The notes under the pieces: model-generated | Seen by the model: only the letters and a program-made list of their open reading frames with translations | Databases searched by the model: none | Told to the model about the DNA's origin: nothing | In this document: positions 1 to 64,000 of the stretch, in pieces | Layout: each line of letters opens with the position of its first letter | Position numbering within the stretch: the stretch's first letter is position 1 | Made by a program: the position numbers and the translations under genes | DNA from: an uncultured Gemmatimonadales bacterium | GTDB taxonomy: Bacteria; Gemmatimonadota; Gemmatimonadetes; Gemmatimonadales; GWC2-71-9 | DNA: 64,000 bases | Reading direction: 5' to 3' | Assembly (NCBI GenBank): GCA_963739455.1 | Contig: CAVUAK010000001.1 | Location: forward strand, 1,760,001 to 1,824,000

Positions 1-598
1 GTCCCTGGTCGAGCAGTCCGAGGATCTCGTTCCTCCGGCTCACCGGCTGGATGAATTCCGGGTGCGCCGCAATGTGGCTGCGAAGGAAATCCTGGTACCG
101 CGACAGGCGAAAGAACCAGTTCCGCTCCGACACCATCTCGAGCGTGCGCGTGGGGTGCAGCTCACACTTTCCGTCGATGATCTCCGCGGGCTGCTTGAAC
201 GACTCGCACCCCACGCAGTACAGGCCCGAGTAGGATCGCTCGTAGAAATCGTCGGGATGCCGAGAGAAGATCTGCTCGATGAGCTGCTGCACGCCTGCCT
301 GGTGCGCCGGTGACGTGGTGCGGATGAACTGGTTCCGGGAGATGGCGAGGCGGTCCCACGTGGCCTCGAAGCGGCCGGCGATGCGGTCCACGAACGCCTG
401 CGGGGTGACGCCGGCATCGGCAGCGGCCTGGGCCACCTTCTGGCCATGCTCGTCCATGCCGATCAGGAACCAGACGTCATCTCCCCGGAGCCGGCGATAG
501 CGGGCGATGCAGTCGGTCCCGACCTTCTCGAAGGCATGACCGAGGTGCGGGTCACCGTTGGCGTAGTCGATGGCGGTGGTGATGAAGAACGAAGTCAC
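1..598 (-). CDS. metG: Methionyl-tRNA synthetase, N-terminal part (runs off window)
   Basis: Manual translation from GTG 598: MTSFFITTAIDYANGDPHLGHAFEKVGTDCIARY...GMDEHGQK (HIGH-type motif), later NWFFRLSRYQD...HPEFIQP; GTGA overlap with upstream stop. Confidence 0.93.
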   Translation of the reverse strand, partial: MTSFFITTAIDYANGDPHLGHAFEKVGTDCIARYRRLRGDDVWFLIGMDEHGQKVAQAAADAGVTPQAFVDRIAGRFEATWDRLAISRNQFIRTTSPAHQAGVQQLIEQIFSRHPDDFYERSYSGLYCVGCESFKQPAEIIDGKCELHPTRTLEMVSERNWFFRLSRYQDFLRSHIAAHPEFIQPVSRRNEILGLLDQG

Positions 599-1803
599 TC
601 GGTGGCGGGTCCGCTCGGGTTCGTGCTCTCTCCGGTCGCACCGCCTCCACCACGGCGGCGACGACGACGGCGACGCTTCTTGGGTGAAGACGATGCCGCC
701 TCGGGCGCCGGATTCTCTGCCGGCTGGGGCTGGGGCGTCGGCTCAGGGGTAACGGCTCTCGCCGCGCGGTCGCTCCGCGGTTGCTCGGTCCGCGGCCGCT
801 CTGTCCGCGGTCGCTCCGTCCGCGGTCGCTCAGTCCGCTCCGGGCGCTCCACGCGCTTGACGGGCGCGACTACCACTGCCACTCCCCCGGCTGCTCCCTC
901 CATCTCCTCGCGCAGCTCCTCGAGCCCGATGGTGCGTGACTCGTCGGCGCCACGCAGGTATACGCGCTCCCGGAAGATGTCGACCGCGATCACTTTCTCG
1001 GTGCCACGCAGCGTTTCGACCGTCTTGCCCTCGCGGGGAAAGCGCTTCCGCGAGGTGACGTAGAACTCGTGCTCGTACTTGAGGCAGCAGAGCAGCCGAC
1101 CGCATCCGCCGGAGATCTGCGACGGGTTGAGCGACAGGCTCTGGTTCTTGGCCAGCGAGAGATTGACCGGGGAGAGCTCCGGGAGCCAGGTGGAGCAGCA
1201 GTATTCGCGGCCGCACCGACCCACCCCACCGATACGTGCCGCCTCATCCCGCACGCCGATCTGCCGCAGGTCGATACGGGTGCGGAAGGCGCTGGCGAGT
1301 TCCCGTACGAGGGCGCGAAAGTCCACCCGCTGCTCCGCGGAGAAGAACACCGTCATCTGGTGGCGATCCCACTGCCACTCGACGTCGCTGACCTTCATCT
1401 CCAGCTTGTGCTCACGCACCTTGGCCACGATGCGCTGGCGATCCTCTTCCTCGGCCTTGCGCAGTTCATTGGCCCGGCGGATCTCGTCCTGTGACGCGCG
1501 CCGCAGCACGGTGGGGAACTCGCTCGTGGTACCATCGGTGCCTGTGGCGGTCGCCGGAAGCGCTGGCCCGCATGCCTCCGCTGCGTGGTCCGTCGCCCCG
1601 CTTGCCGCGGCCGGCACGGAGCACGAACCGCCGCACTTCTTTGCGGCGACGTCGCCCACGGCGGAAATGCGCCCGAAATCCTCGCCCCGGTCCGCCGCCA
1701 CGATGACCGACTCCTTCAGGCGGAGTGGTTCGGTTTCCTCGTGGGGCCATTGGAAGAAGGCGCGGCGGGTGCCCTTGAAGCGTACTTCGACAGTCTGTGG
1801 CAT
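595..1803 (-). CDS. ricT: PSP1-domain / RicT (YaaT) family Fe-S regulatory protein with Arg-rich C-terminal tail
   Basis: RVDFRALVRELA...GRCGREYCC...LAKNQSLSLNPSQISGGCGRLLCCLKYE signature. Confidence 0.88.
   Translation of the reverse strand: MPQTVEVRFKGTRRAFFQWPHEETEPLRLKESVIVAADRGEDFGRISAVGDVAAKKCGGSCSVPAAASGATDHAAEACGPALPATATGTDGTTSEFPTVLRRASQDEIRRANELRKAEEEDRQRIVAKVREHKLEMKVSDVEWQWDRHQMTVFFSAEQRVDFRALVRELASAFRTRIDLRQIGVRDEAARIGGVGRCGREYCCSTWLPELSPVNLSLAKNQSLSLNPSQISGGCGRLLCCLKYEHEFYVTSRKRFPREGKTVETLRGTEKVIAVDIFRERVYLRGADESRTIGLEELREEMEGAAGGVAVVVAPVKRVERPERTERPRTERPRTERPRTEQPRSDRAARAVTPEPTPQPQPAENPAPEAASSSPKKRRRRRRRRGGGGATGESTNPSGPATE
769..845 (-). repeat. Imperfect 15-bp coding tandem repeat (RTERP, about 4-5 copies)
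   Basis: gctcggtccgcggcc / gctctgtccgcggtc / gctccgtccgcggtc / gctcagtccgctcc on + strand. Confidence 0.8.
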
Positions 1804-2768
1804 CAGGATTCGACGAACTCGCCCATCGCCGCGTACTTCTCGCCACGGCGACGCACCAGCCGGTCGGGCTTCACCTTCCGCAGCTCAGTGAGGTGACGCA
1901 GCAGCGCGGCGCGAAGCGCCTCACCGGCGGCGTCGGGGTCCACATGCGCGCCGCCCACCGGTTCCGGCACGACCTCGTCGATCACCTTGAGCGTGAGCAG
2001 GTCCTCGGCTGTGAGCTTGAGCGCCTCCGCGGCGCGCTCTCGCTGGCTCGCGTCCTTCCACAGGATCGCGGCGCACCCTTCCGGTGTGATCACCGAGTAC
2101 ACCGAGTTCTCCAGCATCAGGATGCGATCGGCGACACCGAGGGCGAGTGCGCCGCCCGAGCCACCCTCACCGATGACGGCGCTGATGATCGGCGTCGGGA
2201 GCACCGACATCTCCAGGATGTTGCGGGCAAGCGCTTCGGACTGCCCGCGCTCCTCCGCCTCGAGCCCCGGATAGGCACCAGGCGTGTCGATCAGCGTGAT
2301 GACCGGCGCATTGAAGCGCGCCGCCAGCTTCATGAGCCGCAGCGCCTTCCGGTAACCCTCGGGGTGGGGCATGCCGAAGTTGCGCTTGATGTTCTCCTTG
2401 GTGTCGCGGCCCTTCTGGTGGCCGATCACCATGACCGACGTGCCGCCGAGTCGCGCCCAGCCGCCCACGATGGACGGATCGTCCATGTAGAGCCGGTCGC
2501 CGTGGAGCTCGATGACGTCGGTGAAGATCGTGCTGAGGTAGTCGAGGGTGTACGGGCGTCGCGGATGGCGCGCCACCATGACGCGCTGGATCGGCGTCAG
2601 GCCGCGATAGATGTCTTCCCGCACCGCATGCAGCTTGTCCTGCAGCAGCCGGAGCTCGGTGCTGACGTCGATCTGGCGATCCTCACCCAGCCGCTCGAGC
2701 TCCTCGATCTGGCGCTCGAGCTCCTGGAGGGGCTTCTCGAAGTCCAGCGTATACGCTGACGGGGGCAT
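1803..2768 (-). CDS. accA: Acetyl-CoA carboxylase carboxyltransferase subunit alpha
   Basis: LDFEKP, ARHPRRP, RNFGMPHPEGYRKA, GEGGSGGALA motifs. Confidence 0.97.
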   Translation of the reverse strand: MPPSAYTLDFEKPLQELERQIEELERLGEDRQIDVSTELRLLQDKLHAVREDIYRGLTPIQRVMVARHPRRPYTLDYLSTIFTDVIELHGDRLYMDDPSIVGGWARLGGTSVMVIGHQKGRDTKENIKRNFGMPHPEGYRKALRLMKLAARFNAPVITLIDTPGAYPGLEAEERGQSEALARNILEMSVLPTPIISAVIGEGGSGGALALGVADRILMLENSVYSVITPEGCAAILWKDASQRERAAEALKLTAEDLLTLKVIDEVVPEPVGGAHVDPDAAGEALRAALLRHLTELRKVKPDRLVRRRGEKYAAMGEFVES

Positions 2769-2770
2769 GG

Positions 2771-5700
2771 TCAGTTGTGCCTGGCGTAGTGGATGGCATC
2801 GGAACCGAGCAGCTCACGGAGGCCGCGCACGAGATCTTCCTCGAGCGCCACCCGGAGGCTGCGCGACCGCAGTCGCACCGACTCCCCGTTGCCGTCGTTC
2901 CATTCAATATAGACCGGCGTCGGGCCGGGGTGGCTGGTGCAGAGCCGGGCCACGGCCCGGACCGCCTCGGCCGCTGGGGCGCTCGGCAGGCGCCAGCGCA
3001 GGCTCAGCGCCAGGGCCCCCGTCGCCTTGATCTCGGACAGCGGCTTCACCGACTCGACGATGAACGGGGCGCGGTCCTCCCCCGGTCGCGGTCGCTGTAC
3101 CCACCGGTGAGGAGGAGCGCGGCATCCGGGCAGGATCGACTGGTTGAGCTTCGCCCAGGCGTCGGGGAAGACGATCGCCTCGGCCGTGCCATGGAAGTCT
3201 TCCAGGACCAGGCGAGCGTACTCCTTGCCCGTCTTCTTCGAGATCTGCCGCTTGAGTGCCGTGACCACGGCACCGATCGTCACCGGGTGCTCGCTCCACT
3301 GATGCAGCGTGGCGGTGGTGCGCGCGCCGAACAGCGCCACCTCCTCGCGGTAGCGCTCCAGGGGGTGGCCGGAAATGAAGAACCCGATCACTTCCTTCTC
3401 GCGCGCCAGCCGCTCGCTCTCGGTCCAGGGTGGCACGTCCGGCAGTTCGATGGGACGATGCTCCTCGGCCGGCACGTCGCCGAACAGCGACTCCTGCCCT
3501 GCGTCGCGGTCGGCCTGCTTGAGCTGGGCCTCCTGCAGCGTGGATCTCCAGGGCCTCGAGCAGTTGCTTGCGGTGCCCGCCCAGCGAGTCGCAGGCACCG
3601 GCCGCGATGAGCGACTCCACCACCCGCTTGTTGCAGAGCCGCAGGTCGATGCGCTCCACCAGGTCGGAGAGCGTCTCGTACCGGCCTTCCTTGCCTCCCG
3701 GCGATGATCGACTCGATGGCGCCCTCGCCCACGTTGCGCACCGCGCCCAGCCCGAAGCGGATCCGCTTGTCGGCCACCACCGTGAACTTGAAGCCCGACT
3801 CGTTCACGTCGGGCGGCAGGATCTCGCAGCCGAGTTCGCGCGCCTCGTTGATGTACTGCACCACCTTGTCGGTGTTGCCGATTTCGGACGACAGCAGCGC
3901 CGCCATGAACTCCGACGGGTAGTGCGTCTTGAGCCACGCCGTCTGGTACGACAGCACCGAGTACGCCACCGAGTGCGACTTGTTGAAGCCGTACCGGCCG
4001 AAGGTCTCGATCTGGGCCGCCAGCTCGTCGGCCAGCTTCTTCGGGTGCCCCAGGGCCACCGTGCGCTCGACGAAGCGGCCGAGCTCCTTCTTGATCAGCT
4101 CCGCGTCCTTCTTGCCCACCGCCTTCCGGAGCACGTCGGCTTCGGCGAGCGTGAACCCGGCGAGGATGTTCGCAATGCGCATCACCTGTTCCTGGTAGGT
4201 GATGACGCCGTAGGTCGGCTCCAGCAGCTCCTTCAGTGACGGGTGCGGATACCTGACGCTTTCCTGGCCGAGCTTCCGCTTGATGAATACCGTGTGCATG
4301 CCGGCATCGAGCGGACCCGGGCGGAGCAGCGCGTTCGATGCGACCAGGTCGTCGAAGCGGTCGCACTTCATGGCGCGGAGTGTCTCGGTGGCGAGCGCAG
4401 ACTCGAACTGGAAGACGCCGGCGGTGCGGCCTGCGCGCAGCGTGGCGTAGACCGCCGGGTCGTCGAACGGCAGCGTATCCATGTCGATCGCCACGCCATG
4501 CCGGTCGCGGATCGCGTTCACCGCATCATGGATTACCGTGAGTGTCTTGAGGCCGAGCATGTCCATCTTGAGCATGCCGACCTTCTCCAGCGCGCCCATC
4601 TCGTACTGCGTGATGAGCGAGTCCTCGCCGTCGGTGGCCGCGCCGGCCCCCTTGGTGGGCGCCGTGCAGATCGGCACGTACTCCTGCAGCGGGCCCGGGG
4701 CGATCACGACGCCGGCAGCGTGCACCGACAGGTGGCGCGAGATCCCCTCGATCCGGGAGCTCAGCTGCATCAGTCGCTCGAGCTGCGCGTTCCCCTTCAC
4801 CAGGTCGCGCAGTTCATCGACCTTCTGCACCGCTTCCGGGATGGTCAGGCTGTAGGCGGGCCCGGAGGGGATGAGCTTGGTGAGCTTGTCGGCCTCGACC
4901 GGCGGGATGCGCAGCACGCGCGCCACGTCCTTGATCGCGGCTCGCGCCTTCATCGTCCCGAAGGTGACGATCTGGCCCACGCTCTCACGGCCATAGCGCT
5001 GGCGCACGTACTCGATCACCTCGCCCCGGCGCTCGAAGCAGAAGTCCACGTCGATGTCGGGCATCGACACGCGCTCGGGGTTGAGGAAGCGCTCGAAGAG
5101 CAGGTCGAACTTGAGCGGGCACACGTTCGTGATCTGCAGCGAGTATGCGACGATGGATCCCGCCGCCGAGCCGCGGCCCGGCCCCACCGGGATGCCGCGC
5201 TCCCGCGCCGCCCGGATGAAGTCGTGCACGATCAGGAAATAGCCGTCGTACCCGGCGGTGGCGATGACACCCAGCTCGAAATCGAGCCGCTGCTGCACCT
5301 GCTCAGGCAGCGGGCTGCCGTAACGCGCGATCGCGCCCTCGGTAGCCAGGTGCTTGAGCAGCGCGGCATCACTCGCAAACTCCCTGGGGCGGGGAAAGCC
5401 GGGCAGGAAGTAGCGCTTCTCGAAGTCGAACTCGCAGGTGTCGGCCACCACCTGGGTATTGGCCAGCGTCTCCGGGTTGTCGGGGAAGAGCTGGCGCATC
5501 TCCGCTTCCGACTTGACGTAGCTCTCGTTCCCCTCGAAGCGGAACCGCTTCGGGTCGTCCAGGTCCGCGCCGGTCCCGATGGCGAGCAGCACGTCGTGCG
5601 CCTCGGCGTCCTCGCGACGGAGGTAGTGCGCATCGTTGGTCGCCACCACGCCAATGCCCAGCTCCTTGCCCAGCTGGAGCATGCCTTCCGCCACGGTCAC

Positions 5701-6252
5701 TTCCTCGGCGATGCCATGCTTCTGGATCTCGAGCCAGAAGTTGCCCGGTCCAAACACGCGGCTGAACCACTCGGCGTTCTTCTTCGCCTCCTCGTACCGT
5801 CCCTGCCGCAGTGACAGGGCGACCTCGCCCGACAGGCAGGCGGCGAGGCAGACCACGCCCTCGCTCATCTGCTCCAGTACTTCCTTGTCGATGCGGGGAC
5901 GGCGGTAGAACCCCTCGGTGTACCCGATGGAGCTGAGCCGAATGAGGTTGCGGTAGCCGGCGCGGTTCTTCGCCAGGAGGACCAGGTGACTGTAGATCCC
6001 CGGCGCGCCCGCCGGCTTCTCGCGCGCGGTGCGAGGGCCGAAGGCGAGATACGCCTCGAAGCCGAGGATGGGGCGGACCTTCTGCTTCTTCGCTTCCTCA
6101 TAGAACGCCCACGCCGCATGCATGTTGCCGTGGTCGGTCACCGCCAGGCTGTCCATGCCGAGCTTCTTCACATGACCGACGAGGTCGGTGATGCGATTGG
6201 CGCCGTCGAGCAGCGAGTATTCGCTGTGCGTGTGGAGATGAATGAACGACAT
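2771..6252 (-). CDS. dnaE: DNA polymerase III subunit alpha (frameshifts around 3.1-3.7 kb, likely assembly errors)
   Basis: HLHTHSEYSLLDG PHP domain, GPGRGSAAGS, SMPDIDVDF, YGFNKSHS; C-terminal EKEVIGFFISGHPL and OB fold in another frame. Confidence 0.97.
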
Positions 6253-6254
6253 GG

Positions 6255-6893
6255 TCAGCGCGTGCGCTGGTCGAGCTCGCGCCACACCGCGTCGAGCGGC
6301 ACGCCGCGGGCCTGCAGCAGCACGAGGAGATGATAGAGCAGGTCGGCCGTCTCCGACGCGAGCCGCGCCGCGTCTTCACTGTTGGCGGCGACCACCACCT
6401 CGATTGCCTCCTCGCCCACCTTCTGGGACACCTTGGTGATCCCGGCGTCGAGGAGCTGTGAGGTATAGGACCCGGCCGGCCGGTCCGCAGCCCGTTGCGC
6501 CACCGTCGCGGCGAGGCGCTGCAAGAGGTGCGCGCCGTGATCCGGGCCTTCTGTGGCACCGCCCGCCTCGAGCCGGGAGATGAAGCAGGTGCGCGATCCG
6601 GTGTGACAGGCCGGGCCGGTCTGGCGCACGCGGTACAGCACCGAGTCGCCGTCGCAGTCGAGCCGAACCTCGGCCACATCCTGGGTGTGGCCGGACGACT
6701 CACCCTTCCGCCAGAGCGCCTTTCGGCTCCGGCTGAAGTAGTGGGCTTTGCCTGTGGATACGGTCAGCTGGAGGGCTTCGCGATTGGCGTACGCCACCAT
6801 CAGCAGGTCCCCGGACAGGACGTCCTGCGCCACGACCGGCACGAGGCCATCCGCGTTGAAACGGACCGCCTCGAGCCCAGATTCAGCATTCAT
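6255..6893 (-). CDS. hisIE: Bifunctional phosphoribosyl-AMP cyclohydrolase / phosphoribosyl-ATP pyrophosphatase
   Basis: SRSRKALWRKGESSG, DCDGD, ACHTG..TCF, KVGEEAIE, ADLLYHLLV. Confidence 0.96.
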   Translation of the reverse strand: MNAESGLEAVRFNADGLVPVVAQDVLSGDLLMVAYANREALQLTVSTGKAHYFSRSRKALWRKGESSGHTQDVAEVRLDCDGDSVLYRVRQTGPACHTGSRTCFISRLEAGGATEGPDHGAHLLQRLAATVAQRAADRPAGSYTSQLLDAGITKVSQKVGEEAIEVVVAANSEDAARLASETADLLYHLLVLLQARGVPLDAVWRELDQRTR

Positions 6894-6957
6894 TGGCACA
6901 AAGCTACCGGGCGACGTCTCAGTTGTCAAAGTAATTGCGTACCAATAGCTTACGCGC
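6894..6957. promoter_or_regulatory. Divergent sigma70-type promoter pair sharing one -35 region; both transcripts probably leaderless
   Basis: Minus: TTGACA(6929-6924)-17-TAGCTT(6906-6901)-7-ATG(6893). Plus: TTGTCA(6923-6928)-17-TAGCTT(6946-6951)-6-ATG(6958). Confidence 0.75.
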
Positions 6958-8060
6958 ATGGAGCCCGACCTCGCAAAGCCTCGCTGGAGGAGACCGCTGA
7001 TGATCTTTGCCGCGCTGGTGGCGCTCCTGGTCGGCGGGTTCTCCACCGCCTACCTCTCCAGCGGCGAGGTGCGGTACCTCTGGCGGGCCGGCTACGAGGA
7101 AACGCGCATCCTCCAGTCGCGTCGGCCGATCGAGCAATTGGCCCGGGACACCACGATCCCGGCCGCGCGCCGCGACCAGTTCCAGCTCGTCCTGGATGTC
7201 CGGGCGTACGCCGCCAAACTGGGTCTCGAGGCGGGCGATACCTACACCAGCTTCGCCGACGTCGGGCGTGACACACTCCTGCTCGTGCTCAGCGTCTCCC
7301 CGCGAACCTGCATCTGCCCGCACACCTGGAAGTATCCCATCGTCGGCAAGGTGCCCTACAAGGGTTTCTTCGACCTGAACCAGGCGCGGGCGACCGCCGC
7401 AGCAGTTCGAGGCGCAAGGGGTTCGACACCTACCTGCGCCCAGCCGGCGCCTTTTCTACACTCGGCTGGTTCGAGGACCCGCTGCTCTCGACGGCCCTGA
7501 CGCGCGATTCCGTGGAGCTGGCCGCGCTCGTCTTCCACGAGATTGCCCACAACTCGCTGTACGTGAAGAGCGCCACTCCGTTCAACGAGAGCTTCGCCCA
7601 GCTCGTCGGGTATCGCGCGGCCGAGCAGTTCTTCCGGGAGCGCGGTGACAGCGCCAAGGCGGCGTCGGCGGCCAACCGGTGGCTCGATGAGATCGTGCTG
7701 GGGAATTTCTACACCGAGCTGCTGGCGCGCCTCGACACCTTCTACGCCAGCAAGCCGGACTCGGCGACGCTCGACTCCGGGCGGGTGGCGATCGGCGCCT
7801 GGTCGCGCGAACAGCTCGAGGGCCCGGTGACGGCCCAGTTGCGCACCTTCCAGATCGGCGAAGCTGCCCGCGCGACCGGTGAACAATGCGCGCCTCGTTG
7901 GCGCGCTCATCTATCGCACGAAGCTGCAGCTGTTCGAGGACTGGTACCAGAAGCACGGTGCCAACATCGCCGAGAGCGTGAAGGCCATGCGCGAACTGCA
8001 GGCGGGTGCGGAAGGAAAGGAAGCCTACGAACGCCTGGAGAAAGCGCTCGACGCCAGTAG
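6958..8060 (+). CDS. Putative zinc aminopeptidase (HExxH), frameshifted; 3' end approximate
   Basis: N-terminal TM, WKYPIVGKVPYKGFF, FHEIAHNSLYVKSATPFNESFA, NNARL pieces across three frames. Confidence 0.8.
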
Positions 8061-8061
8061 C

Positions 8062-8088
8062 CTTCACGTCCTCACGCCCTCACGCCCT
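8062..8088. repeat. Octamer tandem repeat TCACG(T/C)CC x3 at a convergent gene junction
   Basis: ttcacgtcc tcacgccc tcacgccc; related arrays at 14726-14750 and 33395-33420. Confidence 0.6.
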
Positions 8089-8623
8089 GAAGCCTTGCGC
8101 TGCACGCTCGATCTGTCGGACATGCCGATCCGAATGATGCGCCAGCATCAGCAGCCACTGGTAACCGTCCAGCGGTCCATATGCCGGATGCGGAAAGGTG
8201 TGCAGCCGCAGCGGGTCCTCGGTGTCGCGCACGTAGTCCATGGTGCGCGCGCGCCGCTCCAGGAAGGTGGCCGCGGCAGCCCGCCCGTCGGGAAAGGTGT
8301 GCCTCGGCTTGATCGGCTCCGCGGCATTGCCCTTCCACGCGTCGTCCTTCATGCTGTCGATGATCTCGGCGTCCTGCTCACGCACCTGCGCCTCGTCGCG
8401 CTCGCTGCCGGGCTCGCTCAAGCGCCTTCCGGGCCAGCCGCGGCATCACTTCCTCGCTCAGGGCGAGGTGCTCCGCCACGTCGGCCGAGCTCCACTTGTC
8501 CGGTGCCGGGCGATGATTCCACTGGGCGTCCGTGAGGCCCTGCGTCGCGGCGCGAAACCGGGCGGCGCTGGCGGTCAGGATGTCGAGAAGTGCAGCGCGA
8601 TCTGCGGCTGAAATGGATGGCAT
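8080..8623 (-). CDS. DinB family protein (frameshift near 8420)
   Basis: QWNHRPAPDKWSSADVAEHLALSE ... HPAYGPLDGYQWLLMLAHHSDRHVRQI. Confidence 0.85.
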
Positions 8624-8701
8624 GGAGGGAACTTAGCACGGCGGATATTGCGCCCCTATATTCCACCTCCCTGGTTCACCAACCTCTGCCCGGTCGTCTC
8701 C

Positions 8702-10118
8702 ATGGATTCCTCGTTCGTCGCGCGTGAGCAGGATCGCATGCTCCGCGAGCTCACCGATTTCCTGCGCATCCCGAGCGTCAGCACCTATCCCGATCGGGCC
8801 GGCGACTGTCGGCGGGCCGCCGAGTGGCTCTGTACGCAGCTGCATGCCCTCGGGTGCAGCAAGGTGGAGCTGCTCGAGGGAGCCGGCCATCCGGTGGTAT
8901 GGGCCGAGAGTCCGCATGTGGAAGGGCGCCCGACGCTCCTGATCTACGGGCACTACGACGTGCAGCCGCCGGAGCCGCTCGACGAGTGGGTGACGCCGGC
9001 GTTCGAGCCCACGGTGCGCGACGGCAAGCTCTACGCGCGCGGCGCCTGCGACGACAAGGGACAGGTCTTCTGCCTGCTCAAGGCCTACGAAGCGGTGCGC
9101 GACGCAGAACGGCAACCCGCCGCTGAACGTGCACTTCATCTTCGAGGGCGAGGAGGAGTGCGGTGGCAGCGTCATCTCCGACCTCCTGCACGCGCGTCCC
9201 GAGCTCACCCAGGCCGACGCGGTGCTGGTGTGCGACATGTCGTACTACGCGGCCGGCTGGCCCGCCGTCTACACGGCGCTCCGCGGACTCTGCTACGCCG
9301 AGATTTCGGTCCGCACGCTGCAGCGCGACCTGCACTCGGGCACCTACGGTGGTGTCGCACCGAATGCGCTCGAGACGCTGGTGCGGATCCTGTCGGGCCT
9401 CAAGGACGCCGATGGCGAGATCCAGATTCCCAAGCTGTACAAGGCGGTGAAGGCACCCGGGAAGGCCGAGCTCAAGGGCTGGAAGAAGCTGCCATTCGAC
9501 AAGGACGAGTATCTCGAGCACGAAGTCACCGGCAAGGCGCTGACCGGGCTCCAGGACTACTCGGTGGCGGAACGGACCTGGGCCCTCCCGACCCTCGAGA
9601 TCCACGGCATCCGCGGTGGCTTCGTGGGTGACGGTGCCAAGACGGTGATTCCCGCGCACGCGGTGGCGAAGGTGAGCCTCCGTCTCGTGCCCGGTCTCGA
9701 GCGCGACAAGGTGGCCAAGTGGCTGCAGAAGGCGGTCGCGAAGCTCGCGCCCAAGTGGGCGGATGTGGAAGTCACCATGCTCCATGGCGGCGACCCGGTC
9801 GAGGTCGATACCAGCCACCCGGCGTTCGCCGTGCTCGACGAAGCCTTCGAGGAAGTGACGGGGCGGCGCGCGGTGCATGTCAGGGCAGGGGGCTCGATTC
9901 CGATCGTGCCCGAGCTCGGACTGGCCGGCGCGCCCGTCATCCTCACCGGCATCGGCCTGCCCGACGACGGCCTGCACTCACCCAACGAGAAACTGGACCT
10001 GGATCAGCTCTGGAGCGGCATCCAGATCTTCGGGCGGTTCCTGGAGCTGTTTGCGGAGAAGGGTGGGGCAGTGGCGGAGGAGAGCGAGGAGCTGCAGGAG
10101 GCGGACGCCGCGAGCTAG
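8702..10118 (+). CDS. M20 family dipeptidase/amidohydrolase (frameshift near 9120)
   Basis: IYGHYDVQP, ARGACDDKGQ, EGEEECG, DLHSG.YGG, GGSIP, HSPNEK. Confidence 0.92.
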
Positions 10119-10666
10119 GCGTCCGCCAGGGGTTCCTTCCGGGGCTGGCCCTGGAACTGTGACTCGGTGCGCGCGTGCAGCTCGTCCACGCCAATCAGGG
10201 CGCGCACCGACGCGATGATCCCCGCCACCACATCATCGGCCCAGTAGGGATCGGGTCGCTCGCCTGCCGGCAGCGCCCGGGCGCAACCTTCCAGGTACTG
10301 AATCGCGGTCGTCACCCAGTCGGCCTGTGCATTGGCGACGATGGCCCACGAGCCGGTGGCCCGCAACTCGAGCTCCTCGAGGCCCTTGAGGTTGGCCTCG
10401 ATGCCGGTCGTGACCGGCGCGGAGCGCAGCCGGCTGGCCACCAGGTTGAGCACCGCCTTCCGCTCCGACTCCTGCGGCTCGGGCAGTGGTGCCAGGTAGT
10501 GACGCTGGTCGGCCACCATTTCAGCCAGCCGGACGCACACCGCACGGATGGCGGGTTCCAGGGCCTTGGGGGCCTCACGGGACCAGCTCTGCGCCGCCCG
10601 CAGGATGGCGGCGACCTGTTGCTCCGCCAGTTGCTCCGGCGACGGACGATCGGACGAGGTCATCAT
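10115..10666 (-). CDS. Hypothetical helical protein
   Basis: ORF of about 183 aa (MMTSSDRPSPEQLAEQ...) with genome-like composition; no motif recognised. Confidence 0.6.
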   Translation of the reverse strand: MMTSSDRPSPEQLAEQQVAAILRAAQSWSREAPKALEPAIRAVCVRLAEMVADQRHYLAPLPEPQESERKAVLNLVASRLRSAPVTTGIEANLKGLEELELRATGSWAIVANAQADWVTTAIQYLEGCARALPAGERPDPYWADDVVAGIIASVRALIGVDELHARTESQFQGQPRKEPLADA

Positions 10667-10705
10667 CAGGCGGGGAAAAATAGCAGGTGAGGCCGGAAGG
10701 CAAAC

Positions 10706-10729
10706 GGGGGCGCCGAATCTGGCGCCCCC
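10706..10729 (-). terminator. Probable intrinsic terminator after the lip/pdh operon
   Basis: GGGGGCGCC-gaatct-GGCGCCCCC hairpin followed by GTTTG on minus strand. Confidence 0.55.
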
Positions 10730-10760
10730 TCTTGACGTAGCGGCCCGACCCATGTGACGC

Positions 10761-11391
10761 CTAGCGCCTCGGACCCCGGCGCATCCGCGCATGATCCGGG
10801 CGCCCGAAGCGCTCTTCCCGCCACGGATCGCCGTGCATGTGGTAGCCGTTGTCCTCCCAGAAGCCGGGCTCGTCGCCGTCGAGCAACTCGAAACCGGTGA
10901 CCCACTTGGCGCTCTTCCAGAGATACAGGTGCGGCACCAGCAGTCGCACCGGACCGCCGTGTTCCGGCGTCAGGTCCTCGCCGTCATGCCGCGTCGCCAG
11001 CAGGTTCGCCTCGCGGTCGAGATCGTCCAGCGGCAGGTTCGTGGTGTACCCGGGGTCTGCATGCACCAGCACATGGCTCGCCTCGGGCCTCGGCTGCGCA
11101 ATCTTGAGGAGCGACTTCACCGGAACTCCGGCGAAGAGGTTGTCGTAGCGGCTCCAGCGCGTCACGCAGTGCATGTCGCACAGCGTCTCCTGCTGGCCCA
11201 GCTGCACGAACTCGGCCCAGGTGAGCACGTACGGGATTCTCCACGGCGCCGTTCACCTCGAACCGCCATGCCGCCTTGTCGATCATCGGCACGTGGCTGT
11301 AGTGCAGCACCGGCCACTTCTGCGTCACGATCTGGCCCGGCGGCAGCCGGGTGGCGGCAGGAGTGCGCGCGTCGATGCGGGGCGTGGTCAT
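10761..11391 (-). CDS. Sulfite-oxidase-like molybdopterin oxidoreductase (YuiH-like), frameshift near 11230
   Basis: RLPPGQ..TQKWPVLH, DMHCVTRWS, EHGGPVRLLVPHLYLWKSAKW, GFWEDNGYHMHGDPWREER. Confidence 0.9.
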
Positions 11392-12088
11392 GTCAGTGAA
11401 ACGCCTGTCGGCGACGGTTTGGTTCCCCAGTGGCTCGCGATCGAGCGCCCGGCCCAGCGACGCCACCACTGCATCGCGGGTGCGGGCGAACAGCTGGTCG
11501 GGCGCCTCCGTGGCACCGAGTTCGGCGGCCACGCTCGTCATCACCACCTGCTGGATGCCACACGGCACGATCAGGTCGAATCCATCGAGGTCGTTCACCA
11601 CGTTCAGGGCGAAGCCGTGCAGCGTCACCCATCGCTTCACGTGCACTCCCATGCTCGCGATCTTGCGCCCGGCGGTCCACACGCCGGTGTAGCCGGGGTT
11701 CCGGTCGGCCGGAATGCCGAGGGACTCGAGGGCGTCGATGAGCGCATCCTCGAGCGAGCGCAGGTACCAGTGCAGGTCTTCCCGCATGCGCCGCAGGTCC
11801 ACGATCGGGTATCCCACCAGCTGTCCCGGCCCGTGCCAGGTCACGTCGCCACCCCGCTCCACTTCATGCACGCCCACGCCCTGTCGCGCGATCGCCTCGG
11901 GCGGGAGCGGCAGGCTCGACGGCCTGCGTGGTGCGACCGAGGGTGACCACCGGTTCGTGCTCCACCAGCAGGAGAATGTCCTCGAGGCCATGATCGGGCG
12001 ACCCGCGCTCCGCGCAAAGCCGGCGCTGCAGCTCCAGCGTCTCGGCGTAGCCCCGGCGGCCGAGGTCGATGACCCGGAGCGGAAGCAT
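11388..12088 (-). CDS. lipB: Lipoyl(octanoyl) transferase (frameshifted)
   Basis: LVEHEPVVTLGR, ERGGDVTWHGPGQLVGYPI, RKIASMGVH, HGFALN, IVPCGI. Confidence 0.93.
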
Positions 12089-12534
12089 CAGTGCCGCCGA
12101 CCGCGGCCCCGCCGCCCAGAGCGCGCCGACGGCCACGAGTGCCGTGCCACCCGCCATGACGAGCAGGCCCTTGTCGCCGAAGTGATAGTGAATCGGCGTT
12201 GCCGCGAGCGCGCCCACCATCGTGCCCAGCGCGCTGATCATCGAGAACACTCCCCGGCGCCACACGGCGGTGAGCGGCGCCAGCCGCCACCACGCGAGGC
12301 CGGCGGCCAGCAACGACGATGACAGCACGCCGCCCACCAGCAGCGGAAAGGCCGGCCCGGCGCCCGGCGACGCGGCCGCGGACCCTGGTGTCCGATCAGC
12401 ATGCGCACCCCCCAGAGCACCAGCGCCACGCTCGATGTTCCCGCGAGCGTGGCGCCAATGAGGGTCCGGATCACGAGCCCCGGGCGGTCCCGGGCTGGGT
12501 CGACGGGTTCACCGCCGACGTTCGTCAGCGTCAC
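12088..12534 (-). CDS. Hypothetical membrane protein of about 4 TM (frameshifted)
   Basis: Hydrophobic segments TLIGATLAGTSSVALVLWG / GGVLSSSLLAAGLAWW / GLLVMAGGTALVAVGALW; coupled to lpdA (GTGA) and lipB (TGATG). Confidence 0.6.
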
Positions 12535-13926
12535 GTATTCAGCACCCGTCCCATCGAATCGAGGGCGGCCTCGGCGATCGCCTCCGAGAGCGTCGGATGC
12601 GCATGGATGGCAAGATCTACTTCCTCGACGGTGTACTCGTTCTCGCGCGCCACCACCAGCTCGTGGATCATCTCCGACGCATGGCTCGCCACGATGTGCG
12701 CGCCGAGGATCTCGCCGTACTTCTTGTCGCGGATGATCTTGACGAATCCCTCCGTCTCGTTCGACGCCCGCGCCCGTCCGTTGGCGCTCATGGGGAAGCG
12801 TCCGACCTGGTAGTCGAGCTTCTTCTCCTTGCACTGTTCCTCGGTGAGCCCGATGCTGGCCACCTCGGGATGGCAGTAGGTGACGCTCGGCACGTTGTCG
12901 TACTTGATCGGGTGCGGATGCTGTCCCGCGATCGTCTCCGCGACGTTGACGCCCTCGCGGCTGCCCTTGTGCGCGAGCATCGGCGGACCGGCCACGTCGC
13001 CGATGCAGTAGTAGCCCGGGGCCGTCGTCTGCAGCGTGCGCAGGTCGACCTTGATGAAGCCGCGATCGGTGAGCTGGATGCCGCACTCCTTCAGGCCCAG
13101 GTCTTCCGTGTTCACCGCGCGACCTGCCGCCATGAGCACCTTCTCCACCTCGATCGTCTCCGCCTTGCCGCCCACTTCGACGGTGAGCGTGACGCCATCC
13201 TTCCGCACGTCGGCCTTCATCACCTTGGCTCCGGCGTGGACGGCGATGCCGCGCTTCCGGAAGCTCTTGGTGAGCACGTCGGAGCTCTCGATGTCCTCGA
13301 TCGGGAGGATCCGGGGCAGCGCCTCGATGAGCGTCACCTTCGAGCCGAAGGCGGAGAAGATGTCGGCGAACTCGCTGCCCACGGCGCCGGCACCGATCAC
13401 GGCCAGCGTCTTCGGGGCCTGCTCCAGGAACAGCGCCTCGTCGGAGCTGATCACCGTCGTCTTGTTGATCTCGAGCCCGATCTGCGGAATGCCCTTCACG
13501 CGGGACCCGGTCGCGATCACGATCGCCTTGGTGGCGCTGTGGACCTCGGCGCCGACCTTCACCTTGCGGCCCGGCTGCAGCACGCCGTGACCCTTGATGA
13601 CGGTCGACCTTGTGCTTCTTCATCAGGAACTCGACGCCCTTCGAGTTCTGTTCCGACACCTTGCGTGAGCGCTTCATGGCGACGCCGTAGTCGGTCTTGA
13701 TCGGCCCGGTCTCGATGCCGAGGTCCTTCGTGCCGTGCGCCAGGATGCTGGCCAGCCAGGCGCTGTGCAGCAGGGCCTTGGTGGGGATGCAACCGATGTT
13801 GACGCAGACGCCGCCGAGCTTCTCCTGCTCAACCACGGCGGTGGAGAGTCCCAGCTGCGCGGCGCGAATGGCGCACGTATAGCCGGCGGGGCCGCCGCCA
13901 AGGATGATCACGTCGAATTGAGCCAC
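12531..13926 (-). CDS. lpdA: Dihydrolipoamide dehydrogenase (E3), frameshift near 13600
   Basis: GGGPAGY, GGVCVNIGCIPTK, GAGAVGSE, HAHPTLSE. Confidence 0.96.
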
Positions 13927-13934
13927 AGTATCCT

Positions 13935-14032
13935 CAGTCGTGAGTCGTCAGTCGTCAGTCGTGAGTGAGTCGGCAGGCGCAAGAACCAGCTGCCGACTCA
14001 CTGTCGACTGCCGACTCACGACTGTCGACTCC
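13935..14032. repeat. Inverted pair of heptamer arrays [(C/G)AGTCG(T/A/G)]n forming a long intergenic hairpin
   Basis: cagtcgt gagtcgt cagtcgt cagtcgt g-AGTGAGTCGGCAG...CTGCCGACTCACT-gtcg actgccg actcacg actgtcg. Confidence 0.8.
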
Positions 14033-14033
14033 C

Positions 14034-15324
14034 CTACCACACCATCCCCAGCGGGTTCTCCAGCATCCGCACCAGCGTCCGCAGGAACTGCGCGCCAGTG
14101 GCCCCGTCGATGATCCGGTGATCGCAGGACATCGTGAGCCGCAGCCGCTTCCGGATCGCCAGCTGTCCCTCGTGCGCCACCGCCTGGTCGGCGATGCGGC
14201 CGACCGCCAGGATGCCTGCCTCAGGCGGGTTGATGATCGCGGTGAATTCATCGATGTCGAACATGCCGAGGTTCGACACCGAGAAGGTGCCGCCGGTGTA
14301 CTCCTCCGGCTTCAGCTTTCGCTCGCGCGCACGCAGCGCCAGGTCCTTCGCCTCGGCGCCGATTTCCCGCAGCGTCTTCTGGTCGGCGTGACGGATGATC
14401 GGCGTGATCAAGCCGTCCTCCACCGCCACCGCCATGGCGACGTGCACGTCGGCCCAGTAGCGGATCCTGTCCTCCTGCCACCAGGCGTTGCACGCCGGAT
14501 GCTGCTTCAGCGCCAGCGCCGTCGCCTTGATGACGATGTCGTTGAACGACACCTTGCCCTCGCCCAGCGCATTGAGCCCCTCGCGTGCCTCGGCGGCGCG
14601 CGTCATGTCGGCTTCGGCAGTGAGGTAGAAGGTCGGGATCGGGCCGATCGACTGTGCCAGGCGCTTGGAGATCGTCTTCCGGATCTGGGTCAGCGGAACA
14701 TCCTGGAAGCTCGCTCCTGCGGCAGGCGTGAGGACGTGAGGACGTGAGGGTGCTGCGGATGCCGACGGGGCAGCGGCTGGCGCCTGCTCCCTGTCCGCCT
14801 GCTCGCCTCGCGGCTCGCCCGCGGTCTCCACGTCCCGCAGCACGATGCGACCTTCGGGCCCGGTGCCGGTGACCGCCTGCAGGTCGAGTCCGCGATCGGC
14901 GGCAATGCGTCGCGCGAGCGGTGACGCCTTGAGCCGTCCTCCCGCAGCCGGGGCAGGCGGCGCCGCAACGGCGGTTGCCGCCGGAACCGCGGGAGCCTTC
15001 TCTCGACCATTCGCCGCGCTTGCCGCCTGCCGTTTCCTGCCGCCCTGCCGCTCCTGCCGCCGCCGCACCCGCCTCCACCACCTCGCCCGCCGCTCCGATG
15101 TACGCCAGCGCCTGACCTACCGGCACCGTCGTGCCCGCCGCGACCGCATGCTGCAGCAGCGTGCCCGCGGCACGCGCGAGCAGCTCCATCACCGCCTTGT
15201 CCGTCTCGACCTCGGCGAGGATATCGCCGACGGCGACGGCGTCACCCGGCTGCTTCTTCCACTCGACGAGACGACCCTCCTCCATGGTGGGAGAGAGCGC
15301 CTCCATCACTACGGTCGTTGCCAT
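14034..15324 (-). CDS. pdhC: Pyruvate dehydrogenase E2 dihydrolipoamide acetyltransferase (frameshift near 15060)
   Basis: [13 protein letters not shown] lipoyl site, [22 protein letters not shown]. Confidence 0.95.
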
Positions 15325-15333
15325 TCTGCCTCG

Positions 15334-15365
15334 CTCACGACTGACGACTGACCACTCACGACTCG
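15334..15365. repeat. Heptamer tandem repeat CT(C/G)AC(G/C)A x4, same family as 13935-14032
   Basis: ctcacga ctgacga ctgacca ctcacga overlapping the pdhB stop. Confidence 0.7.
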
Positions 15366-16340
15366 AGATACATCACGCGCTTCACGGCGGCGATGACCTT
15401 TGGTGGGTCGGCCTTCGAGGCCTTCTCGAGATGCTTGTTGTACGGCATCGGTACATCCGCGCCGGTTACGCGCAGGACGGGCGAGTCGAGCTCGTCGAAG
15501 ATCTCCCGCTGGATCACGTCGACGACCTGCGCCCCGACGCCGGCGAACGACCATCCTTCCTCCACGACCACGGCGCGATGCGTCTTGCTCAACCGACGCG
15601 AGGATCGTCTCGTGGTCGAGCGGGCGGATGGTGCGAAGGTCCACCACTTCGGCATCGATGCCCTCGGCCGCCAGCTGCTCCGCCGCCTTGAGCGCCACGC
15701 TCACCGTCTTCGAGTGGCAGATGAGTGTCACGTCGGTGCCCTCGCGCTTCACGTCGGCCTTGCCGATCGGCGTGAGGTACTCGCCCTCGGGCACTTCGCC
15801 CTTGGTGTTGTAGAGCATCTCGCCCTCGATGAACACCACCGGGTCCTCGTCGCGGATGGCGCTCTTGAGCAGCCCCTTCGCGTCGGCCGGCGTTGCCGGC
15901 ATCACCACCTTGAGCCCCGGGATGTGCGCGTACCACGATTCGAAGGCCTGCGAGTGCTGCGCGGCGAGCTGCAGCGCCGAGCCGCCCGGCCCGCGGAACA
16001 CCGCGGGCACGCTGATCTGGCCGCCCGACATGTAGCGCATCTTGGCGGCGGTGTTCACGACCTGGTCGATGGCGAGGAGCGCGAAGTTCCACGTCATGAA
16101 CTCGACGATGGGCCTGAGGCCGACCATGGCGGCGCCGACGCCGACGCCGGCGAAGCCCAGCTCGGTGATCGGCGTGTCCACGACGCGCATCGGGCCGAAC
16201 TCGTCCAGGAGGCCGCGGCTCACCTTGTAGGCGCCCTGGTAGACGCCCACTTCCTCGCCCATCAGGAACACCGACGGGTCGAGCCGCATCTCTTCACGAA
16301 TCGCCTGGTTGAGCGCATCGCGATAGGTGATGACCGCCAC
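15356..16340 (-). CDS. pdhB: Pyruvate dehydrogenase E1 beta (frameshift near 15590)
   Basis: [44 protein letters not shown]. Confidence 0.96.
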
Positions 16341-17385
16341 TGATCGACGGCCCTCCCGGCATACACATCGGTCCAGAGTTCGCCGGGCTCCGGGTCCGGA
16401 GCGGCGTCGGCGAACCGGTAGGCATCCTCCACCTCGGAGATGACATCGGCGTCCAGTGCCTTGATGCCTTTCTCGTCGATGAGTCCGTCGGCCTTCAGCT
16501 TCTCGGACCACACCAGGATCGGGTCGCGCTTGCGGTGCTCCTCGACCTCTTCCCGCGTGCGGTAGTGCCCGTGGATCGGGTCGGACATCGAGTGGCCCAT
16601 GAAGCGGTAGGTGCGGATCTCGAGCAGGGTGGGGTGCTTGTTCTCGCGCGCGCGCTTCACCGCGCGTGCCATCGCCTCGTACACCACCAGCACGTCCTGG
16701 CCGTCCACGATCTCACGGTCCATGTCGTAGGAACCGGCCCGCTCGGAGATGTCGTACACGGCGCTGGCGCGCTCGAGCGCCGTGCCCATGCCGTAGCGGT
16801 TGTTCTCGCAGATGTAGATCGCCGGGCAGCTTCCACAGCGCCGCCATGTTGAGCGCCTCGTGGAACGCCCCGTTGTTCACCGCCGCCTCGCCGAAGTAGC
16901 ACACCGCGACGCGGTCCTCTTCCCGGTACTTGATGGCGAAGGCCATGCCCGTGGTGAGCGGAATGTGCCCGCCGACGATGCCGTGCCCGCCGAGGAAGCC
17001 GAGCGAGGCGTCGATCAGGTGCATCGACCCGCCCTTGCCGTGAGAGCATCCCGGCGGCCTTGCCGAACAGCTCCGCCATGGCGGCCCGCGCGCTCATGCC
17101 TCGCGCCAGCGCGTGACCATGCTCGCGGTACGACGCGGTGATGTAGTCGTCCGCGCGCATCGCGGCGAGCGAACCCACCGCCACCGCTTCCTGCCCGATG
17201 TAGAGGTGGCAGAAGCCGCCGATCTTGCCCAGGCTGTAGGCCTCGCCCGCCTTCTCCTCGAAGCGGCGGATGAGCAGCATCTGGCGGAGCCAGGAGCGCT
17301 GGGTGTCGGCGTCCGGAGCCGCTGCGGCCGCGGTGATCGCGCCGCGTCGCGCTGCGGCCTTCGGCTTTCTCTCCGTGGTCTTCAC
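16341..17385 (-). CDS. pdhA: Pyruvate dehydrogenase E1 alpha (frameshifted; 3' end approximate)
   Basis: [51 protein letters not shown]. Confidence 0.95.
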
Positions 17386-18386
17386 GCCGCTCCTCCTGCC
17401 GCCTTGCCGCCCTGACTTCCTGCCGCCTGTCCTCTCGCCGCATCGATCTGCTCCCACGCATGGTACGACGACCGCGTCAGCGGACTCGCCTGCACGTGCG
17501 AGAACCCGAGGCGCATGCCGATCTCGCGCAGTTCCGCGAATTCATCCGGCGTGTAGTAGCGCACGATCGGCAGGTGTCCGTCGGTGGGACGCAGGTACTG
17601 GCCCAGGGTGAGGATGTTCACGTCGCTCCGGCGCAGGTCGCGCATGCACTCGATGACCTCGTCCCACTCCTCGCCCATGCCGAGGATGATCCCCGACTTG
17701 GTGAGCGCGTCGGGCGCGATGCGCCGGGCATTCGCCAGCAGGCGCAACGCGCGGTCATAGCGGCCGCCCGGTCGCGCCAGGCGATAGAGTCGCTCTGCCG
17801 TCTCGAGGTTGTGATTGAGGATGTCGGGCTTCGCCGCCATCACGATGGCGAGCGCCGCTTCCGAGCCGCGAAAATCGGGGATCAGCACTTCCACGGACGA
17901 GTCGGGCAGGCGGGACTTGATCTCGGTGATGCAGGCCGCGAACGCCTCGGCGCCGCCGTTCGGCAGGTCATCCCGGTCGACCGAGGTGATGACCACATGC
18001 TCCAGTCCCATGCGCGCCACTGCTTCGGCAAGCCGGACCGGCTCGACGGGGTCGTATGCGAGCGGCGTTCCGTGGGATACCGCGCAGTAGGTGCAGTTCC
18101 TGGTGCAGACGTCGCCCAGGATCATGAAGGTGGCGGCCTTGTGCTCCCAGCACTCCCCGATGTTGGGGCAGCGCGCCTCTTCGCAGACGGTGTGCAGGCC
18201 GAGCTCTCGCATCATGGCCTTGACCTGCCCGTAGGTCGGACCGCCCGGTGCCTTGACCTTGAGCCACGCCGGCTTGCGGGCCGTCGCAATGGGCACGGGC
18301 GCCGGTCCGGACGGCTCGGCTGGCCGACGGTTCAACTCCATGATTGGCAGCGCCAGGCCCACGCCAAATCCCCTTTCAGCAGGCAT
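17382..18386 (-). CDS. lipA: Lipoyl synthase (start uncertain)
   Basis: [12 protein letters not shown] and CTRNCTYC motifs, RSSYHA. Confidence 0.97.
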
Positions 18387-18482
18387 TTCCGAAGCGCCCA
18401 AAGATAACGGCCCGAAGGGGTGTTCACCACGGCAGCGATGGAGGGTTAAATTGGGCCACGTTCATCCTCACGGAGCCCTGGA

Positions 18483-18939
18483 ATGCGCGCACGGATCCCG
18501 CTCGTGGCCGGACTTTTCGCTATCGCCGCTGGTTGCAGTTCTTCCTATGCCGGTCAGGCCACCGGCGTGGTACCAATGAAGGCGCCCAGCGATGCCCTGG
18601 CGTGCCTCATCAAGGCCGCCGAGGCCAATGGCTACAAGCAGGTCAGGGCCGATTCCGGCTCCGGCGATGCGCTCGGCCGTCATGCGCAAGGAGCAGACGC
18701 AGGAACAGGCGCGGAGCGGCGACGTGAACGAGTACTACCAGGGCGACGAGCTCAAGCTCGCCACGTCGCCCGGCACCAACGGCACCGTCAATGCCAGCGT
18801 CACCCCGTTCTTTGCCATCGTGACGCGCACCGCAGCGGGACCGAACACGACCTCGTACCCACCCAAGGACTCCGCCATCGCCGTGGCACCCCTGGTCATG
18901 AACGCATGCGGCAAGAGCGCTCCGGCGGGGGCGAAGTGA
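18483..18939 (+). CDS. Hypothetical lipoprotein A (frameshift near 18675)
   Basis: Lipobox IAAGC, GGAG RBS; C-terminal half in ORF 18592..18939; paralog of next gene. Confidence 0.7.
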
Positions 18940-19382
18940 AGCGCCCCCGCCTTGCCTTCGTGGTGACGGTTGCCACCCTCGTCGCCTGCGGTGCGGCAGC
19001 GCAACCGGCCATGGAAACGATCATCCCGCCGGCGAATGGCAACGCCGCGGTCATCAATTGCCTCGTGGACCAGTCAACCGAACTGGGCTACCGGGTGCTG
19101 CGGAAGAATCCGGGCCAGGGCTTCCTCGAGGCTGAACGCCGCGGAGCCCCGCTCAGGGGAGATGCGAGAAAGTACGCTGCCGGTGACCGCTTCACCGTGC
19201 AGCGCGGCAGCAAGGGCAAGGATGGCATTCGCCCGCTCGACCTGAACATGACGTCGTTCCGGATGGACTTCCTGGTGAATGGCCCGCAGCAGACGCTTGC
19301 CGCGCCCAGCGACACCGGGAAGGCAGACCTGGCGATCTTCATGAGGGAGTGTGGCCCAATGGCGCCGGGCGCCTCACAGTAG
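18936..19382 (+). CDS. Hypothetical lipoprotein B, paralog of A
   Basis: GTG overlapping A stop; lipobox LVAC; shared motifs with A. Confidence 0.7.
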   Translation: MKRPRLAFVVTVATLVACGAAAQPAMETIIPPANGNAAVINCLVDQSTELGYRVLRKNPGQGFLEAERRGAPLRGDARKYAAGDRFTVQRGSKGKDGIRPLDLNMTSFRMDFLVNGPQQTLAAPSDTGKADLAIFMRECGPMAPGASQ

Positions 19383-19428
19383 CGCTCAGGGCTCGTTGGA
19401 CCGCAATGGTGGAGGGACAGGAAACACA

Positions 19429-19454
19429 AAGGGCGACCCAACCGGGTCGCCCTT
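19429..19454 (-). terminator. Intrinsic terminator of the porin gene (possibly bidirectional)
   Basis: AAGGGCGACCC-aacc-GGGTCGCCCTT hairpin, T-rich tail on minus strand. Confidence 0.75.
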
Positions 19455-19475
19455 CGCTTGTTACCCTGCGTGGAA

Positions 19476-20748
19476 CTAGAAGAACAGCATCAAGCCAACG
19501 GCGCCCTGGTTGCCCTTGGCGACGGTCTCGCTGTTCGTGTCCGTGCCAGTGTAGGCCTTGCTGGCGAAGTTCGTGTACTCAGCCACGAACCGGAGCGACT
19601 TGGTCCAGTGATACGTGAACTGGCCAACCCACGCGTTGCGGTTCGCGAACTGCCCAGCGCCGCCGAAGATGTCGGCCTTTTCGTCATCCGTAAGGTGCAG
19701 CGAGTTCTGGCCATAGCTGGCGCCAAGGCTCACCTTGCCGTTCGGGAGGGTGTACATCGCCTGAACGATGAAGCCCTGCGAGCTGCGGGCGTTGCCGAAG
19801 TCATCGACACCATCGCCGATGATGCCGCCGCCGATGAAGGCGTCGCCCTCGAACGTGCTGCCGAGGCCGCTGGCCAGGAAACCGGACGCCATGATCGAGA
19901 AGCCGGAGATGTCGAACTTGCCACCCAGCGCGAGGCCGGTGGTGCTGATGCCCGGGTTGTCGACGCCATCGGGAACGGCCGAGAACTCCTGCACATGGCC
20001 GTACATACCGTCAACCCAGACGAGAACGGTGTTCTTGGTGTTCTTCATCTTCGGCTTGAACGTGATTTCCGTCTCGAAGCGCGGAATGTCGCCGTAGGAG
20101 TACGGTGTATCGCTGCTGGCGCCGGTCGTGGTCGGCTCGAACACGCCGAACGAGATCTGCGCCGTCTTGCCGGCCGGCGAGGAGTACGTGAACTGTCCAC
20201 GGAAGTCCGTGTACAGGTAGCCGTAGCCGATGCGGCCGAGGGCCGTGCCACGGAAGCCCGATGTTCACGCCTGCGCCGAACAGGGTCATGTCGGTGAGGA
20301 TCGCCTGGCGCTCGAAGAGGCCAAGTTCCTTACCGGCGAGAATCTGACCCCAGGTGCCACCGACGGTCAGGTACACCTGACGCATATCGATCTGGGCGCC
20401 GGCGGCGTCTGTGCCGAAGCTGGATGCGACATTGCGACCGGCGGACACCTGCGGAGCGAATCCGAAGTGAATGCCGAGGTCGGTGTTGCCTTCCTTGCCC
20501 TTCGCTTCGAACGTGAAGAAGGCCGGGAGAAGGCCGGTGCCGATACCGTTCAGCTTGCCGGACGTTGAAAAGTTGCCACTGCCATCGGTATCCAGCGACG
20601 AGTTCGTCGTGTAGATCCAGAACGCGTTGACGTTGCCGGCAAACGTGGCGCTCCAGCCATTCGTCATCTGCATGGTCAGCTGGGCGTCGGCGGTATTCAC
20701 CGCGCCCACGAGCGCGAGTCCCGCCAGAACCAATCCGAGACGCTTCAT
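19476..20748 (-). CDS. Outer-membrane porin (frameshift near 20255)
   Basis: Signal peptide ending ADA-Q, IDMRQVYLTVGGTWGQILAGK, beta-strand pattern, terminal Phe; AAGGAG RBS. Confidence 0.8.
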
Positions 20749-21062
20749 AGACTCCTTCCCTCACTGTTGAGTGATCGTGCGGAAATCATTTTACTCCTTG
20801 ACTGCCCGTACATTTGCCCTCGTTACCCAGTCGCGCCATGGCAACTTCGGCGCCGGGGACCCAGGACCCTGCTGTTCAGTTGCTTGACGTCAACACCTCG
20901 GCGACAACCTCCTGATGAGAGGACGCCGCGCCGGAACGCCCGAGGACCAGTGGGCGCTCGCGACCGGCAAGCGGGGACGTGGTGCAATTGGATGCGAGTT
21001 GAGGCGGAAGCGGGAGGGAGACGAGGTCGAAGGACCGGGAATTCAGCCCAGGCCAGCAATTA

Positions 21063-21112
21063 TTCCAATCCACGCATACCGTCCGGCAGGGCCGGACGAC
21101 GCGGGATTGGAA
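21063..21112. other. Long intergenic inverted repeat / RNA hairpin upstream of the porin
   Basis: TTCCAATCC...GGATTGGAA outer stem enclosing CGTCCGGC...GCCGGACG inner stem. Confidence 0.6.
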
Positions 21113-21408
21113 CACTGGTACCTGTGTCGGCTAAAGCCCATTCAGCTCGCTCCGGTTGCCGCTTACGGCCCGAAAAGTGGCGAAGACCAATAACTGCAAA
21201 ACATTCAATTACAATGACTTGGAAAGCTGTCACCATATGCGCGACGCGTCAGGAATTGGACGTCGGCGCCGGCCGTAACTGCTAGCGAGACGACGCTGTC
21301 TCGTTGTACCACCATGACTTACCGCCTTCCAAAATGGCACAGAGCGCTGTGGCGTCAAGCCCCCCGGGCCATCCGGGCCGCCGCGACAAGCTCTGGCGGC
21401 ACCAAGAG

Positions 21409-21557
21409 TTAGCGGAAAAGGAGCGCCGCTTTCTTGAGCGTCATCCAGACTCCCCACAGCATCGGGACCCCCACCGCGACCCACGCCAGCGCCACCACGA
21501 ACCCAGCTCGTGCTACCCGTTGCACGCTCCTCAGCCGTCAGGCTGCGACTCAGTCAT
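21409..21557 (-). CDS. Small single-TM protein of about 48 aa associated with OFA-family MFS transporter; absent from ORF track, two indels
   Basis: MTESQP...VVALAWVAVGVPMLWGVWMTLKKAALLFR*; start overlaps MFS stop. Confidence 0.75.
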
Positions 21558-22993
21558 TGTGCCCCCTTTGCGGCGCGTTGCCGCCAACCGGCGTGCCCTG
21601 ATCGGGCAAGTAATACTTTGGGTTAACAGGCCGGACCGCCAGGTTGCAGAAGAACCCGATCACCAGCAGCGCCGGCGAGGACGTACATCGTCACGTTGTA
21701 GGCGTCAGCCGGCGCCACCCCCCGCGCCAGCTGGAACTCGCGGATGGTGTTCACCAGCCACGGGCCCAGCAGCCCCGCCACCGACCAGGCGGTCAGCAGC
21801 CGGCCGTGGATCGCACCCACGAACTGGGTGCCGAAGATGTCCGCCAGGTAGGCCGGGATGGTCGCGAATCCGCCGCCGTACATCGTCAGGATGACCACGA
21901 AGATCGCCACGAAGGCGGGCAGCAGGTTGAGCCGGCCCGCGGTCGGCACCAGCGCGTACATCGATCGCGCCAAGCGCGAAGAAGATCATGTAGGTCCGCT
22001 TCCGGCCAATCGCGTCCGACAGCGATGCCCAGCCCAGCCGGCCGACGATATTCGCCAGGCTGAGGAGGCCGGTGAAGCCGGCGGCGACACTGGCGACGTC
22101 GAGCCGCTGCTCGGGCGTCAGTTGGGCCAGCGCACCGGGTACGCCGATCAGTCGTCCGCCAAACATTTCCTGGATGAGCGGCGACGCCATGCGACAGCAC
22201 GCCGATACCGGCGCTGACGTTGAGGCAGAGCACGCCCCACAGCGCCCAGAACTGCGGCGTCTTCCACGCAACGTCCACATGGACGTTGTGCGTGGTGACC
22301 ATCGACCGCGCCTCGGGCTTCGGCGTCCAGCCTGCCGGCTTCCAGTCGGGCGCGGGGATCCGGTAGCCGAAGGCTCCGGCCAGTCATCGCCAGGAAATAC
22401 ACCATGCCAAGCACCACGAACGTCTGCCACACGCCCACCGACGTCGGCGTCGCGAAGTGCCGCATGAGCCGGTCGCCGAGCGGCGCGCCGATCATCGCGC
22501 CGCCACCGAACCCCATGATGGCCATGCCGGTCGCGAGGCCGCGGCGGTCGGGGAACCACTTGATGAGCGTGGAGACGGGCGAGATGTAGCCCAGGCCCAG
22601 GCCGCACCCGCCGATGACACCGAGCCCGAGCCAGATGAGCCAGATCTGGTGCGAGCGCGCGCCGGCGGCCGCGATGAGGAAGCCGCCGCCCCAGCAACAG
22701 GCCGCCGCCACGCCGGCCTGCCGCGGGCCGACGCGCTCGAGCCAGCGACCAAAGACCGCCGCCGACGATCCCAGGAAGAAGATGGCGATGGAAAACGTGA
22801 CGACGACCGTGCTGAGCTTCCAGTCGTCCGGCGCCGGCTGCGTGATGCCGATGGTCTGCGTCAGCGGCTTCCAGAAGACGCTCAACCCGTACGCCATGCC
22901 GATCGACAGGTGAATGGCGAGTGCCGCAGGCGGCACCAGCCATCGGTTGAATCCTGGACCGGCAATCGTGCGCTCTCGGGACAAGAGACCCAT
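21550..22993 (-). CDS. OFA family (oxalate:formate antiporter-like) MFS transporter, frameshifted
   Basis: NRWLVPPAALAIHLSIGMAYG, LGYISPVSTLIKWFPDRRGLATG, MYGGGFATIPAYLADIFG. Confidence 0.92.
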
Positions 22994-23042
22994 CGAGGCT
23001 CCGGATGTTGACGGGTGATCGCGAGTGGTGAGGCTGGTCAAG

Positions 23043-24262
23043 CTAGGTGATGGTCCGCGCCACCGCTACGGGGCGACCGCCGGTACTGGCTCGGCGAGGA
23101 GGCAGGTCCACCTCGCGAGTGAACTCCGCCACCAGCGCCTCATGCTGGGCGCCGGTGGCGGGGCCGTAGAACCCCGCATGCACCTGGCGCACACGGCCGT
23201 CCCGGCCGATGAAGATGGTCGTGGGGAACGCGGTGAAGCCCTCCAGTTGCGGCAGCGTGGCCGCCGCGGCATCGACGTCGTTGGTTCCCGCCAGCAGGAG
23301 TGGGAAGGGAATGTCGAACTTGTCGCGATAGCGACGGACCAGCGCGCCGTCGACCGCGGTGTCGCCGGACACTTCGTAGGCCAGTCCCACCATCTCGAGC
23401 CCAAGCGCGTGACGGGAGCGGTAGAGGTCCACCAGCGCCGGCGCTGCCTCGTGACAGGTGGGGCACCAGGTCCCGAACGCATCGACCACGAGCACCTTGC
23501 CCGCGGAACTGCGGATCGTCGCTCTGCACCAGCGTTGCCGTTCACGTCGCGAAAGGCGAAGCGGAACGGCGTGGTCGTATCCGCTCGTGTCACCTCGGTT
23601 GGCAGCTTGAGCGGCGATGGCCCCTGCGCGCGCACCGCAACGAATGGAGTCTGCGCCTTCAACCCCGCGTGAAAGGTGCCGCGCAGCGTATCACCAACCA
23701 GTCGACCCGCGAGCAGGTAGACGAACGACCCGTCGAACCGCGACAGCGCGAAGCTGTCGCGCGTCGCTTCGCCGGAAAAGTGGCTGTAGTCTCCCGAGTT
23801 CCCGATGATCGTCCCTTCCAGGCCGGCGGGGCCATTGCGGAACTCGAAGATCCGCGGAGTGTCCCCCACGGTCCCGCGGAACCACGCGTACCAGCGACCG
23901 GCGAGCCACGCGGGCGCGGCGGACACCTTCCATTGTCCACGTGAGGCACGGAACGGAATGACGCGCGGCCCGCGATTGCCGACGTTCCGGTAGCAGCCTA
24001 CCAGCGAATCGCCGCGCAGCACTGCTGTGATGCCTGCGGCGTAGTCCGCGAGCTCGAAATGGACCGAGTCACCCAGGACGCGGACCGACGAGAACGCGTC
24101 GCACTGCTGCCCGTTGCAGAGCCGCCCCGAGAGTCCCGCGCCTTCCGCCGTGACCTCGATCCGGAACTTGAGCGTGCCGCCCACGAGGTCGAGTGTCGCG
24201 CGCCATGGGCCGGCGAGCGACGGGGCAAGAACGCCTGCCATGGCGATGAGCGGCAGGAGCAT
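23043..24262 (-). CDS. Exported TlpA-family thiol:disulfide oxidoreductase with long N-terminal beta-rich domain (frameshift near 23520)
   Basis: Signal peptide; FGTWCPTCHE CxxC, FPTTIFIGRDG. Confidence 0.85.
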
Positions 24263-25077
24263 TACGGCTCCGACCCCTGATAGCGCTCTCCCGCTTCGAT
24301 CTTGCCCGTGATCGTATTCCCGGGCCACGGCGCCGGACACGGGTACACTGAGCTGTACGCACAGAATGGATTGCGGGCGCGATTGAAGTCGAGCCGGTAT
24401 CGGCCCCCGGCAATGGGATCGAGACTCACGAACCGGCCGGCGGGATATGAACCCTGCCCGCTCGTGCCGTCGCGAAAGTAGATCTCGAGTTCGCTCTCGT
24501 CTTCACTGGCCCCGGGAAACCGTCGAACCCGGAGCGACACCGTCTTGCCGTCGCGCACGACGATGACCATCCCCGCATCATCCGCGAGTGCTTCGATCCC
24601 GTCCGGCCCCAGGAACAGCGCCGACTGGCGTTGCGCCGGTGGCGTGAGCGTCACCGTGTCGATGGCGGCGCGCGCGTACGGGAAATACGCCGGCGCGCGC
24701 GCATCGTGAGGAGTACCGAACACCAGGAGGGTCGCCCGCTCGATCGGGCCGGTGGCCATCAGCCGATAGTTGCCGAGGGGCACGGTTCGATTGCGAGGAA
24801 GGGTCCGGGCGGTGCCGGCGGAATCAAGGGTGATGCGGCCGCCCGAGGCAGCGACTCCGACTGCGCCGACACCCGTCAAGGGGATATCGCTTCCTGGAGG
24901 CCCGAGGGTGATTCCAGGACCGATGCGCTGCAGCGCGACCGCGGCAAACGGGGAGGTCGGCCCGCTCGCCAGCCAGGCGGCGAAGTCCGCCCGCTCACGC
25001 GCAAGCTCCGCCGGAACCTGTGCCGCTACCTGCGGTGCCCACAGCCCAATCGCGAGCAGGAAGGAGCGGCTACGCAC
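24262..25077 (-). CDS. DUF1684 domain protein, exported
   Basis: FRDGTSGQGSYPAGRF, LDFNRARNPFCAYSSVYPCP...AGE. Confidence 0.88.
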   Translation of the reverse strand: MRSRSFLLAIGLWAPQVAAQVPAELARERADFAAWLASGPTSPFAAVALQRIGPGITLGPPGSDIPLTGVGAVGVAASGGRITLDSAGTARTLPRNRTVPLGNYRLMATGPIERATLLVFGTPHDARAPAYFPYARAAIDTVTLTPPAQRQSALFLGPDGIEALADDAGMVIVVRDGKTVSLRVRRFPGASEDESELEIYFRDGTSGQGSYPAGRFVSLDPIAGGRYRLDFNRARNPFCAYSSVYPCPAPWPGNTITGKIEAGERYQGSEP

Positions 25078-25858
25078 CGGACAGCTTGGCGACCAGGTAG
25101 ATCGCCGACGTCGGTTGCGGCGACCCACCGAGCGGTTCCTCGGTCACGGCGGCAGCGGTTACTGCGGCACCAGAGGGCACCTGGATCGCCTCGACCTGCG
25201 CGCGGCCGTCTGCTTCCGGCCGGAAGGTGATCGAGGGGACCGGCTTCCCGTCCTGGATGAACCAGAGCTGATACGCGCGGTCCGCCGGCAGGGCCTTCAC
25301 ACCGAAGGAATGGATGATCGCGGTGTTGCGCTTCCGGTCCCAGAACAGCTGCACGCCAGGCGCCGGGTCGCCCGTTGCGGTGAGCTGGTACAGCTCTATC
25401 CCGGGTGCGAGGAGGGCCTTCAGCGTACGGTCCCGGTTCGCGATGAGTGTGTCACGACTTGCGAGCGCCGTGTCCCGCTGGGCCAGCATCGCATCCAGCT
25501 GGTCGAGCTTGGCGCCAAGCCGCGCGCGACCCGCTCCCATCCATGCGGCCACGAGCAGCGACGCAGCCAGCGCCCACGGCATCCAGGCCGGGCCAGCCCT
25601 CCGGAGCGGCGTGACGCCGGCTTGGCGCCGTGGCGCACCCGCCACGACCCGGGCGCGAAGTGCGTCGGTTGGTGCCGCGGCCGCCGGCTGGCCAAGCGCC
25701 AGCAGGGCGGCGACCTCGCGATACTCCGCGACCTCGCGCGCCAACCCGGCGTCCCTCGCGAGCAATGCCTCGAACGCCTTCGTCTCCGCGTCATCGAGCG
25801 CGCCAAGCGCGTAGGCCGCGGCCAGGTCCTGGGGCGTGCCGAACTCGGCGCCGCTCAT
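25070..25858 (-). CDS. Anti-sigma factor, RskA family
   Basis: LAAAYALGALD, TM WALAASLLVA, coiled coil, YQLWFI...AVTEEPLGGSPQPT. Confidence 0.9.
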   Translation of the reverse strand: MSGAEFGTPQDLAAAYALGALDDAETKAFEALLARDAGLAREVAEYREVAALLALGQPAAAAPTDALRARVVAGAPRRQAGVTPLRRAGPAWMPWALAASLLVAAWMGAGRARLGAKLDQLDAMLAQRDTALASRDTLIANRDRTLKALLAPGIELYQLTATGDPAPGVQLFWDRKRNTAIIHSFGVKALPADRAYQLWFIQDGKPVPSITFRPEADGRAQVEAIQVPSGAAVTAAAVTEEPLGGSPQPTSAIYLVAKLSGA

Positions 25859-26451
25859 GCGAACCTCTCGTAGAAGTACGGCTTGAGGGACTCGCGCAAT
25901 TTCATCATGCCGAGTCGCACGCGGGTCTTCACCGTGCCCAGCGGCTCGTTCAGCCGCTCGGCGATCTCACTGTGTGACAATCCCTCGAAAAAGGCGAGCT
26001 CGATCGCCGCGCGCTGCGGAGGTGAGAGGTCCGCCAGCGCCTCAGCCACGCGGCGCTCCCGCTCCCCGGCCTCGACCGCGGCATCGGGCCCCGCCATCGG
26101 CGCGCTCATGCCCAGCGTGCGCTCGGGATCGCTCCGTTGCGCCGTGTCGGTAATGCGCTCCCGCCGCGCGCGCGCGCGCACGAAGTCGAGTGCGCGGCTC
26201 CGCGTCATCACGGTGAGCCACGCGGCCACGCTGCCTCGGCCCGACTCGAACCGGCCCGCGTCTCGCCACGCCTGAGAGAACGCCTCGGCCACGACCTCCT
26301 CCGCATCGCCTTGCTGCCGCACGATGCGATATGCCACCGCGTACATCATCTGGCCATAGCGGTCATAGACGGTGCCCACGGCGCGCTCATCACCGAGCGC
26401 AGCCCGCGCGAGCAGTTCGGCGTCGGTCACGCCTCCGGCTCCTCCGCTCAT
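25855..26451 (-). CDS. ECF RNA polymerase sigma factor, SigK-like
   Basis: DAEEVVAEAF, GSVAAWL...RSRALD, LAFFEGLSHSEIAERLNEPLGTVKTRVRLG. Confidence 0.92.
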   Translation of the reverse strand: MSGGAGGVTDAELLARAALGDERAVGTVYDRYGQMMYAVAYRIVRQQGDAEEVVAEAFSQAWRDAGRFESGRGSVAAWLTVMTRSRALDFVRARARRERITDTAQRSDPERTLGMSAPMAGPDAAVEAGERERRVAEALADLSPPQRAAIELAFFEGLSHSEIAERLNEPLGTVKTRVRLGMMKLRESLKPYFYERFA

Positions 26452-26536
26452 GCCGAGCGGGGAAACGGGACAGGGAGCACCAGCGTGTCGATCATTGAAG
26501 TGGAGTCTACCACACGCGGGTGCGGGGTCCAACACG

Positions 26537-26971
26537 CTATTTCAGTTCCTTCGGCGGGTCACCATTGGAGAAAACCATCGTGGTGGCATGCTCGTCGATC
26601 ATGGCGCGCAGGAGATTCACCTGGTCGTGGTATCGCTCCCAGAGCATCGCCAGTTGCACGTGTGCGCCGACGAGTCCGCCCCGCACCGTTCCGCGAAACG
26701 TCACCTGCGTGAGATCGCCGTCCTGCACGATGGTGACCACCTCGAGGGGGATCACCTGGAGGTCTCGGCCAGTGATGGAGACGTGATGTCGCACGTAGGC
26801 GGCGATAGCGCTGTCGCCGCCCGGTGCCACCGCAGCCAGGTCATCGCTGAAGATTCGAACAGCGATCCGTACGACGCCAGCGCCCAGATCCGTTAGTGAA
26901 GCGGAACTGGAGTGAAGCGGATGCGCTCGGCTGGGAGGACCCAGCAGGAGCATCAGGAGCCCGAACAGCAT
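26537..26971 (-). CDS. DUF6702-like exported protein
   Basis: Signal peptide then HPLHSS, VRIFSDDL, DQVNL. Confidence 0.72.
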   Translation of the reverse strand: MLFGLLMLLLGPPSRAHPLHSSSASLTDLGAGVVRIAVRIFSDDLAAVAPGGDSAIAAYVRHHVSITGRDLQVIPLEVVTIVQDGDLTQVTFRGTVRGGLVGAHVQLAMLWERYHDQVNLLRAMIDEHATTMVFSNGDPPKELK

Positions 26972-28158
26972 CAGTGCGTGGCCCGGATGGCCGCGGCGTG
27001 CGCCAGCACGAGCGGATCGCGGATCCCGGTGGCAAGTGCGTGCGGCATCGCCAATCGCGCACCGGCCTCGTCGCCAGTGCGGTGCAGCGCCCAGGCATAC
27101 AGGTCCCAGGCGTAGACATCCTGGCGGTCCTCGAGGTCAATGCGTGCCTGCGTCAGCACCGCGCCGACTTCACGGCCTTCGTCGAGAAGCGCCAGGCTCC
27201 ATGCCCTGTGCCAGGCGCCTGGCTGCGCCTTGATCGCCGCCACCATGGCGTTGATGGCCTCGTTCGCCGCGGTGCTGTCGCCGCGTCCCCGCTCCGCTTG
27301 CGCCAGGAGCGCAAGTGCCGCGGGGTCGAAGTGTGCGTCGAGCGACCGACCGGCGTGGTCGGCGGCGTCGTCCCACCTCCCTCGAGAGACGGACGCCCTC
27401 GCGGCTACGGCATGCAGGCGATAGTCGTCCGGGGCAATGGCGAACCCCCGCTCGAGCGCGGTGCCGCCTTCCCCGGTGCGGCCATAGCGCAGTGCGAACT
27501 CCGCTACCCGCAACTCAAACCATGCGCGCTGTTCGCGTGACAACCCGAACGTCGTCGCAGCGCGATCGCGCGCGTCCAGCAGCAGCTGACGAGCGCCGTC
27601 GAGGTCCCCGTTCACCTCTCGCCAGCGCGCGAGCCGCATCTGGGCGGCAAGATTGGTTGTCGTCCCGATCTGCCTGAAGCGCTGTCCTGCTTCCGGGTAC
27701 CGGCCCAGTTCCAGCAGGATCTCGCCGACCAGGCTCTTGATGGTGAGATCGGTGGAGTCCTCCGCCTCCAGTCGCCCTGCTTCCTCCAATGCCTCACGAA
27801 AGCGGTGCTGTCCCATGAGCGCGTTGGTCAGTACGAGCGCTCCGCCGCGGTTCCGGCCCCGGCGCATGCCGAGCGATGCCCGTGCCTGCTGCTCGGCAGC
27901 CACCAGGTCCTCGAAGCGTCCCGTGGCGCGGGCACGCGCCAGCAGCAGGTTCGCGAGACGGGCGCGATCCCCCGCGCCGTACGGGTCCCCCTCCGTTCGC
28001 CGGGTGAAGAAGGCAATGTCGGCGCTGCGCACGTCCGCCTCCCGCGCCGACTCGGCGTTTGCTTCGGCGCGCGCCCGGTCCACGGCGCGGCGCTCGGTGG
28101 ACCAGCCACCGAGCGCCAGCACGCTGAGCACGAGCACGCCAACCGCAATGCGGCTCAA
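26971..28158 (-). CDS. Tetratricopeptide-repeat protein, N-terminally anchored
   Basis: ARARATG, HRFREAL, LLELGRYPEA, DLYAWALHRTG helical repeats. Confidence 0.82.
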   Translation of the reverse strand: MSRIAVGVLVLSVLALGGWSTERRAVDRARAEANAESAREADVRSADIAFFTRRTEGDPYGAGDRARLANLLLARARATGRFEDLVAAEQQARASLGMRRGRNRGGALVLTNALMGQHRFREALEEAGRLEAEDSTDLTIKSLVGEILLELGRYPEAGQRFRQIGTTTNLAAQMRLARWREVNGDLDGARQLLLDARDRAATTFGLSREQRAWFELRVAEFALRYGRTGEGGTALERGFAIAPDDYRLHAVAARASVSRGRWDDAADHAGRSLDAHFDPAALALLAQAERGRGDSTAANEAINAMVAAIKAQPGAWHRAWSLALLDEGREVGAVLTQARIDLEDRQDVYAWDLYAWALHRTGDEAGARLAMPHALATGIRDPLVLAHAAAIRATH

Positions 28159-28724
28159 TTCGGCGTTCCCAGATAGGGGAACGTGCTGAGGAACTGCGAA
28201 TCGTTCGCCACGTTGTCCGTGGTGAGCGCTTCCTTGCCTGCGGCTCCCGCCGGGTCCGCGCCGAACGGGTCACCGAACACCGCCAGCAGGGCGAGGTCGG
28301 TCACGTCGTCGGTCAGCTTCCGCCCGCCCCAGCCGTTGGAGAACGGTGCGAGTGGCAGCCAGGTCAGCCAGCCGGCGGTGGCGGGGTCCTTGTCGGTCTG
28401 CACGATCAGCACGTCGGGCAGCAACGCGCCCGCGAGCACGCTGATGTACGCGGGGTCGCGGCCCGCTACCGTGGCGATGAAGTTGGCGATTTCCGGTCCG
28501 ATCGTGGCCGGGTCATCCTTGGGTGCGATGCTGCCGTGCACCGGGTGACTCCGCTTCGACAGCAATACTTCGCTGATGAGCGGATTGCCCAGCCGCTGGA
28601 TCTGGTTGTACATGCGGGTCGTGGTGGGCGCGGTGCCATTGTCGTCGCTGCACGCGGACAGCGTTGCCGCCGCCGTCAGCGCCAGGATGGCAAGCCGCGG
28701 GGCGAGGTGGAATCGTGAACGCAT
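28155..28724 (-). CDS. DUF4331 family lipoprotein (C-terminal-half type)
   Basis: Lipobox LSAC; QIQRLGNPLISE, LLPDVL, GGRKLTDDVTD, FPYLGTP. Confidence 0.82.
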   Translation of the reverse strand: MRSRFHLAPRLAILALTAAATLSACSDDNGTAPTTTRMYNQIQRLGNPLISEVLLSKRSHPVHGSIAPKDDPATIGPEIANFIATVAGRDPAYISVLAGALLPDVLIVQTDKDPATAGWLTWLPLAPFSNGWGGRKLTDDVTDLALLAVFGDPFGADPAGAAGKEALTTDNVANDSQFLSTFPYLGTPN

Positions 28725-28750
28725 GATGTGAGTTCGCTCCAAGGTGATGG

Positions 28751-29488
28751 TCACCGGCTGATGGTGCCCCAGATGCCGAGCTTGCCGGGCTGGCCATTCT
28801 CGATGAGGCTCGAGGGAAGTTCCACGACGATCGCAAGCACGTTGAAGCCGTTCACGTAGTTGACGGCCTGTCCGGCCGGGCGGAAGTAGAAGGGCGGTGA
28901 CGGGTTGGCCGGCAGCGCGCAGGGCGCGGATAGCGCGCCCCCCGACGGCCTGCGATCGGGCAGGATGCAGAATGCCGCTTCGAGGTCAATGAAGAACGAG
29001 TCATCACGCGGGCCGGCGAAGACCTGCGTGCTGCTGGTGCTACCGAGCGTGGTGTTGATCGTGCCGGTCACTGTGGGAGACGAGGTTGCCACCTCGTTCA
29101 TCATCGCGCCGACGACCGGGGGATCCACTGGTCCCCGGACCTCGACCTTCTGTGCTGCGCCGGAACCGCTGAACGACACCTGCACCACCTTGTCCTCGAT
29201 TGCGTCGCCATTGTTGTCGATCTTGAACTGGTAGAGAAGGTTCGGGTCGAAGCTCGCCCCCGGCGTCTCGGCCGGTGTCAGGAAGGCGCGGGTATTCATC
29301 ACGAGCACTATTCGCCCGGGCTGCGAGCCGGGAAAGACGTAGACATCGGTGAGGTCCTGCTTGGGATTGAGTTCCACTTCGGCGGTGTCCTGATGATCGG
29401 ACGCGACCGCGAGTCCTGCAACGCCGCTGGCGACGAGGAGGGCGATGCCGGCGAGCCATCGCCGGTGGTGCAACGGGCCTGGTGACAT
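28751..29488 (-). CDS. DUF4331 family exported protein (N-terminal-half type)
   Basis: AVA-SDHQD, DLTDVYVF, YQFKIDNNGD, FAGPRDDSFFID, NVLAIVVELP. Confidence 0.85.
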   Translation of the reverse strand: MSPGPLHHRRWLAGIALLVASGVAGLAVASDHQDTAEVELNPKQDLTDVYVFPGSQPGRIVLVMNTRAFLTPAETPGASFDPNLLYQFKIDNNGDAIEDKVVQVSFSGSGAAQKVEVRGPVDPPVVGAMMNEVATSSPTVTGTINTTLGSTSSTQVFAGPRDDSFFIDLEAAFCILPDRRPSGGALSAPCALPANPSPPFYFRPAGQAVNYVNGFNVLAIVVELPSSLIENGQPGKLGIWGTISR

Positions 29489-29536
29489 GGGACGTCCTGT
29501 TCCGTGGATGGGCGGAGTCGTGCGCGAACGCCCTTC

Positions 29537-29604
29537 TACGCCGGACCAGTCGAAACTGGATGTACCAGCTGGGCCGAACCATCCAAACAGGATGCTGCGA
29601 CGTA
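29537..29604. promoter_or_regulatory. Back-to-back ECF-type promoter motifs
   Basis: Minus CATCC(29562-29558)-17-CGTA(29540-29537); plus CATCC(29580-29584)-16-CGTA(29601-29604). Confidence 0.65.
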
Positions 29605-29675
29605 GATCCTGTGTTGTTTGCGGAAAACCGCAGGCGCGCGGTACGTTATCTCCACCAACATCATGAGGCCCCCTG

Positions 29676-31955
29676 ATGTTTTCAGTTCGGATGGCAGCTT
29701 CGCTGGCCGTAGGCGCGTTTTGCGCGCTGGTTTCGCTTCCACTGGCGGCACAGTCGACGCGCGAGGTGCGCGGCACCGTGCTCGGCACCGGCGACGGTGC
29801 GCCGCTCCACGGTGCGTCGGTTCATCGCGTTGCCTCGACGACCCCCGCCGTTATCGCCAACGATCATGGGCGATTTGCCATCACGGTTCCTGCCACCGAG
29901 GTACAACTGGTGGCTGTGCGCCTGGGCTTTGCCCCCGACACGATGCTTGTTCCGGCCGATCGCAACGAAGTCACTTTCAATCTCCACGAAGCGACCCTCG
30001 AGCTCGATCCGCTCGTCGTCGCCGCCGAGCCGGCATACTCCGCCGCTTCGTCCACTACCATCCGCGAACTTGACCTTGCGCTGAGACCGGTTGCCTCGGC
30101 GCAGCAACTGTTGCCGCTCGTGCCGGGATTGTTCATTGCGCAGCACGCCGGCGGTGGCAAGGCGGAGCAGATCTTCCTCCGCGGCTTCGACGCCGACCAT
30201 GGCACCGATGTCGCCATCAACGTGGATGGCACGCCGGTCAACATGGTATCCCACGCGCATGGCCAGGGGTACGCCGACCTGCACTACCTCATTCCGGAGG
30301 TAGTCGAGCAGATGAATGTGCGGAAAGGGCCGTACGCTGCGCAGGATGGCGACCTCGCCACGGCGGGGGCCATCGAGTTTCGCACCAAGGACCGCCTGCT
30401 TGGGAAGGCGGAAGTGCGCGGAGGAAGTTTTGAAACGGGCCGTGCTCTCGCGCTGATTCCGTTTGGTGGCGACGCCACGAAGTTCGGTGGCTACGCGGCT
30501 GGTGCCTATAGCCAGACCAACGGGCCGTTCATCGCGCCGCAGAACTTCAAGGCGGGGAATGGCATGATCCGCATGACTGCGCCGCTGGGCCGCAACACGC
30601 GGCTGACATTCACCGGATCCGGGTACGGCGCGTCATGGGAGGCCTCGGGGCAGATCCCTTCGCGCGCGGTGAACGACGGCAGCATTCCCCGCTTCGGGGC
30701 GGTCGACGCGACGGAGGGAGGAAACACCCATCGGTATGAGGCGAGTGTGGCGATCGGCGGCGAGGGATCAGGCGGATCGCAATGGAGCGCGCGCGTCTTC
30801 GGGGTGAACTACTACCTCAACCTCTTCTCGAATTTCACGTTCTTCCTGGTCGACTCAACCAACGGCGACGGCATCGAGCAGCGCGATGACCGCATGCTCT
30901 ACGGCGCGCTGGGCTCTTACGAGCGCCCCACGCGGTACGGGTCAGTCCGCGGCAACCTGGCGCTCGGCGTCACGCTGCGCATGGACAACGCGGAGGTGGC
31001 CCTGTTCGACCAGGTTGCCCGCGCCCGACTCGACACCCGGATCGCCAACAACATCAACCAGCAGAACGGTGCCGTGTGGGCCCGGCAGAACCTTGCCTTC
31101 GGCCAGCGCACCACGCTCCAACTCGGCCTCCGCGGTGACCTTTTTCACTTCGATGTAAGTCCCGACAACTCCTTCCCGCCGGGCGCCGAGCCACCGGCCA
31201 GCGGCACCTCCACGCTTGGCCGCATCAGTCCCAAGGCCAACCTGACCTACGAGGCGGCGCGCTACACCACGCTCTACGCGAACTTTGGCATGGGTTTTCA
31301 CTCAAATGACGCGCGGGATGTGGTCACGGCGTCCAACGAGGCCGCGTTGCTCCCGAGAGCCACCGGCACCGAACTCGGCGTGCGTCAGTCGTGGAAGGGT
31401 GGGAGCGTCGCGGTCGCGGGGTGGGCGCTCTGGATCGAGAGCGAGTTGGCCTTTGTGGGCGACGAGGGTGTCACCGAGCTCATCGGGCCAAGCCGGCGCA
31501 TCGGTCTCGATATCGAAGCCCGCCAGCAGATCCTGCCGTGGCTCTGGGCCGACCTGGACCTGAATTTTGCCCACGGCGTACTGACGGACGAGCCGGAGGG
31601 TGCGAATGAAATCCCGCTGGCCCCGAGGTTCACCTACGTAGCCGGAATCAGTATCCGCAACCTCGGGCCGGTGAGCGGAGGAGTACGCGTCAAGCACATG
31701 GGCAGTCGCCCTGCCATCGAGGACGCCAGCGTCACCGCCCTGGGCTTCACGGTAACGCAACTGTTCGCGACCGTCGATATTGGCCACGCACAGGTGTTTG
31801 CGAACGTGGACAACCTGTTCAACGTGGAGTGGAACGAGGCGCAGTTCGCGACGACGTCGCGTCTGCAAGGGGAGCCGAACGGGGGAATCACCGACCTGAA
31901 CTTTACGCCCGGTTCCCCGATCGCCGTGGTCGCCGGTTTCCGCTGGATCTTCTAG
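29676..31955 (+). CDS. TonB-dependent receptor with N-terminal carboxypeptidase-regulatory-like domain
   Basis: QHAGGGKAEQIFLRGFDADHGTD, VSHAHGQGYAD plug; NLFN; terminal Phe. Confidence 0.92.
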   Translation: MFSVRMAASLAVGAFCALVSLPLAAQSTREVRGTVLGTGDGAPLHGASVHRVASTTPAVIANDHGRFAITVPATEVQLVAVRLGFAPDTMLVPADRNEVTFNLHEATLELDPLVVAAEPAYSAASSTTIRELDLALRPVASAQQLLPLVPGLFIAQHAGGGKAEQIFLRGFDADHGTDVAINVDGTPVNMVSHAHGQGYADLHYLIPEVVEQMNVRKGPYAAQDGDLATAGAIEFRTKDRLLGKAEVRGGSFETGRALALIPFGGDATKFGGYAAGAYSQTNGPFIAPQNFKAGNGMIRMTAPLGRNTRLTFTGSGYGASWEASGQIPSRAVNDGSIPRFGAVDATEGGNTHRYEASVAIGGEGSGGSQWSARVFGVNYYLNLFSNFTFFLVDSTNGDGIEQRDDRMLYGALGSYERPTRYGSVRGNLALGVTLRMDNAEVALFDQVARARLDTRIANNINQQNGAVWARQNLAFGQRTTLQLGLRGDLFHFDVSPDNSFPPGAEPPASGTSTLGRISPKANLTYEAARYTTLYANFGMGFHSNDARDVVTASNEAALLPRATGTELGVRQSWKGGSVAVAGWALWIESELAFVGDEGVTELIGPSRRIGLDIEARQQILPWLWADLDLNFAHGVLTDEPEGANEIPLAPRFTYVAGISIRNLGPVSGGVRVKHMGSRPAIEDASVTALGFTVTQLFATVDIGHAQVFANVDNLFNVEWNEAQFATTSRLQGEPNGGITDLNFTPGSPIAVVAGFRWIF

Positions 31956-33059
31956 CTACCAGCGCCAGAACCGGTCGGCGCGCAACGCGCCCATTTCGTC
32001 ACGCGGATCGTCACCGTCGAGCAGTTCGCGAATGATGACGCCGGTGATTCCCGCGAGCAGGATGCCGTTCCGCCCATGGCCGGTGGCGTACCACAGCCCC
32101 TTGAGGCGCGGCTCCGGGCCCACGATCGGCCGCCCATCCGGCGACACCGGACGGAGGCCGGCCCAGGTGCGGCGGAGCGTGAGCGACGCCAGCTGCGGAT
32201 ACATCGCGGTGACCGCTGCACGGATCCGCTCGATCCCTTCCTTCGTCGTCGAATGATCGAACCCAGCGTACTCCATCGTCGACCCGATGAGCGCCTCGCC
32301 ATCGCGATACACGAGGTAACAATCGCGGTTGTACATGATCGTCGGCGGTACGCCCAGCGGCCACGGTAAAGCCGCCATCTGGCCCCGCACCGGTTCCACC
32401 GAGAGCGGGCGCGGCATTCCCGCGATCGCGCCCGACCACGCCCCGGCGGCGATGACCACTTCGGGGGCGACGTAAAACTCGCGGCCACGGACGCCCGTCA
32501 CCTGGCCATCCAGCTGCTCGAGAGAAACAACCTGGTCGTGAACCACCACCGCGTCGTGCGCCTTCGCGTCGGCCATCAGTGCCTCAACCAGCCGCACCGG
32601 ATCGAGCGCACCTTCTCGCGGCGCCCACAGCGCGCCGTGACTTGCCCCGAGCCAGGGCCACTGCGCCTTCACCTCAGCGGCGTCGAGCCAGTCGCAGTGG
32701 TGACCCTGCTGCCGCTGCAGGGATACGGACAGGCGGAGGTCGGCGGCCGATGATTCATTGAGGGCGAGGTGGGCGATGCCGCTCTGCCAGAGACCGATGT
32801 CGATACCGGTCGAGGACAACAACTCCGCGGCGAGGAGGCCGTAGCGCTCGCGGCCAGCCAGCTTGAGGTCGAACAGCGGATCTTCGGGAACCGCCTCGAT
32901 CTGGGGTGCGAGCATGCCTGCGGCCGCACGCCACGCCTCGCCGTCGGGGGTGCCCCGGTCCAGAATCAGCACCCGTCGGCCGGTCAGGGCCAGTTCGCGA
33001 GCGCACGCCGCCCCAATGGCGCCGCCGCCGACTACGATAACATCAAATATGGCAGTCAC
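31956..33059 (-). CDS. thiO: Glycine oxidase (ThiO-like FAD oxidase)
   Basis: GGGAIG, AAAGMLAP, PVRGQ, WAGLRP, GHGRNGILLA. Confidence 0.85.
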   Translation of the reverse strand: MTAIFDVIVVGGGAIGAACARELALTGRRVLILDRGTPDGEAWRAAAGMLAPQIEAVPEDPLFDLKLAGRERYGLLAAELLSSTGIDIGLWQSGIAHLALNESSAADLRLSVSLQRQQGHHCDWLDAAEVKAQWPWLGASHGALWAPREGALDPVRLVEALMADAKAHDAVVVHDQVVSLEQLDGQVTGVRGREFYVAPEVVIAAGAWSGAIAGMPRPLSVEPVRGQMAALPWPLGVPPTIMYNRDCYLVYRDGEALIGSTMEYAGFDHSTTKEGIERIRAAVTAMYPQLASLTLRRTWAGLRPVSPDGRPIVGPEPRLKGLWYATGHGRNGILLAGITGVIIRELLDGDDPRDEMGALRADRFWRW

Positions 33060-33071
33060 TTATATTCAGAC

Positions 33072-33096
33072 GAAACTATTTGAAACGTTGGACGTA
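33072..33096 (+). promoter_or_regulatory. ECF-type promoter motif GAAAC-N16-CGTA
   Basis: gaaac tatttgaaacgttgga cgta, 40 bp before ATG 33136. Confidence 0.45.
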
Positions 33097-33135
33097 AGGC
33101 ACGACACCAACGCGACATCCACGGAGGAAAATAGC

Positions 33136-33348
33136 ATGGTCCGGTCACTCTTTGGCTTCTCGATCTTTGCGATCGTTGCCATCATTGCGTCGAAGCTGTT
33201 GTTCGGGCTTCTCGGTGTGGCCATCGGGCTCGCCGGGAAGTTGCTCTGGCTCGCCTTCCTCGGCTGGCTCTTCTACCTGGTGCTGAAGCTCTTCGCGCCG
33301 GAGACGGCGTCGAAGGTCCGGGAGACGATCACCGGGAAGCCAGCGTAA
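33136..33348 (+). CDS. Small membrane protein (70 aa)
   Basis: GGAGG RBS; MVRSLFGFSIFAIVAII...WLFYLVLKLF hydrophobic. Confidence 0.75.
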   Translation: MVRSLFGFSIFAIVAIIASKLLFGLLGVAIGLAGKLLWLAFLGWLFYLVLKLFAPETASKVRETITGKPA

Positions 33349-33354
33349 CCAAAC

Positions 33355-33420
33355 GGGAACAGGGAACAGGGAACAGGACATCGTTCCCTGTTCTCTCACG
33401 TCTTCACGTCGTCACGTCTC
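33355..33420. repeat. GGGAACA heptamer array with inverted copy, followed by TCACGTC octamer array
   Basis: gggaaca gggaaca gggaaca ... gttccctgttc ; tcacgtct tcacgtcg tcacgtct. Confidence 0.75.
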
Positions 33421-33425
33421 GCGCG

Positions 33426-33881
33426 TCAGCGCGATTGCGCCGTCTGCAGCGCGGTGATCGCCCAGCCGTGCCCCGCCCGCTTCGGGACCAGGACCATCAG
33501 TCCGCGTCCCAGTCGCACCTGCGTCTTGTCCTCGGAAAACCAGCGATAGTCGAAGGTCGCCCACGCGACATCCTGCCGTACGTTCACCTCACTCGCGGTG
33601 ACCGCCGACAGGCCACCCGTCTCGACACCTGCCAGTCTCGGGTTGGTGAACCGGGCGGCACCATTCGCAACAACTGAAGCGGACGGCGCAAACAAGGTAT
33701 CAGTCGAGCGGCCACGAGCGTCACCCACCACGACTGCCTCGATAATCAGCGATACATCGTTTTCGGAGTCGGGATTGGCCAGCTGCTTGCTCGGCGCTGG
33801 CACTGGCGGCGCGCTGGGCCCGCAGGCCGCCAGCGTCGCCGCCAGGAAGGCGGCACTCGACAAGCCCCGGAGCCGCCGCAT
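33426..33881 (-). CDS. Hypothetical lipoprotein (possible NTF2/SnoaL-like fold)
   Basis: Lipobox LAAC; DVAWATFDY...GWAITALQ. Confidence 0.65.
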   Translation of the reverse strand: MRRLRGLSSAAFLAATLAACGPSAPPVPAPSKQLANPDSENDVSLIIEAVVVGDARGRSTDTLFAPSASVVANGAARFTNPRLAGVETGGLSAVTASEVNVRQDVAWATFDYRWFSEDKTQVRLGRGLMVLVPKRAGHGWAITALQTAQSR

Positions 33882-34657
33882 CAGGAGACCAGTTCGACCT
33901 CGCGCTCCACGGTGGCCGGACCCTCGACCGGGGGGAGGAAGTGCAGCGAGCCACGCGAGCGCCAGAGCGCCCGGGCCGTGTCCCAGGGACGGAGCCGGCT
34001 CGGCCGGTGCCTGAGGTCGTGGCGCTCGACCGTCGCCACCGTCTCGATGCGGCGCGCATGACGCGCCGCCAGCCCGATGAGCTCGGCGTTCGCCGCCCAG
34101 CCGTCCGTGCGCAGCAGGGGCTCCGGTGCGGTGCGAAGGGCGTTGCGGAGGGTGATGAGCCGGAAGGCAACGAAGCCCGACACGATGTCGCTGACGCCCG
34201 GCACACCGACGCGACTCCGCAGCAGGACTGGCGCCCAGCGTCGCAGCATGCGGAGGCCGCGGGACGGCTCGCCGACGGCGCCGCCCTCGCCAACCACCAG
34301 GTCGGCCCCGCCATCGATGTGGCGCACCAGGTCGGGGATGAAATGGGGCCCATGGGCAAAGTCGGCGTGCATCATGATGGCGCAGTCGCGCTTGGGGCGG
34401 TCGGTGCGCTCCACTGCCAGGCGCAGCAGGCTTTCCACCGTGCGCGCATAGCCCCTGCGCTCCTCTGAGCGGATGACCGTGAGCGGAAGCGCGCGGGTGT
34501 AGGGCTGGAGGATCTCACTGGTGGCATCGGTGGATCCGTCGTCGCCCACCAGGAGCTGGTACTCGCGCTCGAACGCGCTGAACACCTGCCGGACCTTCCA
34601 GAGAAGAAGCCCCACGGTCGGGGCCTCGTTGTGGCTCGGTATACAGACGTAGATCAT
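33881..34657 (-). CDS. Glycosyltransferase family 2
   Basis: IPSHNEA, DDGSTDAT, DIVSGF. Confidence 0.88.
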   Translation of the reverse strand: MIYVCIPSHNEAPTVGLLLWKVRQVFSAFEREYQLLVGDDGSTDATSEILQPYTRALPLTVIRSEERRGYARTVESLLRLAVERTDRPKRDCAIMMHADFAHGPHFIPDLVRHIDGGADLVVGEGGAVGEPSRGLRMLRRWAPVLLRSRVGVPGVSDIVSGFVAFRLITLRNALRTAPEPLLRTDGWAANAELIGLAARHARRIETVATVERHDLRHRPSRLRPWDTARALWRSRGSLHFLPPVEGPATVEREVELVS

Positions 34658-35723
34658 GCGGAAACCGGGTTGATGAGAGCCGAACGATATACGCCGATCG
34701 TGCGCTCTGCCATCCCGCCAACATCGTAGCCCTGGACTACCCGCCGTCCCGCCTCCGCCATGGCCGCGGCGGCCGCGGGGTCGCGCAGGACACGCTCGAT
34801 CTCGCGCGCCAGGGCCGCAGCGTCGCCGTTGGGCACCAGCGCCCCGCTCCCCGAGGCCAGCAGCTCAGGCACGCCGCCAACGGCCGTGGCCACGATGGGG
34901 CGGCCGATGGCCATCGCGTCGAGCAGGGTCGACCCGAGGCCTTCGCTCGTGGCGGCAGACGCGACCAGCGTGGCCTCCGCGATGAGCTCGTCCACGTAGT
35001 CGATGTGGCCGAGGAAGGCGACGCGCCGTCCCAGTCCGGCCTCCTCGGCGTGCCGCACGAGCCGGGCGTGTTGCGGTCCGTCCCCCGCCAGGGCCCAGCG
35101 AACCTCTGGCATCCGGGACGCCAGCAGTGCGGCCGCCTCGATGAGGGTGTGATGGCCTTTTTCCGGCGTGAGTGCGGCGATGCACGCCACCAGCGGGGCA
35201 TCGGCCGGCCACCCACGCGCCGCCCGCACGTTCGACGGGATCGCCGCCGCGAGTCTCGCGGACTGGAATGCCGTCGGGAATGACCGAGATGCGGTCGCGC
35301 CTCACACCGCCGCGAACCAGCGCCGCCTCTACCGCACCTGAAATGGCGATCACGCGCGACACATTCGTCCAGGTGCCGCCTGCGCGCACCGGGAACACGA
35401 CGCGCCGCGTCGCGACTACAGGATTGGCGCCGCTCCAAAGTGCCAGCCGGAGCGCATGGCCGTCGTGGGCGTGTACCAGTGCCGGACTGGCCCGCCTTTC
35501 GCATATAATGCCATAGAGCGCCCGTGGATCGAGGCCCAGGTCCCAGTCCACCTCGATCACTCGCACACCAGCCACGCTTGACGCGGCGCGCAAGCTCGGA
35601 TCCGCGGCAAGTCAGCAGTGACTGCTCCAGCGGGTGCGCGGCCAGCGCCCGGGCCAGGAACCAGACCTGTCGCTCGCCGCCGCGCCACTCGCGGCCCGAC
35701 GCCACGTGCAGCACCCGAATCAC
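34654..35723 (-). CDS. Glycosyltransferase family 4 (frameshifted)
   Basis: WRGGERQV, EKGH, EGLGSTLLDAMA.G.PIVATAVGGVPE. Confidence 0.9.
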
Positions 35724-35752
35724 GAGTTTCGCCTGTAGTGATGGGGGAACCG

Positions 35753-36471
35753 ATGATACGAGCGGATACCAGGAGTCGCCTCGGCTCCACGATCTCCACC
35801 TCATGCTCCTGCTGCTCAGTCGCGGGTCGGCGGTTCGCCGGCGCGCCCTCGAGCGTCGCCTGGAGCGTGAGGGCCCCGACGTCCTGCTCGACCATCCCGA
35901 ATTGCCCGAGCGCCTTCTCGCGGTGCGGACGCTGCTCGTGCCGTCCGACCACCTCTTTTTCTACGTGATGGTACGGCACACCCTGCGGCGGAATGGCGTC
36001 GATGATCGTGACCTCTCCGACTACCTGTCGGCGGTCCTCATGACGTTCGGTCACCGGGACCGCGCGTGGCGCATCGACTGGCACGATGATCAGCGGCATC
36101 ATTATCTCGTGGACATCCTGCAGGACCTCGAGGCCACCAGTGGCGAGCGCCGGTTCCGGGTACTGGTGCACCTCGGCAACTACGCGCTCTGGCTGGCCGG
36201 GCTCTTTCCCGACTACATCGCGGCACGACAGCTCCGGAAGGGCGGGCCCGCCGTCAGCTACTACGAATCCCTCGGCAGTCGCGGCTATGCGCTGGCGTCC
36301 GATCATGCGCTGGCCGAGTCGTCGGGCCTCGAGCCGATCCTGCGCCTCGCGGCCGGGCGATTCCCGGCGGTGCGAAGTGCGCTCAATGCGGTGAGCGACC
36401 AGGTGTTCTTCCCGGTTGGCGTGAGCGCCCTGCGGCTCGAGCGCCAGTTCGGCGGCAACCTGCTTCAGTAG
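35753..36471 (+). CDS. Hypothetical protein (frameshift near 35790)
   Basis: MIRADTRSRL... joined to HLGNYALWLAGLFPDYI...YYESLGSRGY. Confidence 0.7.
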
Positions 36472-37188
36472 GCCGGCACCACTGCCTCGGTGAGCGCGCG
36501 AAACAGGCCGCGCTCCGGGGCCGCGGCATCAGCGAACATCTCTTCCGGGTGCCACTGTACGGCGAGCAGCCACGGCTCGCCGCTCGCACTTTCGACCGCT
36601 TCGACCAGGCCGTCGTCCGCCCAGGCGCTCGCCCGGAGCGGCGGCGCGAGGTCGCGAATTCCCTGATGGTGAAACGAATTCACGTCCATCGTCGTGCGCC
36701 CGAGTACAGCCTCGGCGCGACTTCCTGCCTCGATGGTGACGCCGTGGGTCCGCACGCTCCGGGCGTCCCGACGGTCATGCTCGAGTGGACGATGGCCGCT
36801 CGCCGGGGAGGTGCTGCCAGAGCGTTCCGCCGAGTGCCACGTTGATGAGCTGGATGCCGCGGCAGATGCCGAGGATGGGCATGCCTCGCTGGCGCGCCGC
36901 GGCGAACAGTGCCAGCTCGAAGAGGTCGCGCTCCCGGTCCACGTCGCCAAGGGCAGGTGACGCCGCTGCCCCGTACCAGGCGGGGTCCAGGTCCTCGCCA
37001 CCGGTGAGGAGCAATGCATCAATGCCCTCGAGCGCGCCCATGGCCCGCGCGGCACCGATCGCGGGCGGCAGGATGAGCGGGATGGCGCCCGTCTCCAGTA
37101 TGGAAAGCACGTACGCCGAGTTGACACCCTGTCGCTCGGCGCCTGCCCACTGGCGACGAATGCCGCTCACGCCGATCCGCACGCTCAC
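36465..37188 (-). CDS. Peptidase C26 / gamma-glutamyl-GABA hydrolase (PuuD-like), frameshifted
   Basis: LLTGGED, GICRGIQLINVALGG, VNSFHHQ, VQWHPE triad motifs. Confidence 0.9.
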
Positions 37189-37671
37189 TTCGCGATCGAG
37201 TCCGGGAAGAGGGGGCACCGGGCATCCTGGATACCTGCCATATCCACCTCGACGCCGAAGAGCGGAATGCTCTTGCCGCCCACGGAAACGAGGCCGAGTC
37301 GGGGCGCTGCTTCGATCGGTATTCCCTCGAAGAGCACCACGCCCTGCGGCGCGCCACCGCGCTGCACCACCAGCACGCCGAACGCCGGTGCCGACTTCGC
37401 CGGCAGGGCACCCTCCACGCCGACGACCAGGCCCGAATCCGAGCGGCCCGACAAGGGCCGGGCAGCGCCGGCCCGGCGGCGAGCCGCGCGACGACCCGCT
37501 CCGGAAGACGCGTCGGCGGCACGGACAGGGTCTGCTGCGGCACCGTGAACGCCGCGAGCACAGCGTTCGGCGCCGGCGAGCGCCGCGATGCCGCAGGCAG
37601 GATTGCCGCGGACATCACCTCGTCCGGTGCAGGCCGAGAGCAGGAGTGTTGCCATCAGGATGCGGGCGCAT
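37185..37671 (-). CDS. Hypothetical lipoprotein (frameshifted)
   Basis: GGAGG RBS, lipobox LSAC, ACGIAALAG ... CPLFPDS. Confidence 0.6.
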
Positions 37672-37696
37672 GTCGTGGGTCCTCCCGGGAACGCCG

Positions 37697-38359
37697 CTAG
37701 ATGGTGAGGACGAGCAGGATGGCGAACAGGTTGTTCTTCGGATCCAGCGGAGAATCGATGAAGCTGGTGATGGCCTTCATGTAGCGCGCCTCGAGACCGA
37801 GGCTCACGCCCTTGCAGGTTCCACTGGATGCCGCCGCCCACGAGCCAGCTCCACTCCACCCCGCGAAAGGTCTCGTCACAACCGGTGAGCGCGAGGGAGT
37901 CGACGGCATTCGTGGTGGTGACGTTGCAGCCGAGCTCGAAGCCCGGCGCCCGCCCCGGCGAACACGACTGGCCGGACGCCCCGGCCGCGGCCGTTCAGGC
38001 TCGGCGCGAACCGCACCAGCAGGGGAATCTGCAGGTATCCAAACTCGAAGGTGCTGCTCGAGCCTGCTGGCGCGCCGGCGACCGGGAAGGTGCCGCCCTT
38101 GATCGTCAGGTCGATCTCGGGCTGCAGCGAGATCCACTTGAACACCCGTGGTGCGCAGGAAGAGTCCGACCGACGCGCCCTGCCGGTCCTCGGACAGGGC
38201 ATTGAGGCTGTCGCTGGTGGTCGAGATCCAGCTGCGGGCGTAGCCGACCTGGCCCCCGACGACGGTCCGGTCCCGCTGCGCCGCCGCACCGGCGGGGGCG
38301 GCGATCAGCAGGACGAGGAGCATGAGGCGGGTACATGAGTGGGGCCGCGGGATTCGCAT
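37697..38359 (-). CDS. Outer-membrane beta-barrel protein (frameshifted)
   Basis: Signal peptide; ISLQPEIDLTIKGG, YLQIPLLVRF, LEARY strands in different frames. Confidence 0.7.
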   Translation of the reverse strand: MRIPRPHSCTRLMLLVLLIAAPAGAAAQRDRTVVGGQVGYARSWISTTSDSLNALSEDRQGASVGLFLRTTGVQVDLAAARDRPDDQGRHLPGRRRASRLEQHLRVWIPADSPAGAVRAEPERPRPGRPASRVRRGGRRASSSAATSPPRMPSTPSRSPVVTRPFAGWSGAGSWAAASSGTCKGVSLGLEARYMKAITSFIDSPLDPKNNLFAILLVLTI

Positions 38360-38406
38360 CGCCTGCAAGATACGACGGCCGCCGGGCCATGGCAGCGCCT
38401 GGTCGC

Positions 38407-38436
38407 TTGACGCGCCGAAGTCCCGCGGCATAGTGT
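38407..38436 (+). promoter_or_regulatory. Sigma70-type promoter
   Basis: TTGACG-18-TAGTGT upstream of AGGAG RBS and ATG 38475. Confidence 0.5.
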
Positions 38437-38474
38437 TCCGCGTTCCGCACGTCCGGGGCGCCACAGGAGCCAGC

Positions 38475-39033
38475 ATGTTCGAAGGACTCAAGGTCACGCA
38501 TGGAGCGATTTTTCGCCGATGCTACGCCACCCGCCGATCGCCGGGCCCAGGCGGGCGCGCTGCGCTCGGCCATCATCGAGGCCAAGGTTGCGGTGAGCAC
38601 GATGCGCGACGCCCTGGCCGCGAGCGAGCTCCAGCTGGATGTGGAGCGACGCCAGGCGGCTGATGCAGAGCGTCGCGGCAAGCTGGCGGGCGAGATCGGG
38701 GACGCGGAGACGGTGGCCGTGGCCGAGAAGTTCGCTGCCCGTCATCGCGAGCGACTGGCGATGGTCGAGCGGCGGATCGCCGTGCAGCGCGAGGAGCTGA
38801 TGCTCGCCGAACGGGAATTGGCCGAGATGACGGGCTCGCTGCGTGACGCGCCGTCCGATGCCGCCGGCGACAGCGTACGCGATGCGTGGCGCGATCTCGA
38901 GACCGCGGGCGGCGTGAACCCGGACACCGACGTGAAGGACGAACTGCTCCAGCTGGAGATGGACCAGGCTCGCCGCAAGGCCGCGGTGGATGAGCAGCTC
39001 GCCTTCCTCAAGAAGAAGATGGGGAAGGAATGA
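38475..39033 (+). CDS. Coiled-coil protein, PspA/IM30-like (frameshift near start)
   Basis: ERRGKLAGEIGDAETVAVA, C-terminal AVDEQLAFLKKKMG. Confidence 0.6.
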
Positions 39034-40063
39034 AGGGCACCACTTCCCGGTTCCCTGTTCCCTGTTCCCGCTGTTCGTACCCGCACTCCTCGTCGCGCAG
39101 CAGCCCGTCGTCGCTCCACCGCACTTCGCCAAGCTCGCCCACACCTACAGTATCGTCGCCTGGGATTCCGTCACCGGAGACCTCGGTGTTGCCGTCGAGT
39201 CCAAGTTTCCCAACGTTGGCGGCATCGTGCCGTGGGCCCAGGCCGGCGTCGGCGCGGTCGCGACCCAGAGCCTGAGCAATACCGCGTTCGGTGAGCGCGG
39301 CCTCGAGCTCATCGCCATGGGTGCGAGCGCCGAGGAGGCGATGCGCATCGTGATGCGGTCGGATACGATGCTGCAGGACCGGCAGGTGGGAATGGTCGAC
39401 GCACGGGGTGGCGCCGCGAGCTTTACTGGCACCAGGACGTTCGACTGGGCCGGCGGTCGCGTGGGCAAGCCGGGCACGCCAGGTGGGACGCTGGGCGGAA
39501 AGGGCGTGGTGATCGTTGGCCACGGCTACGCCGCGCAGGCCAACATCATGGTGTCCGACCAGACGGTGAAGAACCTGGCTGAGACGTTCGAGCGAACGCA
39601 GGGCGATCTCAGCACTCGGCTGATGGCGGCGCTCAAGGCGGGACAGGCCGGCGGTGGTGACAAGCGCGGCATGCAGTCGGCAGCGCTGCTGGTGGTGCGC
39701 AAGAACGGCGGCTATCTCGGGGCCAACGACCGGTTCATCGATATCCGCGTCTACGACGCCGCCGATCCGATCGCCGAGCTCGAACGACTCCTCGCGTTGC
39801 ACGTGCTCTTCTTCTTCCCCAGTCAGCCATCCGACCTGGTGGTCATCACCCCGGCCATTGTCGCACAGCTCGAGCCTATCCTTCTGCGCGAGCCAGTGAA
39901 CCAGCCGGAGAAATGGCTCGCGAAGCCGCAAGGTTCCGCCAACCAGGCGTTCCTCGAGGCCCTGCGCAATTTCATGTACTGGGAGAACTATGACGTCCGC
40001 GTCCGGATGGACGGCAAGATCGACCAGGTCGTGCTCGCCGACATCATGTCGAAGCATCCGTAG
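39030..40063 (+). CDS. DUF1028 domain protein (Ntn-hydrolase-like), exported
   Basis: TYSIVAWD...GVAVES, AVATQS, AGGGDKRGMQSAALLVV. Confidence 0.88.
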
Positions 40064-40096
40064 CCCGCTCCGGCCTACCGCTTACCCAAGGCTCCC

Positions 40097-41476
40097 GTGA
40101 CTGCCGCAACCTTGCCTGACGCCTTTCCTACGAAACAGCCGCGCGGCCTTCCGCTCCTGTTCCTGGCCGAGATGTGGGAGCGCTTTTCCTACTACGGGAT
40201 GCGGGCGCTGCTGATCCTGTACCTCATCGACACCACCACAGGTGGATTCGGGTGGACGCAGGAGAGGGCCAGCCGCTTCTACGGGTGGTATACCGGCCTC
40301 GTGTACCTCACGCCGATCCTGGGCGGCTGGCTTGCCGATCGCTATCTCGGCACGGCCAAGTCGCTCATCATCGGCGGCATCATCATCTCGCTCGGCCACT
40401 TCACCATGGCGGCCGATTCCCACTTCACCTTCTTCGCCGGGATCGTGCTCATCATCATCGGCACCGGCTTCTTCAAGGCGAACGTGTCGACCATGGTGGG
40501 CCAGCTCTACGGCGACAACGATCCCCGCCGTGACGCCGGGTTCACGATCTACTACATCGGCATCAATACCGGTGCCTTCTTCGGGCCGCTCATCTGCGGC
40601 TGGCTCGCCGCCAATCCGCGGTTCGGCTGGTCCTACGGGTTTGGCGCTGCCGGCGTGGGCATGGCGCTCGGCCTCATCTGCTTCCTGCTGCTGCGCAAGA
40701 AGTATCTGGGCGACATCGGCATGACGCCGATGGGGCAAACGCGGATGGCCGACGGTGGCAAGGCATCGGCCGAGCCGCTCACGAAGGAGGAGAAGGATCG
40801 GGTCGTCGCGATCGTCATCGTGGTGATCTTCGTGGCGTTCTTCTGGCTGGCCTTCGAGCAGGCGGGTTCGTCGCTCAACGTGTTCGCGCAGCAGAAGACG
40901 CAGCGGGCGGTGGGGGGCTGGCTCGGCAGCATCGTGCCGAACGGTGAGATCCCCGCCGCGTGGTTCCAGTCGGTCGGGCCCTTCTTCATCCTCACGCTGG
41001 CGCCGGTGTTCGCGATGCTGTGGAACCGGCTGGGTACGCGGCAGCCGAGTACGCCGCTGAAGATGACCTGGGGCCTCTTCTTCCTTGGGCTGGGCTTCGT
41101 CATCATCGCGGCCGGCGCCTGGCTGGCCGGCGCCAATGGCCTCGCGAGCCCGTTCTACCTCATCGCGCTCTACTTCGTGCATACCTGTGGCGAACTGCTC
41201 GTGTCGCCGGTCGGCCTCTCCTTCGTGACGAAGGTGGCGCCGGTCAAGATCGCGTCGATGATGATGGGCGTCTGGTTCCTCTCCAACTTCTCGGCGAACC
41301 TGGTTGGTGGCTACATCGCGGGAACGGTCCAGAAGGTGGCGCGCGGTGAGGTGTTCACACTGCTCGGTGGCCAGGCGGACTTCTTCCTGATCTTCGTGAT
41401 CACCTCCTTCGCAGCCTGCGGATTGCTGATTGTCCTCACGCCGACCTTGAAGCGGTTGATTCACGGCAAGGGGTGA
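40097..41476 (+). CDS. POT/PTR proton-dependent oligopeptide transporter
   Basis: EMWERFSYYG, GGWLADRYLG, GTGFFKAN, GELLVSPVG. Confidence 0.95.
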   Translation: MTAATLPDAFPTKQPRGLPLLFLAEMWERFSYYGMRALLILYLIDTTTGGFGWTQERASRFYGWYTGLVYLTPILGGWLADRYLGTAKSLIIGGIIISLGHFTMAADSHFTFFAGIVLIIIGTGFFKANVSTMVGQLYGDNDPRRDAGFTIYYIGINTGAFFGPLICGWLAANPRFGWSYGFGAAGVGMALGLICFLLLRKKYLGDIGMTPMGQTRMADGGKASAEPLTKEEKDRVVAIVIVVIFVAFFWLAFEQAGSSLNVFAQQKTQRAVGGWLGSIVPNGEIPAAWFQSVGPFFILTLAPVFAMLWNRLGTRQPSTPLKMTWGLFFLGLGFVIIAAGAWLAGANGLASPFYLIALYFVHTCGELLVSPVGLSFVTKVAPVKIASMMMGVWFLSNFSANLVGGYIAGTVQKVARGEVFTLLGGQADFFLIFVITSFAACGLLIVLTPTLKRLIHGKG

Positions 41477-42045
41477 CGGCGCCTCGCCTGGTGACGCCGC
41501 GCCTTGGCGCGATTGCCACAGGTGTCCATGTCACACCAGCGCCGGGAGCTGTTCTTCGTGTGGTCGAGGTAGAGCCGGCCGCAGCGCTCGGCGGCGCATT
41601 CGCGGAGCCGGGCCACGTCGGGTGACGACAGCAGGTGCAGGGCAGAGCGGAGGATGGGACGCAGCAGGTCGGGAGAGGGGCCGGCAGGTATCGTGAACGC
41701 GATGCCGTCGGCCCTTGGTGCGAGCAGGAAGGTCGGCGAGTCGCCGATCGCGGCATTGATGTACGAAATGGAGGCCTCGGGAGGCGCTTCCCGACGAGCC
41801 GCCGCTCGAAGGCAGTCGTGAAGTGCTCGCCGGAGCGACCAGGCCCGACCCAGCGCCCGGCGCCGCGCGTCCGCGTCCGCTGCGGCTTCTTCCCTCAGCC
41901 GCTCGGCGGCGCTCTCAGCCAAGGCTCCCCGTTCAACCGCCCAATCCAGCAGGAAGCCGTAGCCCCTGATCTGGTCGTCCCGGACCATCTCCGGCCCGTC
42001 CCACGTGACTGTATTGACGTAATCGAGGCAGAGAAGTTCAGTCAT
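41461..42045 (-). CDS. ABATE / CGNR zinc-finger domain protein
   Basis: LDYVNT; ECAAERCGRLYLDHTKNSSRRWCDMDTCGNRAK. Confidence 0.93.
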   Translation of the reverse strand: MTELLCLDYVNTVTWDGPEMVRDDQIRGYGFLLDWAVERGALAESAAERLREEAAADADARRRALGRAWSLRRALHDCLRAAARREAPPEASISYINAAIGDSPTFLLAPRADGIAFTIPAGPSPDLLRPILRSALHLLSSPDVARLRECAAERCGRLYLDHTKNSSRRWCDMDTCGNRAKARRHQARRRHPLP

Positions 42046-42046
42046 C

Positions 42047-42121
42047 TAACCTTCAAATATATGTTTGAAGGTTAATTATCTACGCTACAACTTTAACCGT
42101 CAATGGCAGTTTTGAAGGTTA
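42047..42121 (-). promoter_or_regulatory. Sigma70 promoter flanked by two 28-bp palindromic operator-like sites
   Basis: TAACCTTCAA-N8-TTGAAGGTTA (42047-42074) and TAACCGTCAA-N8-TTGAAGGTTA (42094-42121); minus-strand TTGACG-17-GATAAT. Confidence 0.8.
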
Positions 42122-42655
42122 TTCTGTTCGTTCGACAGCAAAGAGGTAGACGTCGCCAACCTCTTCATCCCATGTCGTGCCGATCCGCCGCATCCCGATG
42201 CGTTCAGCGATCCGGATCGATTTGTCGTTCCACGGGGGAATAGTGGCGGCTACCCGTACGACGCCCGGCTGCTGGAGTGCCCACTCCATCAGGCCCTGGG
42301 CCGCCTCGCTGGCGTATCCCTTCCCCTCGAACCCGGGATACGTCGCATAGCCCATGATGACCGTGCCTTCCTCGTTGGGCGGTCCACCGAGCCCAACAGA
42401 CCCGATCGCCTGGCCGGTATCTCGCCGCGTCACCACCCAGCTCCACCAGCCGATCTGTGAAGGATCCTTCCGGAGCCTGTCGCGCAGGTCGGGCAACATG
42501 TCTTCCATGAGCGGCGGCGGAGCGAGCGGCTGCGGGAAGGCGCTCGCCGTGATCGCGTTGAGGCGGAGTGCGTTGCCGGCCAGCAGCGCGTCAATCGCAT
42601 CCGGGGTGAAGACCGTCAGGGTCAGGCGTTCCGTGCGGATCGTCGGGAGCGTCAT
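42119..42655 (-). CDS. GNAT N-acetyltransferase (RimJ/RimL-like)
   Basis: IRTERLTL, EGKGYASEA, NDKSIRIAERIGM. Confidence 0.88.
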   Translation of the reverse strand: MTLPTIRTERLTLTVFTPDAIDALLAGNALRLNAITASAFPQPLAPPPLMEDMLPDLRDRLRKDPSQIGWWSWVVTRRDTGQAIGSVGLGGPPNEEGTVIMGYATYPGFEGKGYASEAAQGLMEWALQQPGVVRVAATIPPWNDKSIRIAERIGMRRIGTTWDEEVGDVYLFAVERTE

Positions 42656-42729
42656 CGCGGCATGCTTCTCGGGGGAAAGGCCATGGCGTACATTCGTCTC
42701 TGGACAAGTATACGCCTTGGAGGTTCGCC

Positions 42730-43848
42730 GTGACCACCTTCATCAAGACCACGTCATTGCCCACGCGCGGCGCGCTCACGCTGCCCCAGCGCGACTACGT
42801 GAGCTCGGCGGTATTCCGGGAGGAGCAGGAGCGCCTGTTCGCCAACCGCTGGCTCTGTATCGGGCGCGAGGAGCAGGTCGCGAATCCTGGGCAGTATGTG
42901 CTGGTCGACCTCGGGGCCGAGAGTCTCATCGTGGTGCGCGACCGGAAGGGTATTGTCCGGGCGCTCTACAATGTCTGCCGCCACCGGGGCACGCGCCTCT
43001 GTGAGGCAGCGAGTGGCACCATGTCCGAGACGATCCAGTGTCCCTATCACGCCTGGACCTACGGACTCGACGGTCGCCTCATCGGTGTACCCGACCAGCG
43101 CGAGCTCGAGGGATTCGACAAGGCCGACTATCCACTCATCCAGGCGAACGTGGCACAGTGGGAGGGGTTCCTCTTCATCAATCTCGCCGAGGAGCCGGAG
43201 CCATTCGTCGAGGCATTTGCTCCGCTCATCGGACGGGTGGACAAGTGGAACCTCGCGGCGCTCAAGGTGGGCCGGCGCTTCGAGTACGACGTGAAGGCCA
43301 ACTGGAAGTTGCTGTTCCAGAACTATTCCGAGTGCTATCACTGTTCACCGTTGCACCCGACGCTGGTAAAGCTTTCGCCGCCCACCAGCGGCGAGAACGA
43401 CTTGATCGAGGGCCCGATCCTCGGCGGGTTCATGACGATCACGGGTCAGGGCGGGAGCCTCACGCTGAGCGGGCAGTCGTGCGGGGCTCCAGTGGGCGAC
43501 CTCTCCGATGACGATCGCCAGCGCGTGTACTACTACTCGATCTTCCCCAGCATGCTGCTGAGCCTGCACCACGACTACGTCATGGTGCATACGTTCCGTC
43601 CGCTCGCACCCGACCGCACGCGCATTGCCTGCGAGTTCCTTTTTCATCCCACCACCCTGTCCGACCCGGCATTCAATCCGGACGATGGGGCGGCGTTCTG
43701 GGACGGAGTCAATCGCGAGGACTGGCACATATGCGAGATGGCGCAGGCGGGGGTACAGAGCCGGGCGTACCGGCCGGGGCCGTACAGCCGGCGGGAAAGC
43801 CTCAGCGCGGCCTTCGATCGATACTACCAGGATGCGATGGGCGAGTAG
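42730..43848 (+). CDS. Rieske non-heme iron oxygenase alpha subunit (choline monooxygenase/GbcA-like)
   Basis: CRHRG...CPYHAW Rieske motif; ECYHC...HP and ED iron ligands. Confidence 0.92.
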   Translation: MTTFIKTTSLPTRGALTLPQRDYVSSAVFREEQERLFANRWLCIGREEQVANPGQYVLVDLGAESLIVVRDRKGIVRALYNVCRHRGTRLCEAASGTMSETIQCPYHAWTYGLDGRLIGVPDQRELEGFDKADYPLIQANVAQWEGFLFINLAEEPEPFVEAFAPLIGRVDKWNLAALKVGRRFEYDVKANWKLLFQNYSECYHCSPLHPTLVKLSPPTSGENDLIEGPILGGFMTITGQGGSLTLSGQSCGAPVGDLSDDDRQRVYYYSIFPSMLLSLHHDYVMVHTFRPLAPDRTRIACEFLFHPTTLSDPAFNPDDGAAFWDGVNREDWHICEMAQAGVQSRAYRPGPYSRRESLSAAFDRYYQDAMGE

Positions 43849-43851
43849 CGC

Positions 43852-46470
43852 CTAGCGCAGCTCCATGCTGAGAGACCAGATATCGCTCTGGTGCTCCATG
43901 ACGGTGAAGTAGAAGTGCCCGTTGCGCGCCAGGAAATAGGCGCGCCGCACCCTCGGTCCATCGGCGGCGAACCGCACCAGTTGCCGCTCCGGCCCGCCCC
44001 GCGCCGGGATGCTCCAGAAGCCAGCCGTCGAGTCGTTGGCATTGGAGACGAAATAGAGCTCCCGCCCGTCCTCCGACCAGCGTACATGTTGCGCTGCGGT
44101 GGCGGTCACCAGCCTCGGCGCGCCAGTGCCGCTCGACGGCACGCTCCAGATCCCCCGTGCATTGATGTACGCGATGGTATTGCCATCGGGCGACCAGGCG
44201 GGCCAGCGCCCGCCGTTGCGCGTCTCCCGGCGGATGTGTCCCCAGTGCCCAAGTGAATCGCGCTGGATGACGTAGATCTCCCGCCGGTCATCCTCCCGGG
44301 TCGACTCGAAGACGATCTCGCGGCCATCAGGCGACCAGCGCGGACTCCGGTCCTGGCCCGGATCATTGGTGAGCTGCTGCGTGGCGCCGCCGCCCGACGG
44401 GACGATGAATACGTCGCGCGTGCCCTGCCGGATACTGTGGAACGAGAGCCACTTGCCATCGGGTGACCAGGCCGGGAGGAAATCATCCCGGCTGTCGGAT
44501 GTAAGGCGTACCAGTTCACCCGTTTCCAGCGACAGGCGATAAATGTCCTGGTTGCCCTCGCGATCGGAGTCCAGCGCCAGCCACTTGCCGTCAGGCGAAA
44601 GATCAAATCCCTCGATCACCTGGGTCCCCGAGGTGACCGGGGTCAGCGATGAAAGCACGGTGAGCGCGCGGGGAATCGGCGTGGTGTACACGTTGGAGCG
44701 CAACTCGAGCCGGCTGTACACCAGCATTGTCCCGGCGCGATCGATACTGATGGTCTGCGCCCCGAGCCCGGTGGTGACACGTTCCGCCGGCGCCGCGGCC
44801 CCGCCCGCGCGCGTCAGCGGCAGGCGGTAGATGTCGCGCCCTCCGGCCCGGTTCGACACGAACAGGAGTCCCCGCCCATCCGGCAACCACTGCGGGCTGA
44901 GGTTCATGGCGCCGTCATCGACCAGCGTCGTCTCGGCGCTGTCCGCGAGTGACACGACCGCCAATCGCGTGGGTGCGAAGTTGGCGAAGTTGCCGACGCT
45001 GCCATACACGAAGTCGGCGTTCTCCACGATGAACGCGATGAAGCGTCCATCGGGTGACCACGCCGGTGCTGATGCCCCGCGGATGTCCCACCGCCCCTCA
45101 TGCAACAACAGTCGCCCGCCCTTCACGACATCGGCCACATAGAGCTTGCCGCCGCTCGAGTAGGCGAGCTGCGCACCATCGGGCGACCAGTCGAGCCCGA
45201 AGAGCGGCCCGATCGAGTCACTTCCCGGCACGAGCTGCGCGCTGCCGCCGAGCGTCGGGACCACGAAGATGCCGGCCGGTGTCTGCAGGGCGATCCGGCT
45301 CCCGTCGGGTGACCACTTCGGGGATCGCTGCGGCCGCGGAAGCGCTGGTGCGGGACGCACCGGTCGGTCGCCGTCGCGCTGCTTCACCAGGAGCTCACCC
45401 GCCTCGGGACCACCGGCGATGTACGCGAGCATCTGCCCGTCGGGCGAGAGGGCAGGGTCGAGCTCGAGGCCGGCGTCGAAGGTGAGCTGCCTGGTCTGGC
45501 CCGCCACCACCGTGCCTGATGCTGAGCGGTCATGCAGCAGCACGGCGAGGGCCGCGAGGGCCAGGGCCATCGCGGCCGGCACGATCCACCGGCGCTGTGG
45601 GACGGCCTTCACCAAGGGTACCTGACCGTCTCCCAGCCCCGATTCGATAGCCGGGATCAGCTCGGCGGCTGTCTGCCAGCGCTCACCGGGGTCCTTGGCG
45701 AGTGCACGCTCGATCCCCTTTGCCAGTGCGATCGGTGTATCGGGCCGCTCATCCTGCACTGGTGCCGGGACCTCCGTCATTTGCCGCACGAAGATTCGCT
45801 GTGCGGTCGTGTCGGAGAACGGCGGGTGGCCCGCCAGCATCTCGTACAGCACGGTGCCGATGGCGTAGATGTCGGCGCGATGGTCGACGTCGGGAGCGGC
45901 CGCGGCCTGTTCCGGCGCCATGTAGGCCGGCGTGCCGAGTGTGAGCCCGGCGCTTGTGATGCCGCTGTGATCAGTGGCTTCACTCAGCGCCTTGGCAATG
46001 CCGAAATCCATCACGTAGGCATGCCCGGCGCCGAGCATGACGTTTTCCGGCTTGATGTCGCGATGCACCACGCCCTCGCGATGCGCGTAGCCAAGTGCGT
46101 CGGTGATCTCGCGCCCGATGCGTGCCGCATCGGCAATGGTGAGCCGGCCCATCCGGGTCAGGCGGGCGCGGAGGGTCTCGCCGGTGACGAACGGCATCAC
46201 ATAGAAGAGGAGGCCGTCCACCTCGCCGGAATCGAAGAGCGGCAGGATGTGCGGATGCTGCAGCCGGGCCGCGATCTCGATTTCCCGCAGGAACCGGTCG
46301 GCACCGAGAATGGAGGCGAGGTCGGGGCGCAGCACCTTGATCGCAACCCGGCGCCCGTGCCGAAGGTCGCGCGCGGCGTAGACCCGCGACATGCCGCCCC
46401 GGCCCACCTCCCACTCGACCGCGTAACGGCCGGCGAGGGCGGAGCGGAGGCGGTCAAGCGGGTCGTCCAT
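43852..46470 (-). CDS. Hanks-type Ser/Thr kinase with TM and TolB-like (PD40) beta-propellers
   Basis: GRGGMS, VAIK, HRDIKPEN, DFG, YMAPE; repeated WSPDG. Confidence 0.93.
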   Translation of the reverse strand: MDDPLDRLRSALAGRYAVEWEVGRGGMSRVYAARDLRHGRRVAIKVLRPDLASILGADRFLREIEIAARLQHPHILPLFDSGEVDGLLFYVMPFVTGETLRARLTRMGRLTIADAARIGREITDALGYAHREGVVHRDIKPENVMLGAGHAYVMDFGIAKALSEATDHSGITSAGLTLGTPAYMAPEQAAAAPDVDHRADIYAIGTVLYEMLAGHPPFSDTTAQRIFVRQMTEVPAPVQDERPDTPIALAKGIERALAKDPGERWQTAAELIPAIESGLGDGQVPLVKAVPQRRWIVPAAMALALAALAVLLHDRSASGTVVAGQTRQLTFDAGLELDPALSPDGQMLAYIAGGPEAGELLVKQRDGDRPVRPAPALPRPQRSPKWSPDGSRIALQTPAGIFVVPTLGGSAQLVPGSDSIGPLFGLDWSPDGAQLAYSSGGKLYVADVVKGGRLLLHEGRWDIRGASAPAWSPDGRFIAFIVENADFVYGSVGNFANFAPTRLAVVSLADSAETTLVDDGAMNLSPQWLPDGRGLLFVSNRAGGRDIYRLPLTRAGGAAAPAERVTTGLGAQTISIDRAGTMLVYSRLELRSNVYTTPIPRALTVLSSLTPVTSGTQVIEGFDLSPDGKWLALDSDREGNQDIYRLSLETGELVRLTSDSRDDFLPAWSPDGKWLSFHSIRQGTRDVFIVPSGGGATQQLTNDPGQDRSPRWSPDGREIVFESTREDDRREIYVIQRDSLGHWGHIRRETRNGGRWPAWSPDGNTIAYINARGIWSVPSSGTGAPRLVTATAAQHVRWSEDGRELYFVSNANDSTAGFWSIPARGGPERQLVRFAADGPRVRRAYFLARNGHFYFTVMEHQSDIWSLSMELR

Positions 46471-46532
46471 GGTGGGCCGTTGCGGGGGATGCTGGAGCAT
46501 ATCCCCCTTACGGATTCACGGCCACGACGGCG

Positions 46533-47549
46533 TCAGGTGCGCTGGGGGCGGGCCTTGAAGACGCGGAACAGGTAGACGAGCGAGGGCACGAGCAGGACGA
46601 AGCCGACCGCCAGCGCGCCGAGCACGAGGTCCAGCGTGACGTCGGGCGCGGCCGCCTCGGCGATGGTGAGATCGGGCGGGAGCAGGTAGGGATACTGGCA
46701 CAGCGCCCATCCACCCAGGATCAGCACCGCCTGGATGGGCGCGGCGATGCGGGCGAGGCGGAAGCGCCGCTGCCACAGCGCGGTGAAGGTGAGCAGCGCG
46801 AGGCCACCCACCACCACCTGGTAGCCGGGTGCCCAGGGACTTGCCGTCAGCCCCTGCCATACCAGCGGCACGTGACGCCGGGCGACGAACAGTGCGGCCA
46901 TTGCCGCCACGAACACGCCGAGACCGGCGCCAAATGCGCGCAGCCGGAAGTCGTCCTGCAGTGCCGGGTCGTCGGTCTCCATGGTCAGGTACACCGCCGC
47001 CAGGTAGGCACAGAGCGACAGGGCGAGCGCCCCGATGGCCAGGGGGAATGGCTGCAGCCACGGGTGCACAAACGCCTCGATGAAGCTGCCGGACGGGCGA
47101 TCCGGGATGTTGCCTGCGGCGACGGTGCCCGCCGCCACGCCGAGCAACACCGGGGTGACCAGGCTGGCCCACGAGAAGAGTACGCCCCACCGGCGCTGCA
47201 CGTCGTCCCGCTGGCTGTCATACGTCCGGAAGGTGAACGCCGACCCGCGCAGCACGATGCCGACCAGCATGAGGGTGAGCGGGATGTGCAGTGTCACGGA
47301 GAGTCGCGCGTAAGCCGACGGGAAGCAGACGAAGAGCAGGACGACCGCGAGGATCAGCCACACATGGTTGGCTTCCCAGATCGGCCCGATGGCGTCGGCG
47401 ATGAGCGCGCGCTGTCGCTTCCGGCGTGGCCCGGTGGCGAACAGGTCCCATACGCCGCCACCGAAGTCGGCGCCCGCCATGACGAGGTATGCAGCGAGCG
47501 ACACCACGACGCCAGCGGCGATGAGCAGGGCGGGCGTGATCTCAGGCAT
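46533..47549 (-). CDS. cydB: Cytochrome bd ubiquinol oxidase subunit II
   Basis: GADFGGGVWD, IGPIWEANHVWLI. Confidence 0.93.
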   Translation of the reverse strand: MPEITPALLIAAGVVVSLAAYLVMAGADFGGGVWDLFATGPRRKRQRALIADAIGPIWEANHVWLILAVVLLFVCFPSAYARLSVTLHIPLTLMLVGIVLRGSAFTFRTYDSQRDDVQRRWGVLFSWASLVTPVLLGVAAGTVAAGNIPDRPSGSFIEAFVHPWLQPFPLAIGALALSLCAYLAAVYLTMETDDPALQDDFRLRAFGAGLGVFVAAMAALFVARRHVPLVWQGLTASPWAPGYQVVVGGLALLTFTALWQRRFRLARIAAPIQAVLILGGWALCQYPYLLPPDLTIAEAAAPDVTLDLVLGALAVGFVLLVPSLVYLFRVFKARPQRT

Positions 47550-48882
47550 CGCGCAGCACCGGCGTGTAGATCCGCTGCCAGTCCTCGGCGGTCGGGCTCT
47601 TCGCGATCTGCCGGTACATGAGCCAGACCACCGCCACCGCGAGTGCGCAGTAGAGGAGCGTGAAGAAGGTGAACGGCACGATGAGGCCCGGCATCGGCGT
47701 CACGGCATCGGCGGTCCGCATGACGCCGTGAATGATCCACGGCTGCCGGCCCAGCTCGGTCACCATCCAGCCTGCCTCGACCGCGAGGAATCCCATCGGG
47801 GTGGCGAGGCTCAGTGCGCGGAGGAACGCGCGGTCCTCCGCCAGCTCCCGGCCGCGCCAGGCGAGCCATGTGGCCCACACGGTGATCGCCATCATGAAGG
47901 TGCCCAGTGCGATCATCACCTCGAACGAGAGATGGACCAGCGTGACATTGGGCCACTCATCGCGCGGCACACGATCAAGCCCGGTGACCTCCGCCAGGGG
48001 GTCGCCGTGCGCCAGGACCGAGAGCAGGTAGGGGATCCGGATGGCGTAGCGAGTCTGGCCCGCTTGCTCGTCGGGGATGCCGCCGATGATCAGCGGTGCG
48101 CCCGACTCGGTGTGAAAGTGCGCTTCCATCGCGGCGAGCTTGGCCGGCTGGTGGCGGGCCACCATCTTGGCGCTCCGATCACCTGAGATCGGCTGCAGCA
48201 GTGCCGCCGGTCCACCCACCAGCAGCGCCACGGTGAGGGCGCGCCGGTGAAAGGCGTTCGTGGGCTTCCTGAGGAGGAGGAAGGCGTGTATGCCGGCCAC
48301 GCCGAAGCCGGTCGCCGCGTAGGCGGCAAGCGTCATGTGGATGGTATGTGTCAGGGCCGCCGGGTTGAAGATCGCGGCAATTGGATCGATGCCCGCAGGC
48401 TTGCCATCCACCATGGTGAATCCGGTGGGCGTGTTCATCCAGGCGTTCGCGATGACGACGAAGATCCCGCTGAGTGCCCCACTCAGTGCAACCACGATCC
48501 CCGCCCACAGGTGCGCGCGTGCCGACAGTCTCTCCCAGCCATACAGGTAAATGCCGAGGAAGATCGCCTCCACGAAGAAGGCGAATCCCTCGAGCGAGAA
48601 CGGCATGCCGAAGATCGGGCCGGCGAACTCCATGAAGGTGGGCCAGAGCAATCCCAGCTCGAAGGAGAGCACCGTGCCTGACACTGCCCCCACGGCGAAC
48701 ATGATGGCGGTGCCCTTGGACCATCGCTTGGCCAGTTCGAGGTAGACCGCGTCGCCGGTCACGAGCCAGCGACGCTCCGCCATCACCATCAGCAGCGGCA
48801 TGCCAATGCCTACGACGGCAAAGATGATGTGGAAGGCCAGCGACATGCCCATCTGGGAACGCGCCGCGAGAAGATCGTTCAT
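47542..48882 (-). CDS. cydA: Cytochrome bd ubiquinol oxidase subunit I (short Q-loop)
   Basis: FHIIF, GAVSG...FELG, QPAKLAAME, GWMVTELGRQPW. Confidence 0.95.
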   Translation of the reverse strand: MNDLLAARSQMGMSLAFHIIFAVVGIGMPLLMVMAERRWLVTGDAVYLELAKRWSKGTAIMFAVGAVSGTVLSFELGLLWPTFMEFAGPIFGMPFSLEGFAFFVEAIFLGIYLYGWERLSARAHLWAGIVVALSGALSGIFVVIANAWMNTPTGFTMVDGKPAGIDPIAAIFNPAALTHTIHMTLAAYAATGFGVAGIHAFLLLRKPTNAFHRRALTVALLVGGPAALLQPISGDRSAKMVARHQPAKLAAMEAHFHTESGAPLIIGGIPDEQAGQTRYAIRIPYLLSVLAHGDPLAEVTGLDRVPRDEWPNVTLVHLSFEVMIALGTFMMAITVWATWLAWRGRELAEDRAFLRALSLATPMGFLAVEAGWMVTELGRQPWIIHGVMRTADAVTPMPGLIVPFTFFTLLYCALAVAVVWLMYRQIAKSPTAEDWQRIYTPVLRDA

Positions 48883-48896
48883 GCGGGGGATACTAC

Positions 48897-51686
48897 CTAG
48901 AAGAACACCTCGATGCCGAAGCGCATTGCTCGCGGCGGGCCATAGTAGAACACGGGCTGGAAGTAGTCGTGCGCAGCGGCACGATACAACGGGAGAAGCT
49001 CTTCGGGGCCCGAGATCAGGCCATCGTGGTTGAGGTCGGCCGATGCTCGATAGCGCGGTGATTCGTAGGGTATCGGCTGCGGATTGGCGGTATAGGCCGA
49101 CTCGATCGCGCTATCGATGGTCGCCGGCGACGCGTATGGTGTGCCGGTCTCCGGTCGCACCGAGACCAGGTTCTGGCGGCCCAAAAGGTTGCGGACGTCG
49201 AAATACACGCTGCCTTCCACCTTCCCGAATTGCAGCGGCCGGCGGATGAGCATGTCGATCGTGTTGGTCCAGGGGAGCCGGGCGCTATTTGGCGGGAAGG
49301 GGATCGGCCGGAGCGGATCAACGGGAGTATAGGGAAGGCCGCTCAGGAGTCGCACGATCAGCGAGCCCTGCCACTTCGCGAACGGCTTGCTGCCCAGCAC
49401 CGTCGGCCCGGCGTTGGGCGACACGACACCCTGCAGGATCGCCGTGAACGCGTGCCGCCGGTCGAAGTCGAAGGGGAACTCGATCTGCCCCGGTGTGATG
49501 GTGTCGCCGGTGGCGGGGTCGATGGTGTATGCCGTGCGCACCAGGAAGGCGTTCGATGAGTTCGCCTCGGCGAACTGGAGCGTGTAGAGCAGGCGCAGCC
49601 CCCAGCCTCCCACGACGGCCCGTTCGAGGATGGCCTCGAACCCGCGCACTGTGCCGTAGTCGGCGTTCGCGAAGAGGCTCGAGTCCGGGTTGAAGCCCTG
49701 CGGCACCGAGGCAACGAGGCCGTACATCTGCCGGATGTAGACCCCGGTCTTCAGCAGGAGGGTCGCCGTCGGTCGCATCCGCACATTGAACTCGAATTGC
49801 CAGGCCCGTTCAAACCCGAGGTTGGGGTTGCCGATGCGGAAGCGCCCTGTGCGGTTCACGTCGTCGAATGCGGCGTTCACGAGGTACTGGTAGTCCGGGG
49901 GCTGGCTGAAGTAGCCGAAACTGCTGACGATCGTGAAGCTCTTGAGTACGGTGGAGGCGGCAATCCTTGGATTCAGCGATCGCTGCACCGTGGCTGGCAC
50001 TCCCTCGAAGTCCGACTTGGAGTCGAACTGGTCGTAGCGCAGTCCCGCCGTGAAGCCGAGTTCGTTGATCCGGTACTGTCCTTCCACATAGAGCGCGGCG
50101 GCGGTGGGCGAGAAATCGGAGGCAGTGGCGGGCGGGACACTGTCACCCACCGGGAGATAGCCGAGCACCCGCTGGAAGGTCTGCACCCGCTGCTGGATGA
50201 ACTCTCCGCCGACGAAGAGGTCGCCCTTCGTCCCGAACCCGAGCGTCAGGTCCAGCTGACCGCGTAGCTCGCGGAAGCTGTTCCAGTCGACCGTCCCCAG
50301 TGATCCCTGCGTCTGGAAGAAGGCGGGCACACCCCAGGGCGACCGACTGGAATAGTCGGGCAAGTAGAGGCCCGGGATGGGCTGCTGCGCCGCGATGGTG
50401 TCGCGCGCGCTCGCGATGTCCTCACCGACAACGTTGAACGGCGAGGTGGTGAACGCGCCGAAGAGGAATTTCACCGAGTCGGCCAGCATGCCACGCGCGA
50501 AGCTGCGGTTGAAGTACCCCAGCCTGGCGTCGATGACGAGGGGCAGCTTGGCCGTGGGCGACGAAGTGTGCTGGAAGCTCGCGCTCGCGAGCACGCCGTC
50601 GAAGTTGAGGCCGGGCGCATAGCCGAGGTCGTACTTGTAGAGCTGGTCATACAGCAGTTGCTGCTGGGAGCTGTACAGCCCGAAGAGCCGCAGGGTGTTT
50701 CCCTTGCCGGCTGGGATGATCAGCTTGCCCGCGTAGGAGAGTTGTTGCCCGCTGTTGTGTGGCAACGGTGCAGGGATGCTGTATCGGGGATCTTCGGGAT
50801 TGGTTGGCGCGGGCGCGCTGGTCGGGTCGAAGTCGACGCGCGCATTCAGGTCGATATCGATGACCGCCTTGATACCGGCGACAACAGGGCCGCTGCCCGA
50901 CAGGATGAAGTGGTCCAGGCCCAGGTCGGCGGGTCCAGTGAAGATCCGGTCGCTTTCGTACGCGATCCGGCCGGTCCACTTCGGTCCGCCATCGGTCGTG
51001 ACGACGTTGACCATCCCCGAGATCGCCTGGCCATACTTGGCACTGAAGCCGTTGGTCACCAGTGTGGCCTCAGTCAGCATGTCCAGCGGAATGCGGAGCC
51101 CGATCTGGTTGGTCGACGCATCGAGCTGGTTCTTCACCCCAAGTCCGTCGAGGATGAACGATTGCTCGCCGGGCCGACCACCGCGGTAGCTGGTGCCCAC
51201 AGCACCAGCGCTGAGCATCAGGGCCTCGTCGAGAGAACTGACCGGCAGGTTGTAGAGTTCTTCCGCCGTGTAGCGCTGCTCGGTGCGCGTGGAGAGCGCA
51301 TCCAGGGGGTCGGTGGGACCCGCTTCGACTGCGAGCTCATCGAGTTCGATCGTACTGGAGACGAGGACGATGGAAAGCGTGGTCGTCTCCCCGGACCGCA
51401 CGATCACGTTCCTGATGGCGGTGGGCTGGTAGCCGATGCGACGGGCCCGTACTGTGTAGGTGCCGCTTCGAACCTGGCGGACGCGAAACGTGCCAGAGGA
51501 ATCGGTGACCGCGCCGCGGCCTGTTTCCTCCACGATGATCGTCACGCCAGCGAGATACTGCCCACCCGTCGAGTCGCGTACCCGTCCGCCGATGGCACCG
51601 TCCTGCGCGCTCGCTGCTGCCGGCGCCGCTACCGCGAGCGCCAGCCAGCAGCGCAGGGCTCGCGCGAGTCGCGGCGAGCGGCTCAC
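48897..51686 (-). CDS. TonB-dependent receptor with carboxypeptidase-regulatory-like N-terminus
   Basis: Signal from GTG 51686; RGGR plug, GFSAKYGQAISGMVNVVT, RNLL, terminal FF. Confidence 0.85.
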   Translation of the reverse strand: MSRSPRLARALRCWLALAVAAPAAASAQDGAIGGRVRDSTGGQYLAGVTIIVEETGRGAVTDSSGTFRVRQVRSGTYTVRARRIGYQPTAIRNVIVRSGETTTLSIVLVSSTIELDELAVEAGPTDPLDALSTRTEQRYTAEELYNLPVSSLDEALMLSAGAVGTSYRGGRPGEQSFILDGLGVKNQLDASTNQIGLRIPLDMLTEATLVTNGFSAKYGQAISGMVNVVTTDGGPKWTGRIAYESDRIFTGPADLGLDHFILSGSGPVVAGIKAVIDIDLNARVDFDPTSAPAPTNPEDPRYSIPAPLPHNSGQQLSYAGKLIIPAGKGNTLRLFGLYSSQQQLLYDQLYKYDLGYAPGLNFDGVLASASFQHTSSPTAKLPLVIDARLGYFNRSFARGMLADSVKFLFGAFTTSPFNVVGEDIASARDTIAAQQPIPGLYLPDYSSRSPWGVPAFFQTQGSLGTVDWNSFRELRGQLDLTLGFGTKGDLFVGGEFIQQRVQTFQRVLGYLPVGDSVPPATASDFSPTAAALYVEGQYRINELGFTAGLRYDQFDSKSDFEGVPATVQRSLNPRIAASTVLKSFTIVSSFGYFSQPPDYQYLVNAAFDDVNRTGRFRIGNPNLGFERAWQFEFNVRMRPTATLLLKTGVYIRQMYGLVASVPQGFNPDSSLFANADYGTVRGFEAILERAVVGGWGLRLLYTLQFAEANSSNAFLVRTAYTIDPATGDTITPGQIEFPFDFDRRHAFTAILQGVVSPNAGPTVLGSKPFAKWQGSLIVRLLSGLPYTPVDPLRPIPFPPNSARLPWTNTIDMLIRRPLQFGKVEGSVYFDVRNLLGRQNLVSVRPETGTPYASPATIDSAIESAYTANPQPIPYESPRYRASADLNHDGLISGPEELLPLYRAAAHDYFQPVFYYGPPRAMRFGIEVFF

Positions 51687-52778
51687 TGCAGGTCGATCCG
51701 GTACAGGTCCTGGCCGGCCTCCGCGATCAGCGACCCGCGCGTTGGCCGAAAGCGCGGGACGCTGGTACGCTCCCGGGATGTACTGTACCTGACCGCTCGC
51801 CAGGTTTACCAGCGCAATGCTGCCCCCGAAGTCAACCTGGAGCGGCACTCCTTCACCACTCGTCCAGCGCGTCGCGCTCCCGCCCACGATGGCCACGAGC
51901 TGGTCCCCGACGAGCATCGGATCGCGTGCCACTCCCTGGCCGCCGAAGTCGAAGAGGGTCACCGTGCTCCCATTCGCCTGGCGCTCGAAGATCCGGCTGT
52001 CGAAGGGCAACGTGTACAGCACGGTTCCGGCAGTTCTTCCCGCGGCTGCAGAGGTGGCGTAGTCCGTTCCCGCCAGCACCACCGGGTCGGCTGTGTCCTG
52101 GAGGTTGAGCCGCGCGACCTCGCGACCCACCCGAAGCAGGGTGGGGCGGTCGCAGAACGGATGCTTCGCCCGGACAGGCGGAAACGTCGACCATCGCGAG
52201 GTACGCGAGGTCGTTGCCGCCGATCAGCGACAGGTAGCTCGCGGAAATCTCCAGGACGCCGGCGACAGCAGGATGGGGAACTCGACCCGCGGAACCAGCT
52301 GGTCGGCGGTACGCCATGGCGCGGTGCCAAGCAGCGTGATCGCATCGGCCCCAGCGCCCTTGCGACGCGCCGACTGCACCAGGACGATGATCGAGTCATT
52401 GAGCGGCACCGGGTTCTCGTAGCGCTGGACCGAGTCGAGCGCGGCGGCTGTCCTCGGGCAGCTCTCACTGATCGCCGTGCCTCCCGGCACCGGGAGCGCG
52501 CCGATGCACTGGTTGGATTCGGTGATCCCGCTCCGGTCATAGCTGTAAAGCACGATGGTGTCCCCCGGGAGGAAAGCGGGGGTGAGGTCAGGACCGGGGT
52601 TGTAGGTGAGCTGGACCGGGAGCGCCGGAGAGAACGGACCGTGGTTGGTTTCTCCCGGGTCCTGGAAAGGATCCGAGTGCGCGCAGGCGGTGGATGCCAC
52701 GAGGAGCAGTGGCAGGAGCAGTGAACGGATGCGCCTGCGGAGGGGCACGGGTGCTCCGCGAGAATCGGTGGGTCGCAT
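51683..52778 (-). CDS. Hypothetical lipoprotein, possible beta-propeller (multiple frameshifts)
   Basis: LLLVASTAC lipobox, QLTYNPGPDLTPAF; GTGA overlap with the receptor. Confidence 0.6.
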
Positions 52779-52827
52779 GTGATGAGCGGGCGCGCGTACC
52801 CGCGGCTGACCGGCACGCAAACGAAAG

Positions 52828-52862
52828 GACGCCGATGTGCGAAGGGTTCGCACACCGGCGCC
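52828..52862 (-). terminator. Intrinsic terminator
   Basis: Minus strand GCGCCGGTGTGCGAA-ccc-TTCGCACATCGGCGT then CCTTTCGTTT. Confidence 0.65.
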
Positions 52863-52895
52863 TCACTCAGCGATTGTCACTCTAGGTCGATTGGC

Positions 52896-53417
52896 CTATC
52901 GGCGGGGGGACCCGACGATCGGCGCCATGGGCTCGGCGCTCCGGGGTGGCTCCATGCCGCCGCTGGCACTGCGACACGCCAGCCCGATGAACACGAGTGA
53001 TCCAGCCATGATGAGATTCTTGAAGATGGCCCGGGCGCCGGAGAGCACGATCGGCAGCTTGACCTCAGCCTCCGCCGTGGCCCGCAGCTCGATGACGTCG
53101 AGCGCCAGCAGGCCGCAGATCGCGAGCAGCAGCAGCGCCGCCAGGAAACTCAGGATCCCGATCCAGCGCAACACGAATCGGTGGTTCATCAGGCCCGCCA
53201 CCACCATGGCCAGCGCGATGCCCAGCAGCGGGGTCAGGAGGAAGCCGGCGAAGAGGGAACTCGACGCGAACCGCCACTTGGTCGATGATGGCAGGTACGG
53301 GACGACGCTGGTTACGAAATCGACGAACGGGAGAACGATGAGGAGCGCGCTGATGAGATACAGCGAGCCGCTGATCCTGCGAAAAGGGGCCCCATAGGGC
53401 CCCAGGGCGGACGTCAA
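52896..53417 (-). CDS. Hypothetical 4-TM membrane protein
   Basis: Four hydrophobic segments; GAGGAG RBS before TTG. Confidence 0.7.
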   Translation of the reverse strand: MTSALGPYGAPFRRISGSLYLISALLIVLPFVDFVTSVVPYLPSSTKWRFASSSLFAGFLLTPLLGIALAMVVAGLMNHRFVLRWIGILSFLAALLLLAICGLLALDVIELRATAEAEVKLPIVLSGARAIFKNLIMAGSLVFIGLACRSASGGMEPPRSAEPMAPIVGSPRR

Positions 53418-53522
53418 AGGGCGCTCCTCGTCAGGCGTTGCCTCGGGTTCGGGCGAAAGCTAACAGGACGAGGAGCCCCGTGCCCATGACGCCAGCATGG
53501 GGCACCGCACCGCGGGGTCGGC

Positions 53523-53879
53523 TCAGGCCTTGATCCAGAGCCTCACGGCAACCAGCACGAGGAACATGGCGAATGCGCGCTGCAGGGTGGTAGACGAAAG
53601 CAGTCCCGCCAGCTTGGCTCCGCCCAGCGCACCGAAGACGATGCCGAGTGCCACGAGCAGCGACGCGCGCGGCTCCAGGTTCCCGGACTTGTAGTAGGTG
53701 ATCGCGCCGAGCACTCCGACCGGCAGCAGCAATGCTCCGAGCGACGTGCCGACCGCCTGCTTGAACGGCATCTTCGCAAACTGGACGAGCGCCGGCACGA
53801 TGAGGATGCCGCCGCCGATGCCGAAGAGGCCGGCGAGGATGCCAGCGGCCAGGCCGATCGCGATGAAGATGAGTGTCAT
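53523..53879 (-). CDS. Half-size TauE/SafE (TSUP) family transporter
   Basis: AGLFGIGGGILIVPAL, AVGTSL. Confidence 0.88.
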   Translation of the reverse strand: MTLIFIAIGLAAGILAGLFGIGGGILIVPALVQFAKMPFKQAVGTSLGALLLPVGVLGAITYYKSGNLEPRASLLVALGIVFGALGGAKLAGLLSSTTLQRAFAMFLVLVAVRLWIKA

Positions 53880-53883
53880 TGGC

Positions 53884-54306
53884 TTATCGCGCCTTCAGCG
53901 CGTCGCGGATTTCGCGGAGCAGGATCACGTCTTCCGCCGGCGCAGCAGGGGCGGGTGGAGTCGACTTCTTGAGCCGGTTCATCGCCGTCACCATCTGGAA
54001 GATGATGAACGCGAGGATGGCGAAGTTGATGGCCACCGTGATGAAGTTGCCGTAGGCGAACACCGGCACCCCGGCCTTTCGCACCGCGTCGAGCGTGTGC
54101 GGTACGTCGGGAGGTAGTGCGGCGAGCGGGATGAACAGGTTGGAGAAGTCGAGCCCGCCGGTAAGCCGGCCGACCAGCGGCATGATCAGGTCGTTCACCA
54201 CCGAATCGACAATCTTGCCGAAGGCACCGCCGATGATGACGCCGACGGCGAGGTCCATCACGCTGCCCTTGAGGGCGAACTCCTTGAATTCCTGAACCAT
54301 GCCCAT
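53884..54306 (-). CDS. mscL: Large-conductance mechanosensitive channel
   Basis: [37 protein letters not shown]. Confidence 0.97.
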
Positions 54307-54435
54307 GGGTAGTGCTCCCGATTGAGATGTTGCGCGACGTGTTCGATTCCGTGCCTGCAGTCCGCGTGTCCGGGCCGCGGTTCCAGTTTCCTAAAGATGT
54401 AGGCGGAGGCACCCCTTGCGCCCTCGTCGTCCGCG

Positions 54436-54457
54436 CTTTACTGTACAAAGCACTTTG
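54436..54457. promoter_or_regulatory. Putative operator CTTT-N6-CAAAG-YACTT (copy 1)
   Basis: CTTTACTGTACAAAGCACTTTG; second copy at 55504. Confidence 0.55.
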
Positions 54458-55052
54458 ACAGATCCACGCCCGGATGTGCCCGCCCTGCATTCCAGGGCCA
54501 TGGATAACCTCAGCTTCATCCGTCGTGCGATGGAGCGCTCATCGGCCTTCACCGCCGTGCCGGGTTGGGGCGGGATGGCCATGGGAGTGACGGCAGTGCT
54601 TCGGCAGCGTTGCGTCGGCCCGGGCCACCACGCCGCGCGCATGGACCGTCACCTGGCTGGGAGTCGCCGCCATTGCGAGCGCCATCGGCGCCGTGACGAT
54701 GGTGCAGAAGGCGCGACGCGAGGAAGGTGTGGTGCTGAGCGGCAAGGCACGGCGGTTCTTTCTCGGCTACTTGCCGCCGATCGGTGTCGGGGTCCTCCTG
54801 ACCCTGGTGCTCGTGCGACACGAAGTCTACGGCGCGCTCGCCGGCACCTGGCTGCTGCTCTATGGAACGGGGCTCGTCACGGGCGGGGTCTTCTCGGTGC
54901 GGGTGGTCCCGATCATGGGAGCCTGCTTCATGGCACTCGGGGCGGTCGCGCTGTTCACGCCGCCTTCATTGGCCAGTGTCTGGATGGGACTCGGGTTCGG
55001 TGGGCTGCACCTCGTGTTCGGTTTCCTGATTGCGCGGAGGTATGGTGGCTAG
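54455..55052 (+). CDS. Hypothetical membrane protein (frameshift near 54600; start uncertain)
   Basis: [25 protein letters not shown] ... WLLLYG...[10 protein letters not shown]. Confidence 0.78.
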
Positions 55053-55432
55053 GCACTCGCACGCGCGACGCGTTGATCACCCTGCCGCTCCAGCTGTGCC
55101 GCGGACCCTGGGCACGGTGCCGGGAGCGGCGAGTGAGGCGCTCGAGCTCGACAAGCGTGATCCATGAGCGCATGCGTCTCGCCATCGTGAGCGCATTGGC
55201 CGTGAATCCGGCGCTCAGCTTCAACGAGCTGAAGCAACTGCTGGATACGACGGACGGGAACCTGAGCGTGCACGCCCGCAAGCTCGAGGACGCGGGATAC
55301 GTGCGGTGCAGCAAGAGCTTCGAGGGTCGCACTCCGCGCACCGACTACCAGCTGACTGGCGCCGGTCGCCAGGCGCTCGAGCGGTATCTCGCGCACATGG
55401 AGGCCCTGATCCGGGCGACGAGGAAGGGATAG
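55045..55432 (+). CDS. Winged-helix transcriptional regulator (MarR/ArsR-like), frameshift near 55155
   Basis: [44 protein letters not shown]. Confidence 0.9.
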
Positions 55433-55470
55433 GAACAGGGAACAGGGAACAAGGAACAAGGAACAGGGGA
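55431..55470. repeat. (G/A)GGAACA heptamer x5
   Basis: aggaaca gggaaca gggaaca aggaaca aggaaca. Confidence 0.8.
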
Positions 55471-55503
55471 TCGATCGCGGTCCCCATTTTCGGCAGTTGT
55501 AAA

Positions 55504-55524
55504 CTTTGTGAGACAAAGTACTTG
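55504..55524. promoter_or_regulatory. Putative operator (copy 2)
   Basis: CTTTGTGAGACAAAGTACTTG just before AGGAGG RBS. Confidence 0.55.
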
Positions 55525-55538
55525 TTCAGGAGGGCATC

Positions 55539-56164
55539 ATGCTGCGAATCGATCCTGAGTACCACACTCGGACTGCTGCTGCGACTGGGGGGCCTGGCAT
55601 CCTTTCTCCTGCTCTCCGCGTCCATCACCGGCGCACTTGCTGGTCGCGGCCATCGCGGTGGTCCGCGGTAACACACCGCTGTCGCGTCGCGCGGGAATGG
55701 TGGGCGTGACACTGCTCGGCACGTACGGAGCGCTGCTCCTCGGCGGTCCGCTGCTGCTCGGACGTCGTACCCTGGCACCGGGACAGGAACTCGCCTTCTG
55801 TGGTGTCGACTGCCACCTCCACCTCACGACGACACATGTGGTCCGCAATGGCGGCATCGATGTGACGATGCGGGCGCGCAGCGACGCGCGTGAGGTGCCG
55901 GAGGATCCGCGCTACGTGGCAATCTCCGTGGTCGATGCGCGCGGCACACGATATCATGCCGACTCGATGACGCTCGATACACCGCTCGGGCCGGGCGACT
56001 CATACGAGCGAACCTTGCACTTCGCCGTGCCGGCATCGGCCACCGGGCTTCGGCTCGTCGGCACGTGGCAGGGATGGCCGGCCTACGTCATTCCTGGGCC
56101 CGACAACATTTTCGTGCAGCGGCGCAGTGGCATCGTCCTGACGTCCGACTCGGTGTCGAGCTGA
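55539..56164 (+). CDS. Hypothetical membrane-anchored protein with Ig-like C-terminus (frameshifted N-terminus)
   Basis: AGGAGG RBS; TM segments; FCGVDCH, VVDARGTRY, LGPGDS...LHFAVP. Confidence 0.65.
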
Positions 56165-57639
56165 TGCGCGGCCGGGTCGCGCCGTTCCTGCTCGGAGGCG
56201 GCATCGCACTGGGTGTCGGCTGGCGGATGCTGCAGCAGTCGGTACCTGAGCGGCTCGACTTCGCACTCGGGTTCGGGCTGTTGTTCATCGTGCTGGCTGT
56301 CGTGAGTCATCATGGTCACCTGCATCTTCCCGATTCCGACCGGGTAGTGGTCGGTGTACCCGCACTCCTGCTGGTGATCGCGCTCATCTGGCGCGACTCC
56401 GAAACCCTTTTCCTCGTCAACCTGCTCGCGCTGGCCGGGCTCGTCGCGCTTGCTCGACCGGTGCGGGTTGGGCTGAAGGCGCGCCTGCTGGACAGCGACG
56501 TTGGTGACCTGGTGCGTCGCGGCGTGCACGCCGTGCGTGGGGCGACGTACGGAGCCTGGCCGCTGCTCCGTGCCATGCGCGGACCCGAGGCCAGCCGTTC
56601 GCCGAGGTCGCGATGGGCGGCGGGGTTCGGCGTCGTGGCTATCTCGCCGGTGCTGGTGCTGTTCAGCCTGCTGCTGGGCAGCGCCGACCCGGTATTCGAG
56701 CGGCTCCTTGGGCGTCTCGTCAATCCTGAGCTGGTCATCCAGCACGTTGTGCCCCTCATGCTCTGGTCCTGGCTCGGCACGGGCCTGCTCTGGGGCCTGA
56801 CGCGCGCGCCGTTGGCTACCGAGACGGGGCCTGCCGGCGGGAAGGTCAGCTCGCCATTCGTCATCGGCGCGCTGGCGCCAATCGCCCTGCTCTTTCTTGC
56901 CTTCCTCGTGCTGCAGTCGCGCTACCTGTTTGGTGGCCGGGCCGTGGTGCTCGGCACGGCAGACCTCAGCTTCTCGGAGTATGCGCGTCGAGGCTTCTTC
57001 GAACTGGTGACGGTCTCGGCGGCGATGCTGCCGGTGCTCCTTGTGGCTGATTGGGCTGCCGACCAGCGATCAGCGCAGGACCAGCGGAGGTTCCGTTTCC
57101 TCGCCCGCACGCTGCTCGTGCTCCTGGCCGGGCTGCTCGGGTCGGCGCTCCTGCGGATGGCGATGTACACCGGCGAGTATGGCCTCACCGAGCAGCGGCT
57201 CTTCACCACGGCGTTCATGGCGTGGCTGGCGTTCGTCCTGGCGTGGTTCGCCGCGAGCGTGCTGCAGTCGCGCCGGGACCGCTTCTCCGCGGGCGCCCTG
57301 GGCGCCGCGCTGGCCACGCTGCTCCTGGTAAACGTTGCCGGGCCGGAGCAGGTAATTGTCCGGGTCAATGCGTGGCGCGCGGAGCGGGGCCGTCCATTTG
57401 ACGCTCAGTACCTGGCGAGCCTGGGCGCCGGTGCCGTTCCCGCGGCGCTGGACGTGCTCGCCGGCCTGCCGGCCACCGCCCGGTGCGACGCGGCACGCCG
57501 CCTCGACGAGCGATGGAGTGGCGCGGCCAGCCGGGTACAGCAGACCTGGACCATCGAGCGGTGGCGCGCCACCGGCTCGATGCTCGAGGAATTGCGACAT
57601 GCGGTCGACACGGCGTGCGACCTGAAGGGTAGAAGCTGA
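56164..57639 (+). CDS. DUF4153 (DUF4173) multi-pass membrane protein
   Basis: LLGSADPVF, FSEYARRGFFELV, RMAMY..EYGLTEQRL, DAQYLASLG. Confidence 0.87.
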   Translation: MRGRVAPFLLGGGIALGVGWRMLQQSVPERLDFALGFGLLFIVLAVVSHHGHLHLPDSDRVVVGVPALLLVIALIWRDSETLFLVNLLALAGLVALARPVRVGLKARLLDSDVGDLVRRGVHAVRGATYGAWPLLRAMRGPEASRSPRSRWAAGFGVVAISPVLVLFSLLLGSADPVFERLLGRLVNPELVIQHVVPLMLWSWLGTGLLWGLTRAPLATETGPAGGKVSSPFVIGALAPIALLFLAFLVLQSRYLFGGRAVVLGTADLSFSEYARRGFFELVTVSAAMLPVLLVADWAADQRSAQDQRRFRFLARTLLVLLAGLLGSALLRMAMYTGEYGLTEQRLFTTAFMAWLAFVLAWFAASVLQSRRDRFSAGALGAALATLLLVNVAGPEQVIVRVNAWRAERGRPFDAQYLASLGAGAVPAALDVLAGLPATARCDAARRLDERWSGAASRVQQTWTIERWRATGSMLEELRHAVDTACDLKGRS

Positions 57640-57661
57640 GGTGCGTATCATTCAGCCCGGC

Positions 57662-58565
57662 ATGAAGACACCTTCTCGCGCTCCCGACCGGTCGCAGGTC
57701 GACCGCGTACCGCCCAGTCTCGCCGGCGGTCGCGGGTCGCTTTCCCGTCGCCACTTCCTCGCCGCGGCTGCGACGGCGGGCGCGGCGGGGGTTGGCCTGT
57801 CTGGATACGCCTTCGGGCCAGCGGCAACGACGGTCGAATTGACCCGGCACGAGCCTGCCGGTTCCGGGTCTCGCACCGTCTCTCAAGGGCCTGCGCATCG
57901 CGCATGTGTCTGACGTGCACCTTCCTGCGAACCAGGGCGCGGTGCGCCACGCCCTGGCCCTGCTCGAGGCGGAGCGACCAGAAGTGGTCATCCTTACGGG
58001 TGACATCGTCGAGCGCTACCAGGCGCTGGACGCCCTCATCGAGTTCGCGCGACGCGCGCGCGGTACCGTCGGCACGTACGCCGTCATTGGAAACTGGGAG
58101 CGGTCTGGCGGGATCCGGCCTGACGATGCCCGAAGGGCGTACGCGGCGGCCGGCGTGCAGTTTCTCTGCAATGAGACGGCGATGCTCAAGGTCGGCGCCG
58201 CGCGACTGGGAATTGTCGGCCTCGACGACTGGGTGAGCGGTCGGCCCGATCCTGCGGAGGCGCTCGCGCGCGTGGATGGCGGTGACGCCATGGTGTGGGC
58301 GCTTCACGCCCCCGGCTATGCCGACCTGTTGCCCGTGGGCGCGCCAGCGTCAGTGGTGCTCGCCGGGCACACGCACGGAGGGCAGATCAGGCTTCCGCTG
58401 CTCCCGGCCCTGAGGCCGTCGGGGTCGGGCCGCTTCCTGGAGGGGTGGTACGATACGCCGGCCGCGCCACTCTACGTGTCTCGGGGCGTTGGTACGACGG
58501 ACATCCGCGCGCGATTCAACTGCCCTGCGGAGCTTCCCCTGTTCACCCTGGTACCCACCCGATGA
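57662..58565 (+). CDS. Tat-exported metallophosphoesterase (YkuE-like), frameshift near 57860
   Basis: SRRHFL; SDVH, TGDIV, GNWE, AGHTHGGQ, SRGVG. Confidence 0.9.
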
Positions 58566-58590
58566 ATCCGATTGGGTGCTGGTGACGTTA
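58565..58590 (+). promoter_or_regulatory. ECF-type promoter motif upstream of msrA
   Basis: AATCC-16-CGTTA, resembling the 29.5-kb motifs. Confidence 0.45.
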
Positions 58591-58618
58591 CCATGCTGAC
58601 CACTACCGGACAGGCACG

Positions 58619-59252
58619 ATGATCAGGCGATTGCTGGGCTCCATCACGCTCGCGGCAGCGCTGCCGCTGCTGCTTGCCTCGACCCCTCGCGCTGGGGCGC
58701 GAGGCGAGCAAACCATTGTGTTCGCTGGCGGCTGCTTCTGGGGCGTCGAGGCGGTGTTCGAGCACGTGAAGGGAGTGACATCTGCGGTATCCGGCTATGC
58801 GGGCGGCACGACGCAGTCGCCGACGTACGGGGAAGTGAGCACGGGGAACACCGGTCACGCGGAATCGGTGCAAGTGGTGTTCGATCCTTCGCAGGTAAGC
58901 CTCGAACAGTTCCTGCAGGTGTTCTTCATGGTGGCGCACGACCCGACGCTACTCAATCGCCAGGGGCCGGATGTCGGCACGCAGTATCGGTCGGCGGTTT
59001 TCTATTCTGGGCCGGCCCAGCAGCAGGCAGTCCAGGCGTATATCGCGGCGCTGACACAGAAGAAGGTGTATCCCCGGCCGATCGTCACCCAGGTGGCGCC
59101 ACTCACCGTGTTCTATCCGGCGGAGGCTTACCACCAGGGCTACTTGGCACTTCATCCGTACCAGCCGTACATCGTGATCAACGACATGCCCAAGCTGGAC
59201 AACCTTCGCCGCAACTTCCCGGCGACTCTACCGGGAGTCGCCCGCGACCTGA
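58619..59252 (+). CDS. msrA: Peptide-methionine (S)-S-oxide reductase with signal peptide (indel near 3' end)
   Basis: GCFWG, GHAE, HDPT.LNRQGPDVGTQYRS, AEAYHQ. Confidence 0.95.
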
Positions 59253-59255
59253 GGG

Positions 59256-60081
59256 TCAGCCGACGGCAGCGAGGTTGTACATCGCGCGGAAGGCACGGAA
59301 CACTTCGCGATAGTCCGTGTGGGTGTACGACAGGGTCCGTCCGTCGCGACGCTCCGAGCCCGGCACCAGTTCCGCGTTGTCGGCGTGCTGCGTCAGCGCG
59401 AACTCCACCTCGAGTGTCACCGGCGACGTCAGCGTGAACGGCGCATGCTTCCGCTGCAGTGCACCGCGTGGCCCCGGCGCGAATGCGCCGGCACGACTCG
59501 GTCGGTGACACGCTGCGCGCCGAGAACCGGCCCACCGCTTCCTTCACGACTACCGCCTCGAGGTCCGCGCCCAGCAGCGCATGCGCTTCCGCCGCCAGGG
59601 CCTGGTCGCCCGAGACCATCACGACCGGCACACCGAAGGCACCGGCCACCGCCGCGTTGAGCCCGAGTTCTCCCACCGGACGGCCGTTCAGCTTCACCTG
59701 GTGGATCTTGTCGGTATAGGTGTGATCGATGGTCGCGTGCTTCGTGCCGGCCATCGCGTGATATCCGATGCACATCACCGCGTCGAACCCGCCGTCCACG
59801 CCTTCCATCATCGAGAGTCGCTTCGGGCCGCTGGAGATGAGCTCGGCGGCCTCGTGCAGTTCCTCGGCGAGCAGGTTCCGCATGAGCCAGTGCGAGTCAT
59901 TGACGAGGATGCGGCTGGCGCCGGCACTGGCGGCACCCTGGATCGCCGCGTTGGCCTCGTCGGTCATGAGGCGACGGAATCGGGCGTACTCGACGGCGTG
60001 CGCGGGGTTGACGGGATCGGTCTGGTCCTCGTGCGCCACGCCGGCGACGCCTTCCATGTCGACCGAGATGTAGACGTTCAT
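59256..60081 (-). CDS. dppA: D-aminopeptidase, M55 family (frameshift near 59460)
   Basis: YISVDMEG, VNDSH, SMMEG, GYHA, HTY, VSGD. Confidence 0.92.
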
Positions 60082-60096
60082 CGGGAAGTTCCGTCC

Positions 60097-60429
60097 TCAG
60101 TAGACGCGCCCGCCCAGGGGCACGTCGCGATCGGGGGCGATGAGCACGACGTGCCCATCCTCGTTCGGCAGGCCCAGCACGAGCACCTCGGACGCGAATC
60201 CCGCCACCTTGCGCGTCCCCAGGTTCACCGCCGCCACGATCTGTCGGCCGATCAGGTCGTCCGCGGTGTACAGCTCGGTGAGCTTGGCGCTCGACGTGCG
60301 CATGCCGAGCGAGCCGAAGTCGATCCACAGGCAGAAGGCCGGTACGCGCGCCTTGGCGTTCGGTTCGCAGCGAGTGATGCGACCGACGCGCAAGTCGAGG
60401 ATGCCGAAGGCGTCGAGGGGGGTGGTCAT
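60097..60429 (-). CDS. csaA: CsaA-like tRNA-binding / secretion chaperone protein
   Basis: DLRVGRI, IDFG...SSAKLT, AVNL..RKVAGFASEVLVLG. Confidence 0.88.
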   Translation of the reverse strand: MTTPLDAFGILDLRVGRITRCEPNAKARVPAFCLWIDFGSLGMRTSSAKLTELYTADDLIGRQIVAAVNLGTRKVAGFASEVLVLGLPNEDGHVVLIAPDRDVPLGGRVY

Positions 60430-61225
60430 GCGAGCAGCTCCCCGCGCAGCACGGTGACGGCGTGTCCGCTGAGGAGCACGCGATCGCCGATCCAGCCGCA
60501 CCCGCACCGTGCCACCGCGGGGCGATGCCTGGAAGCCGACGAGTGCATCCCGCCCGAAGATACCGGCCCAGTAGGGAGCCAGCGCGCAGTGGGCGGAGCC
60601 GGTCACCGGGTCTTCGTCGACGCCCGACTGCGGACCGAAGAAGCGGGAGACGAAGTCGTGCGCGCCGTCATCGCCTGGTGCCGTGACGATGACGCCGCGG
60701 CAGGGGAGGGCACCATACCAGCGCGTAGTCGGGTGTCGCGCTGCCGCACCGCGTCCGGCATTCTCGAGGCGGGCCACCAGGTCGAACCGTGACCGTCCGG
60801 CCCACTCCACCGGCGCGCACACGGCGGCCGCAAGGCTCGAGGCGAAGGCGGGAGCCGGATCAGCGGGTGTTGCCGGAAAGTCGAGCTCGATGAGGCCGTC
60901 TCTCTGGTGCGGCGGTGAGCCACCCGCTCTTCGTGTGGAAGCGCGCGGTGGTGCCGGTCGGGAGGCGCCTTGTTTCCCAGAGCGCGTGCGCGCTTGCCAG
61001 CGTGGCGTGTCCACAGAGGTCCACCTCGCAGGTGGGCGTGAACCACCTGAGGTCGAAGCCGTCGTGGCGCGGCGACACGAACGCTGTCTCGGCGAGGTTC
61101 ATCTCCGCCGCCACCGCCTGCATCCAGTCCTCGTCGCGGGCCGCCTCGAGCAGGCACACCGCGGCAGGGTTGCCGTGGAACGGGCGGTCGGTGAAGGCAT
61201 CGACCTGAAAGAGTGGAATGGTCAT
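60426..61225 (-). CDS. PhzF family isomerase/epimerase (frameshifted)
   Basis: [43 protein letters not shown]. Confidence 0.92.
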
Positions 61226-61614
61226 GGGTCCTCGTCGATGACGGCGTCGACCTCGATTTCCACCAGGTGCGCGGGGTCGATGAGCCGGCGTACCTCGACC
61301 ATGGTGGCGGCGGGGCGCACATCGCGGAAGAACTCACCATGTGCGCGGCCGACCTCTTCCCAGCGCGAAATATCGGTCACGAACATCCGCGTCCGGACGA
61401 CGTGGCGCAGTCCGGCGCCCGCCTCGTTGAGTGCTTTCTCGATCGTGACGAGCGCCTGCCGTGCCTGCACATAGGCATCGCCCTCGCCCACGACCTTGCC
61501 GTCGGCGCCAGTCGCGGTCGTGCCGGCCACGTGGACCAGGTTCCCGGTCCGGACGGCGCGGGAGTAACCCACGATCGATTCCCACGGTGCGCCGGAGCTG
61601 ATCAATTGTCGCAT
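61222..61614 (-). CDS. RidA/YjgF family protein
   Basis: [30 protein letters not shown]. Confidence 0.92.
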
Positions 61615-61628
61615 GACGACTCTCGCAT

Positions 61629-62620
61629 TCAGGGTGTCGACTCAGCGTAGTGACATGCCACCTGCACGCCGGCCAGCGGCCGGAGCTCCGGACGTTCGGT
61701 GCGGCACCGCTCGTCGCGCTTCGGGTGGAAGCAGCGCGTGTGGAAGGCGCATCCCGGTGGGGGCGCTGCGGGGCTCGGCGGGTCGCCACTCAGGACGATG
61801 CGGCCGGCCATCGGCGTGACACTGGCCTCGGGCACCGCCGAGCGGAGGGCCACCGTGTACGGATGCCGGGGCGCACTGAGGACCCGGTCGGCCGCGCCCG
61901 TCTCCACGATACGCCCGAGGTACATCACCGCAATGCGGTCGGCGACCTGGCGCACCACGGCGAGGTCGTGCGCAATGAACAGGTAGGACAGGCTCCTGGC
62001 CCGCTGCAGGTCGGACAGGAGGTTGAGCACCTGCGCCTGGACCGAGACATCGAGCGACGATACCGGCTCGTCGCAGATGATGAGCTCGGGTTCGACGGCG
62101 AGCGCACGGGCAATGCCGATCCGCTGGCGCTGGCCACCCGAGAATTCGTGCGGGTACCGGGTGGCATAGCCGGGGTCCAGGCCCACCTCCTCCAGCAGCG
62201 TGGCGACGCGCCCGCGGCGCTGCGGCTGGGTGCCGATGTGATGGATGTCCATCCCTTCCGCAATCGCGTCACCCACCGTCATGCGCGGATTGAGCGAGCC
62301 ATAGGGATCCTGGAAGATCATCTGCACCCGCCGGCGAAAGGCGCGCAGTGCATCGGGGCCCAGCGTGAAGATGTCGGTGCCATCGAGGAGCGCCTGCCCC
62401 GATGTCGGCTCCTGCAGCCGGATGATGGTGCGCCCCACGGTGGTCTTGCCGCATCCCGACTCGCCCACGAGGCCGAGGGTCTCACCGCGACCGAGCGTCA
62501 GCGATACACCGTCGACCGCTCGCACCGGTGGCGCGCTGCGACCGAGCAGCGCGCGCGCGCCATAGTGCTTGACCAGGTCGCGTACGTCGAGCAGCGGTGT
62601 GATGCGAGTGGCGCCGTCAT
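61629..62620 (-). CDS. Peptide ABC transporter ATPase (DppF/OppF-like)
   Basis: [28 protein letters not shown]. Confidence 0.93.
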
Positions 62621-63592
62621 GCGTCGTCACCGGCCAGCCAGCAGCGGGCTTCGTGACCGGGAGCTGCCCGGCGCAAGGTGGGCATCCTGTCACACCGCTC
62701 GAATCGCTCCGGACACCGCGGGCCGAAGCGGCAGCCGGTGGGCCATGCCGTGGGTGGCGGCACCGAGCCCGCAATGGGTGTGAGTCGCGCGCGGGCGCCG
62801 GTAATGGTCGGCACGGAGCCGAACAAGCCACGGGTATACGGGTGGGCCGGTGCCTCGAACACCTGGCGCGTCGAGGCGCGCTCGACAATCTGTCCCGCGT
62901 ACATCACGCACATGTCATCGGCCCGCCCCGCCACGACGCCGAGGTCGTGCGTGATCAGGAGCACCGCCATGCCGCGCTCCTGGCGCAGGCGGTCGAGCAG
63001 CTCGAGGATCTGCGCCTGCACCGTCACGTCGAGCGCCGTCGTCGGCTCATCGGCGATGAGGATCTCCGGCTCGGCGGCAAGCGCGATGGCGATCATGACG
63101 CGCTGGCGCATGCCGCCGCTCAGCTGGTGCGGATACTCGCCCAGCCGACGCGACGGGATCGGCGATGCCGACCTCGCCCAGCAGTGCCTCGGCGCGCGCC
63201 AGCGCGTCGCGCCGCGAGACGTCGCGATGTGCTCGCACCGCCTCGGCGATCTGGTCTCCCGCCGTGAGCACCGGGTTGAGGCTCGTCATCGGGTCCTGGA
63301 AGACCATGCCGATGCGCCCACCTCGCACGCTGCGCATCGCGTCCTCGTCGAACGACATGACGTCCTTGCCCTCGAGCCGGATCACGCTGGACGCGTCCAC
63401 GCGACCGGGCGGCGGCACGAGGCGCAGCAGCGCCAGGCCGGTGAGGCTCTTGCCGCAGCCCGACTCGCCCACGAGTGCGAGGGTGCGGCCGCGCTCGAGC
63501 GCGAAGCTCACGCCATCCACCGGGTGGATGGTGCGACCGCCACTGGCGGGGAAGCTGACGCGCAGGTCGCGCACTTCGAGGAGGGGTGTCAT
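62617..63592 (-). CDS. Peptide ABC transporter ATPase (DppD/OppD-like), frameshift near 63150
   Basis: [35 protein letters not shown]. Confidence 0.93.
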
Positions 63593-64000
63593 GCGCTCCG
63601 GGGATCGAGGGCCTCGCGCAGCGCGTCGCCGACCAGGTTCACGGACAGCACGGTCAGCACGATGACCAGGCCGGGAAAGATGCTCGTCCACGGCGCCGTG
63701 ACGAAGACGGCGCGGCTGTCGAGGACCATCCCGCCGAGCGACGGCGTCGGTGGACGGATGCCGAGGCCAAGATACGTGAGGCCGGCTTCCAGCAGGATGA
63801 CGTCACCCACGCCGAGTGTGCCGGCCACGAGGATCGGCGCCGCGACATTCGGCAGCAGGTGACGAAGCGCGATCCGGAGCCTGCCGGCGCCGAGCGCCTC
63901 GGCCGCGCGCACGAAGTCCTCGCCCCTGAGGCGAACGGTCTCGGCGCGCACGAGCCGGCTCGTCCCGTACCATCCGGTCAGTGCCAGCAGCAGCACGAGC
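63589..64000 (-). CDS. Peptide ABC transporter permease (DppC/OppC-like), C-terminal part
   Basis: [40 protein letters not shown]. Confidence 0.92.

Follow-up and report, generated by a model that had tools for sequence, protein, structure and literature searches.

Eight genes on the minus strand and a divergently transcribed gene for a TonB-dependent receptor (TBDR) lie side by side in the 64,000-nucleotide stretch of Gemmatimonadales DNA analysed here (the window), and the question is whether they constitute one envelope system and what such a system would do. The initial annotation had proposed a single metal/redox module. We recovered all of these genes with the Pfam identities named earlier, and the five overlapping stop/start junctions (28158/28155, 26971, 25858/25855, 25077/25070 and 24262) were verified. 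The locus is nevertheless composite rather than a single system of eight genes, and the gene run is interrupted by an 85-bp gap (26452-26536) ahead of the sigma gene (Table 1). On balance, we consider that the core of the locus probably serves the ECF-controlled capture and import of a nickel-class metal at the envelope; the metal, the direction and the inducing signal are ones that we infer. Nickel is the most likely metal, and cobalt or copper is possible.

Table 1. Features of the locus, with positions counted from the first nucleotide of the window.
Feature	Position	Strand	Basis
TonB-dependent receptor, nickel-associated clade, variable regulon member	29676..31955	+	Pfam PF00593/PF07715/PF13715
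ECF18/19-type promoter-like site facing receptor	29580..29604	+	PWM score 17.3
ECF18/19-type promoter-like site facing DUF4331 operon	29537..29562	-	PWM score 24.5
DUF4331 N-half, signal peptide, ATCUN-like predicted mature start	28751..29488	-	Pfam profile; AF2 model
DUF4331 C-half, own lipoprotein signal (lipobox Cys)	28155..28724	-	profile positions 249-421
TPR protein, N-terminal hydrophobic segment, predicted DUF4331-tail partner	26971..28158	-	Pfam; complex model
DUF6702 metal-binding protein, predicted mature N-terminal His (HxxH)	26537..26971	-	Pfam PF20420
Housekeeping (sigma70-like) promoter-like site before sigma gene	26504..26532	-	conserved -10
SigK-like ECF sigma factor, lacking the two cysteines of SigK	25855..26451	-	PDB sequence match SigK 4NQW
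RskA-type anti-sigma factor	25070..25858	-	PF10099, PF22618, NF052375
DUF1684 (Cx7C) protein, resident neighbour outside cassette	24262..25077	-	Pfam, synteny, tree
TlpA-like thioredoxin (CPTC), N-terminal extension, frameshifted in assembly, resident DUF1684 partner	23043..24262	-	PF08534
thiO glycine oxidase, resident flank marking cassette site	31956..33059	-	TIGR02352 above cut-off

Export signals were judged by eye and by hydropathy (17-residue window, threshold 1.6). Of the proteins expected to be exported or membrane-anchored, which were all except the sigma factor, both DUF4331 halves, the TPR protein, TlpA and the TBDR exceed this threshold, and DUF6702, RskA and DUF1684 stay below it; the DUF4331 C-half passes through an internal segment, not through its signal. 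A search of Rfam over positions 20000-36000 gave no match.

A 200-genome sample contains 37 further genomes with DUF4331, and gene neighbourhoods were compared at 35 loci from 35 of them; the short contigs of G148 and G093 were left out. The DUF4331 C-half was present at 34 of these loci, the TPR gene at 33, sigma or RskA at 26, DUF6702 at 25, HupE at 20, DUF1684 at 15, TlpA at 14 and the TBDR at 8. The DUF4331 halves, TPR, sigma/RskA and DUF6702 co-occur as had been anticipated, whereas DUF1684 and TlpA also persist without this cassette. Within the family, HupE was found in 26 of 29 DUF4331 genomes versus 9 of 67 others, and the TBDR in 11 of 29 versus 4 of 67, counts that come from kin and are not independent (G056, whose HupE match is below the cut-off, was left out). 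DUF4331 itself comprises 1,340 clusters at 50% identity and occurs in 38 of 201 genomes of the phylum (G157 is counted only in 201-genome denominators). Of the 15 loci listed from outside the Gemmatimonadota, 7 have a NicO-family permease in place of HupE, one of them with an adjacent nikR, and NicO-DUF4331 and DUF4331-cupredoxin fusions exist.

The sigma factor found its best match among PDB sequences in SigK (4NQW, E 6e-26); it has other residues at both Cys positions and no Cys anywhere in the protein, and it scored 141.9 against the NCBIfam SigK model (cut-off 226). An RskA-type anti-sigma factor is encoded by the next gene (+1) after the sigma gene and an ATC(C)/CGTA-type target promoter is present, both as in ECF18/ECF19, and the cassette promoter matches the ECF18 consensus given in the supplement of PMC7826278 and in Table 4 of PMC13492112. 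Once upstream regions shorter than 200 bases and exact duplicates had been dropped, this motif preceded 90 of 108 homologous DUF4331 genes (mean in shuffles, 0.47); these sequences had themselves served to refine the pattern, which makes the count circular in part. With a matrix built without the window, the site facing DUF4331 was the best match in the source genome, and the receptor-facing site ranked 10 of 99 candidate sites. Divergent ECF sites occur at 31 of the 108 loci, often without a convincing ORF downstream, and the latter are read as relics. We found no ECF site of the sigma gene's own here. The gap ahead of it holds a housekeeping-type site, and a -10 of the TAGACT/TAGAAT/TAGTAT type is present in 39 of the 42 sigma loci listed; the site here scores below the threshold of the stock sigma70/terminator scan, which returned nothing above chance. 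The module had been described as self-regulated; with a housekeeping-type site and no ECF site ahead of the sigma gene, this could hold only by read-through, which is possible because the interval from DUF6702 to the sigma gene showed no terminator-like site.

What had been called a DUF4331 pair does consist of two DUF4331 genes; they are not paralogues but one domain split in two, corresponding to positions 1-237 and 249-421 of a single Pfam model and matched in order by 104 of 120 longer homologues. ATCUN denotes the amino-terminal Cu/Ni-binding motif, whose sites bind Cu as well as Ni. The predicted mature N-half starts with Ser30-Asp31-His32, an ATCUN-like X-X-His, and carries an acidic loop (D91-D99). 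At the predicted cleavage site, an X-X-His start is found in all 65 split homologues and in 110 of the 121 single-chain ones, and 64 of the 65 split C-halves show a lipobox pattern (the alignments used 65 rows, of 72 intact triples plus the window, frameshifted or partial loci being dropped). The AF2 model of the N-half has a mean pLDDT of 87. The DUF4331 profile had no match to PDB sequences at E<=1, and Foldseek and VIA-align with two AF2 models of DUF4331 gave no clear structural match, to a DOMON/CBM9-like beta-sandwich or otherwise: the best reached Z 7.2 with an rmsd of 5.3 over 208 aligned positions, and DOMON-type chains (Z 4.3-5.8) stood at the same level as antibody domains. The single-chain AF2 model P0267 is uninformative on the tail site because the N-terminal His is absent from it, and an ESM Atlas search returned DUF4331 and TPR clusters only.

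Complex modelling placed the TPR protein on the N-terminal tail of DUF4331 with a score of 0.83 (best control, 0.00); of 157 solved pairs 116 attain the mark for this score, as do 2 of 215 mismatched ones, and these figures are only a rough guide here. The runs share at least 86% of contacts, with a partner pLDDT of at least 92, and the predicted interface includes DUF4331 residues 31-42 and His118 of the TPR protein, which is invariant, as is Trp213. The predicted TPR interface is no better conserved than the remainder of the TPR protein (0.59 for both), which counts against the capture model. The idea that hupE loss had clipped the TPR C-terminus was dropped, as equally short TPR proteins occur alongside hupE.

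The metal assignment draws on DUF6702 and on the receptor. DUF6702 scored 40.4 bits against PF20420 (cut-off 24); by eye, a His follows the predicted cleavage site, and HxxH is present in 51 of 51 cassette copies. The family had been regarded as lacking an assigned function, a view overtaken by a 2025 paper (PMC12537917) reporting that one member binds Ni > Cu, Co and has a tri-histidine site (His1/28/32). Most relatives carry an inner-membrane permease, HupE/UreJ-2, in the operon, which the window copy has lost; the source genome has a second locus, hupE-M1 peptidase-DUF6702 (G000:C1:789541-792821). That distant hupE lacks an ECF site, and such a gene exists in only 2 of 6 HupE-less, DUF6702-bearing cassette genomes, which counts against its serving the cassette. 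A HupE match was absent from four DUF4331 genomes (G098, G182, G187 and G120, all incomplete assemblies). The preference of Anglerase relatives for Cu counts against nickel specificity.

In annotated records, plasmid homologues of the receptor have genes for HoxN/HupN NiCoT, hydrogenase or HupE/UreJ nearby, and the receptor is 32-34% identical to the two plasmid copies inspected. Out of sample, unlinked TBDRs with the ECF promoter were found in 7 of 8 DUF4331 genomes versus 0 of 7 genomes without DUF4331; among the TBDRs of the latter, two adjoin nikR and two follow hypCDE, which points to nickel. The receptor thus belongs, as had been proposed, with the conserved ECF/RskA-linked envelope metal module of DUF4331, TPR and DUF6702, sharing its regulon by promoter and synteny. 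NikR was found in none of 38 DUF4331 genomes, an absence of little power because NikR is rare anyway (2 of 134 genomes of families f1 and f2). Urease genes provide a nickel sink in the source genome, in which (83.7% complete) hydrogenase, NikR, LarA and Ni-SOD were not found, the Ni-SOD control having matched nowhere. A link to hydrogenase was rejected, with [NiFe]-hydrogenase in 16 of 29 DUF4331 and 32 of 67 other family genomes.

Based on these data, we provide a putative mechanism. The SigK-like sigma factor and RskA would be made from the conserved housekeeping-type site, and a periplasmic signal would let the sigma factor fire the back-to-back promoters, whose motifs are present, for the receptor and for DUF4331N-DUF4331C-TPR-DUF6702. 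The receptor, judging from its clade, would carry a metal complex through the outer membrane. The DUF4331 N-half would bind the metal through its free X-X-His, in keeping with ATCUN chemistry, while the lipoprotein C-half would complete the domain and tether the N-half; the gene split may keep the N-terminal amine free while lipid anchoring stays possible. The membrane-anchored TPR protein would grip the tail, as in the predicted complex, plausibly loading or unloading DUF4331. DUF6702, whose metal binding is known for one family member, may then hand the metal to a HupE/UreJ-2 permease, supplied here perhaps from the hupE-M1 peptidase-DUF6702 locus. A more specific version, which we hold only tentatively and regard as doubtful, makes DUF4331 and TPR a new periplasmic capture-and-release device: the ATCUN tail would hold Ni, the invariant His of the TPR clamp would straighten the tail and unload it to DUF6702 and the permease, and the cysteine-less SigK/RskA would be an extracytoplasmic nickel-status sensor replacing NikR for the same receptor clade.

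Rather unlikely, in our estimate, is metal-stress buffering, in which the ECF factor answers oxidative damage to the envelope or an excess of Cu/Ni, with DUF4331 and DUF6702 as periplasmic sinks and the permeases as exporters. NicO/RcnA-type permeases, and HupE here, may act in either transport direction, and the same ECF promoter faces 3 of 4 fasciclin genes and an msrB gene in the source genome. This hints at a regulon that extends to other envelope or oxidative functions and counts against a dedicated import system. Furthermore, a CsoR/RcnR-type repressor or multicopper oxidase lies near two single loci (L041 and L049), and the ECF18 member RpoP is said in the PMC7826278 supplement to affect Ni/Co resistance. 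However, a clade of outer-membrane importers found elsewhere beside nikR, hoxN and hyp lies under the same promoter, and import during excess is hard to justify.

We also consider it improbable that DUF4331 is a secreted metalloenzyme or metalloprotein for which HupE/UreJ-2, DUF6702 and TPR form a maturation kit, as might be the case at the M1 peptidase locus. In the source genome and at 11 of 20 other DUF6702 loci retrieved, an M1 peptidase is flanked by HupE-2 and DUF6702, near-invariant Asp/Arg/Gln/Asn residues are numerous in both DUF4331 halves, and the TPR protein holds the N-terminus like a chaperone in the predicted complex. Against such client loading stand the co-regulated receptor, the single His conserved across the whole DUF4331 family and the lack of any catalytic motif recognised by Pfam in DUF4331.

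The originally proposed integration of all eight genes and the receptor, in which TlpA would reduce the Cys pairs in DUF1684 or DUF4331, is very unlikely. In its favour, the full gene order occurs at 14 of 35 loci, read-through could join the genes and DUF1684 Cx7C has been proposed as a thiol relay in Haloferax (PMC9426492). Against it, 18 of 46 family genomes have DUF1684-TlpA immediately after thiO with neither sigma nor DUF4331 there, the ECF promoter is found in 0 of 71 DUF1684 upstream regions, and the DUF4331 Cys pair occurs in 42% of the 65 split homologues and in 0% of the 121 single-chain ones, so that the redox arm is unsupported. In a tree of 49 rows (frameshifted or partial loci dropped; the DUF1684 locus of G093 left out), the 18 cassette-free loci are nested among cassette-bearing lineages, DUF1684-TlpA being kept where the cassette was repeatedly lost, and their association with DUF4331 across family genomes is weak (18 of 29 with DUF4331, 28 of 67 without it). 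TlpA, above the PF08534 cut-off and with CPTC, has the thioredoxin fold with CxxC of TlpA/ResA. Relative to three close relatives, its gene has two single-base insertions near 23535 and 23502 and reads as two pieces; as the MFS and porin genes next to it are broken too, an error in the assembly is the probable cause. DUF1684-TlpA looks like a separate resident thiol pair, an older neighbour of the cassette that may be co-transcribed by read-through, and is better studied as such.

Returning to metal capture and import, DUF4331 gains a cheaply testable role, in which its predicted metal site depends on His32, its predicted partner is the TPR protein and its promoter is defined, and a receptor clade found elsewhere beside nikR or hydrogenase genes is now tied to an ECF/RskA switch. 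If the capture-and-release and sensor version is true, it gives a testable candidate signal for RskA-type anti-sigma factors. A full-text search found DUF4331 in the main text of none of the papers covered (bioRxiv and most subscription-journal supplements lie outside the search) and named only as a neighbour, in two supplements. It is listed as context of ECF18s13 and ECF214s1 (PMC7509140, PMC7826278), and within the material of PMC12537917 used here it appears only in three low-count neighbour rows of source data.

The cassette resembles several known systems. DUF4331 would resemble ATCUN proteins in its predicted free N-terminal X-X-His after signal cleavage; unlike them, it would carry this tail on a conserved domain, a putative beta-sandwich in the periplasm, to which a TPR protein is the dedicated predicted partner. 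The receptor shares its clade with nickel-associated TBDRs near hoxN/hupN, hyp and nikR, which elsewhere adjoin nikR or hydrogenase genes and in DUF4331 genomes have an ECF promoter instead. As in SigK-RskA (ECF19) and ECF18 (PMC7509140, PMC7826278), an RskA anti-sigma gene follows the sigma gene, the promoter is of the ATCC/CGTA type, and fasciclin and MsrB (SelR) are neighbours or targets. In contrast to ECF18 and M. tuberculosis-type SigK, the sigma-4 cysteine pair is missing, as is autoregulation via an own ECF site; these two conserved cysteines, a redox switch, are described in PMC7826278 as defining for ECF18 and as present in only some ECF19 subgroups. The targets here are a metal-capture cassette and a TBDR, to which the sections of PMC7509140 and PMC7826278 used give no function. 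Finally, the cassette is comparable to Anglerase (Ang-1/Ang-2)-HupE/UreJ-2 and the DUF6702 'metal sequesterase' (PMC12537917) in its exported N-terminal-His binder DUF6702, its HupE/UreJ-2 or NicO permeases and the Ni/Co/Cu class of metals. As described there, Anglerase-HupE/UreJ-2 has the N-terminal-His domain fused to the permease, whereas DUF6702 is a separate gene here and in relatives; the window operon has no permease, and beyond DUF6702 the system has a split DUF4331 with its TPR partner, as well as a TBDR and control by an ECF factor.

We judge it somewhat better than an even bet that this cassette serves sigma-induced import of a nickel-class metal. The ECF sigma factor would induce the cassette, the TonB-dependent receptor (TBDR) would pass the metal to the DUF4331 tail, the TPR protein would hold that tail during capture, and DUF4331 would hand the metal to DUF6702 and then to a permease. 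Gene content, the split DUF4331, motifs and co-occurrence were observed and the TPR complex was modeled; the metal, direction, hand-off order and signal are what we infer.

Pfam matches confirmed the gene identities proposed in the initial annotation (two DUF4331 genes, TPR, DUF6702, ECF sigma, RskA, DUF1684, a redoxin domain and TBDR), and its five overlapping stop/start junctions were all correct. Its DUF4331 pair is indeed two genes but not two separate domains. Because the halves match complementary positions of a single Pfam model (N, 1-237; C, 249-421) and 104 of 120 longer homologues contain the two stretches in that order, they are one split domain. The nearest homologous loci carry Gemmatimonadales titles. 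The source genome (G000), of which the window spans C1:1760001-1824000, is 83.7% complete, and several genes near the cassette are frameshifted. Two single-base insertions in tlpA relative to three close relatives are most likely assembly errors, and broken porin-like and MFS genes are consistent with such errors across the window.

DUF4331 was present in 38 of 201 phylum genomes, and its loci were fetched for 35 of the other 37, some on contigs that end early. Counts over these 35 loci were highest for the C-half (34), TPR (33), sigma or RskA (26) and DUF6702 (25), followed by HupE/UreJ-2 (20), DUF1684 (15), TlpA (14) and TBDR (8). The consensus operon runs DUF4331N-DUF4331C-TPR-hupE-DUF6702; sigma-rskA may lie downstream or upstream of it or diverge from it. 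No hupE is present in the window cassette or in its closest relatives (L111-L114, L169). Of these relatives, L112 keeps an intact TBDR, L111 and L114 a remnant of it, and L113 none. Outside the phylum, a NicO-family permease accompanies DUF4331-TPR in 7 of 15 listed loci, with nikR adjacent in one, and is missing from most Armatimonadota-titled loci among the 15. NicO-DUF4331 fusion proteins exist and may be read-through forms, since an internal signal-like segment is retained. Elsewhere, the protein P0208 joins single-chain DUF4331 to a plastocyanin/azurin-type copper domain, and at two loci (L226 in G111, L092 in G146) the cassette has decayed, leaving pieces of DUF4331, hupE or the sigma gene.

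The motif [ACG]ATCC[AG]-N15/16-CGTA preceded 90 of 108 DUF4331N genes (shuffles: mean 0.47, maximum 3), a count that is partly circular and includes kin that are not independent. It also preceded 3/4 fasciclin genes and 19/71 sigma genes, and it matches the ECF18 consensus in the supplement of PMC7826278 and that in PMC13492112. The receptor clade, found in 22 of 200 other genomes, gave an independent test: copies distant from the cassette carried the motif in 7/8 DUF4331 genomes versus 0/7 genomes without DUF4331. In one genome (G094) the operon is scattered in pieces, each preceded by the motif. Self-regulation of the cassette would depend on possible read-through: two motif copies lie in the window, and none was found upstream of its sigma gene. 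The 85-bp gap 5' of that gene contains a conserved housekeeping-type promoter-like site, and the sigma factor lacks the SigK cysteine pair.

Fasciclin genes lie close to the cassette or receptor in four loci (L067, L125, L188, L202), most sharing the ECF promoter, which we take to echo the SigK-MPT83 link. Many loci retain a second, outward-facing ECF promoter between thiO and DUF4331N that no receptor or fasciclin gene follows, and these may be relics or serve a small RNA. The third-best site of G000 precedes msrB, which lies downstream of a cytochrome b/molybdopterin oxidoreductase gene (MsrPQ-like by eye); a second SigK-like pair could account for this motif. That pair has a Met-rich exported protein upstream, a variant promoter ending in CGTT, and adjoining CopC/CopD-like and di-heme peroxidase-like genes (by eye), and is possibly a copper counterpart.

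In DUF4331N, a predicted signal peptide is followed by X-X-His in 65/65 split and 110/121 single-chain homologues; His32 is the sole His conserved family-wide, and 64/65 split C-halves carry a lipobox. The acidic D91-D99 loop is similar to loops that bind calcium. The AF2 models were confident (mean pLDDT 84.8 and 87.2), and a search with them for a known fold gave no clear match. A three-chain model placed TPR on DUF4331 (score 0.83 versus 0.00 for the best control; contact agreement at least 86%, partner pLDDT at least 92), at a score mark reached by 116/157 solved and 2/215 mismatched pairs, rates that are only rough for this job. The predicted interface takes in DUF4331 residues 31-42 and invariant TPR His118 and Trp213, and the conservation of its TPR side as a whole is no higher than that of the rest of TPR. 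The model supports binding of TPR to DUF4331. DUF6702 begins with HxxH in 51/51 cassette copies, and a member of its family was shown to bind Ni, Co and Cu and to have no oxidase activity (PMC12537917).

In the seven DUF4331-less genomes, the receptor gene is a neighbour of nikR in two and follows hypCDE in another two. Three plasmid homologues were inspected: two are near HoxN/HupN, one of these beside hydrogenase genes, and the third is near HupE/UreJ. G000 has a urease cluster, among whose listed genes no nickel permease was recognised by eye. Hydrogenase is untracked by DUF4331 (16/29 DUF4331 genomes versus 32/67 others), and NikR occurred in 0/38 DUF4331 genomes, being rare in these families anyway. 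That the cassette instead buffers excess metal seems to us unlikely.

For import, the permease would be supplied in trans: a separate hupE-M1 peptidase-DUF6702 locus occurs in 6/6 sampled genomes with a DUF6702-bearing, hupE-less cassette (G000, G078, G096, G122, G163, G186). Four of the six belong to one genus, so these cases possibly reflect few events. The ECF motif precedes this locus in G096 and G186 and is absent in G000. The same trio occurs in 11 of 20 other fetched DUF6702 loci, and its shared operon suggests that a secreted client may receive its metal from HupE-2 plus DUF6702. That DUF4331 is itself the metalloprotein client which HupE/DUF6702 load we also consider unlikely, about as much as buffering.

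DUF1684 and TlpA, initially counted as members, appear to be residents. DUF1684 occurs in 46/96 family genomes, 18 of which have thiO-DUF1684-tlpA with neither sigma nor cassette between, and the ECF motif precedes 0/71 DUF1684 genes. Intermediates are thiO-sigma-rskA-DUF1684 (L082, L096) and thiO-TBDR-DUF1684 (L077), and L092 keeps a decayed copy. In a DUF1684 + TlpA tree (FastTree, 49 rows, midpoint root, weak deep support), cassette-less loci nest beside cassette-bearing ones (L075/L067, L096/L035, L082/L055; support 0.99-1.0), which points to repeated cassette loss with the pair retained. TlpA was also proposed to act on DUF4331 cysteines; 42% of 65 split homologues have them, against 0 of 121 single-chain ones. 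Action on the Cx7C of DUF1684, as a separate unit, is plausible, and PMC9426492 proposes a thiol-relay role for a Haloferax DUF1684. That all eight genes form one integrated redox module is very improbable. Sulfocyanin (SoxE)-domain genes are convergent with tlpA in many relatives, and two flank a PQQ dehydrogenase-like gene elsewhere in G000.

Coordinates of features in the window, the source genome (G000; contigs C1, C3) and fetched loci (L numbers)
Feature	Location	Remark
ECF motif, copy 1	window 29537-29562	ranks first among the 99 candidate sites of G000
ECF motif, copy 2	window 29580-29604	back to back with copy 1
Porin-like gene	window 19476-20748	frameshifted
MFS gene, oxalate/formate- or lactate-type	window 21623-23041	frameshifted
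hupE/ureJ-2, M1 peptidase, DUF6702 operon	G000:C1:789541-792821	L110:5542-8822
Urease cluster	G000:C1:2111653-2116568	with urea transporter-like gene
Second SigK/RskA-like pair	G000:C1:527794-532144	pair at C1:528339
msrB	G000:C3:461498-464098	
Sulfocyanin genes, PQQ dehydrogenase-like gene	G000:C1:1404143-1407139	
Sulfocyanin gene	L056:3292-3816	
Fasciclin gene	L067:11520-12113	
Outward ECF promoter, no receptor or fasciclin gene following	L035, L036, L052, L056, L061, L069, L123, L134, L137-L144, L163	

Full-text search found DUF4331 in the main text of none of the papers it covered, and one supplement lists the ECF-DUF4331 neighbourhood but gives it no function. The parts of the system are similar to those of anglerase/HupE systems and ECF18/19 regulons. 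New here are the test of the promoter on receptors unlinked to the cassette, the finding that DUF1684-TlpA do not belong to it, and the variant that lacks HupE.
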